Source: Sphingomonadaceae bacterium (GTDB lineage: Bacteria > Chloroflexota > UBA6077). From it: DNA of 41,445 nucleotides. The stretch lies in contig JBLNDL010000012.1 of NCBI GenBank assembly GCA_050261575.1, forward strand, positions 1 through 41,445, written 5' to 3'. The notes under the pieces are model-generated. The model did not search any database. It worked only from the letters and a program-made list of their open reading frames with translations, and was not told the origin of the DNA. Position numbers and translations under genes: made by a program. This document shows, piece by piece, positions 1 to 41,445 of the stretch. Numbering within the stretch: the stretch's first letter is position 1; every line of letters starts with the position of its first letter.

Positions 1-132
1 CCCCGCCGGCCGCCCGCGCGCCCCCCCCCGCCCCCCCCCCCCGCAACTCCCTCTTCAACACTCACCATCGCGGTGAGCGCTGGTTTGCCCGAGATGGCCA
101 TCATCAGCCACCCCGAGCAGCCACAGTGTCGC

Positions 133-2292
133 CTAGCTCAAGGGCGCAAGGGTGAATCGCGCGTCCAGAGCTATGGCACCCTTGCCCTCGGGCATCAGAA
201 CCAGCGGGTTGATGTCCAACTCCAGGATCTCCGGGAAGTCCGTCACCAACTGAGAGACCCGCAGCAGGCACTCCTTCGCTGCCTCCAGGTCTGCCGGTGG
301 CTCGCCTCGGGCGCCGAGCAGCAACTGGTAGGAGCGGATCTCGCTCATCATGTTGCGGGCAGAGCGCTCGTTGATCGGGGCAACCCGGAAGCTGACGTCC
401 TTCAGCACCTCGACGTAGATGCCGCCGAGCCCGAACATGAGCAGCGGGCCGAACTGGGGATCTCTGTTCATCCCGATGATGACTTCTCTGCCCTTGGGGA
501 CCATCTCCGCGATGTTGACGCCCCAGATGTCGGCCTCGGGCATCCTGCTACGCACGCGGGATACCATGGTGTGGTAGGCGCGCTCGACCTCCTCGGCGCT
601 GTTGAGCCCGACCATGACGCCGCCGACGTCGGACTTGTGCAGGATGTCCGGGGAGGCGATCTTCATGACGACGGGGAAGCCGATGCTGCTGGCCAGCCGC
701 GCGGCATCGGCCGCACTCCTGGCGAGGTCGCCCTTGGGTATGCGGATGCCGTACGCCTCCAGCACGGAGCGGCCCTCCACCTCGCCCAGGGTCAGCCGAC
801 CCTCCTTCCGGAACCGGGTGAACAGGTTGGAGACGGCCACCTTGTTCACCTCGAAGGTGGGAATGGTCAGTTCCGGAGAGTCCAGCCATCGCCGGTATCG
901 GACCATGGCCGCAAGGGCCTCCATCGCCCGCTCCGGGAAGGGGTAGTTGGGGATGCTGTTGGCGGAGAGGATACCGACTCCCTCCTTGACCTCGCCCGCG
1001 CCCATGAAGGAGGTGAGAACCGGCTTGTCGTACTTGCGGACGACCTCGGCGATCGCCTTGGCGGTCTCGGTGGGGTTGGTCATCACCTGCGGGGTGAGGA
1101 GCACCAGCACGGCGTGGACGTTGGGGTCCTGAAGGACCAGCTCGGTAGCGGTGGCGTAGCGGTCGGCAAGCGCGTCGCCCAGGACGTCGACCGGGTTGTG
1201 GGCGCTGGCCTGGGGCGGCAGCGCGGCCTGCAACTTCTCCGTGGTCTCAGGGGTCAGATTGGCGATCTTCAGCCCCAGCCGCTCGGCGGCGTCGCTGGCC
1301 ATGATGCCGGGACCACCGGCGTTGGTCACCACGGCCACGCCGTTGCCCAGGGGTACCGGCTGGTTCGCGAATGCGAAGGCCAGGTCGAACAGCTCCTGCA
1401 CCGAGGTGGCTCGAATCACGCCGCACTGGGCGAAGGCCGCTTTGTAGGCGGCGTCGGAGCCTGCCAGGGTCCCGGTGTGGGACGATACGGCCTTCTGGCC
1501 GGCTGCCGTGGTTCCGGACTTGATCAGCAGGACCGGCTTCTTCTTCGTCACCTTCTTGGCGGTCTGGATGAAGCGAGGCCCGTCGCTGATGCCCTCCAGG
1601 TAGCCCAGAATCACCCTGGTGTTGTCGTCGTCGACCCAGGACTCCAGCAGGTCGATCTCGTCCACGTCGGCCTTGTTGCCCAGGCTCACCATGCTGGAGA
1701 AGCCGAAACCCTCACCCAGAGACCAATCCAGGATGGCGGACATCAGGGCGCCGGACTGGGACATGAAGGCGGTGCGACCCTTCTTGGGCATGACGGCCGC
1801 GAAGGTGGCGTTGAGGGGGGCAAAGGTGTCGACGACGCCAAGTACGTTGGGGCCGATGATCCTCATCCCGTAGCGGGCAGCCGTGTCGGTGACCTCCCGC
1901 TCCATCTTCCGGCCCTCGGGCCCGACCTCGCGGAAGCCCGCGCTGATGATGATCATCCCCCGGACGCCCTTGCGTCCGCACTCGTCGGTCACCTGCGGAA
2001 CGAAACGGGCAGGGGTCGTCACCACCGCCAGGTCCACCTCCTCCGGCACGTCCAGCACGGTGGGGTACGCCTTCAATCCGCCAATCTCGTCCGCCTTGGG
2101 GTTTATGGGGAAGATGGGGCCCGCGTATCCGGCGCTGCGGATGTTGTTCAAGACGCTTCCGCCGAGCCCCTTTGGATCGCGCGTGGCTCCGATCACCGCC
2201 ACGGACTTCGGCTTGAAAAAGACGTCCAGCACGTTATCCCTTGCTTCCTTGCTGAGTACGACGATATCCGGTCTGGAAATGGTGTCTGTCAC
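133..2292 (-). CDS. ADP-forming acetate/acyl-CoA ligase, fused CoA-binding + ligase + ATP-grasp domains
   Basis: Motifs PKSVAVIGA, GPNVLG, SQSGAL, SHTGTLAG (phospho-His), NAGGPG, HKSDVGGV and ELDINPL. Start set to GTG 2292, which follows an AGGAGG RBS. Confidence 0.9.
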   Translation of the reverse strand: MTDTISRPDIVVLSKEARDNVLDVFFKPKSVAVIGATRDPKGLGGSVLNNIRSAGYAGPIFPINPKADEIGGLKAYPTVLDVPEEVDLAVVTTPARFVPQVTDECGRKGVRGMIIISAGFREVGPEGRKMEREVTDTAARYGMRIIGPNVLGVVDTFAPLNATFAAVMPKKGRTAFMSQSGALMSAILDWSLGEGFGFSSMVSLGNKADVDEIDLLESWVDDDNTRVILGYLEGISDGPRFIQTAKKVTKKKPVLLIKSGTTAAGQKAVSSHTGTLAGSDAAYKAAFAQCGVIRATSVQELFDLAFAFANQPVPLGNGVAVVTNAGGPGIMASDAAERLGLKIANLTPETTEKLQAALPPQASAHNPVDVLGDALADRYATATELVLQDPNVHAVLVLLTPQVMTNPTETAKAIAEVVRKYDKPVLTSFMGAGEVKEGVGILSANSIPNYPFPERAMEALAAMVRYRRWLDSPELTIPTFEVNKVAVSNLFTRFRKEGRLTLGEVEGRSVLEAYGIRIPKGDLARSAADAARLASSIGFPVVMKIASPDILHKSDVGGVMVGLNSAEEVERAYHTMVSRVRSRMPEADIWGVNIAEMVPKGREVIIGMNRDPQFGPLLMFGLGGIYVEVLKDVSFRVAPINERSARNMMSEIRSYQLLLGARGEPPADLEAAKECLLRVSQLVTDFPEILELDINPLVLMPEGKGAIALDARFTLAPLS

Positions 2293-2481
2293 GCTTCTCT
2301 GCCTCCTTGCAGCCATCATCTTCGTTGGGGTGACCACCTGGCCCGCCGTGGCCCATTCATCGAGCGTCGTTGCCCGCCTTCCCTCGCCATGAAGTAGAAT
2401 GGTCCCCGGCAACTTGGTTCAGGAGCGAGCAGAATCTAGGCCATATGCCCTCCCACCACAAGAAGGATAGCACGGTCCTTC

Positions 2482-3825
2482 TTAGCTTCTCAACCGCTTC
2501 TCTGTTCCGCGCGGTCTCACTATCAACGTCAATCCCTGGGTTCCGGCAACCTCAACCAAGTCGCCTTCCGCGATGGTTCCGGACTCGCTGATGGCCCTCC
2601 AAAGCTCGCCTTCGAGGAACACCATTCCGCCGGGTTCCAGGGCAGTCGTGGCTCTGCCCACGCGCCCCACTAGCCCCTCCTGACCCGTCGTGGGCTGGCG
2701 GCGCCGCGATCGCACGACCGCACCTACCACGAAGGCGAAGAAGGCCGTCAGCCCCAGACTGACAGCCGCGATCGCCGAATAAGGGATGGCGAGGAAGGGG
2801 GCGTGCTGGGTGTTGATGAGCATCATCGATCCCAGCACGAAGGAGATCGCTCCTCCCCCGGTGAGCACCCCGTGTGTGGGGGCGAAGATCTCGGCGACGA
2901 AGAGGAGGAAGGCGAAGCCGATCAGCAACAGCCCAGCCACGTTGAGGGGGAGGGTCCCCAGGCCGAAGAGGGCAAACAGCAGACATATGCCGCCCACGAC
3001 GCCCGGCACGATGGCGCCGGGATTGGAGAGTTCGAAGATCAGCCCCATCGTGCCCAGGCTCAGCAGTATGTAGGCGATCGTGGGGTCGCTGACCGCGTGC
3101 AGCAGACCCTCGATGGGGGACATCTCGATCTTCCGAATCGGCAGCCCTCTGGTGTGTAGCGTGGTCTTGCCGCTCGAGAGCTGGACCTCTCTACCGTCGA
3201 GCTGGTCCAGCAGGGAGGTCACATCGTCCGCCATCAGGTCGATCACCTTCAAGCTGAGGGCCTCCTGGGCGGTGACGTTCACGCTCTCTCGGACGGCCTT
3301 CTCTGCCCAGTCGACGTTGCGTCCTCGGGATTGGGCGAGCGATTTGATGTAGGCAACGGCATCGTTGGTGACCTTCTCCCGCATCGTGTCCGACATCTGC
3401 TGCTCGCCGCTCTCTCCAACCGCCACGGGGTGTGCCGAGCCGATGTTGGTGTTGGGGGCCATAGCGGCTACGTGGGCGGAGTAGGTGATGTAGACACCGG
3501 CGGAACCCGCTCGGGCGCCGGGCGGTGAGACGTAGACGACGACGGGAACCCTGGAGGCGATGATGCGTTGAATGATGGCCCGCATGGAGGTGTCCAGCCC
3601 GCCTGGGGTGTCCATCTCTATCACCACCGCGGCCGCGCCCTGCAGTTCGGCATCTCCGATGGCTCGCTCGACGTAGCCGGCCATGGCGGGGTTGATGATC
3701 CCTCTCACGGGCACCACCGCTACGTGGTCGCCTTGTGCGGAAGAGGCGCCTGGGATGGCCGCGGCTGTCAACAGAAGGAAGACAGCCTGGAGGGCTACCC
3801 ATAGTCTCACTCTCGAAGGCAGCAT
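2482..3825 (-). CDS. nfeD: NfeD family membrane-bound ClpP-class protease
   Basis: Signal peptide, DTPGG, RAGSAG and TNIGSAHPV motifs, TM region and C-terminal OB fold (GELWRA). ATG at 3825. Confidence 0.9.
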   Translation of the reverse strand: MLPSRVRLWVALQAVFLLLTAAAIPGASSAQGDHVAVVPVRGIINPAMAGYVERAIGDAELQGAAAVVIEMDTPGGLDTSMRAIIQRIIASRVPVVVYVSPPGARAGSAGVYITYSAHVAAMAPNTNIGSAHPVAVGESGEQQMSDTMREKVTNDAVAYIKSLAQSRGRNVDWAEKAVRESVNVTAQEALSLKVIDLMADDVTSLLDQLDGREVQLSSGKTTLHTRGLPIRKIEMSPIEGLLHAVSDPTIAYILLSLGTMGLIFELSNPGAIVPGVVGGICLLFALFGLGTLPLNVAGLLLIGFAFLLFVAEIFAPTHGVLTGGGAISFVLGSMMLINTQHAPFLAIPYSAIAAVSLGLTAFFAFVVGAVVRSRRRQPTTGQEGLVGRVGRATTALEPGGMVFLEGELWRAISESGTIAEGDLVEVAGTQGLTLIVRPRGTEKRLRS

Positions 3826-3881
3826 CGCGCCACCCCCTTTCAGGGCCATATGATAACAAGAAAGCCATCGGCCGTCAGCGG

Positions 3882-4493
3882 TTAGCGTGCCACCAGGTAG
3901 ATAACCTCTATCGCCTCGTAGACGGCTGCTACAGCGAGAACCAGCAGGACCAGACGGTAGAGGTCCCAGGTGGCGCGCAACCCGGATCGGTAGCCGGCGC
4001 TCAGCCCGATGGAGCTGTTGCGGAGTCCCGCGAGGACGGATGCCCAGAGGATGTGGACTCCGAGCATGGCCAGGATGTAGCCCTGGCCCTCCAGCAGCAG
4101 GGTGAGGGAGTGGGGCACCATGGCGCTGGCCAACTCCGGAGTGGTGGGTGCGAGGGCCACGCCCCAAATGGCTGCCCTGTAGAGGCCGATGACGACGCCG
4201 CAGTAGGGTATAACGAGGGAAGGGAGCGTGAGCGTAGCGAAGGCGCCGAAGATGGAGTTGACGAGGAAGGTCACGAGGGCTGCCGCCGGCACGTTGCCGC
4301 TCTGGTAGGCGTCCCTGGCCACGCTCAGGGGCGGGGCGCTGAACCCCTCGAGGATGGCGCGTGTCAGCGCCGCCTGGGCCTCGGGTTCGACGAAGGCGAG
4401 GAGGGTGCCCGGCAGCACGAGGCCGTAGAACGCCCCGTTCAGTGCCACGTAGGCCCGCAGGTGGCGCCGGATCAGCATTAGAGGAGCCCGCAT
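3882..4493 (-). CDS. Integral membrane protein, SpoIIM/DUF95-like
   Basis: Several TM helices, PH...LE motif and C-terminal VAAVYEA. ATG 4493 overlaps the end of the HAD gene. Confidence 0.6.
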   Translation of the reverse strand: MRAPLMLIRRHLRAYVALNGAFYGLVLPGTLLAFVEPEAQAALTRAILEGFSAPPLSVARDAYQSGNVPAAALVTFLVNSIFGAFATLTLPSLVIPYCGVVIGLYRAAIWGVALAPTTPELASAMVPHSLTLLLEGQGYILAMLGVHILWASVLAGLRNSSIGLSAGYRSGLRATWDLYRLVLLVLAVAAVYEAIEVIYLVAR

Positions 4494-5251
4494 GTCGTCC
4501 CTCCGGGGTCGAGATGAGAGGGAAGCCCGAGGAGCGGCTCCAACTCCCGCAAGTGGCGGATCTTCAGATCGTAACTGGTGCTGCTCCCGTACTCCTTGCT
4601 CTGATGATCCTGCTCCAGCATGACGCTGTAGATCCCCAGCCGCTGGGCTGCATCCAGTTCGCCGAAGCCGCCGTCGGCCACGAACACGGTCTCCTGCGGG
4701 AGGCACGCCAGCCGCCGGCAGGCCAGAAGGTAGATGGCGGGATCCGGCTTCAGCAGCCCCACCTCGTGCGAGAGGATCAGTTCGTCGAACAATCGATCGA
4801 TGCCCAGGTGGGCAATCGGGATGGCGGCGCCGTCGGAAACGTTGCTGAGAAGCCCGAGCCGGTATCCGGCCTTCCTCAACCGCTGCAGGAAGGGCACGAC
4901 GTCGGGGTAAAGGTGAACGGACTCCCGCAATCGGTTCCGCTCGATCTCTACCAGATCGGATAGAAGCGACGGATCGGGCACGAGCCCGAGGGACGCGGTC
5001 GCCGCAGCCAGATGGTCCGCAAGGCTCCCGCCCCTGCCCAGCATCCGATCGTCGACGGATCGGCGCCAGACCGCCATGAACCGCTCCAGGGAGACTCCCA
5101 TCCGCTCGGCCATTTGCCGACGCCTCGCGTTGGACTTCTCCACGTCGAGCCAGATCAACGTGTCGTAGAGGTCGAAGAGGACGGCCCCGAATCCCCTCTT
5201 GCCGCACCCGTCGCGAGCGCTCGAGCTGTCGCTGGTGTGTATGCTGCTCAT
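4478..5251 (-). CDS. HAD-superfamily hydrolase (IA)
   Basis: FDLYDTL motif I, LLSN motif II, KPDPAIY motif III and VADG motif IV. Confidence 0.85.
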   Translation of the reverse strand: MSSIHTSDSSSARDGCGKRGFGAVLFDLYDTLIWLDVEKSNARRRQMAERMGVSLERFMAVWRRSVDDRMLGRGGSLADHLAAATASLGLVPDPSLLSDLVEIERNRLRESVHLYPDVVPFLQRLRKAGYRLGLLSNVSDGAAIPIAHLGIDRLFDELILSHEVGLLKPDPAIYLLACRRLACLPQETVFVADGGFGELDAAQRLGIYSVMLEQDHQSKEYGSSTSYDLKIRHLRELEPLLGLPSHLDPGGTTCGLL

Positions 5252-5616
5252 CCGGAGTTGGAGTCCAGGACCTTCTCCAGTGCAGCCAGGATTCGCTGCA
5301 CCTTGAAGGGTTTCACGATGTAGTCACGGGCTCCCTTCTTGATCGCCGTCATGGCGATCTGCATCTCCGCCGCCGCCGTGACCATGATCACTCGGGCCTT
5401 GGGGTCCTTCCTGCGAATAGCGACCAGGGCGTTCAATCCATCCATCCGAGGCATGGTGATGTCCATGAACACCGCATCCGGCCGCTCGTCTTCGTACTTG
5501 CTCACCCCTTCCACGCCGTCGCAGGCCTCGATGACTCGGTGGCCGGCCTGTTTGAGAAGGTTGACGACGACCGGGCGAGCGACGTCGTCGTCGTCCACGA
5601 CCAGAATCTTGGGCAT
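5248..5616 (-). CDS. Single-domain CheY-like response regulator
   Basis: KILVVDDD, MDITMPRMDG (phospho-Asp), VT and KPF. ATG 5616 follows GGAGG. Confidence 0.9.
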   Translation of the reverse strand: MPKILVVDDDDVARPVVVNLLKQAGHRVIEACDGVEGVSKYEDERPDAVFMDITMPRMDGLNALVAIRRKDPKARVIMVTAAAEMQIAMTAIKKGARDYIVKPFKVQRILAALEKVLDSNSG

Positions 5617-6124
5617 CTCTACTGCCCCTCCAAGACTAATGATTCCTCTCGTCCGGGGTTGCCTCACGCCGCCGTGAAGGTCGGGCGGGGTTTGTGCCAG
5701 CCTTGGCCGAACCAGAAGCCTCCCAGCCGGGCGCTCGGTGCGCTGTTCAGCGAGTTCGATGGCTTTGGGCGATCTGACCGCGAGGCTGTGCTCGCTCGCG
5801 TCACGAGTCTGCCGACTTCCGCATGACGTAGGGGCCGGAGGCTCTGCCTGCCCGCCCAGCGGGAGGGGATGAGCCGCTGCCCCCACTTCGGAAGCGGCGC
5901 GCTGAGCGCTGCTCGCGCAACCCTTGCTTGGTCAAGAAGCCGTCAGCCAATAGGAAGAGGAGGGGAGTCTGCCGTGAAAGGAGGCTGGCGCCCGGCCGTG
6001 TCTTTCTCGCGACACCAGTATACTAGACACGCCCGGGTTCTGTAACCGGGTACTCGATGGAAAACGCCTGCCACTATGGATAGCCCTCCTCGGTAGAGAT
6101 CCCAACGCACGTCGACTTCCCAAG

Positions 6125-6194
6125 ATAGGGCGTTTCTCCTACGATTCAATAGGGCGTTCCACCTATTCAAGCTGCCGCCCCCGCTGCCTAGACT
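6125..6194 (+). promoter_or_regulatory. Putative dsrA promoter with two tandem palindromic operator sites
   Basis: ATAGG-N8-CCTAC (6125-6142) and AATAGG-N8-CCTATT (6148-6167) are 24 bp apart. The second abuts TTCAAG(6166-6171)-N17-TAGACT(6189-6194). Confidence 0.5.
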
Positions 6195-6345
6195 CCCAGT
6201 GTCGCATCGTGCGGCAGTGGGCCGAGCTCCTGGTGGCGGCGGATCGGATTGGTGCAGCCGCGAGGGCCGGCAGAGCGTGACGTGAGCGGGCGAGTGTGGC
6301 CCCGCTGGCGATCGGCCTCTGGACAAAGAAAGGAAGCGGCTGGGA

Positions 6346-7566
6346 GTGGACAGCGGCATGGAGGAAACCCGCGGCGAACGGGAAGAGGGAACCCCGCTCT
6401 GCGACCGGCTGGTTTCGGGTCCTTACCCCAGCCACGTGCGCGAACTGAGGCAGGGCAGCTACCCCATTCGGATGCTGGAGGAGGGGCTGCGCCTCAACCG
6501 TACCCAGTGGGGGGCTGGAGGCTACGTCTCTGTCCCACCTCTGCTGTCGGGCGTATCGGTCATCGGCAGCGGCCAGCCTGGCATCGCCTCCGAGACCACC
6601 TGCCTGCGTCTGTTGGGAGTGCCTGGAGGCTACCTTTCGGCCGGGCTCATGCGTGGGCTGGCCGACCTTGCCGACCGATACGGCGACGGCCACCTCCGCT
6701 GGACGACCGCCGGCAGTATCGAGTTCGGAGTTAAGCTGGAGCGGATACTGGACGCGGTGGCCGCAGCGAACGCCCTGGGGATGGACGCGGGGTCCACCGG
6801 GGACGACCTCCGCTGCATCTCTGCCTGTCCCGGGAGCTACCGGTGCGACCTCGCGCTGGTCAACGCCCCCGACATCGCCTATGCTCTCGGGCTGGCCACC
6901 ATCGACGACCAGCAGTACCCTGGGATGCCCAACAAGGTGAAGACGGCGGTCGCGGGCTGCCCCAACGACTGCGTTCGCGCCCAGATGCAGAAGGACCACG
7001 CGTTCGTGGGGGTCTTTCGGGGGGCTCCGGTGGTAGACGCCGAGCTGATGGCCAGATGGCTCCAGGGGGAGTTCGCTCCGGACGCCGCTGCGGGAACCAC
7101 TCGCCGGGTGGACCTTAGCTACTTGATCGAAAACTGCCCCGGCTCGGCAATCGAGCGCTCCGGCGACTCCGTGGCGATCGATCCCGACTCCTGCCGCCAC
7201 TGCATGCTGTGCATCAACAAGTGCCCCGCCATCCGGCCGGGCGACGATCGGGGCGTGGCATGGGTGGCCGGGGGCAAGTACGGCCACCGGGGGGCGAACG
7301 GACCGATGGTGGGCTTCGTGCTCGCGCCATTCATTCCCGCGGTGCCTCCCGGCTTCGACGAGATCGTCGACCTGTGCAAGCGGTTCCTGGACGTGTATGC
7401 CGACTATGGACGGCGCAAGGAGCGGGTGGGCGACATGCTGGTGAGGTTGGGGCTGCGGACGGTCCTGGAGTTGATGGAGTTGGAGCCCGACCCGGCAATG
7501 CTTGAGGAGCCGACCCACAGGATGTTCGTGGTGTGGCCCGATACTGGAGGGGCGCAGGAGCTGTGA
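6346..7566 (+). CDS. dsrA: Dissimilatory-type sulfite reductase alpha subunit-like protein, highly divergent
   Basis: N-terminal TPLCDRL..GPYPSHVRE (cf. TPLLDEL..GPWPSFV), siroheme-[4Fe-4S] motif CPGSYRC...GCPNDC, PNKVK (cf. PYKFK), ferredoxin CRHCMLCINKCP and C-terminal KERVGD. Alternative start at ATG 6358. Confidence 0.8.
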   Translation: MDSGMEETRGEREEGTPLCDRLVSGPYPSHVRELRQGSYPIRMLEEGLRLNRTQWGAGGYVSVPPLLSGVSVIGSGQPGIASETTCLRLLGVPGGYLSAGLMRGLADLADRYGDGHLRWTTAGSIEFGVKLERILDAVAAANALGMDAGSTGDDLRCISACPGSYRCDLALVNAPDIAYALGLATIDDQQYPGMPNKVKTAVAGCPNDCVRAQMQKDHAFVGVFRGAPVVDAELMARWLQGEFAPDAAAGTTRRVDLSYLIENCPGSAIERSGDSVAIDPDSCRHCMLCINKCPAIRPGDDRGVAWVAGGKYGHRGANGPMVGFVLAPFIPAVPPGFDEIVDLCKRFLDVYADYGRRKERVGDMLVRLGLRTVLELMELEPDPAMLEEPTHRMFVVWPDTGGAQEL

Positions 7567-8654
7567 GTGAGAGGATTCCGGCCGGCATCATGCCGGACCC
7601 CAGAGCGCAATTGCCCGACCTGCTGCTCCGCAACGAGGCGAGGTGGGTGCGCCACGAGGGGGTAAGGCCCGGCGTGTACCGCCACGTGAGCGAGAGTGGC
7701 GAGCAGTGCGTGACGGTCCGGGCCCAGATGCCTCCCAACGGCATCCTCTCCTCCGCGAGCTACAGGCGGCTGGCCGATCTGGTCGATCGCTATGCCCAGG
7801 TGGGGCGGCGCACCAGCCGGAACGCCTTCGAGCTGGTGGGGGTGGACCCGGCACAGGTGGACGCGCTGGTGCAGGAGCTGGCGGATCTGGGCTTTCCGGT
7901 CGGTGGCAGCGGCAACGCCCTGCACCAGATCAAGTCCTGCGGCGGCTTCGTGGCCTGCCAGAACGCCGCCATCGATTCCCCCTCGCTGGCCAAGGCGCTT
8001 GGCGACCGCTTCTTCGGCGACGTGGTGACCCAGGGCTATCCTGCCTGGCTGAAGGTGTCCGTCGGCGGCTGCCCCAACCAGTGCGGGGGCGGCGTGGAGG
8101 CGGATATCGGCCTCCTGGGGGTGTTCAAGGGGCTGCCCCAGGTGGACGACGCGAAGCTGGTCGAGTCGCAGTGCGACGTTCCCCTCCTCTGCTTCTGGTG
8201 CCCCACCGCGGCCATCAAGCCGAAGCCAGTGCGGGGCGGAATGTCAGTGGAGATCAACGTGGAGCGGTGCACGCGCTGCACCTCCTGCGCCAACGTTTGC
8301 CCCGCCGGGATCCAAATGAGCGGGCAGCGCGGGGTGGCTATCGCGGTGGGCGGCGTATCCAGCAACACCGGTCGGGGGCCGAGGCTGGCCCGCCTGCTCG
8401 TGCCGTTCGTTCCACTGGAGAGCCAACTGGAGTGCGAGGCTGTGCTCGACGTAGTGGGCAGGGTGATCGATCTGTGGAGGGGTGGCGCTCGCCAGGGGGA
8501 ACGGTTGGGCGATTTCGTCGCTCGCATCGGGTGGCCGGCCTTCCTGCGGCGTGTGGGAGTGGAGTTCGACTCCCATCTGATCGACAACTTCGATCCTCTG
8601 TCGGTTCGACGCAACCTGCAGATGCGGTGGGGTTTCCAGGATGGCCGGGGCTGA
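7563..8654 (+). CDS. dsrB: Dissimilatory-type sulfite reductase beta subunit-like protein, highly divergent
   Basis: W.RHE.VRPGV..HVSESG, TSRN, GFPVGG, CGGFVAC...GCPNQC, CPT, CTRCTSCANVCP and ERLGD..RIGW..F....EFDSHLID. GTG 7563 overlaps the dsrA stop (GTGA). Confidence 0.8.
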   Translation: MSERIPAGIMPDPRAQLPDLLLRNEARWVRHEGVRPGVYRHVSESGEQCVTVRAQMPPNGILSSASYRRLADLVDRYAQVGRRTSRNAFELVGVDPAQVDALVQELADLGFPVGGSGNALHQIKSCGGFVACQNAAIDSPSLAKALGDRFFGDVVTQGYPAWLKVSVGGCPNQCGGGVEADIGLLGVFKGLPQVDDAKLVESQCDVPLLCFWCPTAAIKPKPVRGGMSVEINVERCTRCTSCANVCPAGIQMSGQRGVAIAVGGVSSNTGRGPRLARLLVPFVPLESQLECEAVLDVVGRVIDLWRGGARQGERLGDFVARIGWPAFLRRVGVEFDSHLIDNFDPLSVRRNLQMRWGFQDGRG

Positions 8655-8856
8655 TGGGGTGCGCGGCCCGACTGCGCAGACGCGTGTCCAGTGCCCGCGC
8701 TGCGGGTACGTGATGTCGATCTTCGACGAGTCCTCCCTTCGGGCGAACAAGTCGGTAAGGCGCGCCTACGAGCACGCCTTGAAGAACCCTATTCTCTGCG
8801 CGGGGTGCAGAAGCTGGATCCAGCGGCCGACGATAAGGAGCGGTGGCGCCCGATGA
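8641..8856 (+). CDS. Small zinc-ribbon-like protein (2x CxxC)
   Basis: CPRC...CAGC. Overlaps the dsrB stop and the dsrN start (ATGA). Confidence 0.6.
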   Translation: MAGADGVRGPTAQTRVQCPRCGYVMSIFDESSLRANKSVRRAYEHALKNPILCAGCRSWIQRPTIRSGGAR

Positions 8857-10256
8857 ACCTCCCTCGGCTGGTGATCGCCGCCCCCCACGGCCGATCGGGC
8901 AAGACGACGGTGGCCATTGGGCTCGTCGCCGCTCTGTCGGATCGAGGATTGGTGGTGCAGCCCTTCAAGAAGGGGCCGGACTACATCGATCCCAGTTGGC
9001 TGAGCGGAGCCGCGGGGAGACCATGCCGGAACCTCGACCTCTTCATGATGGACGAGGCGGCGACCCTCGCGGCGTTCCGGCACGGCTCGACGGGGGCCGA
9101 CGTCGCCATCGTCGAGGGGGCGATGGGGCTGTACGACGGGGTGGACCTGGAGGGGACGGGCAGCACGGCGCAACTGGCGCGGCTCCTGGGTGCCCCGATC
9201 CTGTTGGTGGTGGATGCCACCCGCATGACCCGCAGCGTCGCCGCCTTGGTGGGCGGGTACCAGCGCTTCGAACCCGGGGCCGAGATCGCCGGTGTTGTGC
9301 TGAACAACGTGGCGCGCAGCCGCCACGAGGAGATGTTGGTGGCCTCCATCGAGCGGTACTGCCACATCCCCGTGCTCGGCTGCGTGCCGAAGTCGGATCT
9401 GCTCTCCATACCGGATCGGCACCTGGGTCTGGTCCCCAGGGCGGAGGACGAGCGGCTGGCCGCGGCCATGGAGCACGCCCGCCGCGTTGCCCTGGAACGG
9501 CTGGATCTGGACCGGATCCTGGAGATCGCCAGGGCGTCGCGGGAGCTTCCCGACGGCAACGGACGGGTTCAGCCAGATGCCCGATCGACCGTGCGGATCG
9601 GCGTGCTGATGGATCGGGTCTTCTCTTTCTATTATCCGGAGAACCTGGAGGCGCTGCACCGGGCCGGCGCTTCGCTGCACTACGTGGACTCCCTCTCGGA
9701 CACGACGTTGCCCGAGGTGGACGGGCTGTACATCGGGGGCGGCTTTCCCGAGCTGTTTGCGGAGCAGTTGGAGGCGAATGGCTCCCTGCGCGGGGAGATC
9801 CTCTGGAGGATAGAGGAAGGGATGCCGGTGTACGCCGAGTGTGCCGGGCTGATCTACCTGTCCCGCGGCCTGCGATGGGGAGAGCGGCGCCACCGAATGG
9901 TGGGCGCGCTGCCGTGCGAGATGGAGATGACCGCCAGACCTCAGGGACACGGCTACTCGGTGGCCGAGGTGGTGGCGGACAACCCCTTCTTTCCCAGGGG
10001 GGCGGTGCTGAAGGGCCACGAGTTCCACCACACCAGGGTCGTCTCCCTGGACAGGGCAAAGGTTGCCTTCGCCTACCGGTTGAGGAGGGGATCCGGCGTG
10101 GACTCCGACCACAACGATGGCCTGCTGGTCCGGAACGTCGTGGCGGCATACACCCACCTCCACGCCGCGGCGGCGCTCGGGTGGGCAGAGCGGTTCGTGG
10201 AGGCGGCTGACCGACATGGGATCCGGATCGCAGGAGGCGAAGGGGGACGGACGTGA
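8853..10256 (+). CDS. dsrN: Cobyrinate a,c-diamide synthase family amidotransferase, probably siroheme amidase DsrN
   Basis: SGKTT, FKKGPDYID, EGAMGLYDG, RHLGL, FSFYY, YAECAG, GHEFH and YTHLH. DsrN rather than CbiA is inferred from position after dsrAB. AAGGAG RBS. Confidence 0.75.
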   Translation: MNLPRLVIAAPHGRSGKTTVAIGLVAALSDRGLVVQPFKKGPDYIDPSWLSGAAGRPCRNLDLFMMDEAATLAAFRHGSTGADVAIVEGAMGLYDGVDLEGTGSTAQLARLLGAPILLVVDATRMTRSVAALVGGYQRFEPGAEIAGVVLNNVARSRHEEMLVASIERYCHIPVLGCVPKSDLLSIPDRHLGLVPRAEDERLAAAMEHARRVALERLDLDRILEIARASRELPDGNGRVQPDARSTVRIGVLMDRVFSFYYPENLEALHRAGASLHYVDSLSDTTLPEVDGLYIGGGFPELFAEQLEANGSLRGEILWRIEEGMPVYAECAGLIYLSRGLRWGERRHRMVGALPCEMEMTARPQGHGYSVAEVVADNPFFPRGAVLKGHEFHHTRVVSLDRAKVAFAYRLRRGSGVDSDHNDGLLVRNVVAAYTHLHAAAALGWAERFVEAADRHGIRIAGGEGGRT

Positions 10257-10465
10257 TCGAGGCCGATCGGGCTGGCTGGCGGGATCTGGGCCGCGCGCCC
10301 TGCGATTGGCTGGAGCGGCTGCAGGGCGCCTTTTCGGACCTAAACGCGTGTTTCGGTTCCTGGCGGGACGATGGAGGGGACGAGGATCAGACGGCGGGCG
10401 CCGACCCCGAGGTGGTGGCTGCCCTGGAGTGCCTGGCTTCCATCCTTCCCGACGATGAGGATTGA
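10253..10465 (+). CDS. Hypothetical 70-aa acidic protein with three Cys
   Basis: GTGA overlap with the dsrN stop and a purine-rich RBS upstream. Confidence 0.5.
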   Translation: MIEADRAGWRDLGRAPCDWLERLQGAFSDLNACFGSWRDDGGDEDQTAGADPEVVAALECLASILPDDED

Positions 10466-10479
10466 CGGAGAGGAACCCG

Positions 10480-10545
10480 ACCACGGAGGCACGGAGACGC
10501 GGAGGTTGCGAAGGGCCTTCTCCGTGCCCTTCGTGTGTCCGTGGT
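10480..10545. repeat. Intergenic imperfect inverted repeat (ACCACGGAGGCACGGAGA ... CTCCGTG..TCCGTGGT)
   Basis: Self-complementary arms with internal ~9-nt ACGGAG periodicity. Resembles dispersed intergenic hairpin repeats. Confidence 0.5.
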
Positions 10546-10576
10546 CGTATCGACTATCGGAGAGGAGATGGGCTCG

Positions 10577-11344
10577 ATGGTGAGCAACGGGGAACTTGCC
10601 GCTGTGCTGGAGTCGCGGCTGCGGCTGGACTGCGCGCCGGTGGCGGTGAAGATGGTGGCTGCCGGGGAGGATCCCCCTGAAGGCCTTCTGGAGAGGACCA
10701 AGGTATTGACGTTCTGCCAGTTCGTGGCCGCCTCGGCCGCGGGTGGCTACCGATTCTGGGTGAGCCGAAAGAACCTCGGCTGCACCAACGCCCTGGTTGC
10801 GTTCGGGATGTACGATCCCGACCGAGACGCCGGGGTGATGGACAGGGCGGTCGAGACTCACGTGGGGACCTACGCGCGCGATGCCCAGGCCGCGCGGAAG
10901 CTGATCGCCTCCAAGCCGGCCGTGCCTCCGGGACAGGTGGAGGGGGTGGCGGTTGCCCCCCTGGCCAAGGCCGCATTCGAGCCCGACGCCGTCCTGGTGA
11001 TCGTGGTGCCCTGGCAGGCCTACTTCGCGCTGGACGACTACATGTACGCCACCGGGGACGCGCCGCTGCCGCTGGAGGTGGGCACCAACAGCCTGGTGTG
11101 CGCCTTCGGGGCCGTCCGCGCCGGCCACCTGGGGAAGATCAGCCTCACCTCGGCCTGCTCCGGCGGGCGCAACTACGCGGGGTTCGAGCGCACCCAGATG
11201 TGCTTGGCCTTCCCTGGGTCCAAGCTGGAGGCTTGGCTGGAGGGGACGAAGGAGCGCTCCAGGAGGGTTCCCTACCCGGGCATGATCGCCATGCCCGCTC
11301 CGACCCCCGTGCCGCCGAAGCACATCCTGATGCCGGAGGAGTGA
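10577..11344 (+). CDS. DUF169 (COG2043) family protein
   Basis: LRLDCAPVAVK, FCQ, LGC, VAPL..A.FEPDAV, VC and SAC motifs. GAGGAG RBS 9 nt before ATG 10577. Confidence 0.75.
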   Translation: MVSNGELAAVLESRLRLDCAPVAVKMVAAGEDPPEGLLERTKVLTFCQFVAASAAGGYRFWVSRKNLGCTNALVAFGMYDPDRDAGVMDRAVETHVGTYARDAQAARKLIASKPAVPPGQVEGVAVAPLAKAAFEPDAVLVIVVPWQAYFALDDYMYATGDAPLPLEVGTNSLVCAFGAVRAGHLGKISLTSACSGGRNYAGFERTQMCLAFPGSKLEAWLEGTKERSRRVPYPGMIAMPAPTPVPPKHILMPEE

Positions 11345-11415
11345 GCCACCGTCGACCACCGCTTCGGCGCGTGCGGCAGCTCCCCGTTCCCCGCCAGTAG
11401 CGCGGGCGGCAGGGG

Positions 11416-11501
11416 GTAGCCGCACCTCGCAAGGTGCGCGTGCCTGTGGGGCCGGGTGGCGGTTCGCCCCGTGGTACGCGCAGGCTGAAGCCTGCGGCTA
11501 C
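11416..11501. repeat. Inverted pair of GTAG-type REP-like sequences
   Basis: GTAGCCGCACCTCGCAAGGTGCG (11416-11438) faces CGCAGGCTGAAGCCTGCGGCTAC (11479-11501, reverse complement GTAGCCGCAGGCTTCAGCCTGCG). Confidence 0.6.
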
Positions 11502-11558
11502 GGGAGTAGGGGCGGATGCGGCGGGTTGCCCGTACACGGGAGCCGAGGGCACCGCAGG

Positions 11559-11588
11559 TTGACCTTCTCCCTGGGGAGAGGGTACCAT
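11559..11588 (+). promoter_or_regulatory. Putative sigma70 promoter of rex
   Basis: TTGACC-N18-TACCAT upstream of the GGAGG RBS and GTG 11627. Confidence 0.45.
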
Positions 11589-11626
11589 CCACCGGGAAGA
11601 CACGCCATGAAGTCTGGAGGTGGTAG

Positions 11627-12268
11627 GTGGTGGAGAGGCGCCCTAAGGTCCCGACCCCGACCCTGAACCGTCTTCCCCTCTACTACAGATACCTACTGGA
11701 GGCGCGAGAGCAGCGGCTGTCGGTGGTCTCCTCGGAGATGCTGGGGGACGCGGCGGGGGTGCCTGCTGCTCAGGTCCGGAAGGACCTGGGGTACCTGGGG
11801 GAGTTCGGCCGGCCCGGGATCGGCTACGACGTCGTGGAGATGCAGCGAAGGCTCGGGGATCTGCTCGGCCTGACCACTGAGAAAGAGGTGATCGTGGTCG
11901 GCGCGGGCCGGCTGGGAAGCGCGATAGCTGCCTACCCCGGCTTCTCCACCTACTCCCTGCGGGTTGCCGCCCTCTTCGACCGCGACCCCGCCAAGATCGG
12001 AACGAGGATCGGTGGACTCCAGGTGCTGGACGCCCGAGACCTGCCCCGCTTCGTCGAGGATCGCGGCATCCGGATGGCGATACTGGCGGTGCCGGCATCC
12101 GTTGCGCAGGATGTGGTGGACCAGTTGGTGGCGGCGGGGATCAAGGCGATCATGAACTTCGCCCCGGCGAGACTGGAAGTGCCTGCCGGCATCGTCGTAT
12201 CCAACGAGGATCTGGCGGCGCGCCTGGCGACTCTATCCTTCCGGTTGGCCCAAGCCGAGGAATCCTGA
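11627..12268 (+). CDS. rex: Redox-sensing transcriptional repressor Rex
   Basis: RLPLYYRYL, QVRKDLGYLGEFGRPGIGY, Rossmann GAGRLG and AIMNFAP. Confidence 0.95.
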   Translation: MVERRPKVPTPTLNRLPLYYRYLLEAREQRLSVVSSEMLGDAAGVPAAQVRKDLGYLGEFGRPGIGYDVVEMQRRLGDLLGLTTEKEVIVVGAGRLGSAIAAYPGFSTYSLRVAALFDRDPAKIGTRIGGLQVLDARDLPRFVEDRGIRMAILAVPASVAQDVVDQLVAAGIKAIMNFAPARLEVPAGIVVSNEDLAARLATLSFRLAQAEES

Positions 12269-12499
12269 GAGGCGGCGGAGAGCCGCCGATCGAGCACCCG
12301 CCGACGTAGGCGCTGGCCGTGGCGGCCCGCTCCAGTACCGGAATCCAACCCGTCCCCGGCGTCGGCCCCGGTGCCGCCGTTGCCGCCATCGACCGTCGGG
12401 GTTGGGACAACCCCGCTCCGTGATCATCGCGGAGCCGGCCACCCACTCCCCGCGTGCGGCGTGGGCCAGGTCCGGCTTGACCTGGATGCGTCTCCCTCC

Positions 12500-14041
12500 C
12501 TAGCTCTTGCCGCGCAGGTAGGCAGACAACGCTCGCGCGTAGGAGGCCGCCAGGGCGCCGAAGCGGGAGTAGTCCTCGGCGAAGATCTGCAGGGCCGAGC
12601 GTTGGGCTTCGCGGTATCTGCCGTCCGCCCCGAACTCCGAGAGAGCGTCCATCAGCAGGGCCAACTGCGCGTTTTCGACCAGGTTCCATTGGCGGTTGGT
12701 GAGGGCTGCGAGAGCGTCTCGCTCCGCCCGGATGTCGCAGAAGCCCCCCGGCACGCCCTGATAGTCCCGCAGGATCACCTCCGCCAGCGTCGTCGCCTGC
12801 TCGAGCATGCTGACGTCGCCCACCACGTCGTAGCCTTTCGACAGAGCGATGGCCACCCACACCTGATCGCGGAGCAGGTGCGGGCCTTCGGCGCGGCCGT
12901 CCCGGTACCGGAAGACGCCGTCGGTGGGGTCGGTCATCTCCCGCCAGAGGAAGCCGAGCACCTCTGCTCCAGTGCGCAGGTGGGCCGGGTCGCCGAGCGT
13001 CTCGAAGGCCAGCAGGTAGGCGATGGCGGCCTTGGCGTTCCCCTCGGCGAAGACCGTTCGATCCACTGGGGGCGGCTGAGCCTTCCGGCGGGCGTCCGCG
13101 TCCAGCTCGTAGTAGCCGGGATCCGCCGCCTGACTGCCCCCGAAGGTCGGGGTGTCGGGGTTTCGCAGGGTGGAGCCCATGTAGGCCAGGGTCCGCTCGG
13201 CCACGTCGCGGTAGACGGGGTTGCGGGTGGCCTCGTAGGCCTCCAGGTACAGCCTCAGCAGGTCGGCGTTGACGTCCAGCAGCTTCTCGGTGTGAACATC
13301 GGTCCAGTCGCGCCGGTCGGCGGAGTGGAAGAAGCCGCCCTCTGCGGGGTCGGAGAGCCTGGAGGCCAGCGCGTCCAGGGAGCGAACTGCAATCTCCTTC
13401 CAGCCTTCTCCATCAGGCCGCGTCGACAGCTCCAGGGCCAGCCGCACCGCCTCGCTATGGGGGAACTTGGGCTGGTCACCGAATCCGCCGTAGAGGGGGT
13501 CGTGCAGGCCGCGGACATAGCGCGCGACCCTCTCCAGTAGCTCGGGGTTGGGTTGCCCGGCGGGCTCGCCGACGCACAGGAGGGACTGCTGGCGGCGGAT
13601 CTCCATGTTGGCGATCTCCCAACGAAGGTCCGCCTGGTTATCCTGATACCAAAGGCTGACACGATCGAGGAGCGCCGCCATCTCCGCAGGTGGGATGAAG
13701 CCGCCGGAGGTGAGCAGCTCCCCCGTGGAAGCGAGCAGCGCGGTGGTGGGCCACCCCCCCAGGGTGTATCGGTCGAAGACGTCGGGCCTTCGATCGGCGT
13801 CGACCCGGACTGCCACGTAGCCGGTGTTGACCCTGTCGATCACCTGGGGATCGGAGTAGGTCGTCTCGTCCATGCGGTGGCACTCGTCGCACCACCACGT
13901 AGTGAGTGCCAAGAGAACGGGCTTGCCCTCTCGCTGCGCCGTTCGAAATGCCTCGCGACCCCAGGGGTGCCATCGGATCTCCCGAGCCCGGTTGGGTCTG
14001 GGGGAGAAGGGCAGCCGCTCCCTCACAGTGGTCCTCGCCAT
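12500..14041 (-). CDS. DUF255/YyaL thioredoxin-domain protein with alpha/alpha-toroid domain
   Basis: IRWHPWG.EAF, WWCDECHRM, RVDADRRPD, GGWPTT, GGFG.QPKFP and EKLL. GGAGG RBS. Confidence 0.85.
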   Translation of the reverse strand: MARTTVRERLPFSPRPNRAREIRWHPWGREAFRTAQREGKPVLLALTTWWCDECHRMDETTYSDPQVIDRVNTGYVAVRVDADRRPDVFDRYTLGGWPTTALLASTGELLTSGGFIPPAEMAALLDRVSLWYQDNQADLRWEIANMEIRRQQSLLCVGEPAGQPNPELLERVARYVRGLHDPLYGGFGDQPKFPHSEAVRLALELSTRPDGEGWKEIAVRSLDALASRLSDPAEGGFFHSADRRDWTDVHTEKLLDVNADLLRLYLEAYEATRNPVYRDVAERTLAYMGSTLRNPDTPTFGGSQAADPGYYELDADARRKAQPPPVDRTVFAEGNAKAAIAYLLAFETLGDPAHLRTGAEVLGFLWREMTDPTDGVFRYRDGRAEGPHLLRDQVWVAIALSKGYDVVGDVSMLEQATTLAEVILRDYQGVPGGFCDIRAERDALAALTNRQWNLVENAQLALLMDALSEFGADGRYREAQRSALQIFAEDYSRFGALAASYARALSAYLRGKS

Positions 14042-14170
14042 GTGCCACCTCCGAAGCGCTGATGAGGTGGAGCGTCGGGCAATACCTGGGCCACAACTGG
14101 ACACTGGGTGGGGATGGGGTATAATACTGCGAGTGGGTAGACCCTTTACGACCTGCACAGGAGGAGATAG

Positions 14171-14515
14171 ATGTCCAAAGGTTCCCGCGGTGGGGCGCGG
14201 CTCGCGGCCGGCAAGAAGAAGACGAAAAGAAGGGTGGAGCCGCAGCCGATAGCTCAGGTGCCGCGCTCGACGGCGACGCCGGAGCCTGTGCAGCCGAAGG
14301 TGGACGGCTCGGGCCAGGATTCCGGCGGGACCGTTCTGCGGTTCAGGCCTCGGGCCAAGGAAGCCGCGGTTGCGCGGCCTGCCGCGGGCAGGGGAGCCAG
14401 GACCGTCTTGGAGGCCGTGGACTACGGCTACGTCTATGCCGACTTGAGGGTAATCGGCGGTCTATCGGCAGCCCTGTTCGGCGGACTGGTAGCCCTCTCC
14501 TTGGTGCTCCGATAA
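14171..14515 (+). CDS. Hypothetical protein, basic N-terminus and one C-terminal TM helix
   Basis: GGAGGAG RBS, upstream TGGACA-N16-TATAAT (14098-14125), and C-terminal DYGYVYADLR followed by a hydrophobic helix. Confidence 0.7.
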   Translation: MSKGSRGGARLAAGKKKTKRRVEPQPIAQVPRSTATPEPVQPKVDGSGQDSGGTVLRFRPRAKEAAVARPAAGRGARTVLEAVDYGYVYADLRVIGGLSAALFGGLVALSLVLR

Positions 14516-14573
14516 CGGCTCCGACCGGGGGTGGGGGCTTTTCTGCTCGCGCTTCCGGAAAGGGACTGCCTAG

Positions 14574-15209
14574 CTAGGCTATTCCGCTCCCGGACTGGCC
14601 GGCGCTGTCCAACCGATCCTCTCGCTCGCTCGTCGCCAAGGGCGGGGCTGGAGGCAGGGGCGACACGCCGGAGGTGCCGGGGGCTTTCTTTTCCCTCGTC
14701 TTATTCCGGCCCGAGCTTCCGCCGGGCTCGACCGGAATCAACGGCGCCCAGCTACCCGGCGCGGATGCGACTGGGGTTGGGGCGTCGGTGCACTGCTCCT
14801 GGGCGGCCTTTCGACGTCGCCGCTTGCGGGTTGCCACCATGTGGGCGACGAGATCGAGCAGTTCCTGGATCTGGAAGGGCTTGCGCAGGCAGGAGGTGTT
14901 CTTCTGGCGCAGCTCGGCGGTGACGTGGCGAAGGTCGCCGTAGTATGCGGAGCAGATGAGCACTGGGAGGTGGTGGGTGCGGGGGTTGTAGCGGAGCGCC
15001 TGGATGAGGTCGAGGCCGTTCATTCCCGGCATCATCAGGTCGATGATGGCGGCGTCCGGCGGGTGGCTCAGGGCGGTCTTGAGGGCCGTTTGGCCGGAGT
15101 CGCAGGTCTGGACCTGGTATCCCTCGCCCTCGAGAAGGATGCGCACCAACTCCAGGATGGAACTGTCGTCGTCCACCACCAGGATGCGGGTTTTCACTGG
15201 TTTCTCCAA
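14574..15209 (-). CDS. Response regulator receiver protein with low-complexity C-terminal tail
   Basis: RILVVDDD, IDLMMPGMNG, CSA and KPF. Start uncertain (TTG 15209 or a GTG a few codons downstream). Confidence 0.8.
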   Translation of the reverse strand: MEKPVKTRILVVDDDSSILELVRILLEGEGYQVQTCDSGQTALKTALSHPPDAAIIDLMMPGMNGLDLIQALRYNPRTHHLPVLICSAYYGDLRHVTAELRQKNTSCLRKPFQIQELLDLVAHMVATRKRRRRKAAQEQCTDAPTPVASAPGSWAPLIPVEPGGSSGRNKTREKKAPGTSGVSPLPPAPPLATSEREDRLDSAGQSGSGIA

Positions 15210-15270
15210 GACGCAGGGCGTCGAACGTCCCCCCACATCGTCTTAGTAGCAGGAGTTGTGCCAGCGCTCG

Positions 15271-15299
15271 TTGCGGGGCGTGGACGGGGTGGTTATAAT
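15271..15299 (+). promoter_or_regulatory. Putative sigma70 promoter of tRNA-Sec
   Basis: TTGCGG-N17-TATAAT ending about 30 nt upstream of the tRNA 5' end. Confidence 0.6.
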
Positions 15300-15330
15300 C
15301 GTGTAGGGGGGGAGCGTGCCCTCCTAATCT

Positions 15331-15426
15331 GGAGGCGGACGGGCCCCGGTGGGCCTCGCGGTCTTCAAAACCGTCTGCGGGGCGGTAATCGCCGTCCCGG
15401 GTGGGTTCGACTCCCATGCGCCTCCG
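15331..15426 (+). tRNA. selC: tRNA-Sec (anticodon UCA)
   Basis: Acceptor GGAGGCG/CGCCTCC, 6-bp D stem GGGCCC/GGGCCT, anticodon loop CTTCAAA, long variable arm, T arm GTGGG-TTCGACT-CCCAT and discriminator G. CCA is not encoded. Confidence 0.95.
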
Positions 15427-15427
15427 C
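15363..15427 (+). repeat. att core repeat, left copy (inside intact tRNA-Sec)
   Basis: CTTCAAAACCG...GCGCCTCCGC, identical to 26534-26598. Begins exactly at the anticodon loop. Confidence 0.95.
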
Positions 15428-15496
15428 CTACTGCCGCCTAAGATTTTAGGCGGCTTTATCATGTGGAGCATGGTCGGCGAAGTCCGCGAGTGGCCG

Positions 15497-15517
15497 GCTG
15501 CAAACATTTTGCTAACA
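15497..15517 (+). repeat. Putative integrase arm-type sites, left end
   Basis: GCTGCAAACATTTTGCTAACA matches GCTGCAAACATTCTGCTAACA at 26397-26417 (20/21). Confidence 0.65.
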
Positions 15518-15522
15518 TTTCC

Positions 15523-16686
15523 TCACAGATGGCCGTTTCCGGCGGCCCGGAGCAGGTTGTCGAGCTTCGCGGCGGCCTCCTCCTGCATCGTGGGCAAGAC
15601 GTGCGAGTAGGTGTCCAGCGTGATCCCGATAGCCGAGTGTCCCAGCCTCTCGCTGACGATCTTCGGATGGACGCCCTGGGCCAGCAGCATCGTGGCGTGG
15701 CTGTGCCTCAAGTCGTGGAACCGCACATGCGGCAGCCCGGCCTTCTCCAACAGTAGCGGCCAATCGCTGCTCAGCCGGTAAGCTGCCGGTGCGCCGTGAT
15801 CGAGGGCGCATACGAGGCCGTGATCCTGGTAGGCTGGTCCGAACTGCAGGCGATGCTCTGTCTGCTGCACCCTATGCCGCCGCAGTGCCTCCACCGCGAA
15901 GCCCGGCAGCACCACCACCCGGCGGCTTCGGGCCGTCTTGGGCTCTTTGAAGGATAGCCCGGCCTTGGTCTGCTCCAGGGACCGGCACACAGACAGGGCG
16001 CCGGCGTCGAGGTCCACGTCCTGCCACCGCAACGCCAGTATCTCCCCACGGCGCATGCCGGTGGCAACGGCGAGCAGGATGGGGATGTACAGGGGTGTCC
16101 CCTTGGCCGTCTCCAGCAGCCGATCCACCTGTTCCGCCGTGAGTACCCGCATCTCCTTCCTGGCCGGCCGTGGGGGCTCTACGGCGTCGGCCGGGTTGCG
16201 CGGGATGATCTGCCACTTCACAGCTTGGCCCAACGCTTCCTTCAGGACCCTGTGATGATGCAGGACCGTGGTGGGCGAGAGGTTGCCCGGGCGCTTATCC
16301 AGCCGGCCGTTCTGGAGAGCCCTGGAGTAGTATTCCTGAACGTGGAGGGGCTGGAGCTTGGAGATCGGATAGCTCCCCAGGTTCGGGATTAGGTGCTTCC
16401 TGACGATCCCCTCGTAGCGCTCGCAGGTCTTGGCCGCGACGTTCGGCTTGGCGTAGTCGGCAAGCCACCGCTCCAGGTACTTGCCAACGGTGAGCTTGCC
16501 GGGCTCGATGTAGGTTCCGCCGGCGAGATCGGCCAGCAGCTTCGCCAGCTCCTGCTGTGCCTGCCTCTTGCCGGTGGCCGTGAGCTTGTGCCACTTCTGG
16601 CGGCGCTTGCCCGTCTCTGGATCCCGGCCAACGTCCACCACGGCCCACCAGTTGCCCTTGCCGCGTTCACGAAGATGGCCTTTCAT
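15523..16686 (-). CDS. int: Tyrosine recombinase/integrase (ICEBs1-like, with N-terminal arm-binding and SAM-like domains)
   Basis: TGMRRGEILAL (R), PKT (K), FHDLRHSHAT (HxxR), RLGH and TLDTYSH (Y). AGGAG RBS before ATG 16686. Confidence 0.95.
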   Translation of the reverse strand: MKGHLRERGKGNWWAVVDVGRDPETGKRRQKWHKLTATGKRQAQQELAKLLADLAGGTYIEPGKLTVGKYLERWLADYAKPNVAAKTCERYEGIVRKHLIPNLGSYPISKLQPLHVQEYYSRALQNGRLDKRPGNLSPTTVLHHHRVLKEALGQAVKWQIIPRNPADAVEPPRPARKEMRVLTAEQVDRLLETAKGTPLYIPILLAVATGMRRGEILALRWQDVDLDAGALSVCRSLEQTKAGLSFKEPKTARSRRVVVLPGFAVEALRRHRVQQTEHRLQFGPAYQDHGLVCALDHGAPAAYRLSSDWPLLLEKAGLPHVRFHDLRHSHATMLLAQGVHPKIVSERLGHSAIGITLDTYSHVLPTMQEEAAAKLDNLLRAAGNGHL

Positions 16687-17299
16687 CGGCTGGTTCTCCT
16701 TCCTGCTGCAACTTGCGCTGTCGCCTTGACTCGCGGATAGCCTCGGCCACGCTTGGGGTGAGGACCCCTTCTTCCTCTGCCACATCAATGCTGGTCCAGA
16801 TGGGCAGGGGCTCCGGCGGCACCACTCCCGGATGGAGCATCTTCCACTCGAAGAGACGCCATGATTGGGCTGCCCTGGGGAGATCGGAGACTTCGACGGC
16901 GGCCATCTGGCGGGCAGTGCGCAGCCGATCCTTGGGCGCCATGTCTGGAGCAGCCAGGAAGAGGCGCCAGTACCATTTTGCCGTGCGGACCGTCGGCCGA
17001 CTTTCCTCGCCAGTCATGCGGATTGCCTCAAATACTGCCGGTGCTGCCTCCCAAGGAAGCTCGGGCGTGCCGAACGACTCCGGCCAGTAGACTAGGCGAT
17101 ATTGCCGACGCTCGTGCTCGGGGGCTTCCCGTTGGATCTTCGCATAGGTGCGAACGGTCTTCTCCGATGGAGGATCGTTGCGCCCTAAGCGTTTTGCCTC
17201 CGCCTTTAGCATCGCTGTGACCGTAGTGCTTCCCCCCCCCTGCTCTGTCAGTGTCCTGATTCGGTCAATCCAGTACCCATCAATCCTCGACCTGGCCAC
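16667..17299 (-). CDS. Hypothetical protein, possible element repressor
   Basis: GGAGG RBS, overlaps the int start, has an N-terminal HTH-like PPSEKTVRTY segment and occupies the repressor position. Confidence 0.6.
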   Translation of the reverse strand: MARSRIDGYWIDRIRTLTEQGGGSTTVTAMLKAEAKRLGRNDPPSEKTVRTYAKIQREAPEHERRQYRLVYWPESFGTPELPWEAAPAVFEAIRMTGEESRPTVRTAKWYWRLFLAAPDMAPKDRLRTARQMAAVEVSDLPRAAQSWRLFEWKMLHPGVVPPEPLPIWTSIDVAEEEGVLTPSVAEAIRESRRQRKLQQEGEPADERPSS

Positions 17300-17316
17300 T
17301 GCCTACCTCCAATCTA

Positions 17317-17412
17317 CCGTTTTACCCGTTTTTACGGGCTGGACGGGGAGTCCGCCTCCCGCTATGCTGCATGGTACAGGCTGGTAGTGGTTGTGTCAAG
17401 CCCGTTTACCGG
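17317..17412. promoter_or_regulatory. Divergent control region with overlapping promoters and operator-like repeats
   Basis: Minus strand TTGACA(17399-17394)-N17-TACCAT(17376-17371). Plus strand TGGACG(17340-17345)-N17-TATGCT(17363-17368). CCGTTT(T)AC-like motifs at 17317, 17325 and 17401. Confidence 0.6.
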
Positions 17413-17427
17413 AAAGGAGTTGGGACT

Positions 17428-17634
17428 ATGGTGATAGATCGAAAGACTGTGACGGTTGAGGAGGCGGCTCGTGCTTTGGGCATCTCCAGGAATGGCGCCT
17501 ACAACGCAGCTAGGAGAGGCGAAATTCCCGCGATCCGCATCGGGAAGCGCTTCGTAGTGCCCAAGGCTGCCCTGGAGCGGCTTCTTGGCGCGCCCATCGG
17601 CGGCGGCGGCGACCGGCCAGGCGAGGCGGCGTAG
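17428..17634 (+). CDS. Excisionase-like HTH_17 protein
   Basis: TVEEAARALGISRNGAYNAARRGEIPAIRIGKRFVVP. AAGGAG RBS. Confidence 0.85.
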   Translation: MVIDRKTVTVEEAARALGISRNGAYNAARRGEIPAIRIGKRFVVPKAALERLLGAPIGGGGDRPGEAA

Positions 17635-17635
17635 G

Positions 17636-20185
17636 ATGGCGGCGCCGATCCCGCTCCCTGCCGTCGAGACGATCCCTGCGGAACTGCGTCAGTGTGCCCA
17701 GTGGGTGGCGTGGGACTTCAACGCCAAAGGCGACAAGGTTCCCATTAACTCCAGGACGGGGAAACTGGCGAGCGTGAGTGACCCCTCGACGTGGGGCAAC
17801 TTCGGGACGGCCTACCGCTATGCCCAGAAGCACAACTGCGGAATCGGGTTCGTCTTCACGGAGCAAGACCCCTACTGCGGCGTGGACCTGGACGATTGCC
17901 GCGATCCAGCGAGGGGGACCATGACGGTCGAGACCTGGGAACGCATCGCGGCGCTGGACAGCTACAGCGAGGTATCCCCGAGCGGTACCGGCGTCAAGAT
18001 CTTCCTGAAGGCCAAGCCCGACCGGAACTACAACGCAAGCGAGACGAGGGGCATTGAGGTCTACGCTTGGGGGCGGTTCTTCACGGTGACGGGCCAGCAT
18101 GTCCAGGGGACTCCTGACACCATCGAACAGCGCCAGGCCGAGGTTGACGCGTTGATTGCCGAGGTCTTCGGTTCCAACGGCCATACCGCCGCCCCGATCC
18201 CGGGCAAGATCCCCCAGGGGCAGCGGAACAGTACGCTCACAAGCCTTGCCGGCTCGTTGCGTCGGCGGGGGCTGAGTGAGGACGTGATCGAGCGGGCCCT
18301 GCTCGCGGTGAACGCGGCCCAGTGCGAGCCGCCTTTGGACGACAACGAGGTGAGGAAGATTGCCGGGAGCATTGGCCGCAAACTGGCTCCCGACCCCGCC
18401 GAGGGGGAGCTATCACGGGACTATGCCCACGCGGCGGTACTGGCCAAACTGTTCATGGACCGCTATCGGTGGGGTGCCGATCGCGGCTCCTGGATGACCT
18501 ACGACGGGCGGAGGTGGGTGCCAGCAACCGAGGAAGAGGTCACCAAGGAGGCGTCGGATGCCCTTCGGCGGGAGTATGCGGCGGCGTTGGCGGCTGCCAA
18601 GGACAAGGCCGCGATCCAGGAGCTTTCCAAGAAGGTCGCCGAGACCTGCGTCTTCGCAAGGATCCAGGGCGCGTTGAACTTCCTGAAGGGCTGGCCGGGC
18701 ATCCTAACGGCGCTCGACGAGCACAGGAGGAGCCCATGGGACCGCGACCCCTGGTTGCTGAACTGTGCCAATGGGACGCTGGATCTGCGGAACTGCACCC
18801 TGCGACCCCACGACCCCGCCGACCTGTGCACCAAGCTGGCGCCGGTGAACTACGACCCGAACGCCAGGAGCGAGCGTTGGGAAGCCCACCTGCGGACATG
18901 CCTTCCCGACCCCGAGGTGAGACGCGAGGTCCAGCGTAACGTGGGTGTCTCGCTGACTGGCGCCAACCTGGAGGAGGTCTTGCCCATCTGGCATGGCGCC
19001 GGCGGCAACGGCCGGAGCACCACGATACGAGCGATCCAGGGGTGTCTCGGGGACTACGCGCAGATGGCCGCCCCCAGGTTGCTGATTGCGGGGAAGTACG
19101 AACGGCACCCCGCCGAACTGGCCGATCTTTGCGGGGCCCGGGTTGTCTTCGCCGTGGAGATCGGCGCCACCGCGAGGCTCGATGAAGAGCGAGTCAAGAT
19201 GCTGACCGGCGGCGACACGATCAAGGGCCGCTTCATGGGGCAGAACTTCTTCGAATTCCCCCGAACCTGGACGATCACCTTGGTATGCAACCACCGCCCC
19301 ACCATTGCCGACAGCAGCCACGGCATGTGGCGGCGGGTGCGGCTGATCCCCTGGACCGCCACCGTCCCCAGGGGGCAACAACGACCCCAGGAAGAGGTGG
19401 TGCAGGAGCTCTTGGCTGATGCCCCCGCTATCCTCGCTTGGATGGTGGCGGGGCTCCGTGACTGGCAGGCCGACCACCGGTGGGTAGCCGGGGCCGTGTT
19501 GGCCGCAACCGACGAGTACCGGCGCGATCAGGACGTTCTCTCGGGGTTCCTCGCCGAATGCTGCAAGATGGGACCGCGATATGAGGTGGCGAAGGCCGAT
19601 GTGTACGACGCCTATACCAAGTGGTGCGCGACGAACGACGAAGCCCCTCTCTCCAAGCGGGAATTGACTATCAGGTTGCGAGATCGCGGCATTGGGGAGA
19701 AGAAGGCCGATAAGGGGGAGCGCCGCTACACCGGCTTTCGGCTGCTCACGGACGAGGAGAAGCAGCAGGTGGCACTAGGTGGCACATGTTCCAATAGCTC
19801 TCGCGAAAGCGAAAATTCTATAGAGGACCTGGAATCAGTGCCACCTAGTGCCACCTATCCCGAAAAGGCCGCCGAACAGCCGCCCGAGCCGCCTAACGGG
19901 CACGGAGACCCCCCGCCGGCGGGCATCCCGCAGATGATCACGCGGGCGATGGAGTCTCAACTCCGTGGCATGGGCTACTCGCAGCGACAGATCGACCGCC
20001 TCACCCCTCTTGGGGCGATGGCGATCCTTCGCGGTGACGGGCCGCCCGAGTGTGGCTGCCCGACCTGTGGCGGTACCGAGTACTGGTACCGTCCCCACCC
20101 GACGGGGATCGAGGGCACCTGGGAGTGCTCCGTGTGTGTGCCGAAGGATGCGGCCGCGCCGGAGCCGATGGAGGTGGAGCTATGA
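17636..20185 (+). CDS. Primase (AEP-like) + PriCT + D5_N + SF3 helicase, P4-family replication protein with C-terminal Zn finger
   Basis: GVDLDDC, YSEVSPSGTG, GQRNSTL, LLNCANGTLDL, Walker A GAGGNGRST, LTGGDTIKGR, WRRVRLIPW and C-terminal CPTC...WECSVC. Confidence 0.9.
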   Translation: MAAPIPLPAVETIPAELRQCAQWVAWDFNAKGDKVPINSRTGKLASVSDPSTWGNFGTAYRYAQKHNCGIGFVFTEQDPYCGVDLDDCRDPARGTMTVETWERIAALDSYSEVSPSGTGVKIFLKAKPDRNYNASETRGIEVYAWGRFFTVTGQHVQGTPDTIEQRQAEVDALIAEVFGSNGHTAAPIPGKIPQGQRNSTLTSLAGSLRRRGLSEDVIERALLAVNAAQCEPPLDDNEVRKIAGSIGRKLAPDPAEGELSRDYAHAAVLAKLFMDRYRWGADRGSWMTYDGRRWVPATEEEVTKEASDALRREYAAALAAAKDKAAIQELSKKVAETCVFARIQGALNFLKGWPGILTALDEHRRSPWDRDPWLLNCANGTLDLRNCTLRPHDPADLCTKLAPVNYDPNARSERWEAHLRTCLPDPEVRREVQRNVGVSLTGANLEEVLPIWHGAGGNGRSTTIRAIQGCLGDYAQMAAPRLLIAGKYERHPAELADLCGARVVFAVEIGATARLDEERVKMLTGGDTIKGRFMGQNFFEFPRTWTITLVCNHRPTIADSSHGMWRRVRLIPWTATVPRGQQRPQEEVVQELLADAPAILAWMVAGLRDWQADHRWVAGAVLAATDEYRRDQDVLSGFLAECCKMGPRYEVAKADVYDAYTKWCATNDEAPLSKRELTIRLRDRGIGEKKADKGERRYTGFRLLTDEEKQQVALGGTCSNSSRESENSIEDLESVPPSATYPEKAAEQPPEPPNGHGDPPPAGIPQMITRAMESQLRGMGYSQRQIDRLTPLGAMAILRGDGPPECGCPTCGGTEYWYRPHPTGIEGTWECSVCVPKDAAAPEPMEVEL
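19767..19856. repeat. Putative replication origin: inverted iteron pairs around an AT-richer core
   Basis: AGGTGGCACTAGGTGGCAC (19767-19785) and its exact reverse complement (19838-19856). Confidence 0.65.
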
Positions 20186-20652
20186 ACCCGACCGTGATCG
20201 AGTTGGTAGCCGACCTGTCGCGCCGTGGGCTGATCCTGGAGGTAGCCGGCAACAAGCTGAAGATTCGAGGGCCACGTCCTTTGCTCACACCCAACGTTCT
20301 GGAGGTTCTGCGTGAGCACAAGCCGGAGATCGTGCGGTTGCTCAGCCAGAAGGAGGGGACAGATGGACGCAACGCTGCTGTTGATGCTGCTGTGTCTGGC
20401 CCAGGCGCCCAGCCTGTGGCTCAGCCGCCCCAACCGCTAGATCCCGAGGTGGCGTGGCGCGTCGAGATCATGCGACCCCAGGTTCCCAGGACCGGCCCGA
20501 TCCCGTTCCTTGTGGCGCGAGACGTGGCGCCGCAGCCGGATTGCTGTCTCAGTTGCGGCGATCCGCTGCCCGAGGGGAGGCACTACCGGTGCGCGCCCTG
20601 CCAGCGGGCGGTGGAGATCGTTCTGAACGAAGTCAGAGAGGGGGTGAGATAG
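20182..20652 (+). CDS. Hypothetical protein, TubC_N-like N-terminus and C-terminal Zn finger
   Basis: LSRRGLILEV.GNKLKIRGP...LREHKPEI..LL and CLSC...CAPC. ATGA overlap with the primase stop. Confidence 0.65.
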   Translation: MNPTVIELVADLSRRGLILEVAGNKLKIRGPRPLLTPNVLEVLREHKPEIVRLLSQKEGTDGRNAAVDAAVSGPGAQPVAQPPQPLDPEVAWRVEIMRPQVPRTGPIPFLVARDVAPQPDCCLSCGDPLPEGRHYRCAPCQRAVEIVLNEVREGVR

Positions 20653-20858
20653 TGCCAAGAGACGGTGAGCTTCGCGAAGGGCTCCAGGCGATAGCGCATG
20701 CCATCAAGTTGCTCGGCAACGCCGACGCGGCCACCCCGATGGGCGGGCTGGAGGCGCTGGGGAAGGTGATCTTGGAGAGCAACGGGGCAATAGCTGACGC
20801 CATCAGCGAGCTGGCCGAGGCCGTCAACAATGTGGCCGACGCCATTGCTAATCGCTGA
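20652..20858 (+). CDS. Hypothetical small helical/coiled-coil protein
   Basis: GTG overlaps the previous stop, GAGGGG RBS, heptad-like AIADAISELAEAVNNVADAI. Confidence 0.55.
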   Translation: MPRDGELREGLQAIAHAIKLLGNADAATPMGGLEALGKVILESNGAIADAISELAEAVNNVADAIANR

Positions 20859-20902
20859 GAGGCGCCGGGTTAACACGGTGATAAGTGAAGGGAGAAAGCG
20901 AC

Positions 20903-21490
20903 ATGGCATTTCAGGACAAAGCGGCAGAAGTGGCCCGACTCCGGCGAGCATACGATGCCCGAGTGTCGGAGATTCGGGCAGACAAGACCCTTTCGGCGAT
21001 GGGCCAGCAGCAGTTAATCCGCAAGGCATTCGAGGAAACCAATGATGCCATTGCGAAGCTGCGCCGCGAGTATGAGGCCGAGCGGGAGCAAGAGCGGCGG
21101 GAGCTCCAGCGACGGGCGTTCGGCGTGCCCCACTTCAACCCGGCAACGCCAGCGGAGAGGGCACAGGTGGCCGAGGGCTACCGAGCGGCAATTGACCGCG
21201 CCGAGCGGGCCAAAGACCCCGCCCAAGCCTTGACCCTGTTGCAACGGTCCGACTGGACCGGCGACACGCACCTAGGGCGGGCCGTGGCCCTGGTGGCGGC
21301 TGAGAAGGGCTGGCATGGTGTTCTGACCGAGGCCGTGAACCTGGGCATGGCCGACCATGACGCGGTGAGCGAGCTTCAGGCGCACATCATGGGCGACTCG
21401 TCGCCGGCGAGGTTCAACCGGCGTGTTGCCCTGTCCGGCCCGATGCGCCCGCCAGAGCTAGACCGGCCATTACCACCGGAGGCGGCATAG
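20903..21490 (+). CDS. Hypothetical all-helical protein
   Basis: GGGAG RBS before ATG 20903, predicted coiled coil, abuts the terS-like gene. Confidence 0.65.
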   Translation: MAFQDKAAEVARLRRAYDARVSEIRADKTLSAMGQQQLIRKAFEETNDAIAKLRREYEAEREQERRELQRRAFGVPHFNPATPAERAQVAEGYRAAIDRAERAKDPAQALTLLQRSDWTGDTHLGRAVALVAAEKGWHGVLTEAVNLGMADHDAVSELQAHIMGDSSPARFNRRVALSGPMRPPELDRPLPPEAA

Positions 21491-21988
21491 GTGCCCAGGA
21501 CCTGCACGGTCTGCCAACACCCTCAGCGAGGGGACATAGAGGCGGCATTGCTGGCCCAGGGGTCGTTGCGGACCATAGCGGACCGATGGTCCGTTTCCAA
21601 GACGGCCCTGATACGCCATCGCGACGACCATCTGCCGGCGGCTCTGGTTCAGGCCAAGGCTGCCGGCGAGGTGGCCCGGGCGGATGACTTGCTGGGCCAG
21701 GTTCAGGGATTGCAGACCAAGGCGCTGGACCTGCTGCGGAAGGCTGAGGCGGACGGTGACTACAGGACGGCCCTAGCCGGCATTCGTGAGGCGCGCGGCT
21801 GCCTGGAGTTGCTGGCCGAGCTAACCCAGCAGCTTGACCGGCGGCCCCAGGTGAACATCCTTCTTGCCCCCGAGTGGCTGGCGGTGCGTTTCGCTCTGCT
21901 GGCGGCCCTGCACCCCTATCCCGAGGCTAGGGCGGCGGTGGCATCGCGGCTTCTTGAACTGGAGGCTGGCGATGGGCATGGCGCGTGA
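21491..21988 (+). CDS. Putative terminase small subunit (Zn-binding CxxC + HTH)
   Basis: MPRTCTVCQHP, HTH SLRTIADRWSVSKTALIRH and a helical C-terminal region. Lies directly upstream of the TerL ATPase. Confidence 0.6.
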   Translation: MPRTCTVCQHPQRGDIEAALLAQGSLRTIADRWSVSKTALIRHRDDHLPAALVQAKAAGEVARADDLLGQVQGLQTKALDLLRKAEADGDYRTALAGIREARGCLELLAELTQQLDRRPQVNILLAPEWLAVRFALLAALHPYPEARAAVASRLLELEAGDGHGA

Positions 21989-22730
21989 CCTGGCCCGGGC
22001 CTTGGACCCCGTGCTGCTGGCGAAGGACGTCGGTCTGGAGTGCGACCCGTGGCAGGCTGAGCTACTGCGCTCTTCGGACCCCAGGGTACTACTGAACTGC
22101 TGTCGACAGAGTGGCAAGAGCACGATGGCGGCAATCCTGGCCCTGCACACGGCGCTATACCGGCCCGGTAGCCTGGTGCTGCTGCTGAGCCCTGCCCTAC
22201 GGCAATCGCAGGAGCTTTTCCGTAAGGTGCTTGCGGTCTACCGGGCCCTGGCGCAAAGCGTGCCAGCGGAGACCGAGACGAAGCTAACTCTTGAGCTTGA
22301 GGGCGGTTCCCGCATCGTCTCTTTGCCTGGCAAGGAAAGCACCATCCGGGGTTTCTCAGCGGTGCGGCTGCTGATTGTAGACGAAGCGGCCCGGGTGCCC
22401 GATGAACTGTACTACTCGGTGCGCCCGATGCTGGCCGTTTCGGGCGGCCGTTTGGTGGCCGTGAGTACGCCCTTTGGAACCCGGGGCTGGTGGTACGAGG
22501 CGTGGCGGTCCGCTGACCCGTGGCTTCGGTTCGAGGTGCCAGCCACGGAATGCCCGCGCATCTCGGCTGCCTTCCTGGAGGAAGAACGGCGCAACCTGGG
22601 CCAGTGGTGGTATCGACAGGAGTTCTGCTGCGCGTTCTTGGATGCCGAGTCGGCGGCTTTCCGGTCTGAAGATATCGAAGCGGCATTCACAACGGAGGTT
22701 GAAACATGGGAGCTGTTAGCATCGGCGTAG
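21972..22730 (+). CDS. Terminase large subunit, ATPase domain only
   Basis: DPWQ adenine-binding motif, Walker A CRQSGKST, Walker B LLIVDEA, motif III VSTP and YRQEFCCAF. The ORF ends before the nuclease domain. Confidence 0.85.
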   Translation: MGMARDLARALDPVLLAKDVGLECDPWQAELLRSSDPRVLLNCCRQSGKSTMAAILALHTALYRPGSLVLLLSPALRQSQELFRKVLAVYRALAQSVPAETETKLTLELEGGSRIVSLPGKESTIRGFSAVRLLIVDEAARVPDELYYSVRPMLAVSGGRLVAVSTPFGTRGWWYEAWRSADPWLRFEVPATECPRISAAFLEEERRNLGQWWYRQEFCCAFLDAESAAFRSEDIEAAFTTEVETWELLASA

Positions 22731-23359
22731 ACATAGGCCAGCAGAGGGACCCCACGGCGTTAGCGGTGGTGGAGCGACAGGACCGCTCCCGCTGGGCGCT
22801 CCCGCGTAGTGAACGGGTGGTGGAGCCCCGCGATATTCGGCTGGTGAGCGACCCGGTTTACGTTGCCCGAGAGATAGGCCGGCTTTCCTTGGGAACACCA
22901 TACCCCGAGGTGGCAGAGGCAATCCGGAGGGTTGTGGACGGCATTCGCCTTCGGTACAAGGGCGCCTTGGAGGTACGCATAGACTCAACGGGCGTCGGTG
23001 CTCCGGTGGTAGACCTGGTGCGTGCTCAGGTGAAGGCGGTTCCCTACGTCGAGGTGCTGGCCGTGAGCTTCACCCACGGAGACCGTTTCGAGCGGAAGGG
23101 CAGCAAGGAGGCGACCTTGGGCAAGGCGTACCTGGTGAGCCGGCTCCAGGCACTGCTACAGACCCGCAGCCTGAAACTGCCGCGAACGTCTGAGACGGAG
23201 GCGCTGGAGCAGGAGCTTAAGACTTACGAGATAAAGGTGTCGGAGAACGGCAACGATACCTACGGCGCCTTCAGGGTGGGCACCCACGACGATCTGGTGA
23301 CAGCCCTGGGGTTGGCAGTGTTGCCCCTGGGCCCGAGCCGCCGGCTGGTGACGTTCTAA
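22706..23359 (+). CDS. Terminase large subunit, RNase H-like nuclease domain as a separate gene
   Basis: IGVDIG...DPTA, IDSTGVG and HDDLVTALGLA acidic triad. Has its own GGAGG RBS (22694-22698) and ATG. Confidence 0.8.
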   Translation: MGAVSIGVDIGQQRDPTALAVVERQDRSRWALPRSERVVEPRDIRLVSDPVYVAREIGRLSLGTPYPEVAEAIRRVVDGIRLRYKGALEVRIDSTGVGAPVVDLVRAQVKAVPYVEVLAVSFTHGDRFERKGSKEATLGKAYLVSRLQALLQTRSLKLPRTSETEALEQELKTYEIKVSENGNDTYGAFRVGTHDDLVTALGLAVLPLGPSRRLVTF

Positions 23360-23361
23360 TC

Positions 23362-23593
23362 ATGGCCGCCGTGCGCTGCCCCCAGTGTCGCAACACCTTG
23401 GGCGAGCTGGTAGCTGGCTGCTGGGTGATGCACCACGATGGGCGCGAGTTGGTGATGAGGGTCGATAGCCTGGTATCGGTGCGCTGTGAAAGATGCCATC
23501 TGGTGTGGACGGCGGACCGGAAGGGCATCGAGCATCTGCTGCAGGGGGACTGTGGGCATTCTGAGAGGCTGCTGCACGGCCGGCCGGCTAGTT
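23362..23593 (+). CDS. Small Com-like zinc-ribbon protein
   Basis: VRCPQC...VRCERC, starting 2 nt after the nuclease gene stop. Confidence 0.55.
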
Positions 23594-23816
23594 GACAGCG
23601 GTGGTACAATCAAGCTGTCCAGGGGTCGTTGAGGCAGGTTTGTTGATTCAACCGAATAGCCGCCGATAGTGGCCCGGGCATCTGCTCCGACCTGCCGCGA
23701 CCCCTGGACAAGGCGCGACTCTCGGGTAGATGCCCGGGCCAGTGTCGTTTCAAAGAGAACCGCCGACCCTGATGCAAGCAGGACCGGCGGCAGCAGCACA
23801 GGAAAGGAGTCTTCCT

Positions 23817-24524
23817 ATGCCACGGGACGATTCTACCACCTCCAGGCCCTGCGCGGCCCAACACCCCACGGACAGGCTGAAGCGACGTCCGCAGTTCAGG
23901 GAGAAGCCCGACTGGAAGCACGACGAGCTGGCCCGCAAGCTGGATGTTGCCGAGCTGATGAGCAGGCCGGCTGTTGTTCCGATCCGCGCCAGCTTCAGCA
24001 GGCCTGAACTCGACCCCTGGCCGACCTACTGGGGCCACAACGCTCGCCGTGGCCGCACGCTCTCATCGGCGGAATCCGTCGGGGATGCCTGGGCTACGAA
24101 GCAGCACATTGTCCCCTCTGCGAGACCTGCACCACCGACCTCTCGCGTACCCATCACTGGCGTAATGGTGCCGAAGGATCTGTCCGATATCACCCATCTC
24201 ATGGCTAAGGTGTTCCGCCACGAGGCCGGCGTTGCGGACCTCCAGCGATGGTACAAGCTCCTGGCGGAGATTCCGCACCTTCGGGAGATGTGGGAGAAGC
24301 TGGACAAGGAGCAGCAACCACCGAGACCGGGGAGGGACGGCACGACAACCGCTGGTCGGCCGCAGCCCGAAGGGTCTTCTCGATCAAGCCCGAAGGAACT
24401 CCGTGCGGCCGCCCTGGGCGCCATGCTCGGCCTCATGACGGATGAGACTTACCAGACATGGCGGGTTCTGTTGACCCAGAACCCAGAGCTGCGACGGTGC
24501 CTGCTGGAGAGCTTCGACATCTGA
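23817..24524 (+). CDS. Hypothetical protein (start uncertain)
   Basis: AAGGAG RBS before ATG 23817. The C-terminal half has two similar W..LL...P.LR helical segments. Confidence 0.45.
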   Translation: MPRDDSTTSRPCAAQHPTDRLKRRPQFREKPDWKHDELARKLDVAELMSRPAVVPIRASFSRPELDPWPTYWGHNARRGRTLSSAESVGDAWATKQHIVPSARPAPPTSRVPITGVMVPKDLSDITHLMAKVFRHEAGVADLQRWYKLLAEIPHLREMWEKLDKEQQPPRPGRDGTTTAGRPQPEGSSRSSPKELRAAALGAMLGLMTDETYQTWRVLLTQNPELRRCLLESFDI

Positions 24525-24605
24525 CCGGGGCTTGCGCTGATGGTTGGCGCCGGTGAACAGCCGCCAGCGCCCCTTAGACAAACAAGCCTACAAGGAGGTA
24601 CCACA

Positions 24606-24980
24606 ATGCCACATCCTCAATCGCCCCCGAACGATTGCGCGCTCGCCGACTGGCAAGCTCTTGAGGAGGTCATCACGAATGCCGAGCGGCTGCACCGCCA
24701 ATACCTTGAGGCCGTGCTGCTCGTTCAGCACGCCGCAGGTCGCTACGTTCGGAACGAACTCCGTCGTCTGCACCAGAAGCCACGTCAGGGTAGCAGCAAG
24801 CTCGCCTACCGGATCTCCGAGGTCGCCAAACTAACGGGCATCAGCGAGGCGAGCGTCGCCCGGGCAATCGAGCGGGGAGAACTACGGGCCGTGAAGCTAA
24901 ACAGCACCACCGACACGAGCGCACGGCTCATCCTGGCCGGAGACCTGGAGCGCTGGTTGTTGTCATTGCCAGAGCGGTAG
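24606..24980 (+). CDS. HTH_17/excisionase-like DNA-binding protein
   Basis: AYRISEVAKLTGISEASVARAIERGELRAVK...DLERWL. AAGGAGG RBS. Confidence 0.75.
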   Translation: MPHPQSPPNDCALADWQALEEVITNAERLHRQYLEAVLLVQHAAGRYVRNELRRLHQKPRQGSSKLAYRISEVAKLTGISEASVARAIERGELRAVKLNSTTDTSARLILAGDLERWLLSLPER

Positions 24981-25026
24981 GAGCAGAGCAACCGGCATCG
25001 GTGGGCAACTGCCGGCGGCCTCGCCC

Positions 25027-25761
25027 TTGCCTGCTCGTCAGCCCGAGGATGTGCAGCGGACGATGATGGGGCCGGCGAAGTGTGCCGCTTGGAAAGCCGG
25101 TGCTTTCGACCTGAGGGACCTGGTGGGGCGGACGCGGGACCCCAGATGGGGGACGATGCGCGCGGAGCGGAGCCTGAAGGACCTGCTGGGCGACAAGGCC
25201 GCTGAGTACCTGGACCCGGTGCGGCGGGAGGCAGCGATCAAGGCGGCGGCAACCAGGGCGGCATCTGGAGGTGGTGGGAGCGGGAAGGGCGGCAGGCCGA
25301 CTGTGACGGGTGGTGGCGCCGGTGGTCCAGGGAACAGCGAGTGGCGAAGGCAACTCCGGCTTGCACAATTGGAGAAGATGGAAGACTCGGCTTTCGTCAG
25401 CGAGGTGCGGGAGCACCAGGCGGCGACATGGGGTCAACAAGGTCTTTCGGGTCATTATCGGCGACACGCTGCTGATGTTGCGCGTTGGACTGGGCGAGAG
25501 ATAACGGAGCAGGAATACGCCGCGTTTGCCAAAGACATAATGGTTCGACCGGATAGGGTGTTTACCGGCCTGACAACGGAAGAGCATCTGGAGTACAGCT
25601 TCGTCCGATCTCGGGAAGACAGACGTGCTATAATGCTTACTGTCTCCAGGCGGGGACTTGTGAGAACCATGTACCCGACTCCTATTGAGCGTTGGTTGAA
25701 GCGACACCTTGAGCAGGTGGAGGTGACAGATCGTGTCAGAAGACTTGGCCTTGGCCTTTGA
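25027..25761 (+). CDS. Putative polymorphic toxin: C-terminal remnant of a MuF/SPP1-gp7-like minor head protein fused to a nuclease-like domain, probably 5'-truncated
   Basis: ARQPEDVQRTMMGPAK..AWK.GAFDL.DLV...WG....RSL resembles the distal part of MuF head proteins. A Gly-rich linker leads to LSGHYRRHA...ITEQEY..FA...RT, which resembles HxxxH RNase toxin domains. Confidence 0.5.
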   Translation: MPARQPEDVQRTMMGPAKCAAWKAGAFDLRDLVGRTRDPRWGTMRAERSLKDLLGDKAAEYLDPVRREAAIKAAATRAASGGGGSGKGGRPTVTGGGAGGPGNSEWRRQLRLAQLEKMEDSAFVSEVREHQAATWGQQGLSGHYRRHAADVARWTGREITEQEYAAFAKDIMVRPDRVFTGLTTEEHLEYSFVRSREDRRAIMLTVSRRGLVRTMYPTPIERWLKRHLEQVEVTDRVRRLGLGL

Positions 25762-26056
25762 TCTGTATTCCATCATGACGAGTAAGCTTCACCTGTACCA
25801 GGACTGGCTGGAGGTCGAGAATATCCTGCTCTGGCGAGACGAGATCGACGATGCTTTGCAGGCAGGCATGTCCTTGACGGATGAGCAGATGGCCACGCTG
25901 AGAAAGGCTGACGATCTCTTGTTGGCGCAGCGTGATCGACTGGTCCGAGAGTTCCCGCAGGCTTTCGAGAACACAGAGCATATTAGCGCTCGGCAGTGGT
26001 GGTGGCACCTGGACAAAGGTCCCCAGGTGCGCGAGGAAGCTGAGAGAGCTGCTTGA
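25733..26056 (+). CDS. Putative immunity protein
   Basis: Small, acidic and helical, with a WWWHLD motif. GGAGG RBS and overlap with the toxin 3' end. Confidence 0.5.
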   Translation: MSEDLALAFDLYSIMTSKLHLYQDWLEVENILLWRDEIDDALQAGMSLTDEQMATLRKADDLLLAQRDRLVREFPQAFENTEHISARQWWWHLDKGPQVREEAERAA

Positions 26057-26069
26057 AAGGAGCTGTCTG

Positions 26070-26332
26070 ATGCCTCGAATCCGCTTCCTGAAGCTGACCT
26101 GTGGTCATTGCGGAGTCGACTACAAGGTGCGGCTGGAGAAGGTGGCAGACAGAATGCCCTTCGAATGCCTTGCCTGTGGGGCCAGTATTGAGACGGCCCA
26201 GTATGCGGGGTGCTTGAACTGATCTACCAGTACACTGCTCTGGTGGTGAAGCTGGAAGGGGAATTCGCCCTGGAAGGAGATACGGCGGTGCCTCTGCCCA
26301 AGGAGCCAGGCAAGAAGCTGGTGACCTGGTAG
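26070..26332 (+). pseudogene. Zinc-ribbon protein with apparent 1-nt frameshift
   Basis: AAGGAG RBS and CGHC...CLAC. In-frame TGA at 26220, but one extra G in the G-run at 26207-26210 gives ...YAGVLELIYQYTALVVKLEGEF...VTW-stop at 26332. Confidence 0.5.
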
Positions 26333-26396
26333 CTCTTGACACAACCACTACGCTGATGTAGCCAGGCATCCTCGTTTCGAGCATGCGCTCGCTCTC

Positions 26397-26429
26397 GCTG
26401 CAAACATTCTGCTAACAAACGCGTTAGCA
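26397..26429 (+). repeat. Putative integrase arm-type sites, right end
   Basis: TGCAAACA, TGCTAACA and inverted GTTAGCA. Same motif pair as 15497-15517. Confidence 0.65.
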
Positions 26430-26452
26430 CCAACCGGCACAGGATGCACATA

Positions 26453-26494
26453 ATGGCCCGTTCAGGTGTAGAAGTGCCGTACTGAACGGGCCAT
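26453..26494. repeat. 13-bp inverted repeat near the right att site
   Basis: ATGGCCCGTTCAG-N16-CTGAACGGGCCAT. Confidence 0.6.
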
Positions 26495-26533
26495 CTTGTA
26501 CTATGTGGTATACTTAGGACGCTGATTCTCGAA

Positions 26534-26598
26534 CTTCAAAACCGTCTGCGGGGCGGTAATCGCCGTCCCGGGTGGGTTCGACTCCCATGCGCCTCCGC
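26534..26598 (+). repeat. att core repeat, right copy (3' tRNA-Sec fragment)
   Basis: 65-bp exact duplicate of 15363-15427. Confidence 0.95.
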
Positions 26599-27020
26599 TA
26601 AGAATGAGCTAGAGCCGGGCACGGAATTGGCCTGGCTCTGTTCTTGTCTGGTTTCCGCGTTCGCTCTCTGGTGGCGCGTTGTGGTTTGTAGTGAATGCTG
26701 GGGGAATGCTGTACAGTGTTTAGCCTCGGCCTGGTTGCCCCTGGTCGGCGTCGCGGGTTCGGTCTCTCTCCTAGGCGAATCCTCGCGCGTGCTCCCACAC
26801 CAGTCTTGAGCGGTGGTGTGCGGAAGCGTGCGGGGTTTCTCTGCTTCCTGGTTACCTGACTGGTCATTCCTGCCCCGACCGTGCGTCATAGCCTCCTGCT
26901 CCCACCTCCGCTCGTCGGCAGTCGATTAGCGGTCCTGATCCTACAGGCGGGACGACGGGAGTCGATAGCCGCGACGAGCCTCCAGCGTGGACACTTGGCC
27001 TCGAGGGACGGGACTTGTTG

Positions 27021-27516
<496 letters not shown>

Positions 27517-27718
27517 GCAGGCAGACTGTGGAAATGTGGACGGCTCTGCGGACCCGCCCACACGTCCACCGGCCCGACGACTGCGACGCTGGGAATTGCG
27601 CTCGTCGATTCCCATGCTCGATGGGACTCATACCGTTCTCGCGGCGTCGGCCCAAGATGGTCGATGCTTCCGAGGGACGGCCGCACCACTCCACGCTGTC
27701 CCTTGGAAGCATCGACCG

Positions 27719-29152
27719 TTACGAGAGCGAGGATCGGACCCGTTCGGTCTGCTGTCCCAGGTCTACACCCTGGCTCAGCAACGTCCTCTGAAGAGCTAAG
27801 CGATCCAGGGCTCGGGGCTGGACGCCAGCGGCCGCTGCAAGACTGGCCGCCGCACCTGCGGCCTGGCCGATCACCATGCAGCAGTGCATGCTGCGAGTGT
27901 ACTTGTCCGCTTCGTGGGTCTGGGAGATACACCGTCCTCCCACCAACAGCCCATCGATCTCCAGCGGCACGAGCGAGCCGTACGGCAGCTCGTAGGAGGT
28001 GAGCGGCCAGTGGATCTTCCTCCAGGCTACGTCGCCCGCCGCGCCCTCGCCACCATCGGGGCTGTGAGTCTCGATGCCTATCTCGCCTCGCCGGAAGAGG
28101 CGCGCGACCGTATCCTCGTAGGTCTTGCCCGCCGCGATATCCTCCTCGGTGAGTACCGCTTCTCCCCGGATGCGCCTGGTTTCCCTCACACCGATGCTGG
28201 CCGAGGTCTCGAGGACATAGGCGTTCTCGCAGCCCGGGAGCGTCTTGATGAAGGAGACGAGTTGCCGCATCTGTCTGCGGGCCTCGATCTCCGCCCGGGT
28301 CAAGTCTCCGGCCTGCGTGCCGTCCACGCCGTATACACGGGTGCTGTTCACGAAGGCGGTGCCCCGAGCCACGTCCACACCTTCGAAGCGCAGGTAGTGG
28401 CACTCCGGGTCCAGTTCGCCACGCATTCGGGCATCCTCGACCTCCCGGAAGAAGCCGAAGACTCGGACGAGGCCCCGATCGATGTCGAGCAACTGGAAGG
28501 TGGGATCGGCCGTGAAATCCTCCGGGTGGGCCCGAGCAAACTCCACCATTTCCCGAACGTCGATGCCCCCCATTCGGAAGATCACCGACACGGGGCGCAT
28601 CTTGCCATCCCGCTCCCGACCTTTGACGCAGGGCACTCCCGCAGCCGCCGCGATGTCGGCATCGCCGGTGCAGTCGACCACTACCTTGGCCAGCGCAGCT
28701 TGTCGGCCAGACTTGCTCTCTAGAACCACTCCGGCCACCCGTCTGCCATCCAGAATCGGAGCCGCACAGTTGGTGTAGAAGAGAGGTTGCACTCCAGCTT
28801 CCAGCACGATGTCCAGGGCCACCTCCTTCAGCTTCTCCGGATCGAAAGGTGTCGCCGGACCGCTGAGAGCCCCTCCCTCCCGGATCAACCGGGCAATCAG
28901 TTCGTGGGCGAAACCTGTGCTGGTGTCGAGACTGGCATTCCACATCGCCATGAGACCTGCTGTCGCGGCTCCGCCAAGGAAACCGTTGCGCTCGATCAAC
29001 AGCGTCCTTGCACCGCAACGCGCAGCAGCCACCGCCGCCCCGAGGCTCGCCGGCCCCCCGCCGGCCACCACCACGTCGACATCGGCAACGACGGGCAGTT
29101 CTCGCTGGGGCTCCACTACCCTTCCCCCAGCAATGCTGGCTCGAACGAACAT
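27719..29152 (-). CDS. FAD-dependent oxidoreductase (FAD_oxidored-like)
   Basis: DVVVAGGGPA, ERNGFLGG, VDCTGDADIA, GVRETRRI, LPYGSLVP, GRCIS and GQAAG. Confidence 0.9.
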   Translation of the reverse strand: MFVRASIAGGRVVEPQRELPVVADVDVVVAGGGPASLGAAVAAARCGARTLLIERNGFLGGAATAGLMAMWNASLDTSTGFAHELIARLIREGGALSGPATPFDPEKLKEVALDIVLEAGVQPLFYTNCAAPILDGRRVAGVVLESKSGRQAALAKVVVDCTGDADIAAAAGVPCVKGRERDGKMRPVSVIFRMGGIDVREMVEFARAHPEDFTADPTFQLLDIDRGLVRVFGFFREVEDARMRGELDPECHYLRFEGVDVARGTAFVNSTRVYGVDGTQAGDLTRAEIEARRQMRQLVSFIKTLPGCENAYVLETSASIGVRETRRIRGEAVLTEEDIAAGKTYEDTVARLFRRGEIGIETHSPDGGEGAAGDVAWRKIHWPLTSYELPYGSLVPLEIDGLLVGGRCISQTHEADKYTRSMHCCMVIGQAAGAAASLAAAAGVQPRALDRLALQRTLLSQGVDLGQQTERVRSSLS

Positions 29153-29198
29153 GATACCCTCCCGATGGCGCCCACAGGTGAGACAGGGAGAGGTTTGC

Positions 29199-29230
29199 CC
29201 TGGGGCGACGCAAGTGAGCGTCGCCCCAGG
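29199..29230. repeat. 13-bp GC-rich hairpin downstream of tctC (possible mRNA stabiliser or attenuator)
   Basis: CCTGGGGCGACGC-AAGTGA-GCGTCGCCCCAGG. Confidence 0.55.
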
Positions 29231-29270
29231 ATGCCTCGATGTCCTCCACCCGATTCTCAGTGCGGGCTCA

Positions 29271-30350
29271 CTACTTGGCCAGTTCCATCAGAGGTTTCAC
29301 CTGGGTCTCGACGTCATCCCAAAACGCGGCCGTCTGGTCCGGTCCCATGTAGGTCAACGTCATGCCCATCTCTTCGATCTTCTTCTTGTGTTCCTCTGTC
29401 TCCATCGCCTTCTTTACCGCTGAGGAGAGGACATCCACCACGGGAGCCGGGGTTCCCGCTGGCACGGACAGAACTCGAGTCACGTAGGAGTAGATCTTGT
29501 AGCCCTGGGATTCCGTGGTCTTCACGCCCGGCAGGAGCCTGCTCTCCTCCTTATCCATGACGCCGAGGAAGCGTACCTGCCCGTTCTTGTACGCCGAGGC
29601 GAACACCCCGAGGGTGCCCAACTGGAAGTCGGTATGACCCCCCAGAAGGGCCGAGGTAGCGGGAGCGCTGCCTTCGAACTGGACGATCGCAAACTTGACC
29701 CCTGCCGCCTTCTGCAACTGCAGGATCGATAAGTGCTCCGGCCCCATGACGCCGACTGAGGAAGCCTTGATCTTCTCAGGGTTGGCTTTGGCCGCATCGA
29801 GCAATTCTTGGAGAGTCCTGTAGGGGCTGTTTGCGGCAACTGCCACTACCTGCGGGTCGGAGACATGCGTCGCCACGAACTGTAGGTCCTTGCGCCCGAA
29901 GACCGCCTTGCGCTCGGGATCGAGGTAGATGGTGACCGTTGCCGGCAGAAGTGTGTAGGCAAGAGTGTATCCGTCCGGTTTGGACTGGGCCAGTTCCGTG
30001 ATGCCCACCTGGGAACCAGCTCCTGCCTTGTTAACCACTTGAATCGGGACTCCCAATTCCTTCTCCATCAAGGGAGCCAGGAGTCGAGCACCTACGTCAG
30101 TGCTGCCACCGGGGGGAAATGGAACAATCAGGGATATGGTCTTGCCCTTGTCGGGGAAACCCACTTGCCCACCGGAGGCAGTGGTAGGCTGGGCAGTGGC
30201 CTGTGAGACAGGGCTCGCAGCCTTCGTGGCCTCGGCAGCCTTCGTCTGCGAGGGAGCCTGCGTGGGAGAAGCACTACCTTGATTGCATCCAACTGCCAGG
30301 AGAGCCGCCAGGACGATGACAGCCACTAGAACGCCGACTAACCGGTTCAT
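29271..30350 (-). CDS. Tripartite tricarboxylate transporter substrate-binding lipoprotein (TctC/Bug family)
   Basis: Lipobox LLAVGC, IVPFPPGGSTDVGAR, VVNKAGAG, KPDGYTL and LLGGHTD. GGAGGAGG RBS. Confidence 0.9.
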   Translation of the reverse strand: MNRLVGVLVAVIVLAALLAVGCNQGSASPTQAPSQTKAAEATKAASPVSQATAQPTTASGGQVGFPDKGKTISLIVPFPPGGSTDVGARLLAPLMEKELGVPIQVVNKAGAGSQVGITELAQSKPDGYTLAYTLLPATVTIYLDPERKAVFGRKDLQFVATHVSDPQVVAVAANSPYRTLQELLDAAKANPEKIKASSVGVMGPEHLSILQLQKAAGVKFAIVQFEGSAPATSALLGGHTDFQLGTLGVFASAYKNGQVRFLGVMDKEESRLLPGVKTTESQGYKIYSYVTRVLSVPAGTPAPVVDVLSSAVKKAMETEEHKKKIEEMGMTLTYMGPDQTAAFWDDVETQVKPLMELAK

Positions 30351-30495
30351 GTTCTCCTCCTCCGCTGTTCGTTGTGAAGAGTCCCGGGGATGTGCCGACC
30401 TCCCAAGGGTGCTGCCCGAGTCGCAGCAACTGAACTCGGGCACCGCCTTGCTTTCTCCGAAGCCGATAGTCTGGTAGCTCTCTACCCTCCTTACA

Positions 30496-31941
30496 CTAGC
30501 TGCTGAGAGACAAGTCTGCTCCCTGCCGGAGCAACTCCTCCTGCAGACGGTGAACGGCGAGATCTCGCAACCCCATCCCCTCGCGGACCGCCAGGGCTGC
30601 AGCAACACCGGCCGCCTGACCTGTCTGCATGCAGATCGGCATCAGCCGGGTAGACCCCACAGTCTCGTAGTCGGTGGATATGCAGCGCCCCGCCACGATC
30701 AGCCCCTCGAGCCCACGAGGGAGAAGGCAGCGGTAGGGGATGTCGTACCAGTCCCCTGCCGGTGGGCCAAAGGGCTTGCGGGTTGCCGTCCAGAGGTGGC
30801 GAGGAGTTGGCTCGTCGTCTCGGTTGACGATCAGGTGATCGTGCAGGTCAATGATGATAGCGGTGCTGGCTATGGCGTCTGGGAACTTGCGGCCCGCCCC
30901 CAGATCACGCCAGGTCAGAACGTAGTCCCCCACGATGCGCCTGCTGTCTCGCACTCCCAGCAGTTCGGCTGTGTCGATCAAGTAAGCCTGCTCGCAGCCA
31001 GGTATGTACTTGCGCAAGAACTGGAGGTACTCCCAGACCAACTTCAAGCATTTGTTCTGGGTGGCACTAAGCTGCCAGGGGTCGGTGGCATCCACTTCCA
31101 CTGCCATGTCCACGTTTACCACCCAGATGCCTGCATCGTTGGTGCGGGCAGGACGGAGGGAGACCAGGTTGTAAGGGGTGTTCTCGTGCATGACGTAGTC
31201 CGGCAGGTGAATCTCCCTCGCAGCGCCTGCCTGTTGAAGCGCACCGAACCACAGATCCCCGCTGGTGACGAATCGGTTCTCGTCGATGCCCCCGAGTCGA
31301 AAGATCAGGCTGATCGCCTGGCAATGGTTGTCGGCGGGGTGACCCAACTGGTATTCGGCGCCGGCGAAAGCGGCTACGTCGCCATCGCCAGTGGCGTCCA
31401 CGGTCACTTTCGACACGACGGCCCGTCTTCCGGCCTTGGTAGCCAGGACTACGCCGGTTACACGGTTGCCATCCTTGAGCACCTCATCGACCGGGCTCCG
31501 CAGAAGGATGGATACCCCGGCTTCCTCCAGCATCTGCACGAGGGCTATCTTCATCAGTTCGGGGTCGTGGCGCTGAGTCTGCTGGAGGATGGCTTCGGGA
31601 AACTCGCCTCCGGCGAAGTCCAGATTGTGTCTCCCATGTACCCGCCTCCCCATGCCGCCCACATCCCGCATCCGGGCAATGAGTTCCGCGAGGATTCCTT
31701 TCACTTCCCTGCCCGCACGACGGGAGAAGCGGGTGAAACTGAGTGCCCCGTCGATGAGGCCGGCAGTCATGGTGCCCCCGAGGCAACTGCCGGCTTCCAC
31801 TACCACCGTCCGCGCACCTGCTCGCGCTGCGGCGATGGCCGCGGCGACCCCGGCCGTGCCTCCCCCGACGACCAGAACCTCGGCATCTGCCAGGATTGGA
31901 ACAGGATTGCCGGATGGCACGATGGTGGATTCTGATGGCAT
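30496..31941 (-). CDS. FAD-dependent oxidoreductase (paralogue of 27719-29152)
   Basis: VLVVGGGTAG, LGGTMT, VDATGDGDVA, GVRDSRRI, IPYRCLLP, AGRCIS and GQAAG. Confidence 0.9.
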   Translation of the reverse strand: MPSESTIVPSGNPVPILADAEVLVVGGGTAGVAAAIAAARAGARTVVVEAGSCLGGTMTAGLIDGALSFTRFSRRAGREVKGILAELIARMRDVGGMGRRVHGRHNLDFAGGEFPEAILQQTQRHDPELMKIALVQMLEEAGVSILLRSPVDEVLKDGNRVTGVVLATKAGRRAVVSKVTVDATGDGDVAAFAGAEYQLGHPADNHCQAISLIFRLGGIDENRFVTSGDLWFGALQQAGAAREIHLPDYVMHENTPYNLVSLRPARTNDAGIWVVNVDMAVEVDATDPWQLSATQNKCLKLVWEYLQFLRKYIPGCEQAYLIDTAELLGVRDSRRIVGDYVLTWRDLGAGRKFPDAIASTAIIIDLHDHLIVNRDDEPTPRHLWTATRKPFGPPAGDWYDIPYRCLLPRGLEGLIVAGRCISTDYETVGSTRLMPICMQTGQAAGVAAALAVREGMGLRDLAVHRLQEELLRQGADLSLSS

Positions 31942-32021
31942 TGGGTCAATCCTCCTCTTAATAGATGCTCAGTTGCACGAAACGCTGCCGTCCGTGCAGC
32001 ACGCGGGGGTTCTGAGAGGGG

Positions 32022-33110
32022 CTAGCCGCCGAGGTTCCGGATCGAGGACGTCGTGTCTGGCTGGGAGACAGGACCGGGCTCTACCCTCTTCGTTCGCTCT
32101 CCCGCCTCCGGGGCGCCACAGGATCGACGCACCACTAACGTCGTTGGTAGCACCACCAGGCGTGGCTCAGAAGGGCCATCCCCTTTCAGGCGCTGTACCA
32201 GAAGCTGTGCGGCGGTAGCGCCGATCTCGCGCTGGGGAAGCTGCACGGTAGTCAGGGGTGGATCGATATGCTGGGACCACGGGAGATCGTTGAAGCTCGC
32301 CAAGGCTATGTCATCTGGGACCCGGATCCCTCGCTGCTTCAAGTAGCGAAGTACCCCCATCGTCATGACGTGCGTCGACGCGAAGATCGCGTCGGGGGGG
32401 TGTGTGAGACTCAGCAGTTGAGCGGCAAGGGCAAAGCCCTCCTCTTCCGAAGAACGCCCTTGCATCTCCAACTCCTTGCGGAGCGGGACACCGTGGAGCG
32501 ACAAGGCATCTCGGTATCCGGCAAGTCTGGCTGCACCAGACGGCGACCACTCCGGAACGCCGATCATGCCGATGCGGCGGCGCCCCAGTCCCAACAAATG
32601 AGACACGACGGCTCGACTCCCTCCCCGCTCGTCGGCGATCACGGCGTCCACCGCCAATTCGGGGAGGTAGCGGGTGTTCATGACCACTGGGATACCGGCA
32701 CGGACGAGGCTCTCGAGGGCAAGGCGGCTCTGAGGACCCGCCGGGGCGACCAACAGGCCATCCACCCTGCGCCTCCGAAGTACGCCCAGGACATGTCTTT
32801 CCAGTTGGTAGTCCTCGTTGGCGTGCGAAAGGATCATGGTGAGACCGTTGCCGGCCAGCGTCTCCTCGACGCCCACGAGGACCAGGTTCCAGGTGGGGGA
32901 GGTCAGCGTCGGGATTACCACGCCGACCGTGCCGCTTTGTCTGGTCTTCAACCCTCGTGCGAGTTCGTCCGTCTGGTAGTCGAGTTCGGCGACGGCTGCT
33001 AGAACACGCTTGCGGAGATCCTCGCTTACGTACTTCTTGCCGCTGAGCACCGCCCACACGGTGGCTTGGGAGACTCGTGCCATCCGAGCGACATCACGGC
33101 TGGTAGCCAT
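32022..33110 (-). CDS. LacI-family transcriptional regulator
   Basis: TSRDVARMARVSQATVWAVL HTH, ARGL hinge, PDAIF, VPDDIAL, PPLTTV and VVRRSC. Confidence 0.9.
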   Translation of the reverse strand: MATSRDVARMARVSQATVWAVLSGKKYVSEDLRKRVLAAVAELDYQTDELARGLKTRQSGTVGVVIPTLTSPTWNLVLVGVEETLAGNGLTMILSHANEDYQLERHVLGVLRRRRVDGLLVAPAGPQSRLALESLVRAGIPVVMNTRYLPELAVDAVIADERGGSRAVVSHLLGLGRRRIGMIGVPEWSPSGAARLAGYRDALSLHGVPLRKELEMQGRSSEEEGFALAAQLLSLTHPPDAIFASTHVMTMGVLRYLKQRGIRVPDDIALASFNDLPWSQHIDPPLTTVQLPQREIGATAAQLLVQRLKGDGPSEPRLVVLPTTLVVRRSCGAPEAGERTKRVEPGPVSQPDTTSSIRNLGG

Positions 33111-33157
33111 GGGCACCTCTGAGACAGGAAGTGGAAGGGGTAGCGACGTTCGAGGTC

Positions 33158-33217
33158 CAGCAGTACGTACTGCTGTACGTACTGCTCCAGTATACGGGGC
33201 TGGCGCGAGGCTGTCAA
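33158..33217 (-). promoter_or_regulatory. Near-consensus sigma70 promoter with LacI-type operator over the start site
   Basis: TTGACA(33217-33212)-N17-TATACT(33194-33189). Perfect palindrome CAGCAGTACGTACTGCTG at 33158-33175, plus an overlapping second GTACGTACTGCT at 33175-33186. Confidence 0.8.
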
Positions 33218-33262
33218 CATGTTTTGCCTCCACTTTCCGGAGGCTGCACCCTCGGTGCTACG

Positions 33263-33958
33263 CTACCTCCCGCACCGGGACATCAGGACCCGGTACACGG
33301 CGAGGAACAGCACGCTGCCCGCGCTGCCCCAGTACGTGGCTGTCGCCACCATCGTCCCTGTGTCGGTGCCGCTCAGCAGGGCGTGGGCTAGCGACAGAGC
33401 GAACGCCAGGAAGCTGCCGAAGTGCAGCAGGCGCCAGGCGTGCGGCCCGATGCGACGGCGCACGTAGAAGCTGAAGGCGATGATCGCCAGGAGGTAGAAC
33501 CCGAGCTGGCCCAGGCCGACGGGGATCGGCCGGTACTCGGCGTTGGCGAAGGGCAGCGCGAGTTGAACGATCGTCGGGTCCATGTAGCGATCGCCCAGCA
33601 GGATCAGGCCGTGGAAGAGCGCCAGCGCCAGTCCGAACAGGCTGAAGTATTGGTGGAGGTCGAAAGCTGTTGGTGCTCCGGGCCAGAGGCGAGCCAGCTT
33701 GTTCGTCATCGAGAGACCCACGACCATCGACAGCCAGAGCATGCCGAAGGCGGCGAAACCGCTCGCCCGCGACATGAACCAGAACACCTTCGGCTCCGCC
33801 CCGACGAGCGTGGCGCCGAGGCCCGGCAGCAGGACGGGCAGTAGGACGACGGCACCGAGAGCGCCGAGGACGACCGACAGCAGCACGAGGACCACGTCGC
33901 GCAGCGGTTTGGGCGGCGGCAGGGTATCGAGGGTATCGCGCGGAACGTTCGAGATCAT
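33263..33958 (-). CDS. Ferric reductase-like (MsrQ-like) transmembrane cytochrome b
   Basis: W..SRASG, TM helices with candidate heme-ligand His (LHQY, FHG, LHF, AHA) and WRLLH. Confidence 0.8.
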   Translation of the reverse strand: MISNVPRDTLDTLPPPKPLRDVVLVLLSVVLGALGAVVLLPVLLPGLGATLVGAEPKVFWFMSRASGFAAFGMLWLSMVVGLSMTNKLARLWPGAPTAFDLHQYFSLFGLALALFHGLILLGDRYMDPTIVQLALPFANAEYRPIPVGLGQLGFYLLAIIAFSFYVRRRIGPHAWRLLHFGSFLAFALSLAHALLSGTDTGTMVATATYWGSAGSVLFLAVYRVLMSRCGR

Positions 33959-33960
33959 AT

Positions 33961-34887
33961 TCAGCTCCAGAGGTATCTCTTCATGCGTCGAGTCCAGACG
34001 GTTCGGCCGTCGCAATCGACCAGCAGTCCGGCGAGCCGAGGCCGCGCCTCCAACCAGGCTGCGCCCTCGCGGCTGCCGAGGATCAGCGCCACCTTGGCGG
34101 CGGTCTCCGCCTCCAGGGCAGTCGGTGCCACGACCGTCGCCGCCAGGATGTCGGTCTCGGCCGGCCGGCCCGTTCGCGGGTCCAGGATGTGGTGGAAGCT
34201 AGCGCCGCCACGCTGCCACCTTCGGTAGTCTCGCCCGGAGGTGGCAACGCCCCCCTCCGGCACGACCAGTAGTGCGATCTGCCCGCCGGTGTCGTGGGGA
34301 TCGGCCACGCCGATGGGCCAACCGCCTTGCCCGGCCGGCGGCCCGCTGAGGGCGATGTCGCCGCCGGCATCCACGAGCGCCGGACCGGCGACGCCCAGGC
34401 GCCTGGCGGCCGTGTCCGCTGCCCAGCCCTTGGCGATGCCGCCCAGGTCGAGCCGTGCGTCCTGGCGCAGAGCCACGGTTCGCGTCGACTCGTCGCAGAC
34501 GATGGCGGAGAGGCCCGATGCCGGCACGGGCGCCCGCGCCGGCATCGGGTCGGGACCCGCCTCGGCGGCGACCTCTTCGAAGGTCCGATCGTAGCCTGCG
34601 GCCTCGAGGGCTCCGAGCAGCGTCGGGTCCACGAGCCCCCCGCTGGCTCGCGCCGCGGCGAGGGCCGCCTGAACGACCTCCCAGAGGACCGCGCTCACCT
34701 GCACGGGGTTGCCGGCGGACCGGTTGAGCAGGCTCAACTCGCTGTCGGTGCGGAAGCGCGACAGTCGCTGCTCCCAGTCGGCAAACCAGCCCGGGACGCC
34801 GGCCAGCAGTCGACCGGCGGCGCGCGATTCGGCGTCGATCGCCGCCAGCATCTGGCATCCCATGGCGCGGAACTCGAGCCGCTGCAT
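33961..34887 (-). CDS. apbE: FAD:protein FMN transferase
   Basis: FRAMG, SRFR.DSEL, DPTL, DLGGIAKG, DAGGD, VATSG and HHILDPRTG. Confidence 0.92.
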   Translation of the reverse strand: MQRLEFRAMGCQMLAAIDAESRAAGRLLAGVPGWFADWEQRLSRFRTDSELSLLNRSAGNPVQVSAVLWEVVQAALAAARASGGLVDPTLLGALEAAGYDRTFEEVAAEAGPDPMPARAPVPASGLSAIVCDESTRTVALRQDARLDLGGIAKGWAADTAARRLGVAGPALVDAGGDIALSGPPAGQGGWPIGVADPHDTGGQIALLVVPEGGVATSGRDYRRWQRGGASFHHILDPRTGRPAETDILAATVVAPTALEAETAAKVALILGSREGAAWLEARPRLAGLLVDCDGRTVWTRRMKRYLWS

Positions 34888-34898
34888 CGGTCGTTTCC

Positions 34899-35363
34899 TC
34901 AGCGCGACGAGCGGGTCCGGGTGACCGGCCGTGGGGCCGGCGGAGCGCTGACCGGGCGCAGAGCCGGGGCCGGCCTCGGCGCGGCGACCACCGGCGGGGG
35001 AGCCAGTGCGGGCTTCGGTGCCGGCGCGGCGCCCCGGCCCGCGGCCGGAGTCGGCGCCTGTGTCGAACCCGCGGAGGGCGGTTCACCGCCACCTCCGGCC
35101 GCCGGAGGGGTTGGCAACGCCGCCAGGGTTGGCACCGCCACCACTGTCGGGATCGGGGCCAGCGGCAGCGACAGTTCCCGCGTCTGGGCGATCGGCGCCT
35201 GGGTGGCAACCGCCGCCGTCGGGTTCGGCGCTTCCTGCCGGCTGAGGATCGCCCACCCGGCGAGGGTGCCAGCCAGCGTCGCGGTCGTGATGAGTGTCTT
35301 CAGGCCTGTGGTCCCCGGCTTCCCCGGCCGGCCAGCCGGGCGGGACGTACGAGCCTCCGTCAT
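34899..35363 (-). CDS. Membrane-anchored Pro/Ala-rich protein ending VTRTRSSR
   Basis: GGAGG RBS, N-terminal hydrophobic anchor and long low-complexity linker. Lies directly upstream of apbE. Confidence 0.7.
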   Translation of the reverse strand: MTEARTSRPAGRPGKPGTTGLKTLITTATLAGTLAGWAILSRQEAPNPTAAVATQAPIAQTRELSLPLAPIPTVVAVPTLAALPTPPAAGGGGEPPSAGSTQAPTPAAGRGAAPAPKPALAPPPVVAAPRPAPALRPVSAPPAPRPVTRTRSSR

Positions 35364-35429
35364 GATGCAGCCTCCGAACTTGCAAGTACCTGGCACGAAC
35401 GACGCCACCCGTGACCTCGGATCGCGTCG

Positions 35430-41445: not shown

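Follow-up and report, generated by a model that had tools for sequence, protein, structure and literature searches.

What a soil Chloroflexota bacterium would do with a second DsrAB-type sulfite reductase is the question raised by an operon at positions 6346-11344 of the 41,445-nucleotide stretch of DNA that was analysed as a whole (the window). The initial annotation had regarded the operon as part of a candidate undescribed sulfur-metabolism system, built on a siroheme enzyme with possibly different chemistry or product release. The reading favoured here, to which we assign a probability of roughly 60%, is that the operon serves a second, accessory DsrAB-type siroheme-[4Fe-4S] sulfite reductase of the basal type I lineage in a Chloroflexota sulfite reducer, with ZnR as a subunit, with DsrN, and with DsrC and DsrM2K2 supplied in trans. 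The features concerned are collected in Table 1.

Table 1. Features of the second dsrAB operon and its surroundings, in window coordinates.
Feature	Position	Strand	Remarks
conserved promoter region	6126..6195	+	two direct repeats, -35-like and -10-like elements
dsrA2 (alpha subunit, basal type I DsrAB-type siroheme sulfite reductase)	6346..7566	+	406 aa; alternative ATG at 6358
dsrB2 (beta subunit)	7533..8654	+	373 aa; 34-nt overlap with dsrA2
ZnR (candidate third subunit)	8641..8856	+	71 aa, four-Cys zinc ribbon; 14-nt overlap with dsrB2
dsrN candidate (CobB/CbiA family)	8853..10256	+	467 aa from ATG 8853; 4-nt ATGA overlap with ZnR
70-aa acidic ORF, doubtful gene	10253..10465	+	4-nt GTGA overlap with dsrN
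DUF169 (PF02596) protein	10535..11344	+	Pfam 141.7 bits; start possibly at 10577
rex, redox-sensing repressor	11627..12268	+	NF003995 248.7 bits

The coordinates and overlaps of the open reading frames agree with the translationally coupled order dsrA-dsrB-ZnR-dsrN-70aa, followed by DUF169, that had been described initially. The frame of dsrN is itself open from 8691, its most likely start being the ATG given in Table 1. Upstream of dsrA2 lie a divergent CheY-like gene and a HAD hydrolase, and in an alignment of five Chloroflexota-clade loci the promoter region was about the only invariant stretch on this side. It contains the direct repeat TAGGGCGTTyCnCCTA twice (from 6126 and from 6150) and a -35-like TTCAAG separated by a 17-nt spacer from a -10-like TAGACT (about 6189-6194). 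Across the genome (3.72 Mb) the repeat core occurs twice here, once in an unrelated flagellin/methyltransferase spacer and at no other place; the block was not picked by a simple sigma-70 scan. No RNA sequencing run was found to contain the stretch.

Both subunits matched the NIR_SIR, NIR_SIR_ferr and ferredoxin-insert domains of Pfam and NCBIfam. Neither reached the threshold of its canonical equivalog model (227 bits for DsrA2 with TIGR02064, cut-off 392.85; 271 bits for DsrB2 with TIGR02066, cut-off 341.5), against 570 bits for the other DsrAB copy of the same genome. On these family scores DsrA2 and DsrB2 are real but strongly divergent DsrAB members, as had been proposed. The best solved relatives of DsrA2 were the DsrA proteins of A. 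fulgidus and D. vulgaris (E about 5e-47), and DsrB2 matched DsrB structures in the PDB at an E-value of about 3e-55. The pair has the two-subunit architecture and ferredoxin inserts of canonical DsrAB-DsrC (D. vulgaris 2V4J, A. fulgidus 3MM5), and differs from it in sequence, with 29-36% identity to the canonical subunits of this genome.

The residues expected of a sulfite reductase were retained in DsrA2. Canonical DsrA siroheme-cluster cysteines correspond to C161, C167, C205 and C209, the ferredoxin-insert cysteines to 264/283/286/289/293 and the sulfite-binding Arg/Arg/Lys/Lys to R88, R156, K197 and K199, whose columns are invariant in alignment A1. The latter four align with positions 99, 171, 212 and 214 of chain 3mm5_A, which stand at a constant offset of +1 to the A. 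fulgidus alpha numbering, where we take the sulfite-binding residues to be 98, 170, 211 and 213. Two motif changes reported initially were recovered in alignment A1, the canonical 'GGGVIGRYS' of the same genome aligning with 'LSGVSVIGS' (GGVIGRY to SGVSVIGS) and 'YKFKIK' with 'NKVKTA' (KFKIK to KVKTA). Judged from the alignment, the changes spare the catalytic residues, given that R88, R156 and K197 and K199 of 'KVKTA' are all kept; in the Chloroflexota subclade an Arg within the canonical 'GGVIGRY' is replaced by Gly. The described shortening of the DsrA N-terminal region amounts to 7 + 3 residues missing relative to the genome's canonical copy, but the protein as a whole is not shorter (406 vs 395 aa) because its ferredoxin domain carries 12 inserted residues.

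In DsrB2 the siroheme-cluster motif is the classical C-X5-C...C-X3-C (C136, C142, C180, C184), written C-X5-C...GC-X3-C here as opposed to T-X5-C...CC-X3-C in canonical, reductive bacterial DsrB. AsrC and the assimilatory and F420-dependent sulfite reductases are likewise members of the NIR_SIR superfamily and show this motif too. Models of AsrC and of assimilatory sulfite and nitrite reductases nevertheless scored DsrA2 and DsrB2 at no more than 48.5 bits, far below their cut-offs (48 bits vs 324 for the AsrC model TIGR02912), and matches to Fsr were weak (E 1e-16 to 1e-19). In the trees AsrC was a distant outgroup on a long branch, so that a grouping with AsrC or assimilatory reductases found no support in either analysis.

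In paralogue-rooted trees both subunits were sister to the "second copy" DsrAB of Moorella. Chloroflexota and Moorella-type sequences were joined at 100/98 (DsrA) and 99/97 (DsrB) in a careful 57-row tree, and the same monophyly with the Moorella second copies was obtained in a quick 89-row tree. Within the 57-row tree, where oxidative-type rows are absent, all other DsrB formed a clade at 100/97 and all other DsrA only at 76/53. The trees, which include the archaeal type as DsrA only and no oxidative-type sequences, thus suggest that Chloroflexota and Moorella-type sequences make up the most basal DsrAB clade, clearly for DsrB and weakly for DsrA. The ordinary reductive bacterial clade was recovered at 100/100 without the window rows in the 57-row tree, and a union with it was rejected by the AU test (p 3.8e-6, the group having been named after the tree was seen). 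The early-branching position assigned initially was therefore upheld, nesting in the reductive clade being rejected while a canonical dsr set is present elsewhere in the genome.

The lineage is therefore not new, since in the available text of a 2026 paper (PMC12948486) the clade is named "basal type I DsrAB", is placed in Chloroflexota and Firmicutes and is given as of unknown function; the idea of an undescribed system had to be given up to this extent, and the part that is apparently new is ZnR. The second dsrAB of Moorella/Neomoorella (PMC6018805, PMC10504309, PMC12948486), of which identity to the present pair is 47-50%, resembles it in the dsrN directly downstream, the co-occurring canonical reductive dsrAB and the DsrB motif C-X5-C...C-X3-C. 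The present subclade differs in the 12-residue ferredoxin-domain insert and in 'VIGS' for 'VR.S'. Both Moorella copies have been detected in the proteome (PMC10504309).

The ZnR protein, with cysteines C18, C21, C53 and C56, matched no Pfam or NCBIfam family at threshold. It was conserved in all five Chloroflexota-clade loci that reach its position (pN 0.20, pS 0.52 and dN/dS 0.27 against locus L071), and a protein of this type also stands free after dsrB in loci L019 and L044. DsrA carries a homologous domain as an N-terminal fusion in 29 "basal type II" loci and in 12 database proteins, and a profile of these fused domains retrieved ZnR as its sole match in the genome (E 3.9e-4). Basal type II comprises early-diverging DsrAB of Rokubacteria (Methylomirabilota), Verrucomicrobiota, Planctomycetota and Anaerolineae; it has the DsrB cysteine pattern and the zinc-ribbon module in common with the present operon, but there some 30-40 linker residues connect the module to DsrA, the operon goes on to a two-Cys dsrC and dsrMK, and the DsrA proteins are no more than 37-45% identical to DsrA2.

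An AF2 model of ZnR (pLDDT 82.6) showed a zinc ribbon and a helix. Complex modelling of ZnR with DsrA2 gave ipSAE values of 0.85/0.84/0.86 against 0.01 for the best control, with partner pLDDT no lower than 75 and 96% or more of the contacts recurring from run to run. In the calibration, 116 of 157 solved complexes and 2 of 215 mismatched pairs came up to this mark. The figures express the model's own confidence and come from alignments of modest size (26, 13 and 7 rows) and from a job with three chains, unlike the calibration. The modelled dock on DsrA2 lies at residues 58-72 and 187-194, beside loops with substrate-binding residues. ZnR appears, on this modelling, to be an unrecognised extra DsrAB subunit, a candidate of which no mention was found in literature searches, and as a third subunit it would dock on DsrA2 next to the substrate loops. 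Of nine Firmicutes type I loci eight lack it, so it is not obligatory for the lineage. An identity with DsrD was rejected (no PF08679 match at E up to 1; a model of zinc ribbon and helix), as was one with rubredoxin (no family match; none in Foldseek at E up to 0.001). The weak top rows of Foldseek were ribosomal zinc-ribbon and RING proteins.

DsrD is described as a winged-helix protein without a metal site, and the two proteins are not homologous. They are complementary in presence among the loci examined, and in the present operon, unlike the canonical one, DsrD is lacking and the slot after dsrB holds the zinc ribbon. The available text of PMC8794893 describes DsrD as an allosteric activator of DsrAB, suggested to bind far from the substrate pocket, and mentions a dsrB-dsrD fusion in Bilophila; basal type II, early-diverging DsrAB are reported to be without dsrD in the part of PMC10591310 available. 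ZnR resembles DsrD as a small protein encoded right after dsrB and predicted to bind DsrAB, and is unlike it in being modelled beside the DsrA substrate loops. A DsrD-like function of ZnR is, by this analogy, a conjecture.

The partners of DsrAB were sought in the whole genome. The statement that dsrC, dsrD, dsrMK and dsrL are not nearby stood for the window, where none was found with Pfam and NCBIfam, but not for the genome. A canonical dsrAB-D?-T-MKJOP set (D? being a gene in the DsrD position) was found on another contig, C14, together with the single DsrC of the genome, in which both Cys are present, and a DsrM2K2 pair; sat and aprA were not found in the genome. The module is thus not stand-alone. 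A canonical copy was present in 6/6 genomes tested with HMMs (G000, G036, G037, G039, G042 and G043, of which G036 and G037 are the same genomes as G040 and G041 and were counted once) and, by synteny, in 6/7 further type I loci. These counts, together with a genome of the same family (G038) that has the canonical copy alone, speak for an accessory status of the second enzyme.

In Firmicutes the type I order is DsrM2K2 - dsrC - one-Cys dsrC-like - dsrA2 - dsrB2 - dsrN, whereas here neither dsrC nor a dsrC-like gene adjoins the pair, dsrB2 and dsrN are separated by ZnR, and further on come DUF169 and rex. The DsrK/M genes flanking type I dsrAB in Firmicutes had their best matches in DsrK2/DsrM2 of C14, with 41-54% identity as against 32-34% to canonical DsrK. 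DsrA2B2 may accordingly be pictured, from these directly adjoining Firmicutes equivalents, as drawing on the single DsrC and the DsrM2K2 of the other contig, although the genome was not found to contain the one-Cys DsrC-like gene, which makes the use of DsrC in trans an assumption.

An alternative is a siroheme enzyme that is self-contained and independent of DsrC, in which ZnR and DUF169 replace the usual partners and the chemistry or the release of product is different (for example, six electrons transferred directly, or thiosulfate or trithionate set free). It would account for an operon devoid of dsrC, dsrMK and dsrD, for the loss from the Chloroflexota subclade of the DsrC-like gene, for the predicted place of ZnR by the substrate-loop region and for the assimilatory-style DsrB2 motif. 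We consider it rather unlikely. That motif was common to all early-branching DsrB among the 64 DsrB rows compared, including those with dsrC-dsrMK, and the ZnR domain is fused to DsrA in operons with a two-Cys dsrC and dsrMK directly downstream, so ZnR is no DsrC substitute. Moreover, the genome retains DsrC and DsrM2K2, type I was never seen without the canonical Dsr set in carriers where this could be checked, and DUF169, which follows dsrN in the window, L011 and L070, is absent from L071 (3/4 Chloroflexota-clade loci reaching that far).

The dsrN candidate (TIGR00379, 472 bits), with its CobB/CbiA architecture and linkage to dsrAB, lay directly downstream in 5/5 Chloroflexota and 9/9 Firmicutes type I loci reaching that far. 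It is 55-58% identical to amidase genes adjoining dsrAB in Moorella-type and Rokubacteria loci; with the other CobB of the genome, on contig C71, it shares 40% identity, and that CobB scored 526 bits with the CobB equivalog as against 466 bits for dsrN. By sequence its product is a candidate siroheme a,c-diamide synthase. The siroheme of DsrA2B2 would be amidated by this co-encoded DsrN. As no other dsr-linked amidase copy occurs in the genome, the canonical enzyme would have to rely on the same DsrN.

It could follow that DsrA2B2 is a decaying or non-catalytic paralogue, retained only since the canonical enzyme needs the dsrN of the same operon, and the split of dsrB2 into two pieces in L011 and the occurrence of the canonical copy only in a relative of the same family (G038, 97% complete) fit such a history. 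This is very improbable in view of the dN/dS of dsrA2 (0.12-0.16) and dsrB2 (0.18-0.19) in three independent comparisons, of cofactor cysteines and substrate residues that are invariant throughout the family, and of the age of the basal type I clade, which is spread over two phyla. With dsrN included the range was likewise 0.12-0.19, and as estimated from sequence all genes of the operon are under purifying selection. We favour an accessory enzyme active on sulfite or a close oxyanion.

Nitrite, too, is reduced by siroheme reductases as a class. A main substrate other than sulfite, such as nitrite, in detoxification or a redox sink tied to Rex and DUF169, is further suggested by the adjacency of rex, kept in 3/3 loci reaching that position (the window, L070 and L071), and by transposon hits in rex, a DUF169 gene and an adjacent TauE-like permease of Desulfovibrio alaskensis G20, which raised fitness in nitrate according to the available text of PMC4001038. 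The same text describes these mutants as nitrate-resistant but not nitrite-resistant, DsrA2 has kept the four sulfite-binding residues of DsrA, and linkage to dsrN is typical of Dsr (PMC10504309), all of which makes such a role quite improbable. No standard Rex box was found anywhere in the window, and rex, preceded by a promoter-like site at 11559-11588, is probably a transcription unit of its own.

The 70-aa ORF is doubtful as a real gene on sequence grounds. It had no family match, was recognisable in L070 only (45% over 51 residues) and gave a dN/dS of 0.49. It is absent from L071 and from L011, where no more than 76 nt separate dsrN from DUF169. For DUF169 no solved relative was found by sequence search; its dN/dS was 0.17-0.20, and its Atlas record begins at residue 15.

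Gene calls, domain assignments and motif alignment of the window confirmed a divergent dsrA/dsrB-like gene set (dsrA2 and dsrB2), as had been proposed in the initial annotation, and the motif differences it listed for DsrA were seen in alignment A1 (genes and coordinates are collected in the table below). Neighbouring genes from dsrA2 through dsrB2, the zinc-ribbon protein gene (ZnR) and dsrN to the 70-aa open reading frame overlap by 34, 14, 4 and 4 nt, in that order, and their description as translationally coupled therefore fits. The best family models for DsrA2 and DsrB2 were the dsrA and dsrB equivalogs, yet the scores of 227 and 271 bits fall far short of the respective cut-offs of 392.85 and 341.5 bits. 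Models of AsrC and of assimilatory reductases reached about 48 bits or less on the pair, in line with its proposed separation from those enzymes. The closest solved relatives of DsrA2/DsrB2 were the DsrA and DsrB chains of A. fulgidus and D. vulgaris (E about 4e-47 and 3e-55).

Genes of the divergent dsrAB locus, in window coordinates
Feature	Position	Strand	Remarks
DsrA-like (dsrA2), 406 aa	6346-7566	+	NIR_SIR_ferr, NIR_SIR and ferredoxin-insert domains
DsrB-like (dsrB2), 373 aa	7533-8654	+	NIR_SIR_ferr, NIR_SIR and ferredoxin-insert domains
ZnR, 71 aa	8641-8856	+	four Cys
CobB/CbiA-type amidase (dsrN)	8853-10256	+	ORF opens at 8691; likely start ATG 8853
70-aa ORF	10253-10465	+	
DUF169 protein	10535-11344	+	
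rex	11627-12268	+	283 nt past DUF169

The assembly to which the window belongs as contig C12 comprises 3.72 Mb in 103 contigs and is rated 100% complete. A canonical dsrA (570 bits, above its cut-off) and dsrB were found on another contig, C14, followed by a gene for a 64-aa winged-helix-like protein, then dsrT (RsbRD_N, 66 bits), with dsrM, K, J, O and P each scoring above its own cut-off. Further along C14 lies a single dsrC ending in a two-Cys arm, adjoined by a second DsrK/DsrM-like pair (DsrM2K2). Identification of the 64-aa protein as DsrD was rejected on weak winged-helix matches and no match to PF08679; it is DsrD-like by position only. Of the genes for which a genome search had been suggested, dsrC and dsrMK are thus present on C14, no match to sat was obtained in the whole genome and aprA gave only two weak matches (28 and 24 bits, the cut-off being 642). 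Because of the latter two results the organism, judged by gene content, seems to reduce sulfite rather than sulfate. As C14 holds a canonical dsrAB set, the window pair is a second copy in this organism, an accessory to a full Dsr set and not a stand-alone system. The canonical DsrA is 66–86% identical to reductive-type DsrA of Chloroflexota and Firmicutes, e.g. Carboxydothermus hydrogenoformans. Within the order of the window, dsrA was detected in five of 39 genomes, all of one family; the canonical copy occurs in 5/5 and the second copy in 3/5, being missing from G035 (64% complete) and G038 (97% complete). A canonical copy also accompanies the second copy in each of the genomes found by way of other loci, namely G039, G042 and G043 as well as G040 and G041, the latter two being duplicates of G036 and G037. 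In two genomes of the same family the canonical dsrA match was reported with two in-frame TGA codons (G035:C3:8049-9206 and G036:C243:4074-5228), for which selenocysteine, a frameshift or an error of assembly could account; the canonical dsrA of the window's genome has none.

Of the 7,999 candidates scored in a word-indexed search, 53 proteins had E values of 1e-10 or lower, including Chloroflexota metagenome proteins at 66–85% identity, proteins of Clostridia and Thermanaeromonas at 47–51%, and 466–483-residue proteins of Anaerolineae, NC10 and Planctomycetota at 41–45%. When 1.84 billion representatives were searched exhaustively, no more than 14 proteins reached an E of 1e-30 or lower, and a scan of species genomes gave 59 loci, including those of Moorella and Neomoorella species, already known to carry a "second dsrAB copy". 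With AsrC as outgroup, paralogue-rooted DsrA and DsrB trees were built as a quick tree of 89 rows and, following removal of 32 near-redundant rows, as a careful tree of 57 rows (LG+C20 PMSF); they are free of oxidative-type rows and represent the archaeal type by DsrA only (Thermocladium, Pyrobaculum, Thermoplasmatota). In the careful tree the window DsrA falls within a Chloroflexota clade (support 100/100) that is sister to the second copies of Moorella, Neomoorella, Thermanaeromonas and Symbiobacteriaceae (100/99), the two being joined at 100/98. The window DsrB and that of the Chloroflexota locus L011 (100/100) group with the same Firmicutes copies (99/97). All remaining DsrB are held together at 100/97, the remaining DsrA only at 76/53, and the canonical subunits of the genome sit among the reductive bacterial sequences, in a clade with 100/100 support. 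A constraint that grouped type I DsrA of Chloroflexota with reductive bacterial DsrA cost 54.1 log-likelihood units (p-AU 3.8e-6, for a group named post hoc). The window pair lies outside the ordinary reductive clade, as anticipated.

Among four main clusters of DsrAB that have been described, the Moorella second copies form one, the most basal (PMC6018805). In February 2026 three sequences from Chloroflexota and eight from Firmicutes received the name "basal type I DsrAB", most basal in each half of a tree rooted by paralogues, and experimental evidence that they reduce sulfite was stated to be lacking (PMC12948486). Our tree matches this picture, including an Acidobacteriota sequence between type I and basal type II, the early-diverging DsrAB of Rokubacteria and others. 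The pair is accordingly early-branching as claimed but its lineage is already published, which leaves the interpretation given in the initial annotation half right. Basal type I serves to root DsrAB trees and enters the debate on the onset of sulfite respiration.

The enzyme appears intact. The coupled-cluster cysteines of DsrA2 (C161, C167, C205, C209), those of its ferredoxin insert (C264, C283, C286, C289) and the residues R88, R156, K197 and K199 are invariant in 26 aligned family members. In a HMMER alignment the latter four correspond to chain positions 99, 171, 212 and 214 of 3mm5_A, a constant +1 from Arg98, Arg170, Lys211 and Lys213, which we take to be the sulfite ligands of the A. 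fulgidus enzyme. The divergent motif KVKTA retains both predicted catalytic lysines, with the third Lys alone lost. DsrB2 has the pattern C136-X5-C142, C180-X3-C184, and comparison of 64 DsrB rows placed C-X5-C...GC-X3-C in every type I, type II, Acidobacteria and Bathyarchaeia DsrB, as against T-X5-C...CC-X3-C in canonical DsrB (n=7) and a motif without the last Cys in a Nitrospirota/Hydrothermarchaeota/Desulfatibia group. No discussion of this classical cysteine motif as common to early DsrB was found in the literature. In the latter group (L050-L053, L058, L061-L063 and L069, Thermodesulfovibrionia included) the motif reads C-X5-C...(G/A)C(A/S)N-IEEAL, the final Cys of C-X3-C being gone, and the siroheme-coupled cluster of these proteins may be differently bound or lost. 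Rough Nei-Gojobori dN/dS values against three relatives, at dS of about 1 throughout, were 0.12–0.16 for dsrA2, 0.18–0.19 for dsrB2, 0.12–0.18 for dsrN, 0.17–0.20 for DUF169 and 0.49 for the 70-aa ORF. For ZnR the equally rough value against L071 was 0.27; dS was saturated in the other two comparisons, where pN was 0.09–0.20 and pS 0.76–0.77. Among the relatives, the dsrB2 match of L011 (3667-4778) is split in two overlapping pieces and stop codons occur inside the ranges L055 9145-10221 and L035 1903-2958; these interruptions may be frameshifts, sequencing errors in metagenome-assembled genomes or broken copies.

In the Chloroflexota clade (the window, L011, L012 and L070-L073) ZnR and then dsrN lie 3' of dsrB2 in all five loci reaching far enough, with DUF169 next in 3/4 and rex in 3/3. 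In L071 hemA and an oxidoreductase gene stand where DUF169 sits elsewhere; the former (4423-5700, - strand), between dsrN and rex, probably encodes a glutamyl-tRNA reductase, as its N-terminal sequence resembles that of hemA products, and would be a tetrapyrrole-synthesis neighbour. The order in Firmicutes type I loci is DsrM2K2-like genes, dsrC, a short dsrC-like gene, dsrA2, dsrB2 and dsrN, the last being next in 9/9 loci long enough. Their short DsrC-like protein, encoded directly upstream of dsrA2 (L014 7735-7992, L016, L013, L015, L019, L020, L055), ends in ...GLPMPKEC with the terminal Cys only and adjoins a normal two-Cys DsrC; DsrC of the Bathyarchaeia locus L044 likewise has one Cys only. 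In Moorella the second copy has been noted to adjoin dsrC and dsrN, and both copies were detected in the proteome although the system was described as not investigated (PMC10504309).

The dsrN gene of the window is the sole dsr-linked amidase gene of its genome, a point for which no discussion was found in the literature; the other CobB (contig C71) is 40% identical to it, has a higher CobB equivalog score and lacks dsr neighbours. Within this genome, the DsrK and DsrM that flank Firmicutes type I dsrAB matched DsrK2 and DsrM2 on C14 best (41–54% identity, 348–611 bits), the same Firmicutes DsrK scoring 200–233 bits against the canonical DsrK. On the strength of these matches, the Firmicutes type I module has all its parts in the genome, split over two contigs, and we infer that the separated parts on C12 and C14 may work together. 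Whereas DsrM2K2-like genes, dsrC and dsrC-like stand beside dsrAB in the Firmicutes loci, DsrM2K2 and dsrC of the present organism are on C14 and a second, dsrC-like gene was not found in its genome. The window offers a compact, intact example with a partner list of DsrA2, DsrB2, ZnR and DsrN, and with DsrC and DsrM2K2 as putative partners in trans.

ZnR matched no family above threshold. Upon alignment of the DsrA relatives, an N-terminal CxxC...CxxC domain was observed on the 466–483-residue forms, fused to DsrA in 29 loci (30 ORFs) and 12 database proteins. A profile of the 30 fused domains alone was run on 75,368 six-frame ORFs from all loci and the whole genome, and recovered a free ZnR after dsrB in the Bathyarchaeia locus L044 (E 2.9e-16), the Symbiobacteriaceae locus L019 (4.2e-8), L011 (3.7e-5), L073 (1.4e-4), L071 (1.5e-4), the window (3.9e-4, the sole match in its genome) and L070 (4.6e-3). 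L019 is the only Firmicutes type I locus with ZnR; among these ORFs there was no match in the other Firmicutes, in Nitrospirota-type loci or in canonical operons, and none of the four archaeal-type DsrA proteins examined carries the fused domain. The fused lineages have a two-Cys dsrC and dsrMK immediately downstream, and by this gene order the module coexists with DsrC and is no replacement for it. In the Rokubacteria loci L021 (6763-11737) and L026 (6-3434) two dsrAB pairs stand in tandem ahead of dsrC-dsrMK, and both tandem DsrA copies of L021 bear the fused zinc ribbon. What appears to be new here is this zinc-ribbon module on DsrA, free in the window and fused in type II lineages: no mention of it was found in the searchable literature, including the main texts of PMC6018805, PMC10504309 and PMC12948486, whose supplements might show longer DsrA; 'N-terminal' and 'fused' in the main text of PMC6018805 concern DsrT-DsrM only.

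An AlphaFold2 model of ZnR (7-row alignment, mean pLDDT 82.6) consists of strands, a helix at 30–48 and more strands. Foldseek against the PDB returned no match at E up to 0.001; its weak rows were ribosomal zinc-ribbon and RING proteins, and a rubredoxin identity was rejected as no rubredoxin was among them. In the ESM Atlas ZnR fell among unnamed small proteins only, one cluster having 24% Zn_ribbon_9. Three-chain models of DsrA2, DsrB2 and ZnR from custom alignments gave ipSAE values of 0.85, 0.84 and 0.86 against 0.00, 0.01 and 0.00 for three controls; these are model confidences and not measurements. In the calibration the mark was reached by 116 of 157 complexes of solved structure, as against 2 of 215 mismatched ones, counts that apply here only roughly. 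The runs share at least 96% of contacts, with a partner pLDDT of at least 75. Predicted contacts involve ZnR residues 24–27 and 36–61 and, on DsrA2, residues 58–72 (GGYVSVPPLLSGVSV), a stretch flagged in the initial annotation, residues 83, 131, 153, 352 and 357, and residues 187–194 (DDQQYPGM) just ahead of K197 and K199; on DsrB2 they involve 212–213 and 258 in the ferredoxin insert. Taken together, the gene fusion, the conserved position and the complex model indicate that ZnR is most probably a bound subunit.

Early-diverging DsrAB are reported to be consistently without dsrD (PMC10591310), and DsrD is an activator that binds to DsrAB and in Bilophila occurs as a fusion with DsrB (PMC8794893). 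By comparison, ZnR occupies the dsrD slot, or is fused to DsrA, in DsrD-less lineages; the analogy is suggestive, and a DsrD-like role for ZnR is conjecture. We consider it possible, at a probability of about one in five, that ZnR is an ancient, hitherto overlooked third subunit of deep-branching DsrAB enzymes, a separate protein in a Bathyarchaeia lineage and in basal type I of Chloroflexota and Symbiobacteriaceae, and joined to DsrA in basal type II. On this view it would belong to the primordial enzyme and cover the site where substrate or DsrC enters DsrA. Its loss would have come upon the arrival of DsrD and the change in the DsrB Cys motif. In the Chloroflexota lineage of the window, where the dedicated DsrC-like partner was also lost, ZnR would enable DsrC-free work. 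The concrete claim offered is that of a zinc-ribbon module on DsrA in early-diverging DsrAB enzymes. If ZnR is a real subunit, it belongs in heterologous expression and structural work on early DsrAB and would provide a new marker for early-diverging Dsr systems without DsrD.

Upstream of dsrA2, the only block conserved among five relatives lies at about 150–220 nt and contains two direct repeats TAGGGCGTTyCnCCTA (starts 6126 and 6150), TTCAAG, 17 nt and TAGACT. The repeat is nearly absent elsewhere in the genome and no regulon was found for it, its one further copy being a lone one in the spacer between flagellin and methyltransferase genes. Control of the operon by Rex was rejected, as TGTGA-N6-TCACA, presumably the Rex site motif, does not occur anywhere in the window at up to one mismatch; rex comes with a separate promoter-like site. 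An Rfam scan of the window at the gathering threshold gave a tRNA-Sec at 15331-15425 alone and hence no riboswitch or leader RNA. The runs listed for 6100-11400 are DNA only, labelled soil and sludge metagenome, with no RNA run among them. DUF169 had no solved relative by sequence and matched DUF169 clusters only in the Atlas. In D. alaskensis G20, mutants in rex, a DUF169 gene and an adjacent TauE-like permease gene were fitter in nitrate, not nitrite (PMC4001038), which is only a lead.

Neighbouring genes show no sulfur link, upstream (ADP-forming acyl-CoA synthetase, NfeD, HAD and CheY-like genes) or downstream (a thioredoxin-domain protein, then tRNA-Sec, an integrase and phage-like genes). 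As the NfeD/HAD and Rex/thioredoxin synteny is retained in relatives, the operon is placed outside the tRNA-Sec/phage-like island. The tRNA-Sec adjoins a tyrosine integrase gene (15523-16788, - strand), and D5-type primase and terminase pieces lie within 17585-23359, an arrangement suggestive of a prophage or island that has integrated at tRNA-Sec. Further downstream, two paralogous FAD_oxidored (PF12831) genes lie close together (27719-29152 and 30496-31941, - strand; 338 and 373 bits), and genes for a flavin transferase (ApbE) and for a membrane protein resembling ferric reductases are found at 33263-34887.

Follow-up and report, generated by a model that had tools for sequence, protein, structure and literature searches.

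The window analysed here, a stretch of 41,445 nucleotides, carries a tRNA-Sec gene (anticodon tca; 15331-15428, forward strand), which was identified by ARAGORN and Rfam (RF01852, 73.5 bits against a gathering score of 47) and which served as integration target, its 3' part forming the left attachment site of an inserted element. A 72-nt direct repeat (15356-15427 and 26527-26598) is 96% identical, and since its three mismatches all fall inside the first 7 nt, 65 perfect bases are left as attL core (15363-15427) and attR core (26534-26598), the latter duplicating part of the tRNA-Sec 3' end. These findings uphold the perfect 65-bp att repeats in tRNA-Sec of the original prediction, and the element spans positions 15363-26598 of the window (11.2 kb). 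The matching arm-like sites that had been claimed at both ends were recovered as a 21-nt repeat near attL (15497-15517) and, with one mismatch, near attR (26397-26417), both on the forward strand; two matches occur in the real sequence and in 0 of 100 shuffles, and the pair are candidate arm-type sites of the integrase. The integrase ORF (15523-16788, reverse strand) is intact, as had been stated, and encodes a tyrosine integrase with an arm-binding domain (Phage_integrase PF00589, 7.4e-24; phrog_1, 1.7e-86; SAM_3 and Arm-DNA-bind_4, PF14659 and PF14657); it was annotated from the first start codon, and the real start may be an internal Met near residue 35. Upstream on the same strand lies orf210 (16667-17299; 210 aa, no family in Pfam or PHROGs) in the position expected of a regulator or repressor, a place taken by unrelated ORFs of similar size in the Thermoleophilia relatives. 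On the opposite strand, an excisionase-family HTH protein (Xis/AlpA-like; 17371-17634, forward; HTH_17, 1e-13; TIGR01764, 40.2 bits against a cut-off of 28.8; phrog_66) is encoded by the first gene of a rightward operon, and a promoter-like site (17399-17371, a consensus match only) is directed leftward. The divergent switch proposed earlier is thus present, with a leftward unit of orf210 and integrase facing a rightward unit of xis, primase-helicase, small ORFs, a gene in the position of a small terminase (TerS) and genes for the ATPase and the nuclease of a large terminase (TerL).

The primase-helicase (17585-20185, forward) combines PrimPol/PriCT-1 and D5_N domains and belongs to the P4 family (Pfam; TIGR01613, 247.8 bits against a cut-off of 108.7; phrog_1829, 1.9e-121). 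An iteron-like array at 19767-19856, in which the 10-mer AGGTGGCACT occurs twice and then twice in inverse orientation, forms an inverted repeat with 27-nt arms (89% complementary) and is a candidate origin; the combination of primase-helicase and origin-like repeat read from the sequence before was therefore found again. The ORF that follows (20050-20652, forward) encodes a TubC_N-like docking domain (PF18563, 1.6e-10) and a C-terminal Cys-rich motif. It was also detected by tblastn 3' of the primase in two relatives (L018 and L029), and its counterpart in L018 gives a Pfam match of its own.

Directly upstream of the TerS-position gene, orf201 (20885-21490, forward) encodes a conserved, all-helical protein of 201 aa with ten homologues (49-100% identity), which is syntenic in L119 and L120; its AF2 model (pLDDT 86.5) consists of eight helices and matched nothing in the PDB at E≤0.001. 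The TerS-position gene itself (21491-21988, forward), here called fam2, lies directly upstream of the ATPase gene and encodes a CxxCxH motif, an HTH and long helices (alignment A2 of 30 sequences; structure model with pLDDT 91.1). No model of Pfam, PHROGs or NCBIfam matched it, Foldseek gave no match in the PDB at E≤0.001, and comparison of its profile with a PHROG TerS family yielded a probability of 39% over the HTH only. At 13 other loci the same slot is taken by a PHROG TerS family (phrog_4102 in nine loci and in L019, phrog_4044 in three), and the fam2 of the window was absent from these 13 loci by tblastn. A predicted complex of fam2 with the ATPase scored 0.41 against 0.00 for the best control, with at least 86% of contacts agreeing between runs and a partner pLDDT of at least 71; the verdict was "weak support": 116 of 157 solved complexes and 2 of 215 mismatched pairs attain this mark, but only 18 of the 157, along with both mismatches, do so with scores of 0.60 or under. 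From position, architecture and this weak complex score, fam2 is a putative small terminase. Of the TerS-like gene in the original prediction, the gene itself stands and defines a family, while the TerS role, in the face of libraries in which no model matched, is kept as a putative one.

Both activities of TerL are encoded, as had been claimed, by two separate genes. The ATPase half (21972-22730, forward; phrog_7579, 9.6e-68; PF03237; Terminase_6N, 31.4 bits against 22) retains Walker A (RQSGKST), Walker B (VDEA) and the STP coupling motif, which are kept across 52 sequences (alignment A5), and its profile matches the solved TerL ATPase domain 4zni (1e-15). The RNase H-like nuclease half (22706-23359, forward; phrog_27743, 6.8e-21; PF17289; Terminase_6C, 26.8 bits against 22.6) overlaps the ATPase ORF by 25 nt in a different frame, shares its Asp motifs with the 17 sequences of alignment A4, and matches 5m1q/5m1f at about 3e-10 (solved TerL domains compared: 4zni, 5m1f/5m1q and 5tge). 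Both halves look intact, and both are typical TerL domains that are nearest to real phage terminases (50-66% identity). Judged by junctions, gene orders and protein lengths, the split into two genes is real: the ATPase-nuclease junctions differ among relatives, L025 and L032 have the two genes in reverse order, the halves are separated by a further ORF in L076, and 121 of the best 150 among 2,441 representative proteins (E≤1e-30) are shorter than 350 aa. Some acidobacterial and myxococcal elements carry two to five tandem nuclease paralogues. Between capsid-less elements, dN/dS was 0.07-0.22 over eight pairs for the ATPase gene, 0.24-0.37 over four pairs for the nuclease gene (with one more pair saturated) and 0.28-0.39 over five pairs for fam2, and such purifying selection on terminase genes in capsid-less lineages argues against plain decay.

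The right arm of the element (23.4-26.5 kb) begins with a Cys-rich, zinc-ribbon-like ORF of 77 aa (23362-23595, forward), which has only weak matches in Pfam and NCBIfam and a partial tblastn match in L119. It is followed on the same strand by orf264 (23730-24524; 264 aa, no family or confident fold, Atlas model with pLDDT 0.48 and pTM 0.25), which is not conserved in the relatives examined, by a 146-aa protein with a second HTH_17 domain (24540-24980; PF12728, 3.2e-7; phrog_66), by orf244 (25027-25761), and by two small overlapping ORFs of 107 and 96 aa to which Pfam and PHROGs assigned no role (25733-26222). Residues 6-117 of orf244 align at 59% identity with residues 300-411 of a MuF-family minor head protein of 414 aa (PF04233), so that the MuF-like remnant suspected earlier is real; only the last ∼112 MuF residues are kept, fused to a C-terminal part without assignment, the Pfam search gave no PF04233 match, and the coding signal is weak (GC3 0.64). 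This 5'-truncated remnant shows that the element descends from a phage. Since the right arm codes weakly in part, contains a gene remnant and has no ORF conserved in the relatives, this particular copy could be inactive. No portal, capsid, protease or tail gene was found among the 16 ORFs by Pfam, PHROGs, NCBIfam or folds, in line with the initial reading of the 11.2 kb, and none of the hypothetical proteins fits a capsid or portal when orf201, orf264 and orf244 are considered with their respective all-alpha model, low pLDDT and MuF ancestry.

A related-locus search returned 46 genome loci from many phyla, with the ATPase gene in all 46, the nuclease gene in 39, the fam2 BLAST cluster in 34 and an integrase in 22. 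A portal family occurs in only one of these loci and a capsid family in two, and among loci from IMG/VR in 9 and 8 of 22, respectively; outside att-delimited elements portals were sought as BLAST families only, so that other portal types may be missed. The Mu-type portal of L066 came up by chance and not through these families. The original prediction had suggested looking for elements of the same layout without structural genes. Eight relatives of 7-15 kb, located in tRNA genes, are bounded by att sites and carry an integrase (7.05, 9.49, 9.06, 8.55, 8.11, 9.40 and 9.53 kb, and 14.9 kb in Nitrobacter sp. Nb-311A). They span several phyla and differ in integrases, tRNA targets and replication genes; none has a portal, and their ORFs without assignment gave replication and regulatory matches. 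Among cultured bacteria, the family is carried by Nitrobacter Nb-311A, by an isolate of Bradyrhizobium, and by Salinibacter ruber on the plasmids pSR11 (strain M8) and pSR14.

The nearest relative (L120) shares primase, orf201, fam2 (64% identical), ATPase (84%) and nuclease (55%), followed by an integrase 460 bp 3' of the nuclease gene. The integrase likewise lies 3' of the nuclease gene in L021, and in L020 no ORF longer than 284 aa was found in 5.2 kb downstream; these close relatives are thus not the full-length prophages with portal and capsid that would have spoken against a satellite. More distant relatives are phages and viral contigs with a portal right 3' of the nuclease gene. A 117-aa MuF fragment immediately 3' of that gene in L036 is a further sign of phage descent. 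L062 is visibly broken (ATPase gene in two pieces, nuclease gene absent), three loci (L063, L053 and L078) encode a capsid protein just upstream of fam2, tape-measure-like proteins are found at the G090 locus and on the Salinibacter plasmids, and several relatives have ORFs of 250-630 aa without assignment. On sequence grounds, the boundary between this terminase-trio family and phages is blurred.

P4-like satellites resemble the element in their integrase and P4-family primase-helicase (TIGR01613). P4 itself is of similar size and has the genes Psu, Sid, Delta and Ash, to which nothing in the element matched. It depends on the helper for a terminase, which acts on the cos site of P4, as far as described (PMC10690885), whereas the element brings its own. 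PICIs and SaPIs are similar as integrative islands of ∼10-15 kb with a terminal integrase, divergent regulation, their own primase-replicase and a TerS upstream of accessory genes (PMC10690885; PMC10085698), and the sequence families shared with PICIs are generic integrase, HTH and primase only. In the accounts available PICIs rely on the TerL of the helper and contribute TerS (or Rpp) at most, unlike the element with its two TerL activities, which also has no recognisable capsid-remodelling genes. cf-PICIs and the Streptomyces satellites MulchRoom and MiniFlayer do encode terL and terS (PMC10085698; PMC10690885), but are described with major capsid protein, portal, protease, head-tail adaptors and usually HNH as well, none of which was found here. 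VEIMEs, PICMIs, PLEs and mycobacterial EPIPs are likewise small, have no capsid genes and ride in helper capsids (PMC9618062; PMC12822802); some VEIMEs have TerS and "motor-like ATPases" and reference PLEs have serine recombinases (PMC9618062), while EPIPs combine TerS with a tape measure (PMC12822802), a protein also seen in some relatives here. A full set of TerS, TerL ATPase and nuclease without capsid genes is not described for these groups in the parts of the papers available to us, although their supplementary gene tables might list TerL genes.

Among 50,697 phage records, the ATPase half was matched best by the TerL proteins of cultured phages, Riverbug of Thermus and MMP7 and MMP17 of Meiothermus, at 50-51% identity across 94-97% of its length; TerL is annotated there as one CDS of about 415 aa instead of two genes. 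In Riverbug and MMP17 the fused TerL is closely followed by portal, MuF, protease and major head genes, and it is the head genes that are gone here. The plasmids pSR11 (NC_014026.1; 11.2 kb) and pSR14 (NZ_CP030359.1) are similar in having a P4-family primase, an ORF of 160-184 aa in the TerS slot and a split TerL (in pSR11 phrog_7579, 4e-96, and phrog_27743, 1e-118), with ATPase halves 52-54% identical to that of the window and no capsid or portal match. They differ as circular plasmids with ParA, without integrase and with a tape-measure-like protein of about 610-630 aa. For pSR11, the part of the literature at hand mentions only a "terminase" on small plasmids (PMC6060240).

In three soil runs from one study, contigs end at both att sites, and element contigs are covered about half as deeply as the flanks (12-23 against 34-39, 5-8 against 14, and 4-6 against 8-9), a weak hint of recent mobility and polymorphism in a natural population. 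The attP joint that the original prediction had asked for was not present among the contig joints listed, nor was an empty attB. No helper was identified in the same genome, where two phage-like regions carry other TerL proteins (C57 with a phrog_38 TerL and a Mu-type portal, C4 with a TerL only about 26% identical). Searches of the element for conjugation or mobilisation genes (Pfam, PHROGs, NCBIfam) gave nothing, and defence-system models matched nothing beyond an HTH.

We favor, with a probability of roughly 0.58, the reading that the element descends from a tailed phage and lives as a phage satellite or a satellite-like hitcher. Its portal, head and tail genes would have been lost, whereas integration, replication and a complete packaging enzyme would have been retained, and it would use its own terminase on helper procapsids. 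Int and Xis would excise it on a signal, most likely infection by or induction of a helper phage, and the primase-helicase would replicate it from the iteron-like repeat. Fam2 would then mark the element's own DNA, and the two-piece TerL would dock on the portal of helper-made procapsids, cut, and pump in satellite DNA, with heads, tails and lysis supplied by the helper. Because the terminase must fit the portal, the helpers expected are phages with a related terminase, possibly of the viral-contig type with the portal directly 3' of the nuclease gene or relatives of Riverbug or MMP17.

That the element is instead a prophage remnant, from which portal, head, tail and lysis genes were deleted while the rest is inert and merely not yet eroded, seems unlikely to us. 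The truncated MuF gene, the weakly coding and unconserved right arm, the portal and MuF genes right 3' of TerL in related phages, broken relatives such as L062 and the absence of a direct sign of activity would all fit such decay. It accords poorly, however, with perfect att cores and intact integrase, primase and terminase ORFs, with the recurrence of the same reduced gene set in eight att-delimited elements of varied phyla, integrases, targets and replication genes, with nearest relatives that end right 3' of the nuclease gene, with the selection on the terminase genes and, as weak evidence, with the apparent polymorphism. Somewhat less probable again is an integrative or plasmid element that spreads by another route and uses the terminase trio for a role other than self-packaging, perhaps to resolve its own replication concatemers or, in defence, to sabotage the packaging of an infecting phage. 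The trio does occur on small circular, ParA-bearing Salinibacter ruber plasmids without integrase, tandem nuclease paralogues are odd for a plain packaging enzyme, and satellites are described as interfering with helper packaging (PMC10690885). But the element offers neither transfer genes nor defence matches other than the HTH, its TerL halves closely resemble those of real phages, the TerS-position partner co-varies with them, and interference and self-packaging are mutually compatible. A complete miniature virus, with capsid and portal hidden among the seven ORFs without family in Pfam, PHROGs and NCBIfam, is very improbable, as the largest of these (264, 244, 210 and 201 aa) fall short of the length of known portals, orf201 consists of helices only, no confident fold was obtained for orf264, orf244 is the tail of a MuF protein, and the right-arm ORFs are all unconserved.

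The distinct satellite type with its own motor that was originally proposed is, in our view, well founded as an inference though not demonstrated: the close relatives are portal-less, whereas distant ones are phages and some small ones have a capsid or tape-measure gene. We did not find a class of capsid-less elements with full terminase in the portions of the literature available, and the group is apparently undescribed. It is a widespread group of small elements that probably ride in the capsids of other phages.

ARAGORN places the sole tRNA gene of the window, a tRNA-SeC, at 15331-15428 (Rfam RF01852, 73.5 bits against a gathering score of 47), and a direct repeat of 72 nt, 96% identical, is found at 15356-15427 and 26527-26598. 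Since its three mismatches are confined to the first seven bases, 15363-15427 and 26534-26598 agree over 65 identical bases, and the ends in the tRNA-SeC gene given in the original prediction therefore stand: the feature is real, and its delimitation at 15363-26598, 11,236 bp between att repeats, is correct. About 70-130 bp inside each end lies a 21-nt repeat with one mismatch (15497-15517 and 26397-26417), for which two matches were reached in none of 100 shuffles and whose copies are candidate arm-type sites. Elsewhere in the window, G+C content rises to 0.73-0.75 at 34001-36000, compared with about 0.62-0.69 in the rest.

A tyrosine integrase with an arm-binding domain is encoded beside attL (15523-16788) in a leftward unit that also holds a 210-aa ORF without a family; a sigma-70-like site in leftward orientation (17399-17371) was called by consensus match only. 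The rightward unit comprises an excisionase-family HTH protein (17371-17634, TIGR01764 above cut-off), an 866-aa primase-helicase of the PrimPol/PriCT-1/D5_N/P4-family type (TIGR01613, 247.8 bits against a cut-off of 108.7), a TubC_N-like ORF followed by a 134-aa ORF, a conserved 201-aa ORF (orf201, 20885-21490, forward strand), a 165-aa ORF (fam2, 21491-21988, forward strand), a large-terminase (TerL) ATPase ORF (21972-22730) and a TerL nuclease ORF (22706-23359), the latter read in a different frame and sharing 25 nt with the ATPase ORF. The right arm holds, in order, a 77-aa Cys-rich ORF, a 264-aa ORF (orf264, 23730-24524, forward strand), a second HTH_17 protein, a 244-aa ORF (orf244, 25027-25761, forward strand) and two small ORFs. 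Two copies of the 10-mer AGGTGGCACT, followed by two in inverted orientation, lie close to the 3′ end of the primase ORF (19767-19856), an iteron-like arrangement that may represent the origin.

Searches of 16 ORFs against Pfam, PHROGs and NCBIfam matched no portal, capsid, protease, scaffold, tail, lysis or head-tail adaptor family, which bears out the earlier observation that no portal, protease, capsid or tail is recognisable in these 11.2 kb. The element's hypotheticals are not hidden head genes. Orf201, with ten homologues at 49-100% identity, is modelled as eight helices (pLDDT 86.5) in an arrangement that is not capsid-like and has no Foldseek match in the PDB at E≤0.001; its family is absent from the viral contig collection and occurs in only two metagenome loci. 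The ESM Atlas model of orf264 (pLDDT 0.48, pTM 0.25) is not capsid-like either, and the Atlas holds no usable relatives of it. Orf244 shares 59% identity, over its residues 6-117, with a 414-aa PF04233 (MuF) ‘phage minor head protein’ (residues 300-411). Because the similarity covers only C-terminal residues of MuF and the PF04233 domain itself is absent from orf244 by Pfam, we read the ORF as the 3′ stump of a MuF gene, the kind of remnant that had been suspected here. Its coding signal is weak (GC3 0.64), and its best score in the ESM Atlas was 0.84, with an EndoU_bacteria cluster at 0.82 as a lead only.

Both large-terminase halves appear typical and intact from their conserved residues. 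In an alignment of 52 ATPase sequences, G48 of Walker A is invariant and K49, S50 and T51 are at least 90% conserved, as Walker B (D137, E138) and the S165-T166-P167 coupling motif are also conserved; the ORF matches PF03237 above cut-off, and its profile retrieves from the PDB the ATPase domain of a ‘phage terminase large subunit’ (4zni, 1e-15) and T4 gp17. In the nuclease alignment of 17 sequences, conservation is at least 90% at D9 of the GVDxGQ strand and complete at T95 and G96 of the TGVG motif and at D195 of HDDLV; this ORF matches PF17289 above cut-off, and its profile finds 5m1q (2.7e-10), 5m1f and 5tge, all at about 3e-10. That both TerL activities are encoded, as originally proposed, is thus supported by domain, structure and motif.

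The split of TerL into two genes is likewise real on sequence comparison. ATPase and nuclease are separate ORFs in different frames in the element and are separate in 39 of 46 relative loci from genomes, with junctions that vary from overlap to gap, with the nuclease gene upstream of the ATPase gene in L025 and L032, and with an 84-aa ORF between the two in the viral locus L076. A profile search of 1.84 billion representative proteins gave 22,801 ATPase matches at E≤0.001 and 2,441 at E≤1e-30; among the best 150 of the latter, 121 are shorter than 350 aa, 6 measure 350-389 aa and 23 reach at least 390 aa. The Caudoviricetes large terminase (Terminase_6/T4-type) shares the ASCE ATPase and the RNase H-like nuclease with the element but not its two-gene form. 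In the best ATPase matches among 50,697 phage records (Thermus phage Riverbug, 51%; Meiothermus phages MMP7 and MMP17, 50%), the annotation gives TerL as a single CDS of about 415 aa, closely followed by portal, MuF, protease and major head genes. In eight Acidobacteriota and Myxococcota loci (L025, L026, L028, L029, L032, L034, L037 and L043) a single ATPase gene is accompanied by 2-5 tandem nuclease paralogues, 34-53% identical to the nuclease of the window and with the catalytic Asp motifs kept (for example L029:9288-12712); in L025 and L032 one paralogue precedes the ATPase gene.

The original prediction also named a TerS-like gene, and here the gene and its position directly upstream of terL are confirmed, with the small-terminase function following by inference. 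Fam2 is a coherent family (30 of 52 cluster members aligned) that combines a CxxCxH motif with an HTH, a long hairpin of helices and a PEW...PYPEAR tail that is conserved (model pLDDT 91), an architecture compatible with the N-terminal DNA-binding HTH and oligomerisation helices of a small terminase. It occupies the slot directly upstream of the ATPase gene also in the phage-type contigs L072, L075, L076 and L086. A tblastn search with the fam2 protein of the window found nothing in the 13 loci whose slot holds a PHROG TerS family, so that fam2 and these families look like alternatives for one role. The predicted fam2-ATPase complex lends weak support, scoring 0.41 against 0.00 for the best control, a mark that 116 of 157 solved complexes attained, as did 2 of 215 mismatched pairs; at 0.60 or under, no more than 18 of the 157 solved complexes attained it, together with both mismatches. 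The runs agree in at least 86% of contacts, with a partner pLDDT of at least 71. Fam2 has no Pfam, PHROG or NCBIfam match, and hhalign aligned it to a phrog_4102-type family at 39% probability in the HTH region only. Against the PDB, its profile gave only designed helical proteins and weak HTH rows, and Foldseek nothing at E≤0.001; in the viral library Foldseek found one uncharacterised protein (4.9e-4), TerS-named rows appearing only at E>0.3. A TerS role of fam2 is likely but unproven.

Matches were found in 15 of 101 related genomes, the window's own included, and two of the matches were close (G090, 66%; G019, 53% identity), both in the split form. A pattern scan with one genome per species yielded 46 loci, and IMG/VR another 43, of which 22 at ≥47% identity. 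Six-frame ORFs of at least 60 aa from the window, L018 (the G090 locus) and L020-L087 were clustered by all-against-all BLASTP (5,439 ORFs, 464 conserved; L030 was counted as L018 in the conservation score, being the same contig). Only four ORF families are widely shared, namely the nuclease, the ATPase, fam2 and tyrosine integrases. For another 86 BLAST families, a PHROGs search with one member of median length per family identified F4 as portal (phrog_64), F12 as major head protein, F14 as scaffold, F5 and F26 as small terminases (phrog_4102, phrog_4044) and F6 as ParB-like, the others being primases, helicases or excisionases. Among the 46 genome loci, the nuclease is present in 39, the fam2 cluster in 34, an integrase in 22, the capsid family in two (L053, L063) and the portal family F4 in one (L055), where it lies 9 kb away on the opposite strand. 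The corresponding numbers for the 22 viral loci are 17 for the nuclease, 11 for the fam2 cluster, five for the integrase, nine for the portal and eight for the capsid family, and the portal directly follows the nuclease gene in L069, L072-L077, L079 and L086. From these counts, the terminase also occurs in real phages, with a portal behind the nuclease gene, and in cellular genomes it mostly belongs to something other than such phages.

Elements were delimited by a tRNA gene adjoining the integrase and its repeat downstream. This search returned eight att-delimited, integrase-bearing relatives: L035 (7,052 bp, tRNA-Arg), L036 (9,490 bp, tRNA-Met), L046 (9,056 bp, tRNA-Met), L038 (8,552 bp, tRNA-Arg), L062 (8,110 bp, tRNA-Ala, its ATPase gene broken), L063 (9,404 bp, tRNA-Ser), L039 (9,529 bp, tRNA-Lys) and L056 (about 14.9 kb, tRNA-Lys, 46-bp repeat, in Nitrobacter sp. 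Nb-311A). Att repeats were not found for L025, L028, L029, L042, L057, L087 and L031, and the search gave only 15-17-nt matches for L061 and L067. A GC-frame caller gave 105 ORFs in the first seven elements, of which we scanned the 33 that were at least 100 aa long and not already assigned, and 35 more were scanned from L056, L051, L061, L029, L025 and L057. Their matches were to replication initiators, primases, helicases, repressors and methyltransferases; matches of structural type were a tail-fibre-like domain in L046, a capsid protein in L063 and, directly behind the nuclease gene of L036, a MuF fragment of 117 aa, and none of the 33 and 35 ORFs matched a portal. Nor are close relatives full-length prophages with a portal. 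The closest one, a metagenome contig (L120), has the order primase, orf201, fam2 (64% identical), ATPase (84%) and nuclease (55%), with an integrase 460 bp further; in L021 (71%) the integrase lies directly behind the nuclease gene, and L020 (70%) has no ORF longer than 284 aa in the 5.2 kb downstream. We conclude that the element belongs to a widespread family of small elements in which a complete terminase is kept and head genes are lacking.

Several loci differ in content. The L063 element (L063:2728-12131, tRNA-Ser, from a Clostridiales MAG) combines integrase, repressor, primase, helicase and the terminase trio, without a portal, with a major head protein of 278 aa (phrog_422, 2.4e-55) encoded immediately before fam2, and is an intermediate between the capsid-less form and a phage; a capsid protein gene likewise precedes fam2 in L053 and L078. 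In L051 a 4.9-kb stretch (L051:9211-14080) between 67-bp direct repeats, one of them in tRNA-Glu, comprises the genes for fam2, ATPase and nuclease and for a tail-spike-like protein of 640 aa, and has no integrase. The G090 locus (Chloroflexota, ATPase 66%) encodes a 991-aa tape measure protein (L018:6701-9676; PF10145, phrog_1272 1e-28) upstream of the terminase genes, and no recognised head genes within the 20 kb examined. ARAGORN further called tRNA-Gly genes, real or false, in acidobacterial and myxococcal elements (L028:8756-8831, L029:8632-8707 and L037:9322-9397); they adjoin the terminase genes upstream and overlap ORFs of the fam2 cluster.

Among 72,556 plasmids we obtained 11 matches, the best to three plasmids of Salinibacter ruber (51-54% identity). 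The circular pSR11 (NC_014026.1, 11,229 bp) encodes, in order, CopG, a P4-family primase, a 184-aa ORF, the ATPase (phrog_7579, 4.3e-96 over the whole profile), the nuclease (phrog_27743, 1.1e-118), three unassigned ORFs, a 628-aa tape-measure-like protein and ParA. Plasmid pSR14 (NZ_CP030359.1) is alike, with a P4-family primase, a split terminase and ParA, and the tape-measure-like proteins measure about 610-630 aa; both plasmids are without an integrase and without a capsid or portal match. The available portion of a paper naming pSR11 (PMC6060240) confines itself to remarking on a ‘terminase’ on small plasmids.

Parts of the element occur in nine public runs, all metagenomes, with no RNA run listed, and we compared it with the contigs of four soil runs, three of them from one study. 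In these three, the contigs of the flanks end within attL (15374 or 15392) and begin within attR (26534-26570), and word depth over the element is about half that of the flanks (12-23 against 34-39, 5-8 against 14 and 4-6 against 8-9), depth per contig in three runs of one study being a crude measure. A variant primase segment is present in these runs, with 49-50 differences over 17586-18333, the rest matching at ≥99%, with little cover over 18.5-20 kb and parts of the primase region without cover. From these data we take a hint that part of the population carries the element and that the element is mosaic, with variants that would differ by a swapped replication module. No attL-attR, circle-closing or empty-site joint is listed for the four runs, and none is expected given the 65-bp repeat and contigs built from short words.

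In the source genome the ATPase protein and PF03237 each match the element only, and PF03354, PF04860 and PF10145 have no match. Two other contigs of this genome might represent resident helpers. C57, of 100 kb, carries a head module (L117:1-12864) with TerL (phrog_38), a Mu-type portal, protease, scaffold and major head protein, as well as a giant 1,522-aa MuF-like protein; C4 (6.3 kb) has a fused TerL about 26% identical to the halves of the element, a phrog_64 portal and a phrog_212 head protein, and shares PHROG families with the portal-bearing viral contigs at only 21-29% identity. A third contig, C19, has a comM/ChlI-type gene (L113:4062-4724 and 13800-14717) split by an insert of about 9 kb with genes for a large serine recombinase, for an HK97-type capsid protein of 435 aa (PF05065, 9.8e-36) and for a DNA methyltransferase; the insert has no terminase or portal match, adjoins BREX genes (BrxL, PglZ) and is a second incomplete phage-like element of this genome, with a capsid and without a terminase. 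None of the three is tied to the element as its helper, C57 having a different TerL, C4 a TerL of ~26% identity and C19 a lone capsid gene.

As far as the available portions of the sources go, PICIs encode TerS or Rpp and rely on the TerL of the helper, and in cf-PICIs, MulchRoom and MiniFlayer terL is accompanied by capsid, portal and connectors (PMC10690885, PMC10085698), P4 uses the terminase of its helper (PMC10690885), some VEIMEs carry TerS and PLE integrates by a large serine recombinase (PMC9618062), and EPIPs have TerS and a tape measure (PMC12822802). The element resembles PICIs as a small island of 11,236 bp with an integrase beside attL, its own P4-family primase-helicase and a putative origin at the repeat 19767-19856, but it encodes both TerL domains, where a PICI has no terL and at most terS or rpp. 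With cf-PICIs it shares terL, as two genes, and terS by position only, but it is devoid of genes for a major capsid protein, portal, prohead protease and head-tail adaptor or connector. The P4-family (alpha-like) primase-helicase recalls P4-like satellites, whose genes for capsid size and transactivation are sid, psu, delta and ash; no element ORF had a PHROG or Pfam match to genes of this type, of which remote homologues could escape. Its tyrosine recombinase sets it apart from PLE, and in contrast to an intact temperate tailed prophage it has no portal, major capsid, protease/scaffold, tail or lysis genes in 11.2 kb, only the C-terminal remnant of MuF. We found no description of capsid-less elements with TerS and a full TerL, or with a split TerL, in the literature searched, supplementary tables aside. 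Most likely, the element belongs among the phage satellites, as a variant with its own complete terminase.

Its likeliest mechanism, to which we give a probability of roughly 0.6, is that it packages itself into the procapsids of a helper. That it is instead an inert remnant seems unlikely: the MuF stump is a relic of a head gene, but terminase genes compared between capsid-less elements (Nei-Gojobori) gave dN/dS values of 0.07-0.22 for the ATPase (eight pairs), 0.24-0.37 for the nuclease (four pairs, a fifth being saturated) and 0.28-0.39 for fam2 (five pairs), and this range of 0.07-0.39, in which dS near 1 makes the values rough and leaves the direction clear, argues against decay. A terminase serving a non-packaging or defensive role is a distinctly improbable reading; PADLOC recognised no defence system in 13 ORFs, its matches being at HTH level only.

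In a quick maximum-likelihood tree of 63 ATPase rows (L030, L058 and ORFs <200 aa left out; deep branches weak), integrase-bearing rows without structural genes form host-linked groups: one of six Thermoleophilia rows, one of Acidobacteriota and Myxococcota, one alphaproteobacterial and one labelled Methanothrix. Next to these groups, seven portal-bearing viral contigs make up a starred clade. The window clusters with Chloroflexota MAG rows, and the tree label needs at least seven changes on starred branches. Hosts of the elements are Chloroflexota, Actinomycetota, Acidobacteriota, Myxococcota, Pseudomonadota, Bacillota and Methanothrix-labelled MAGs, with the plasmids in Salinibacter; the family extends to soil and sediment phyla in which no satellite is known to have been studied. 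Among cultured bacteria, entry points are offered by Nitrobacter sp. Nb-311A, by the isolate Bradyrhizobium sp. JYMT SZCCT0428 and by Salinibacter ruber, strains M8 (with pSR11) and SP38.

It is tempting to speculate, with the odds leaning somewhat against the whole being right, that such ‘terminase-only’ satellites constitute a new cross-phylum class of phage satellites in which a two-piece TerL with its own recognition subunit would steal finished procapsids, the split would make the motor modular, and tandem nuclease paralogues would act as alternative adaptors widening the range of helper portals. A naturally split TerL offers a ready system for studying how ATPase and nuclease cooperate on a portal. 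Known satellites use two packaging routes, either a small terminase or cos site with the motor of the helper, or capsids that they build themselves; a whole motor without a shell would, if true, be a third strategy, and TerL, which widely serves as a phage hallmark gene, would then mark many non-phage elements in genomes and viromes.
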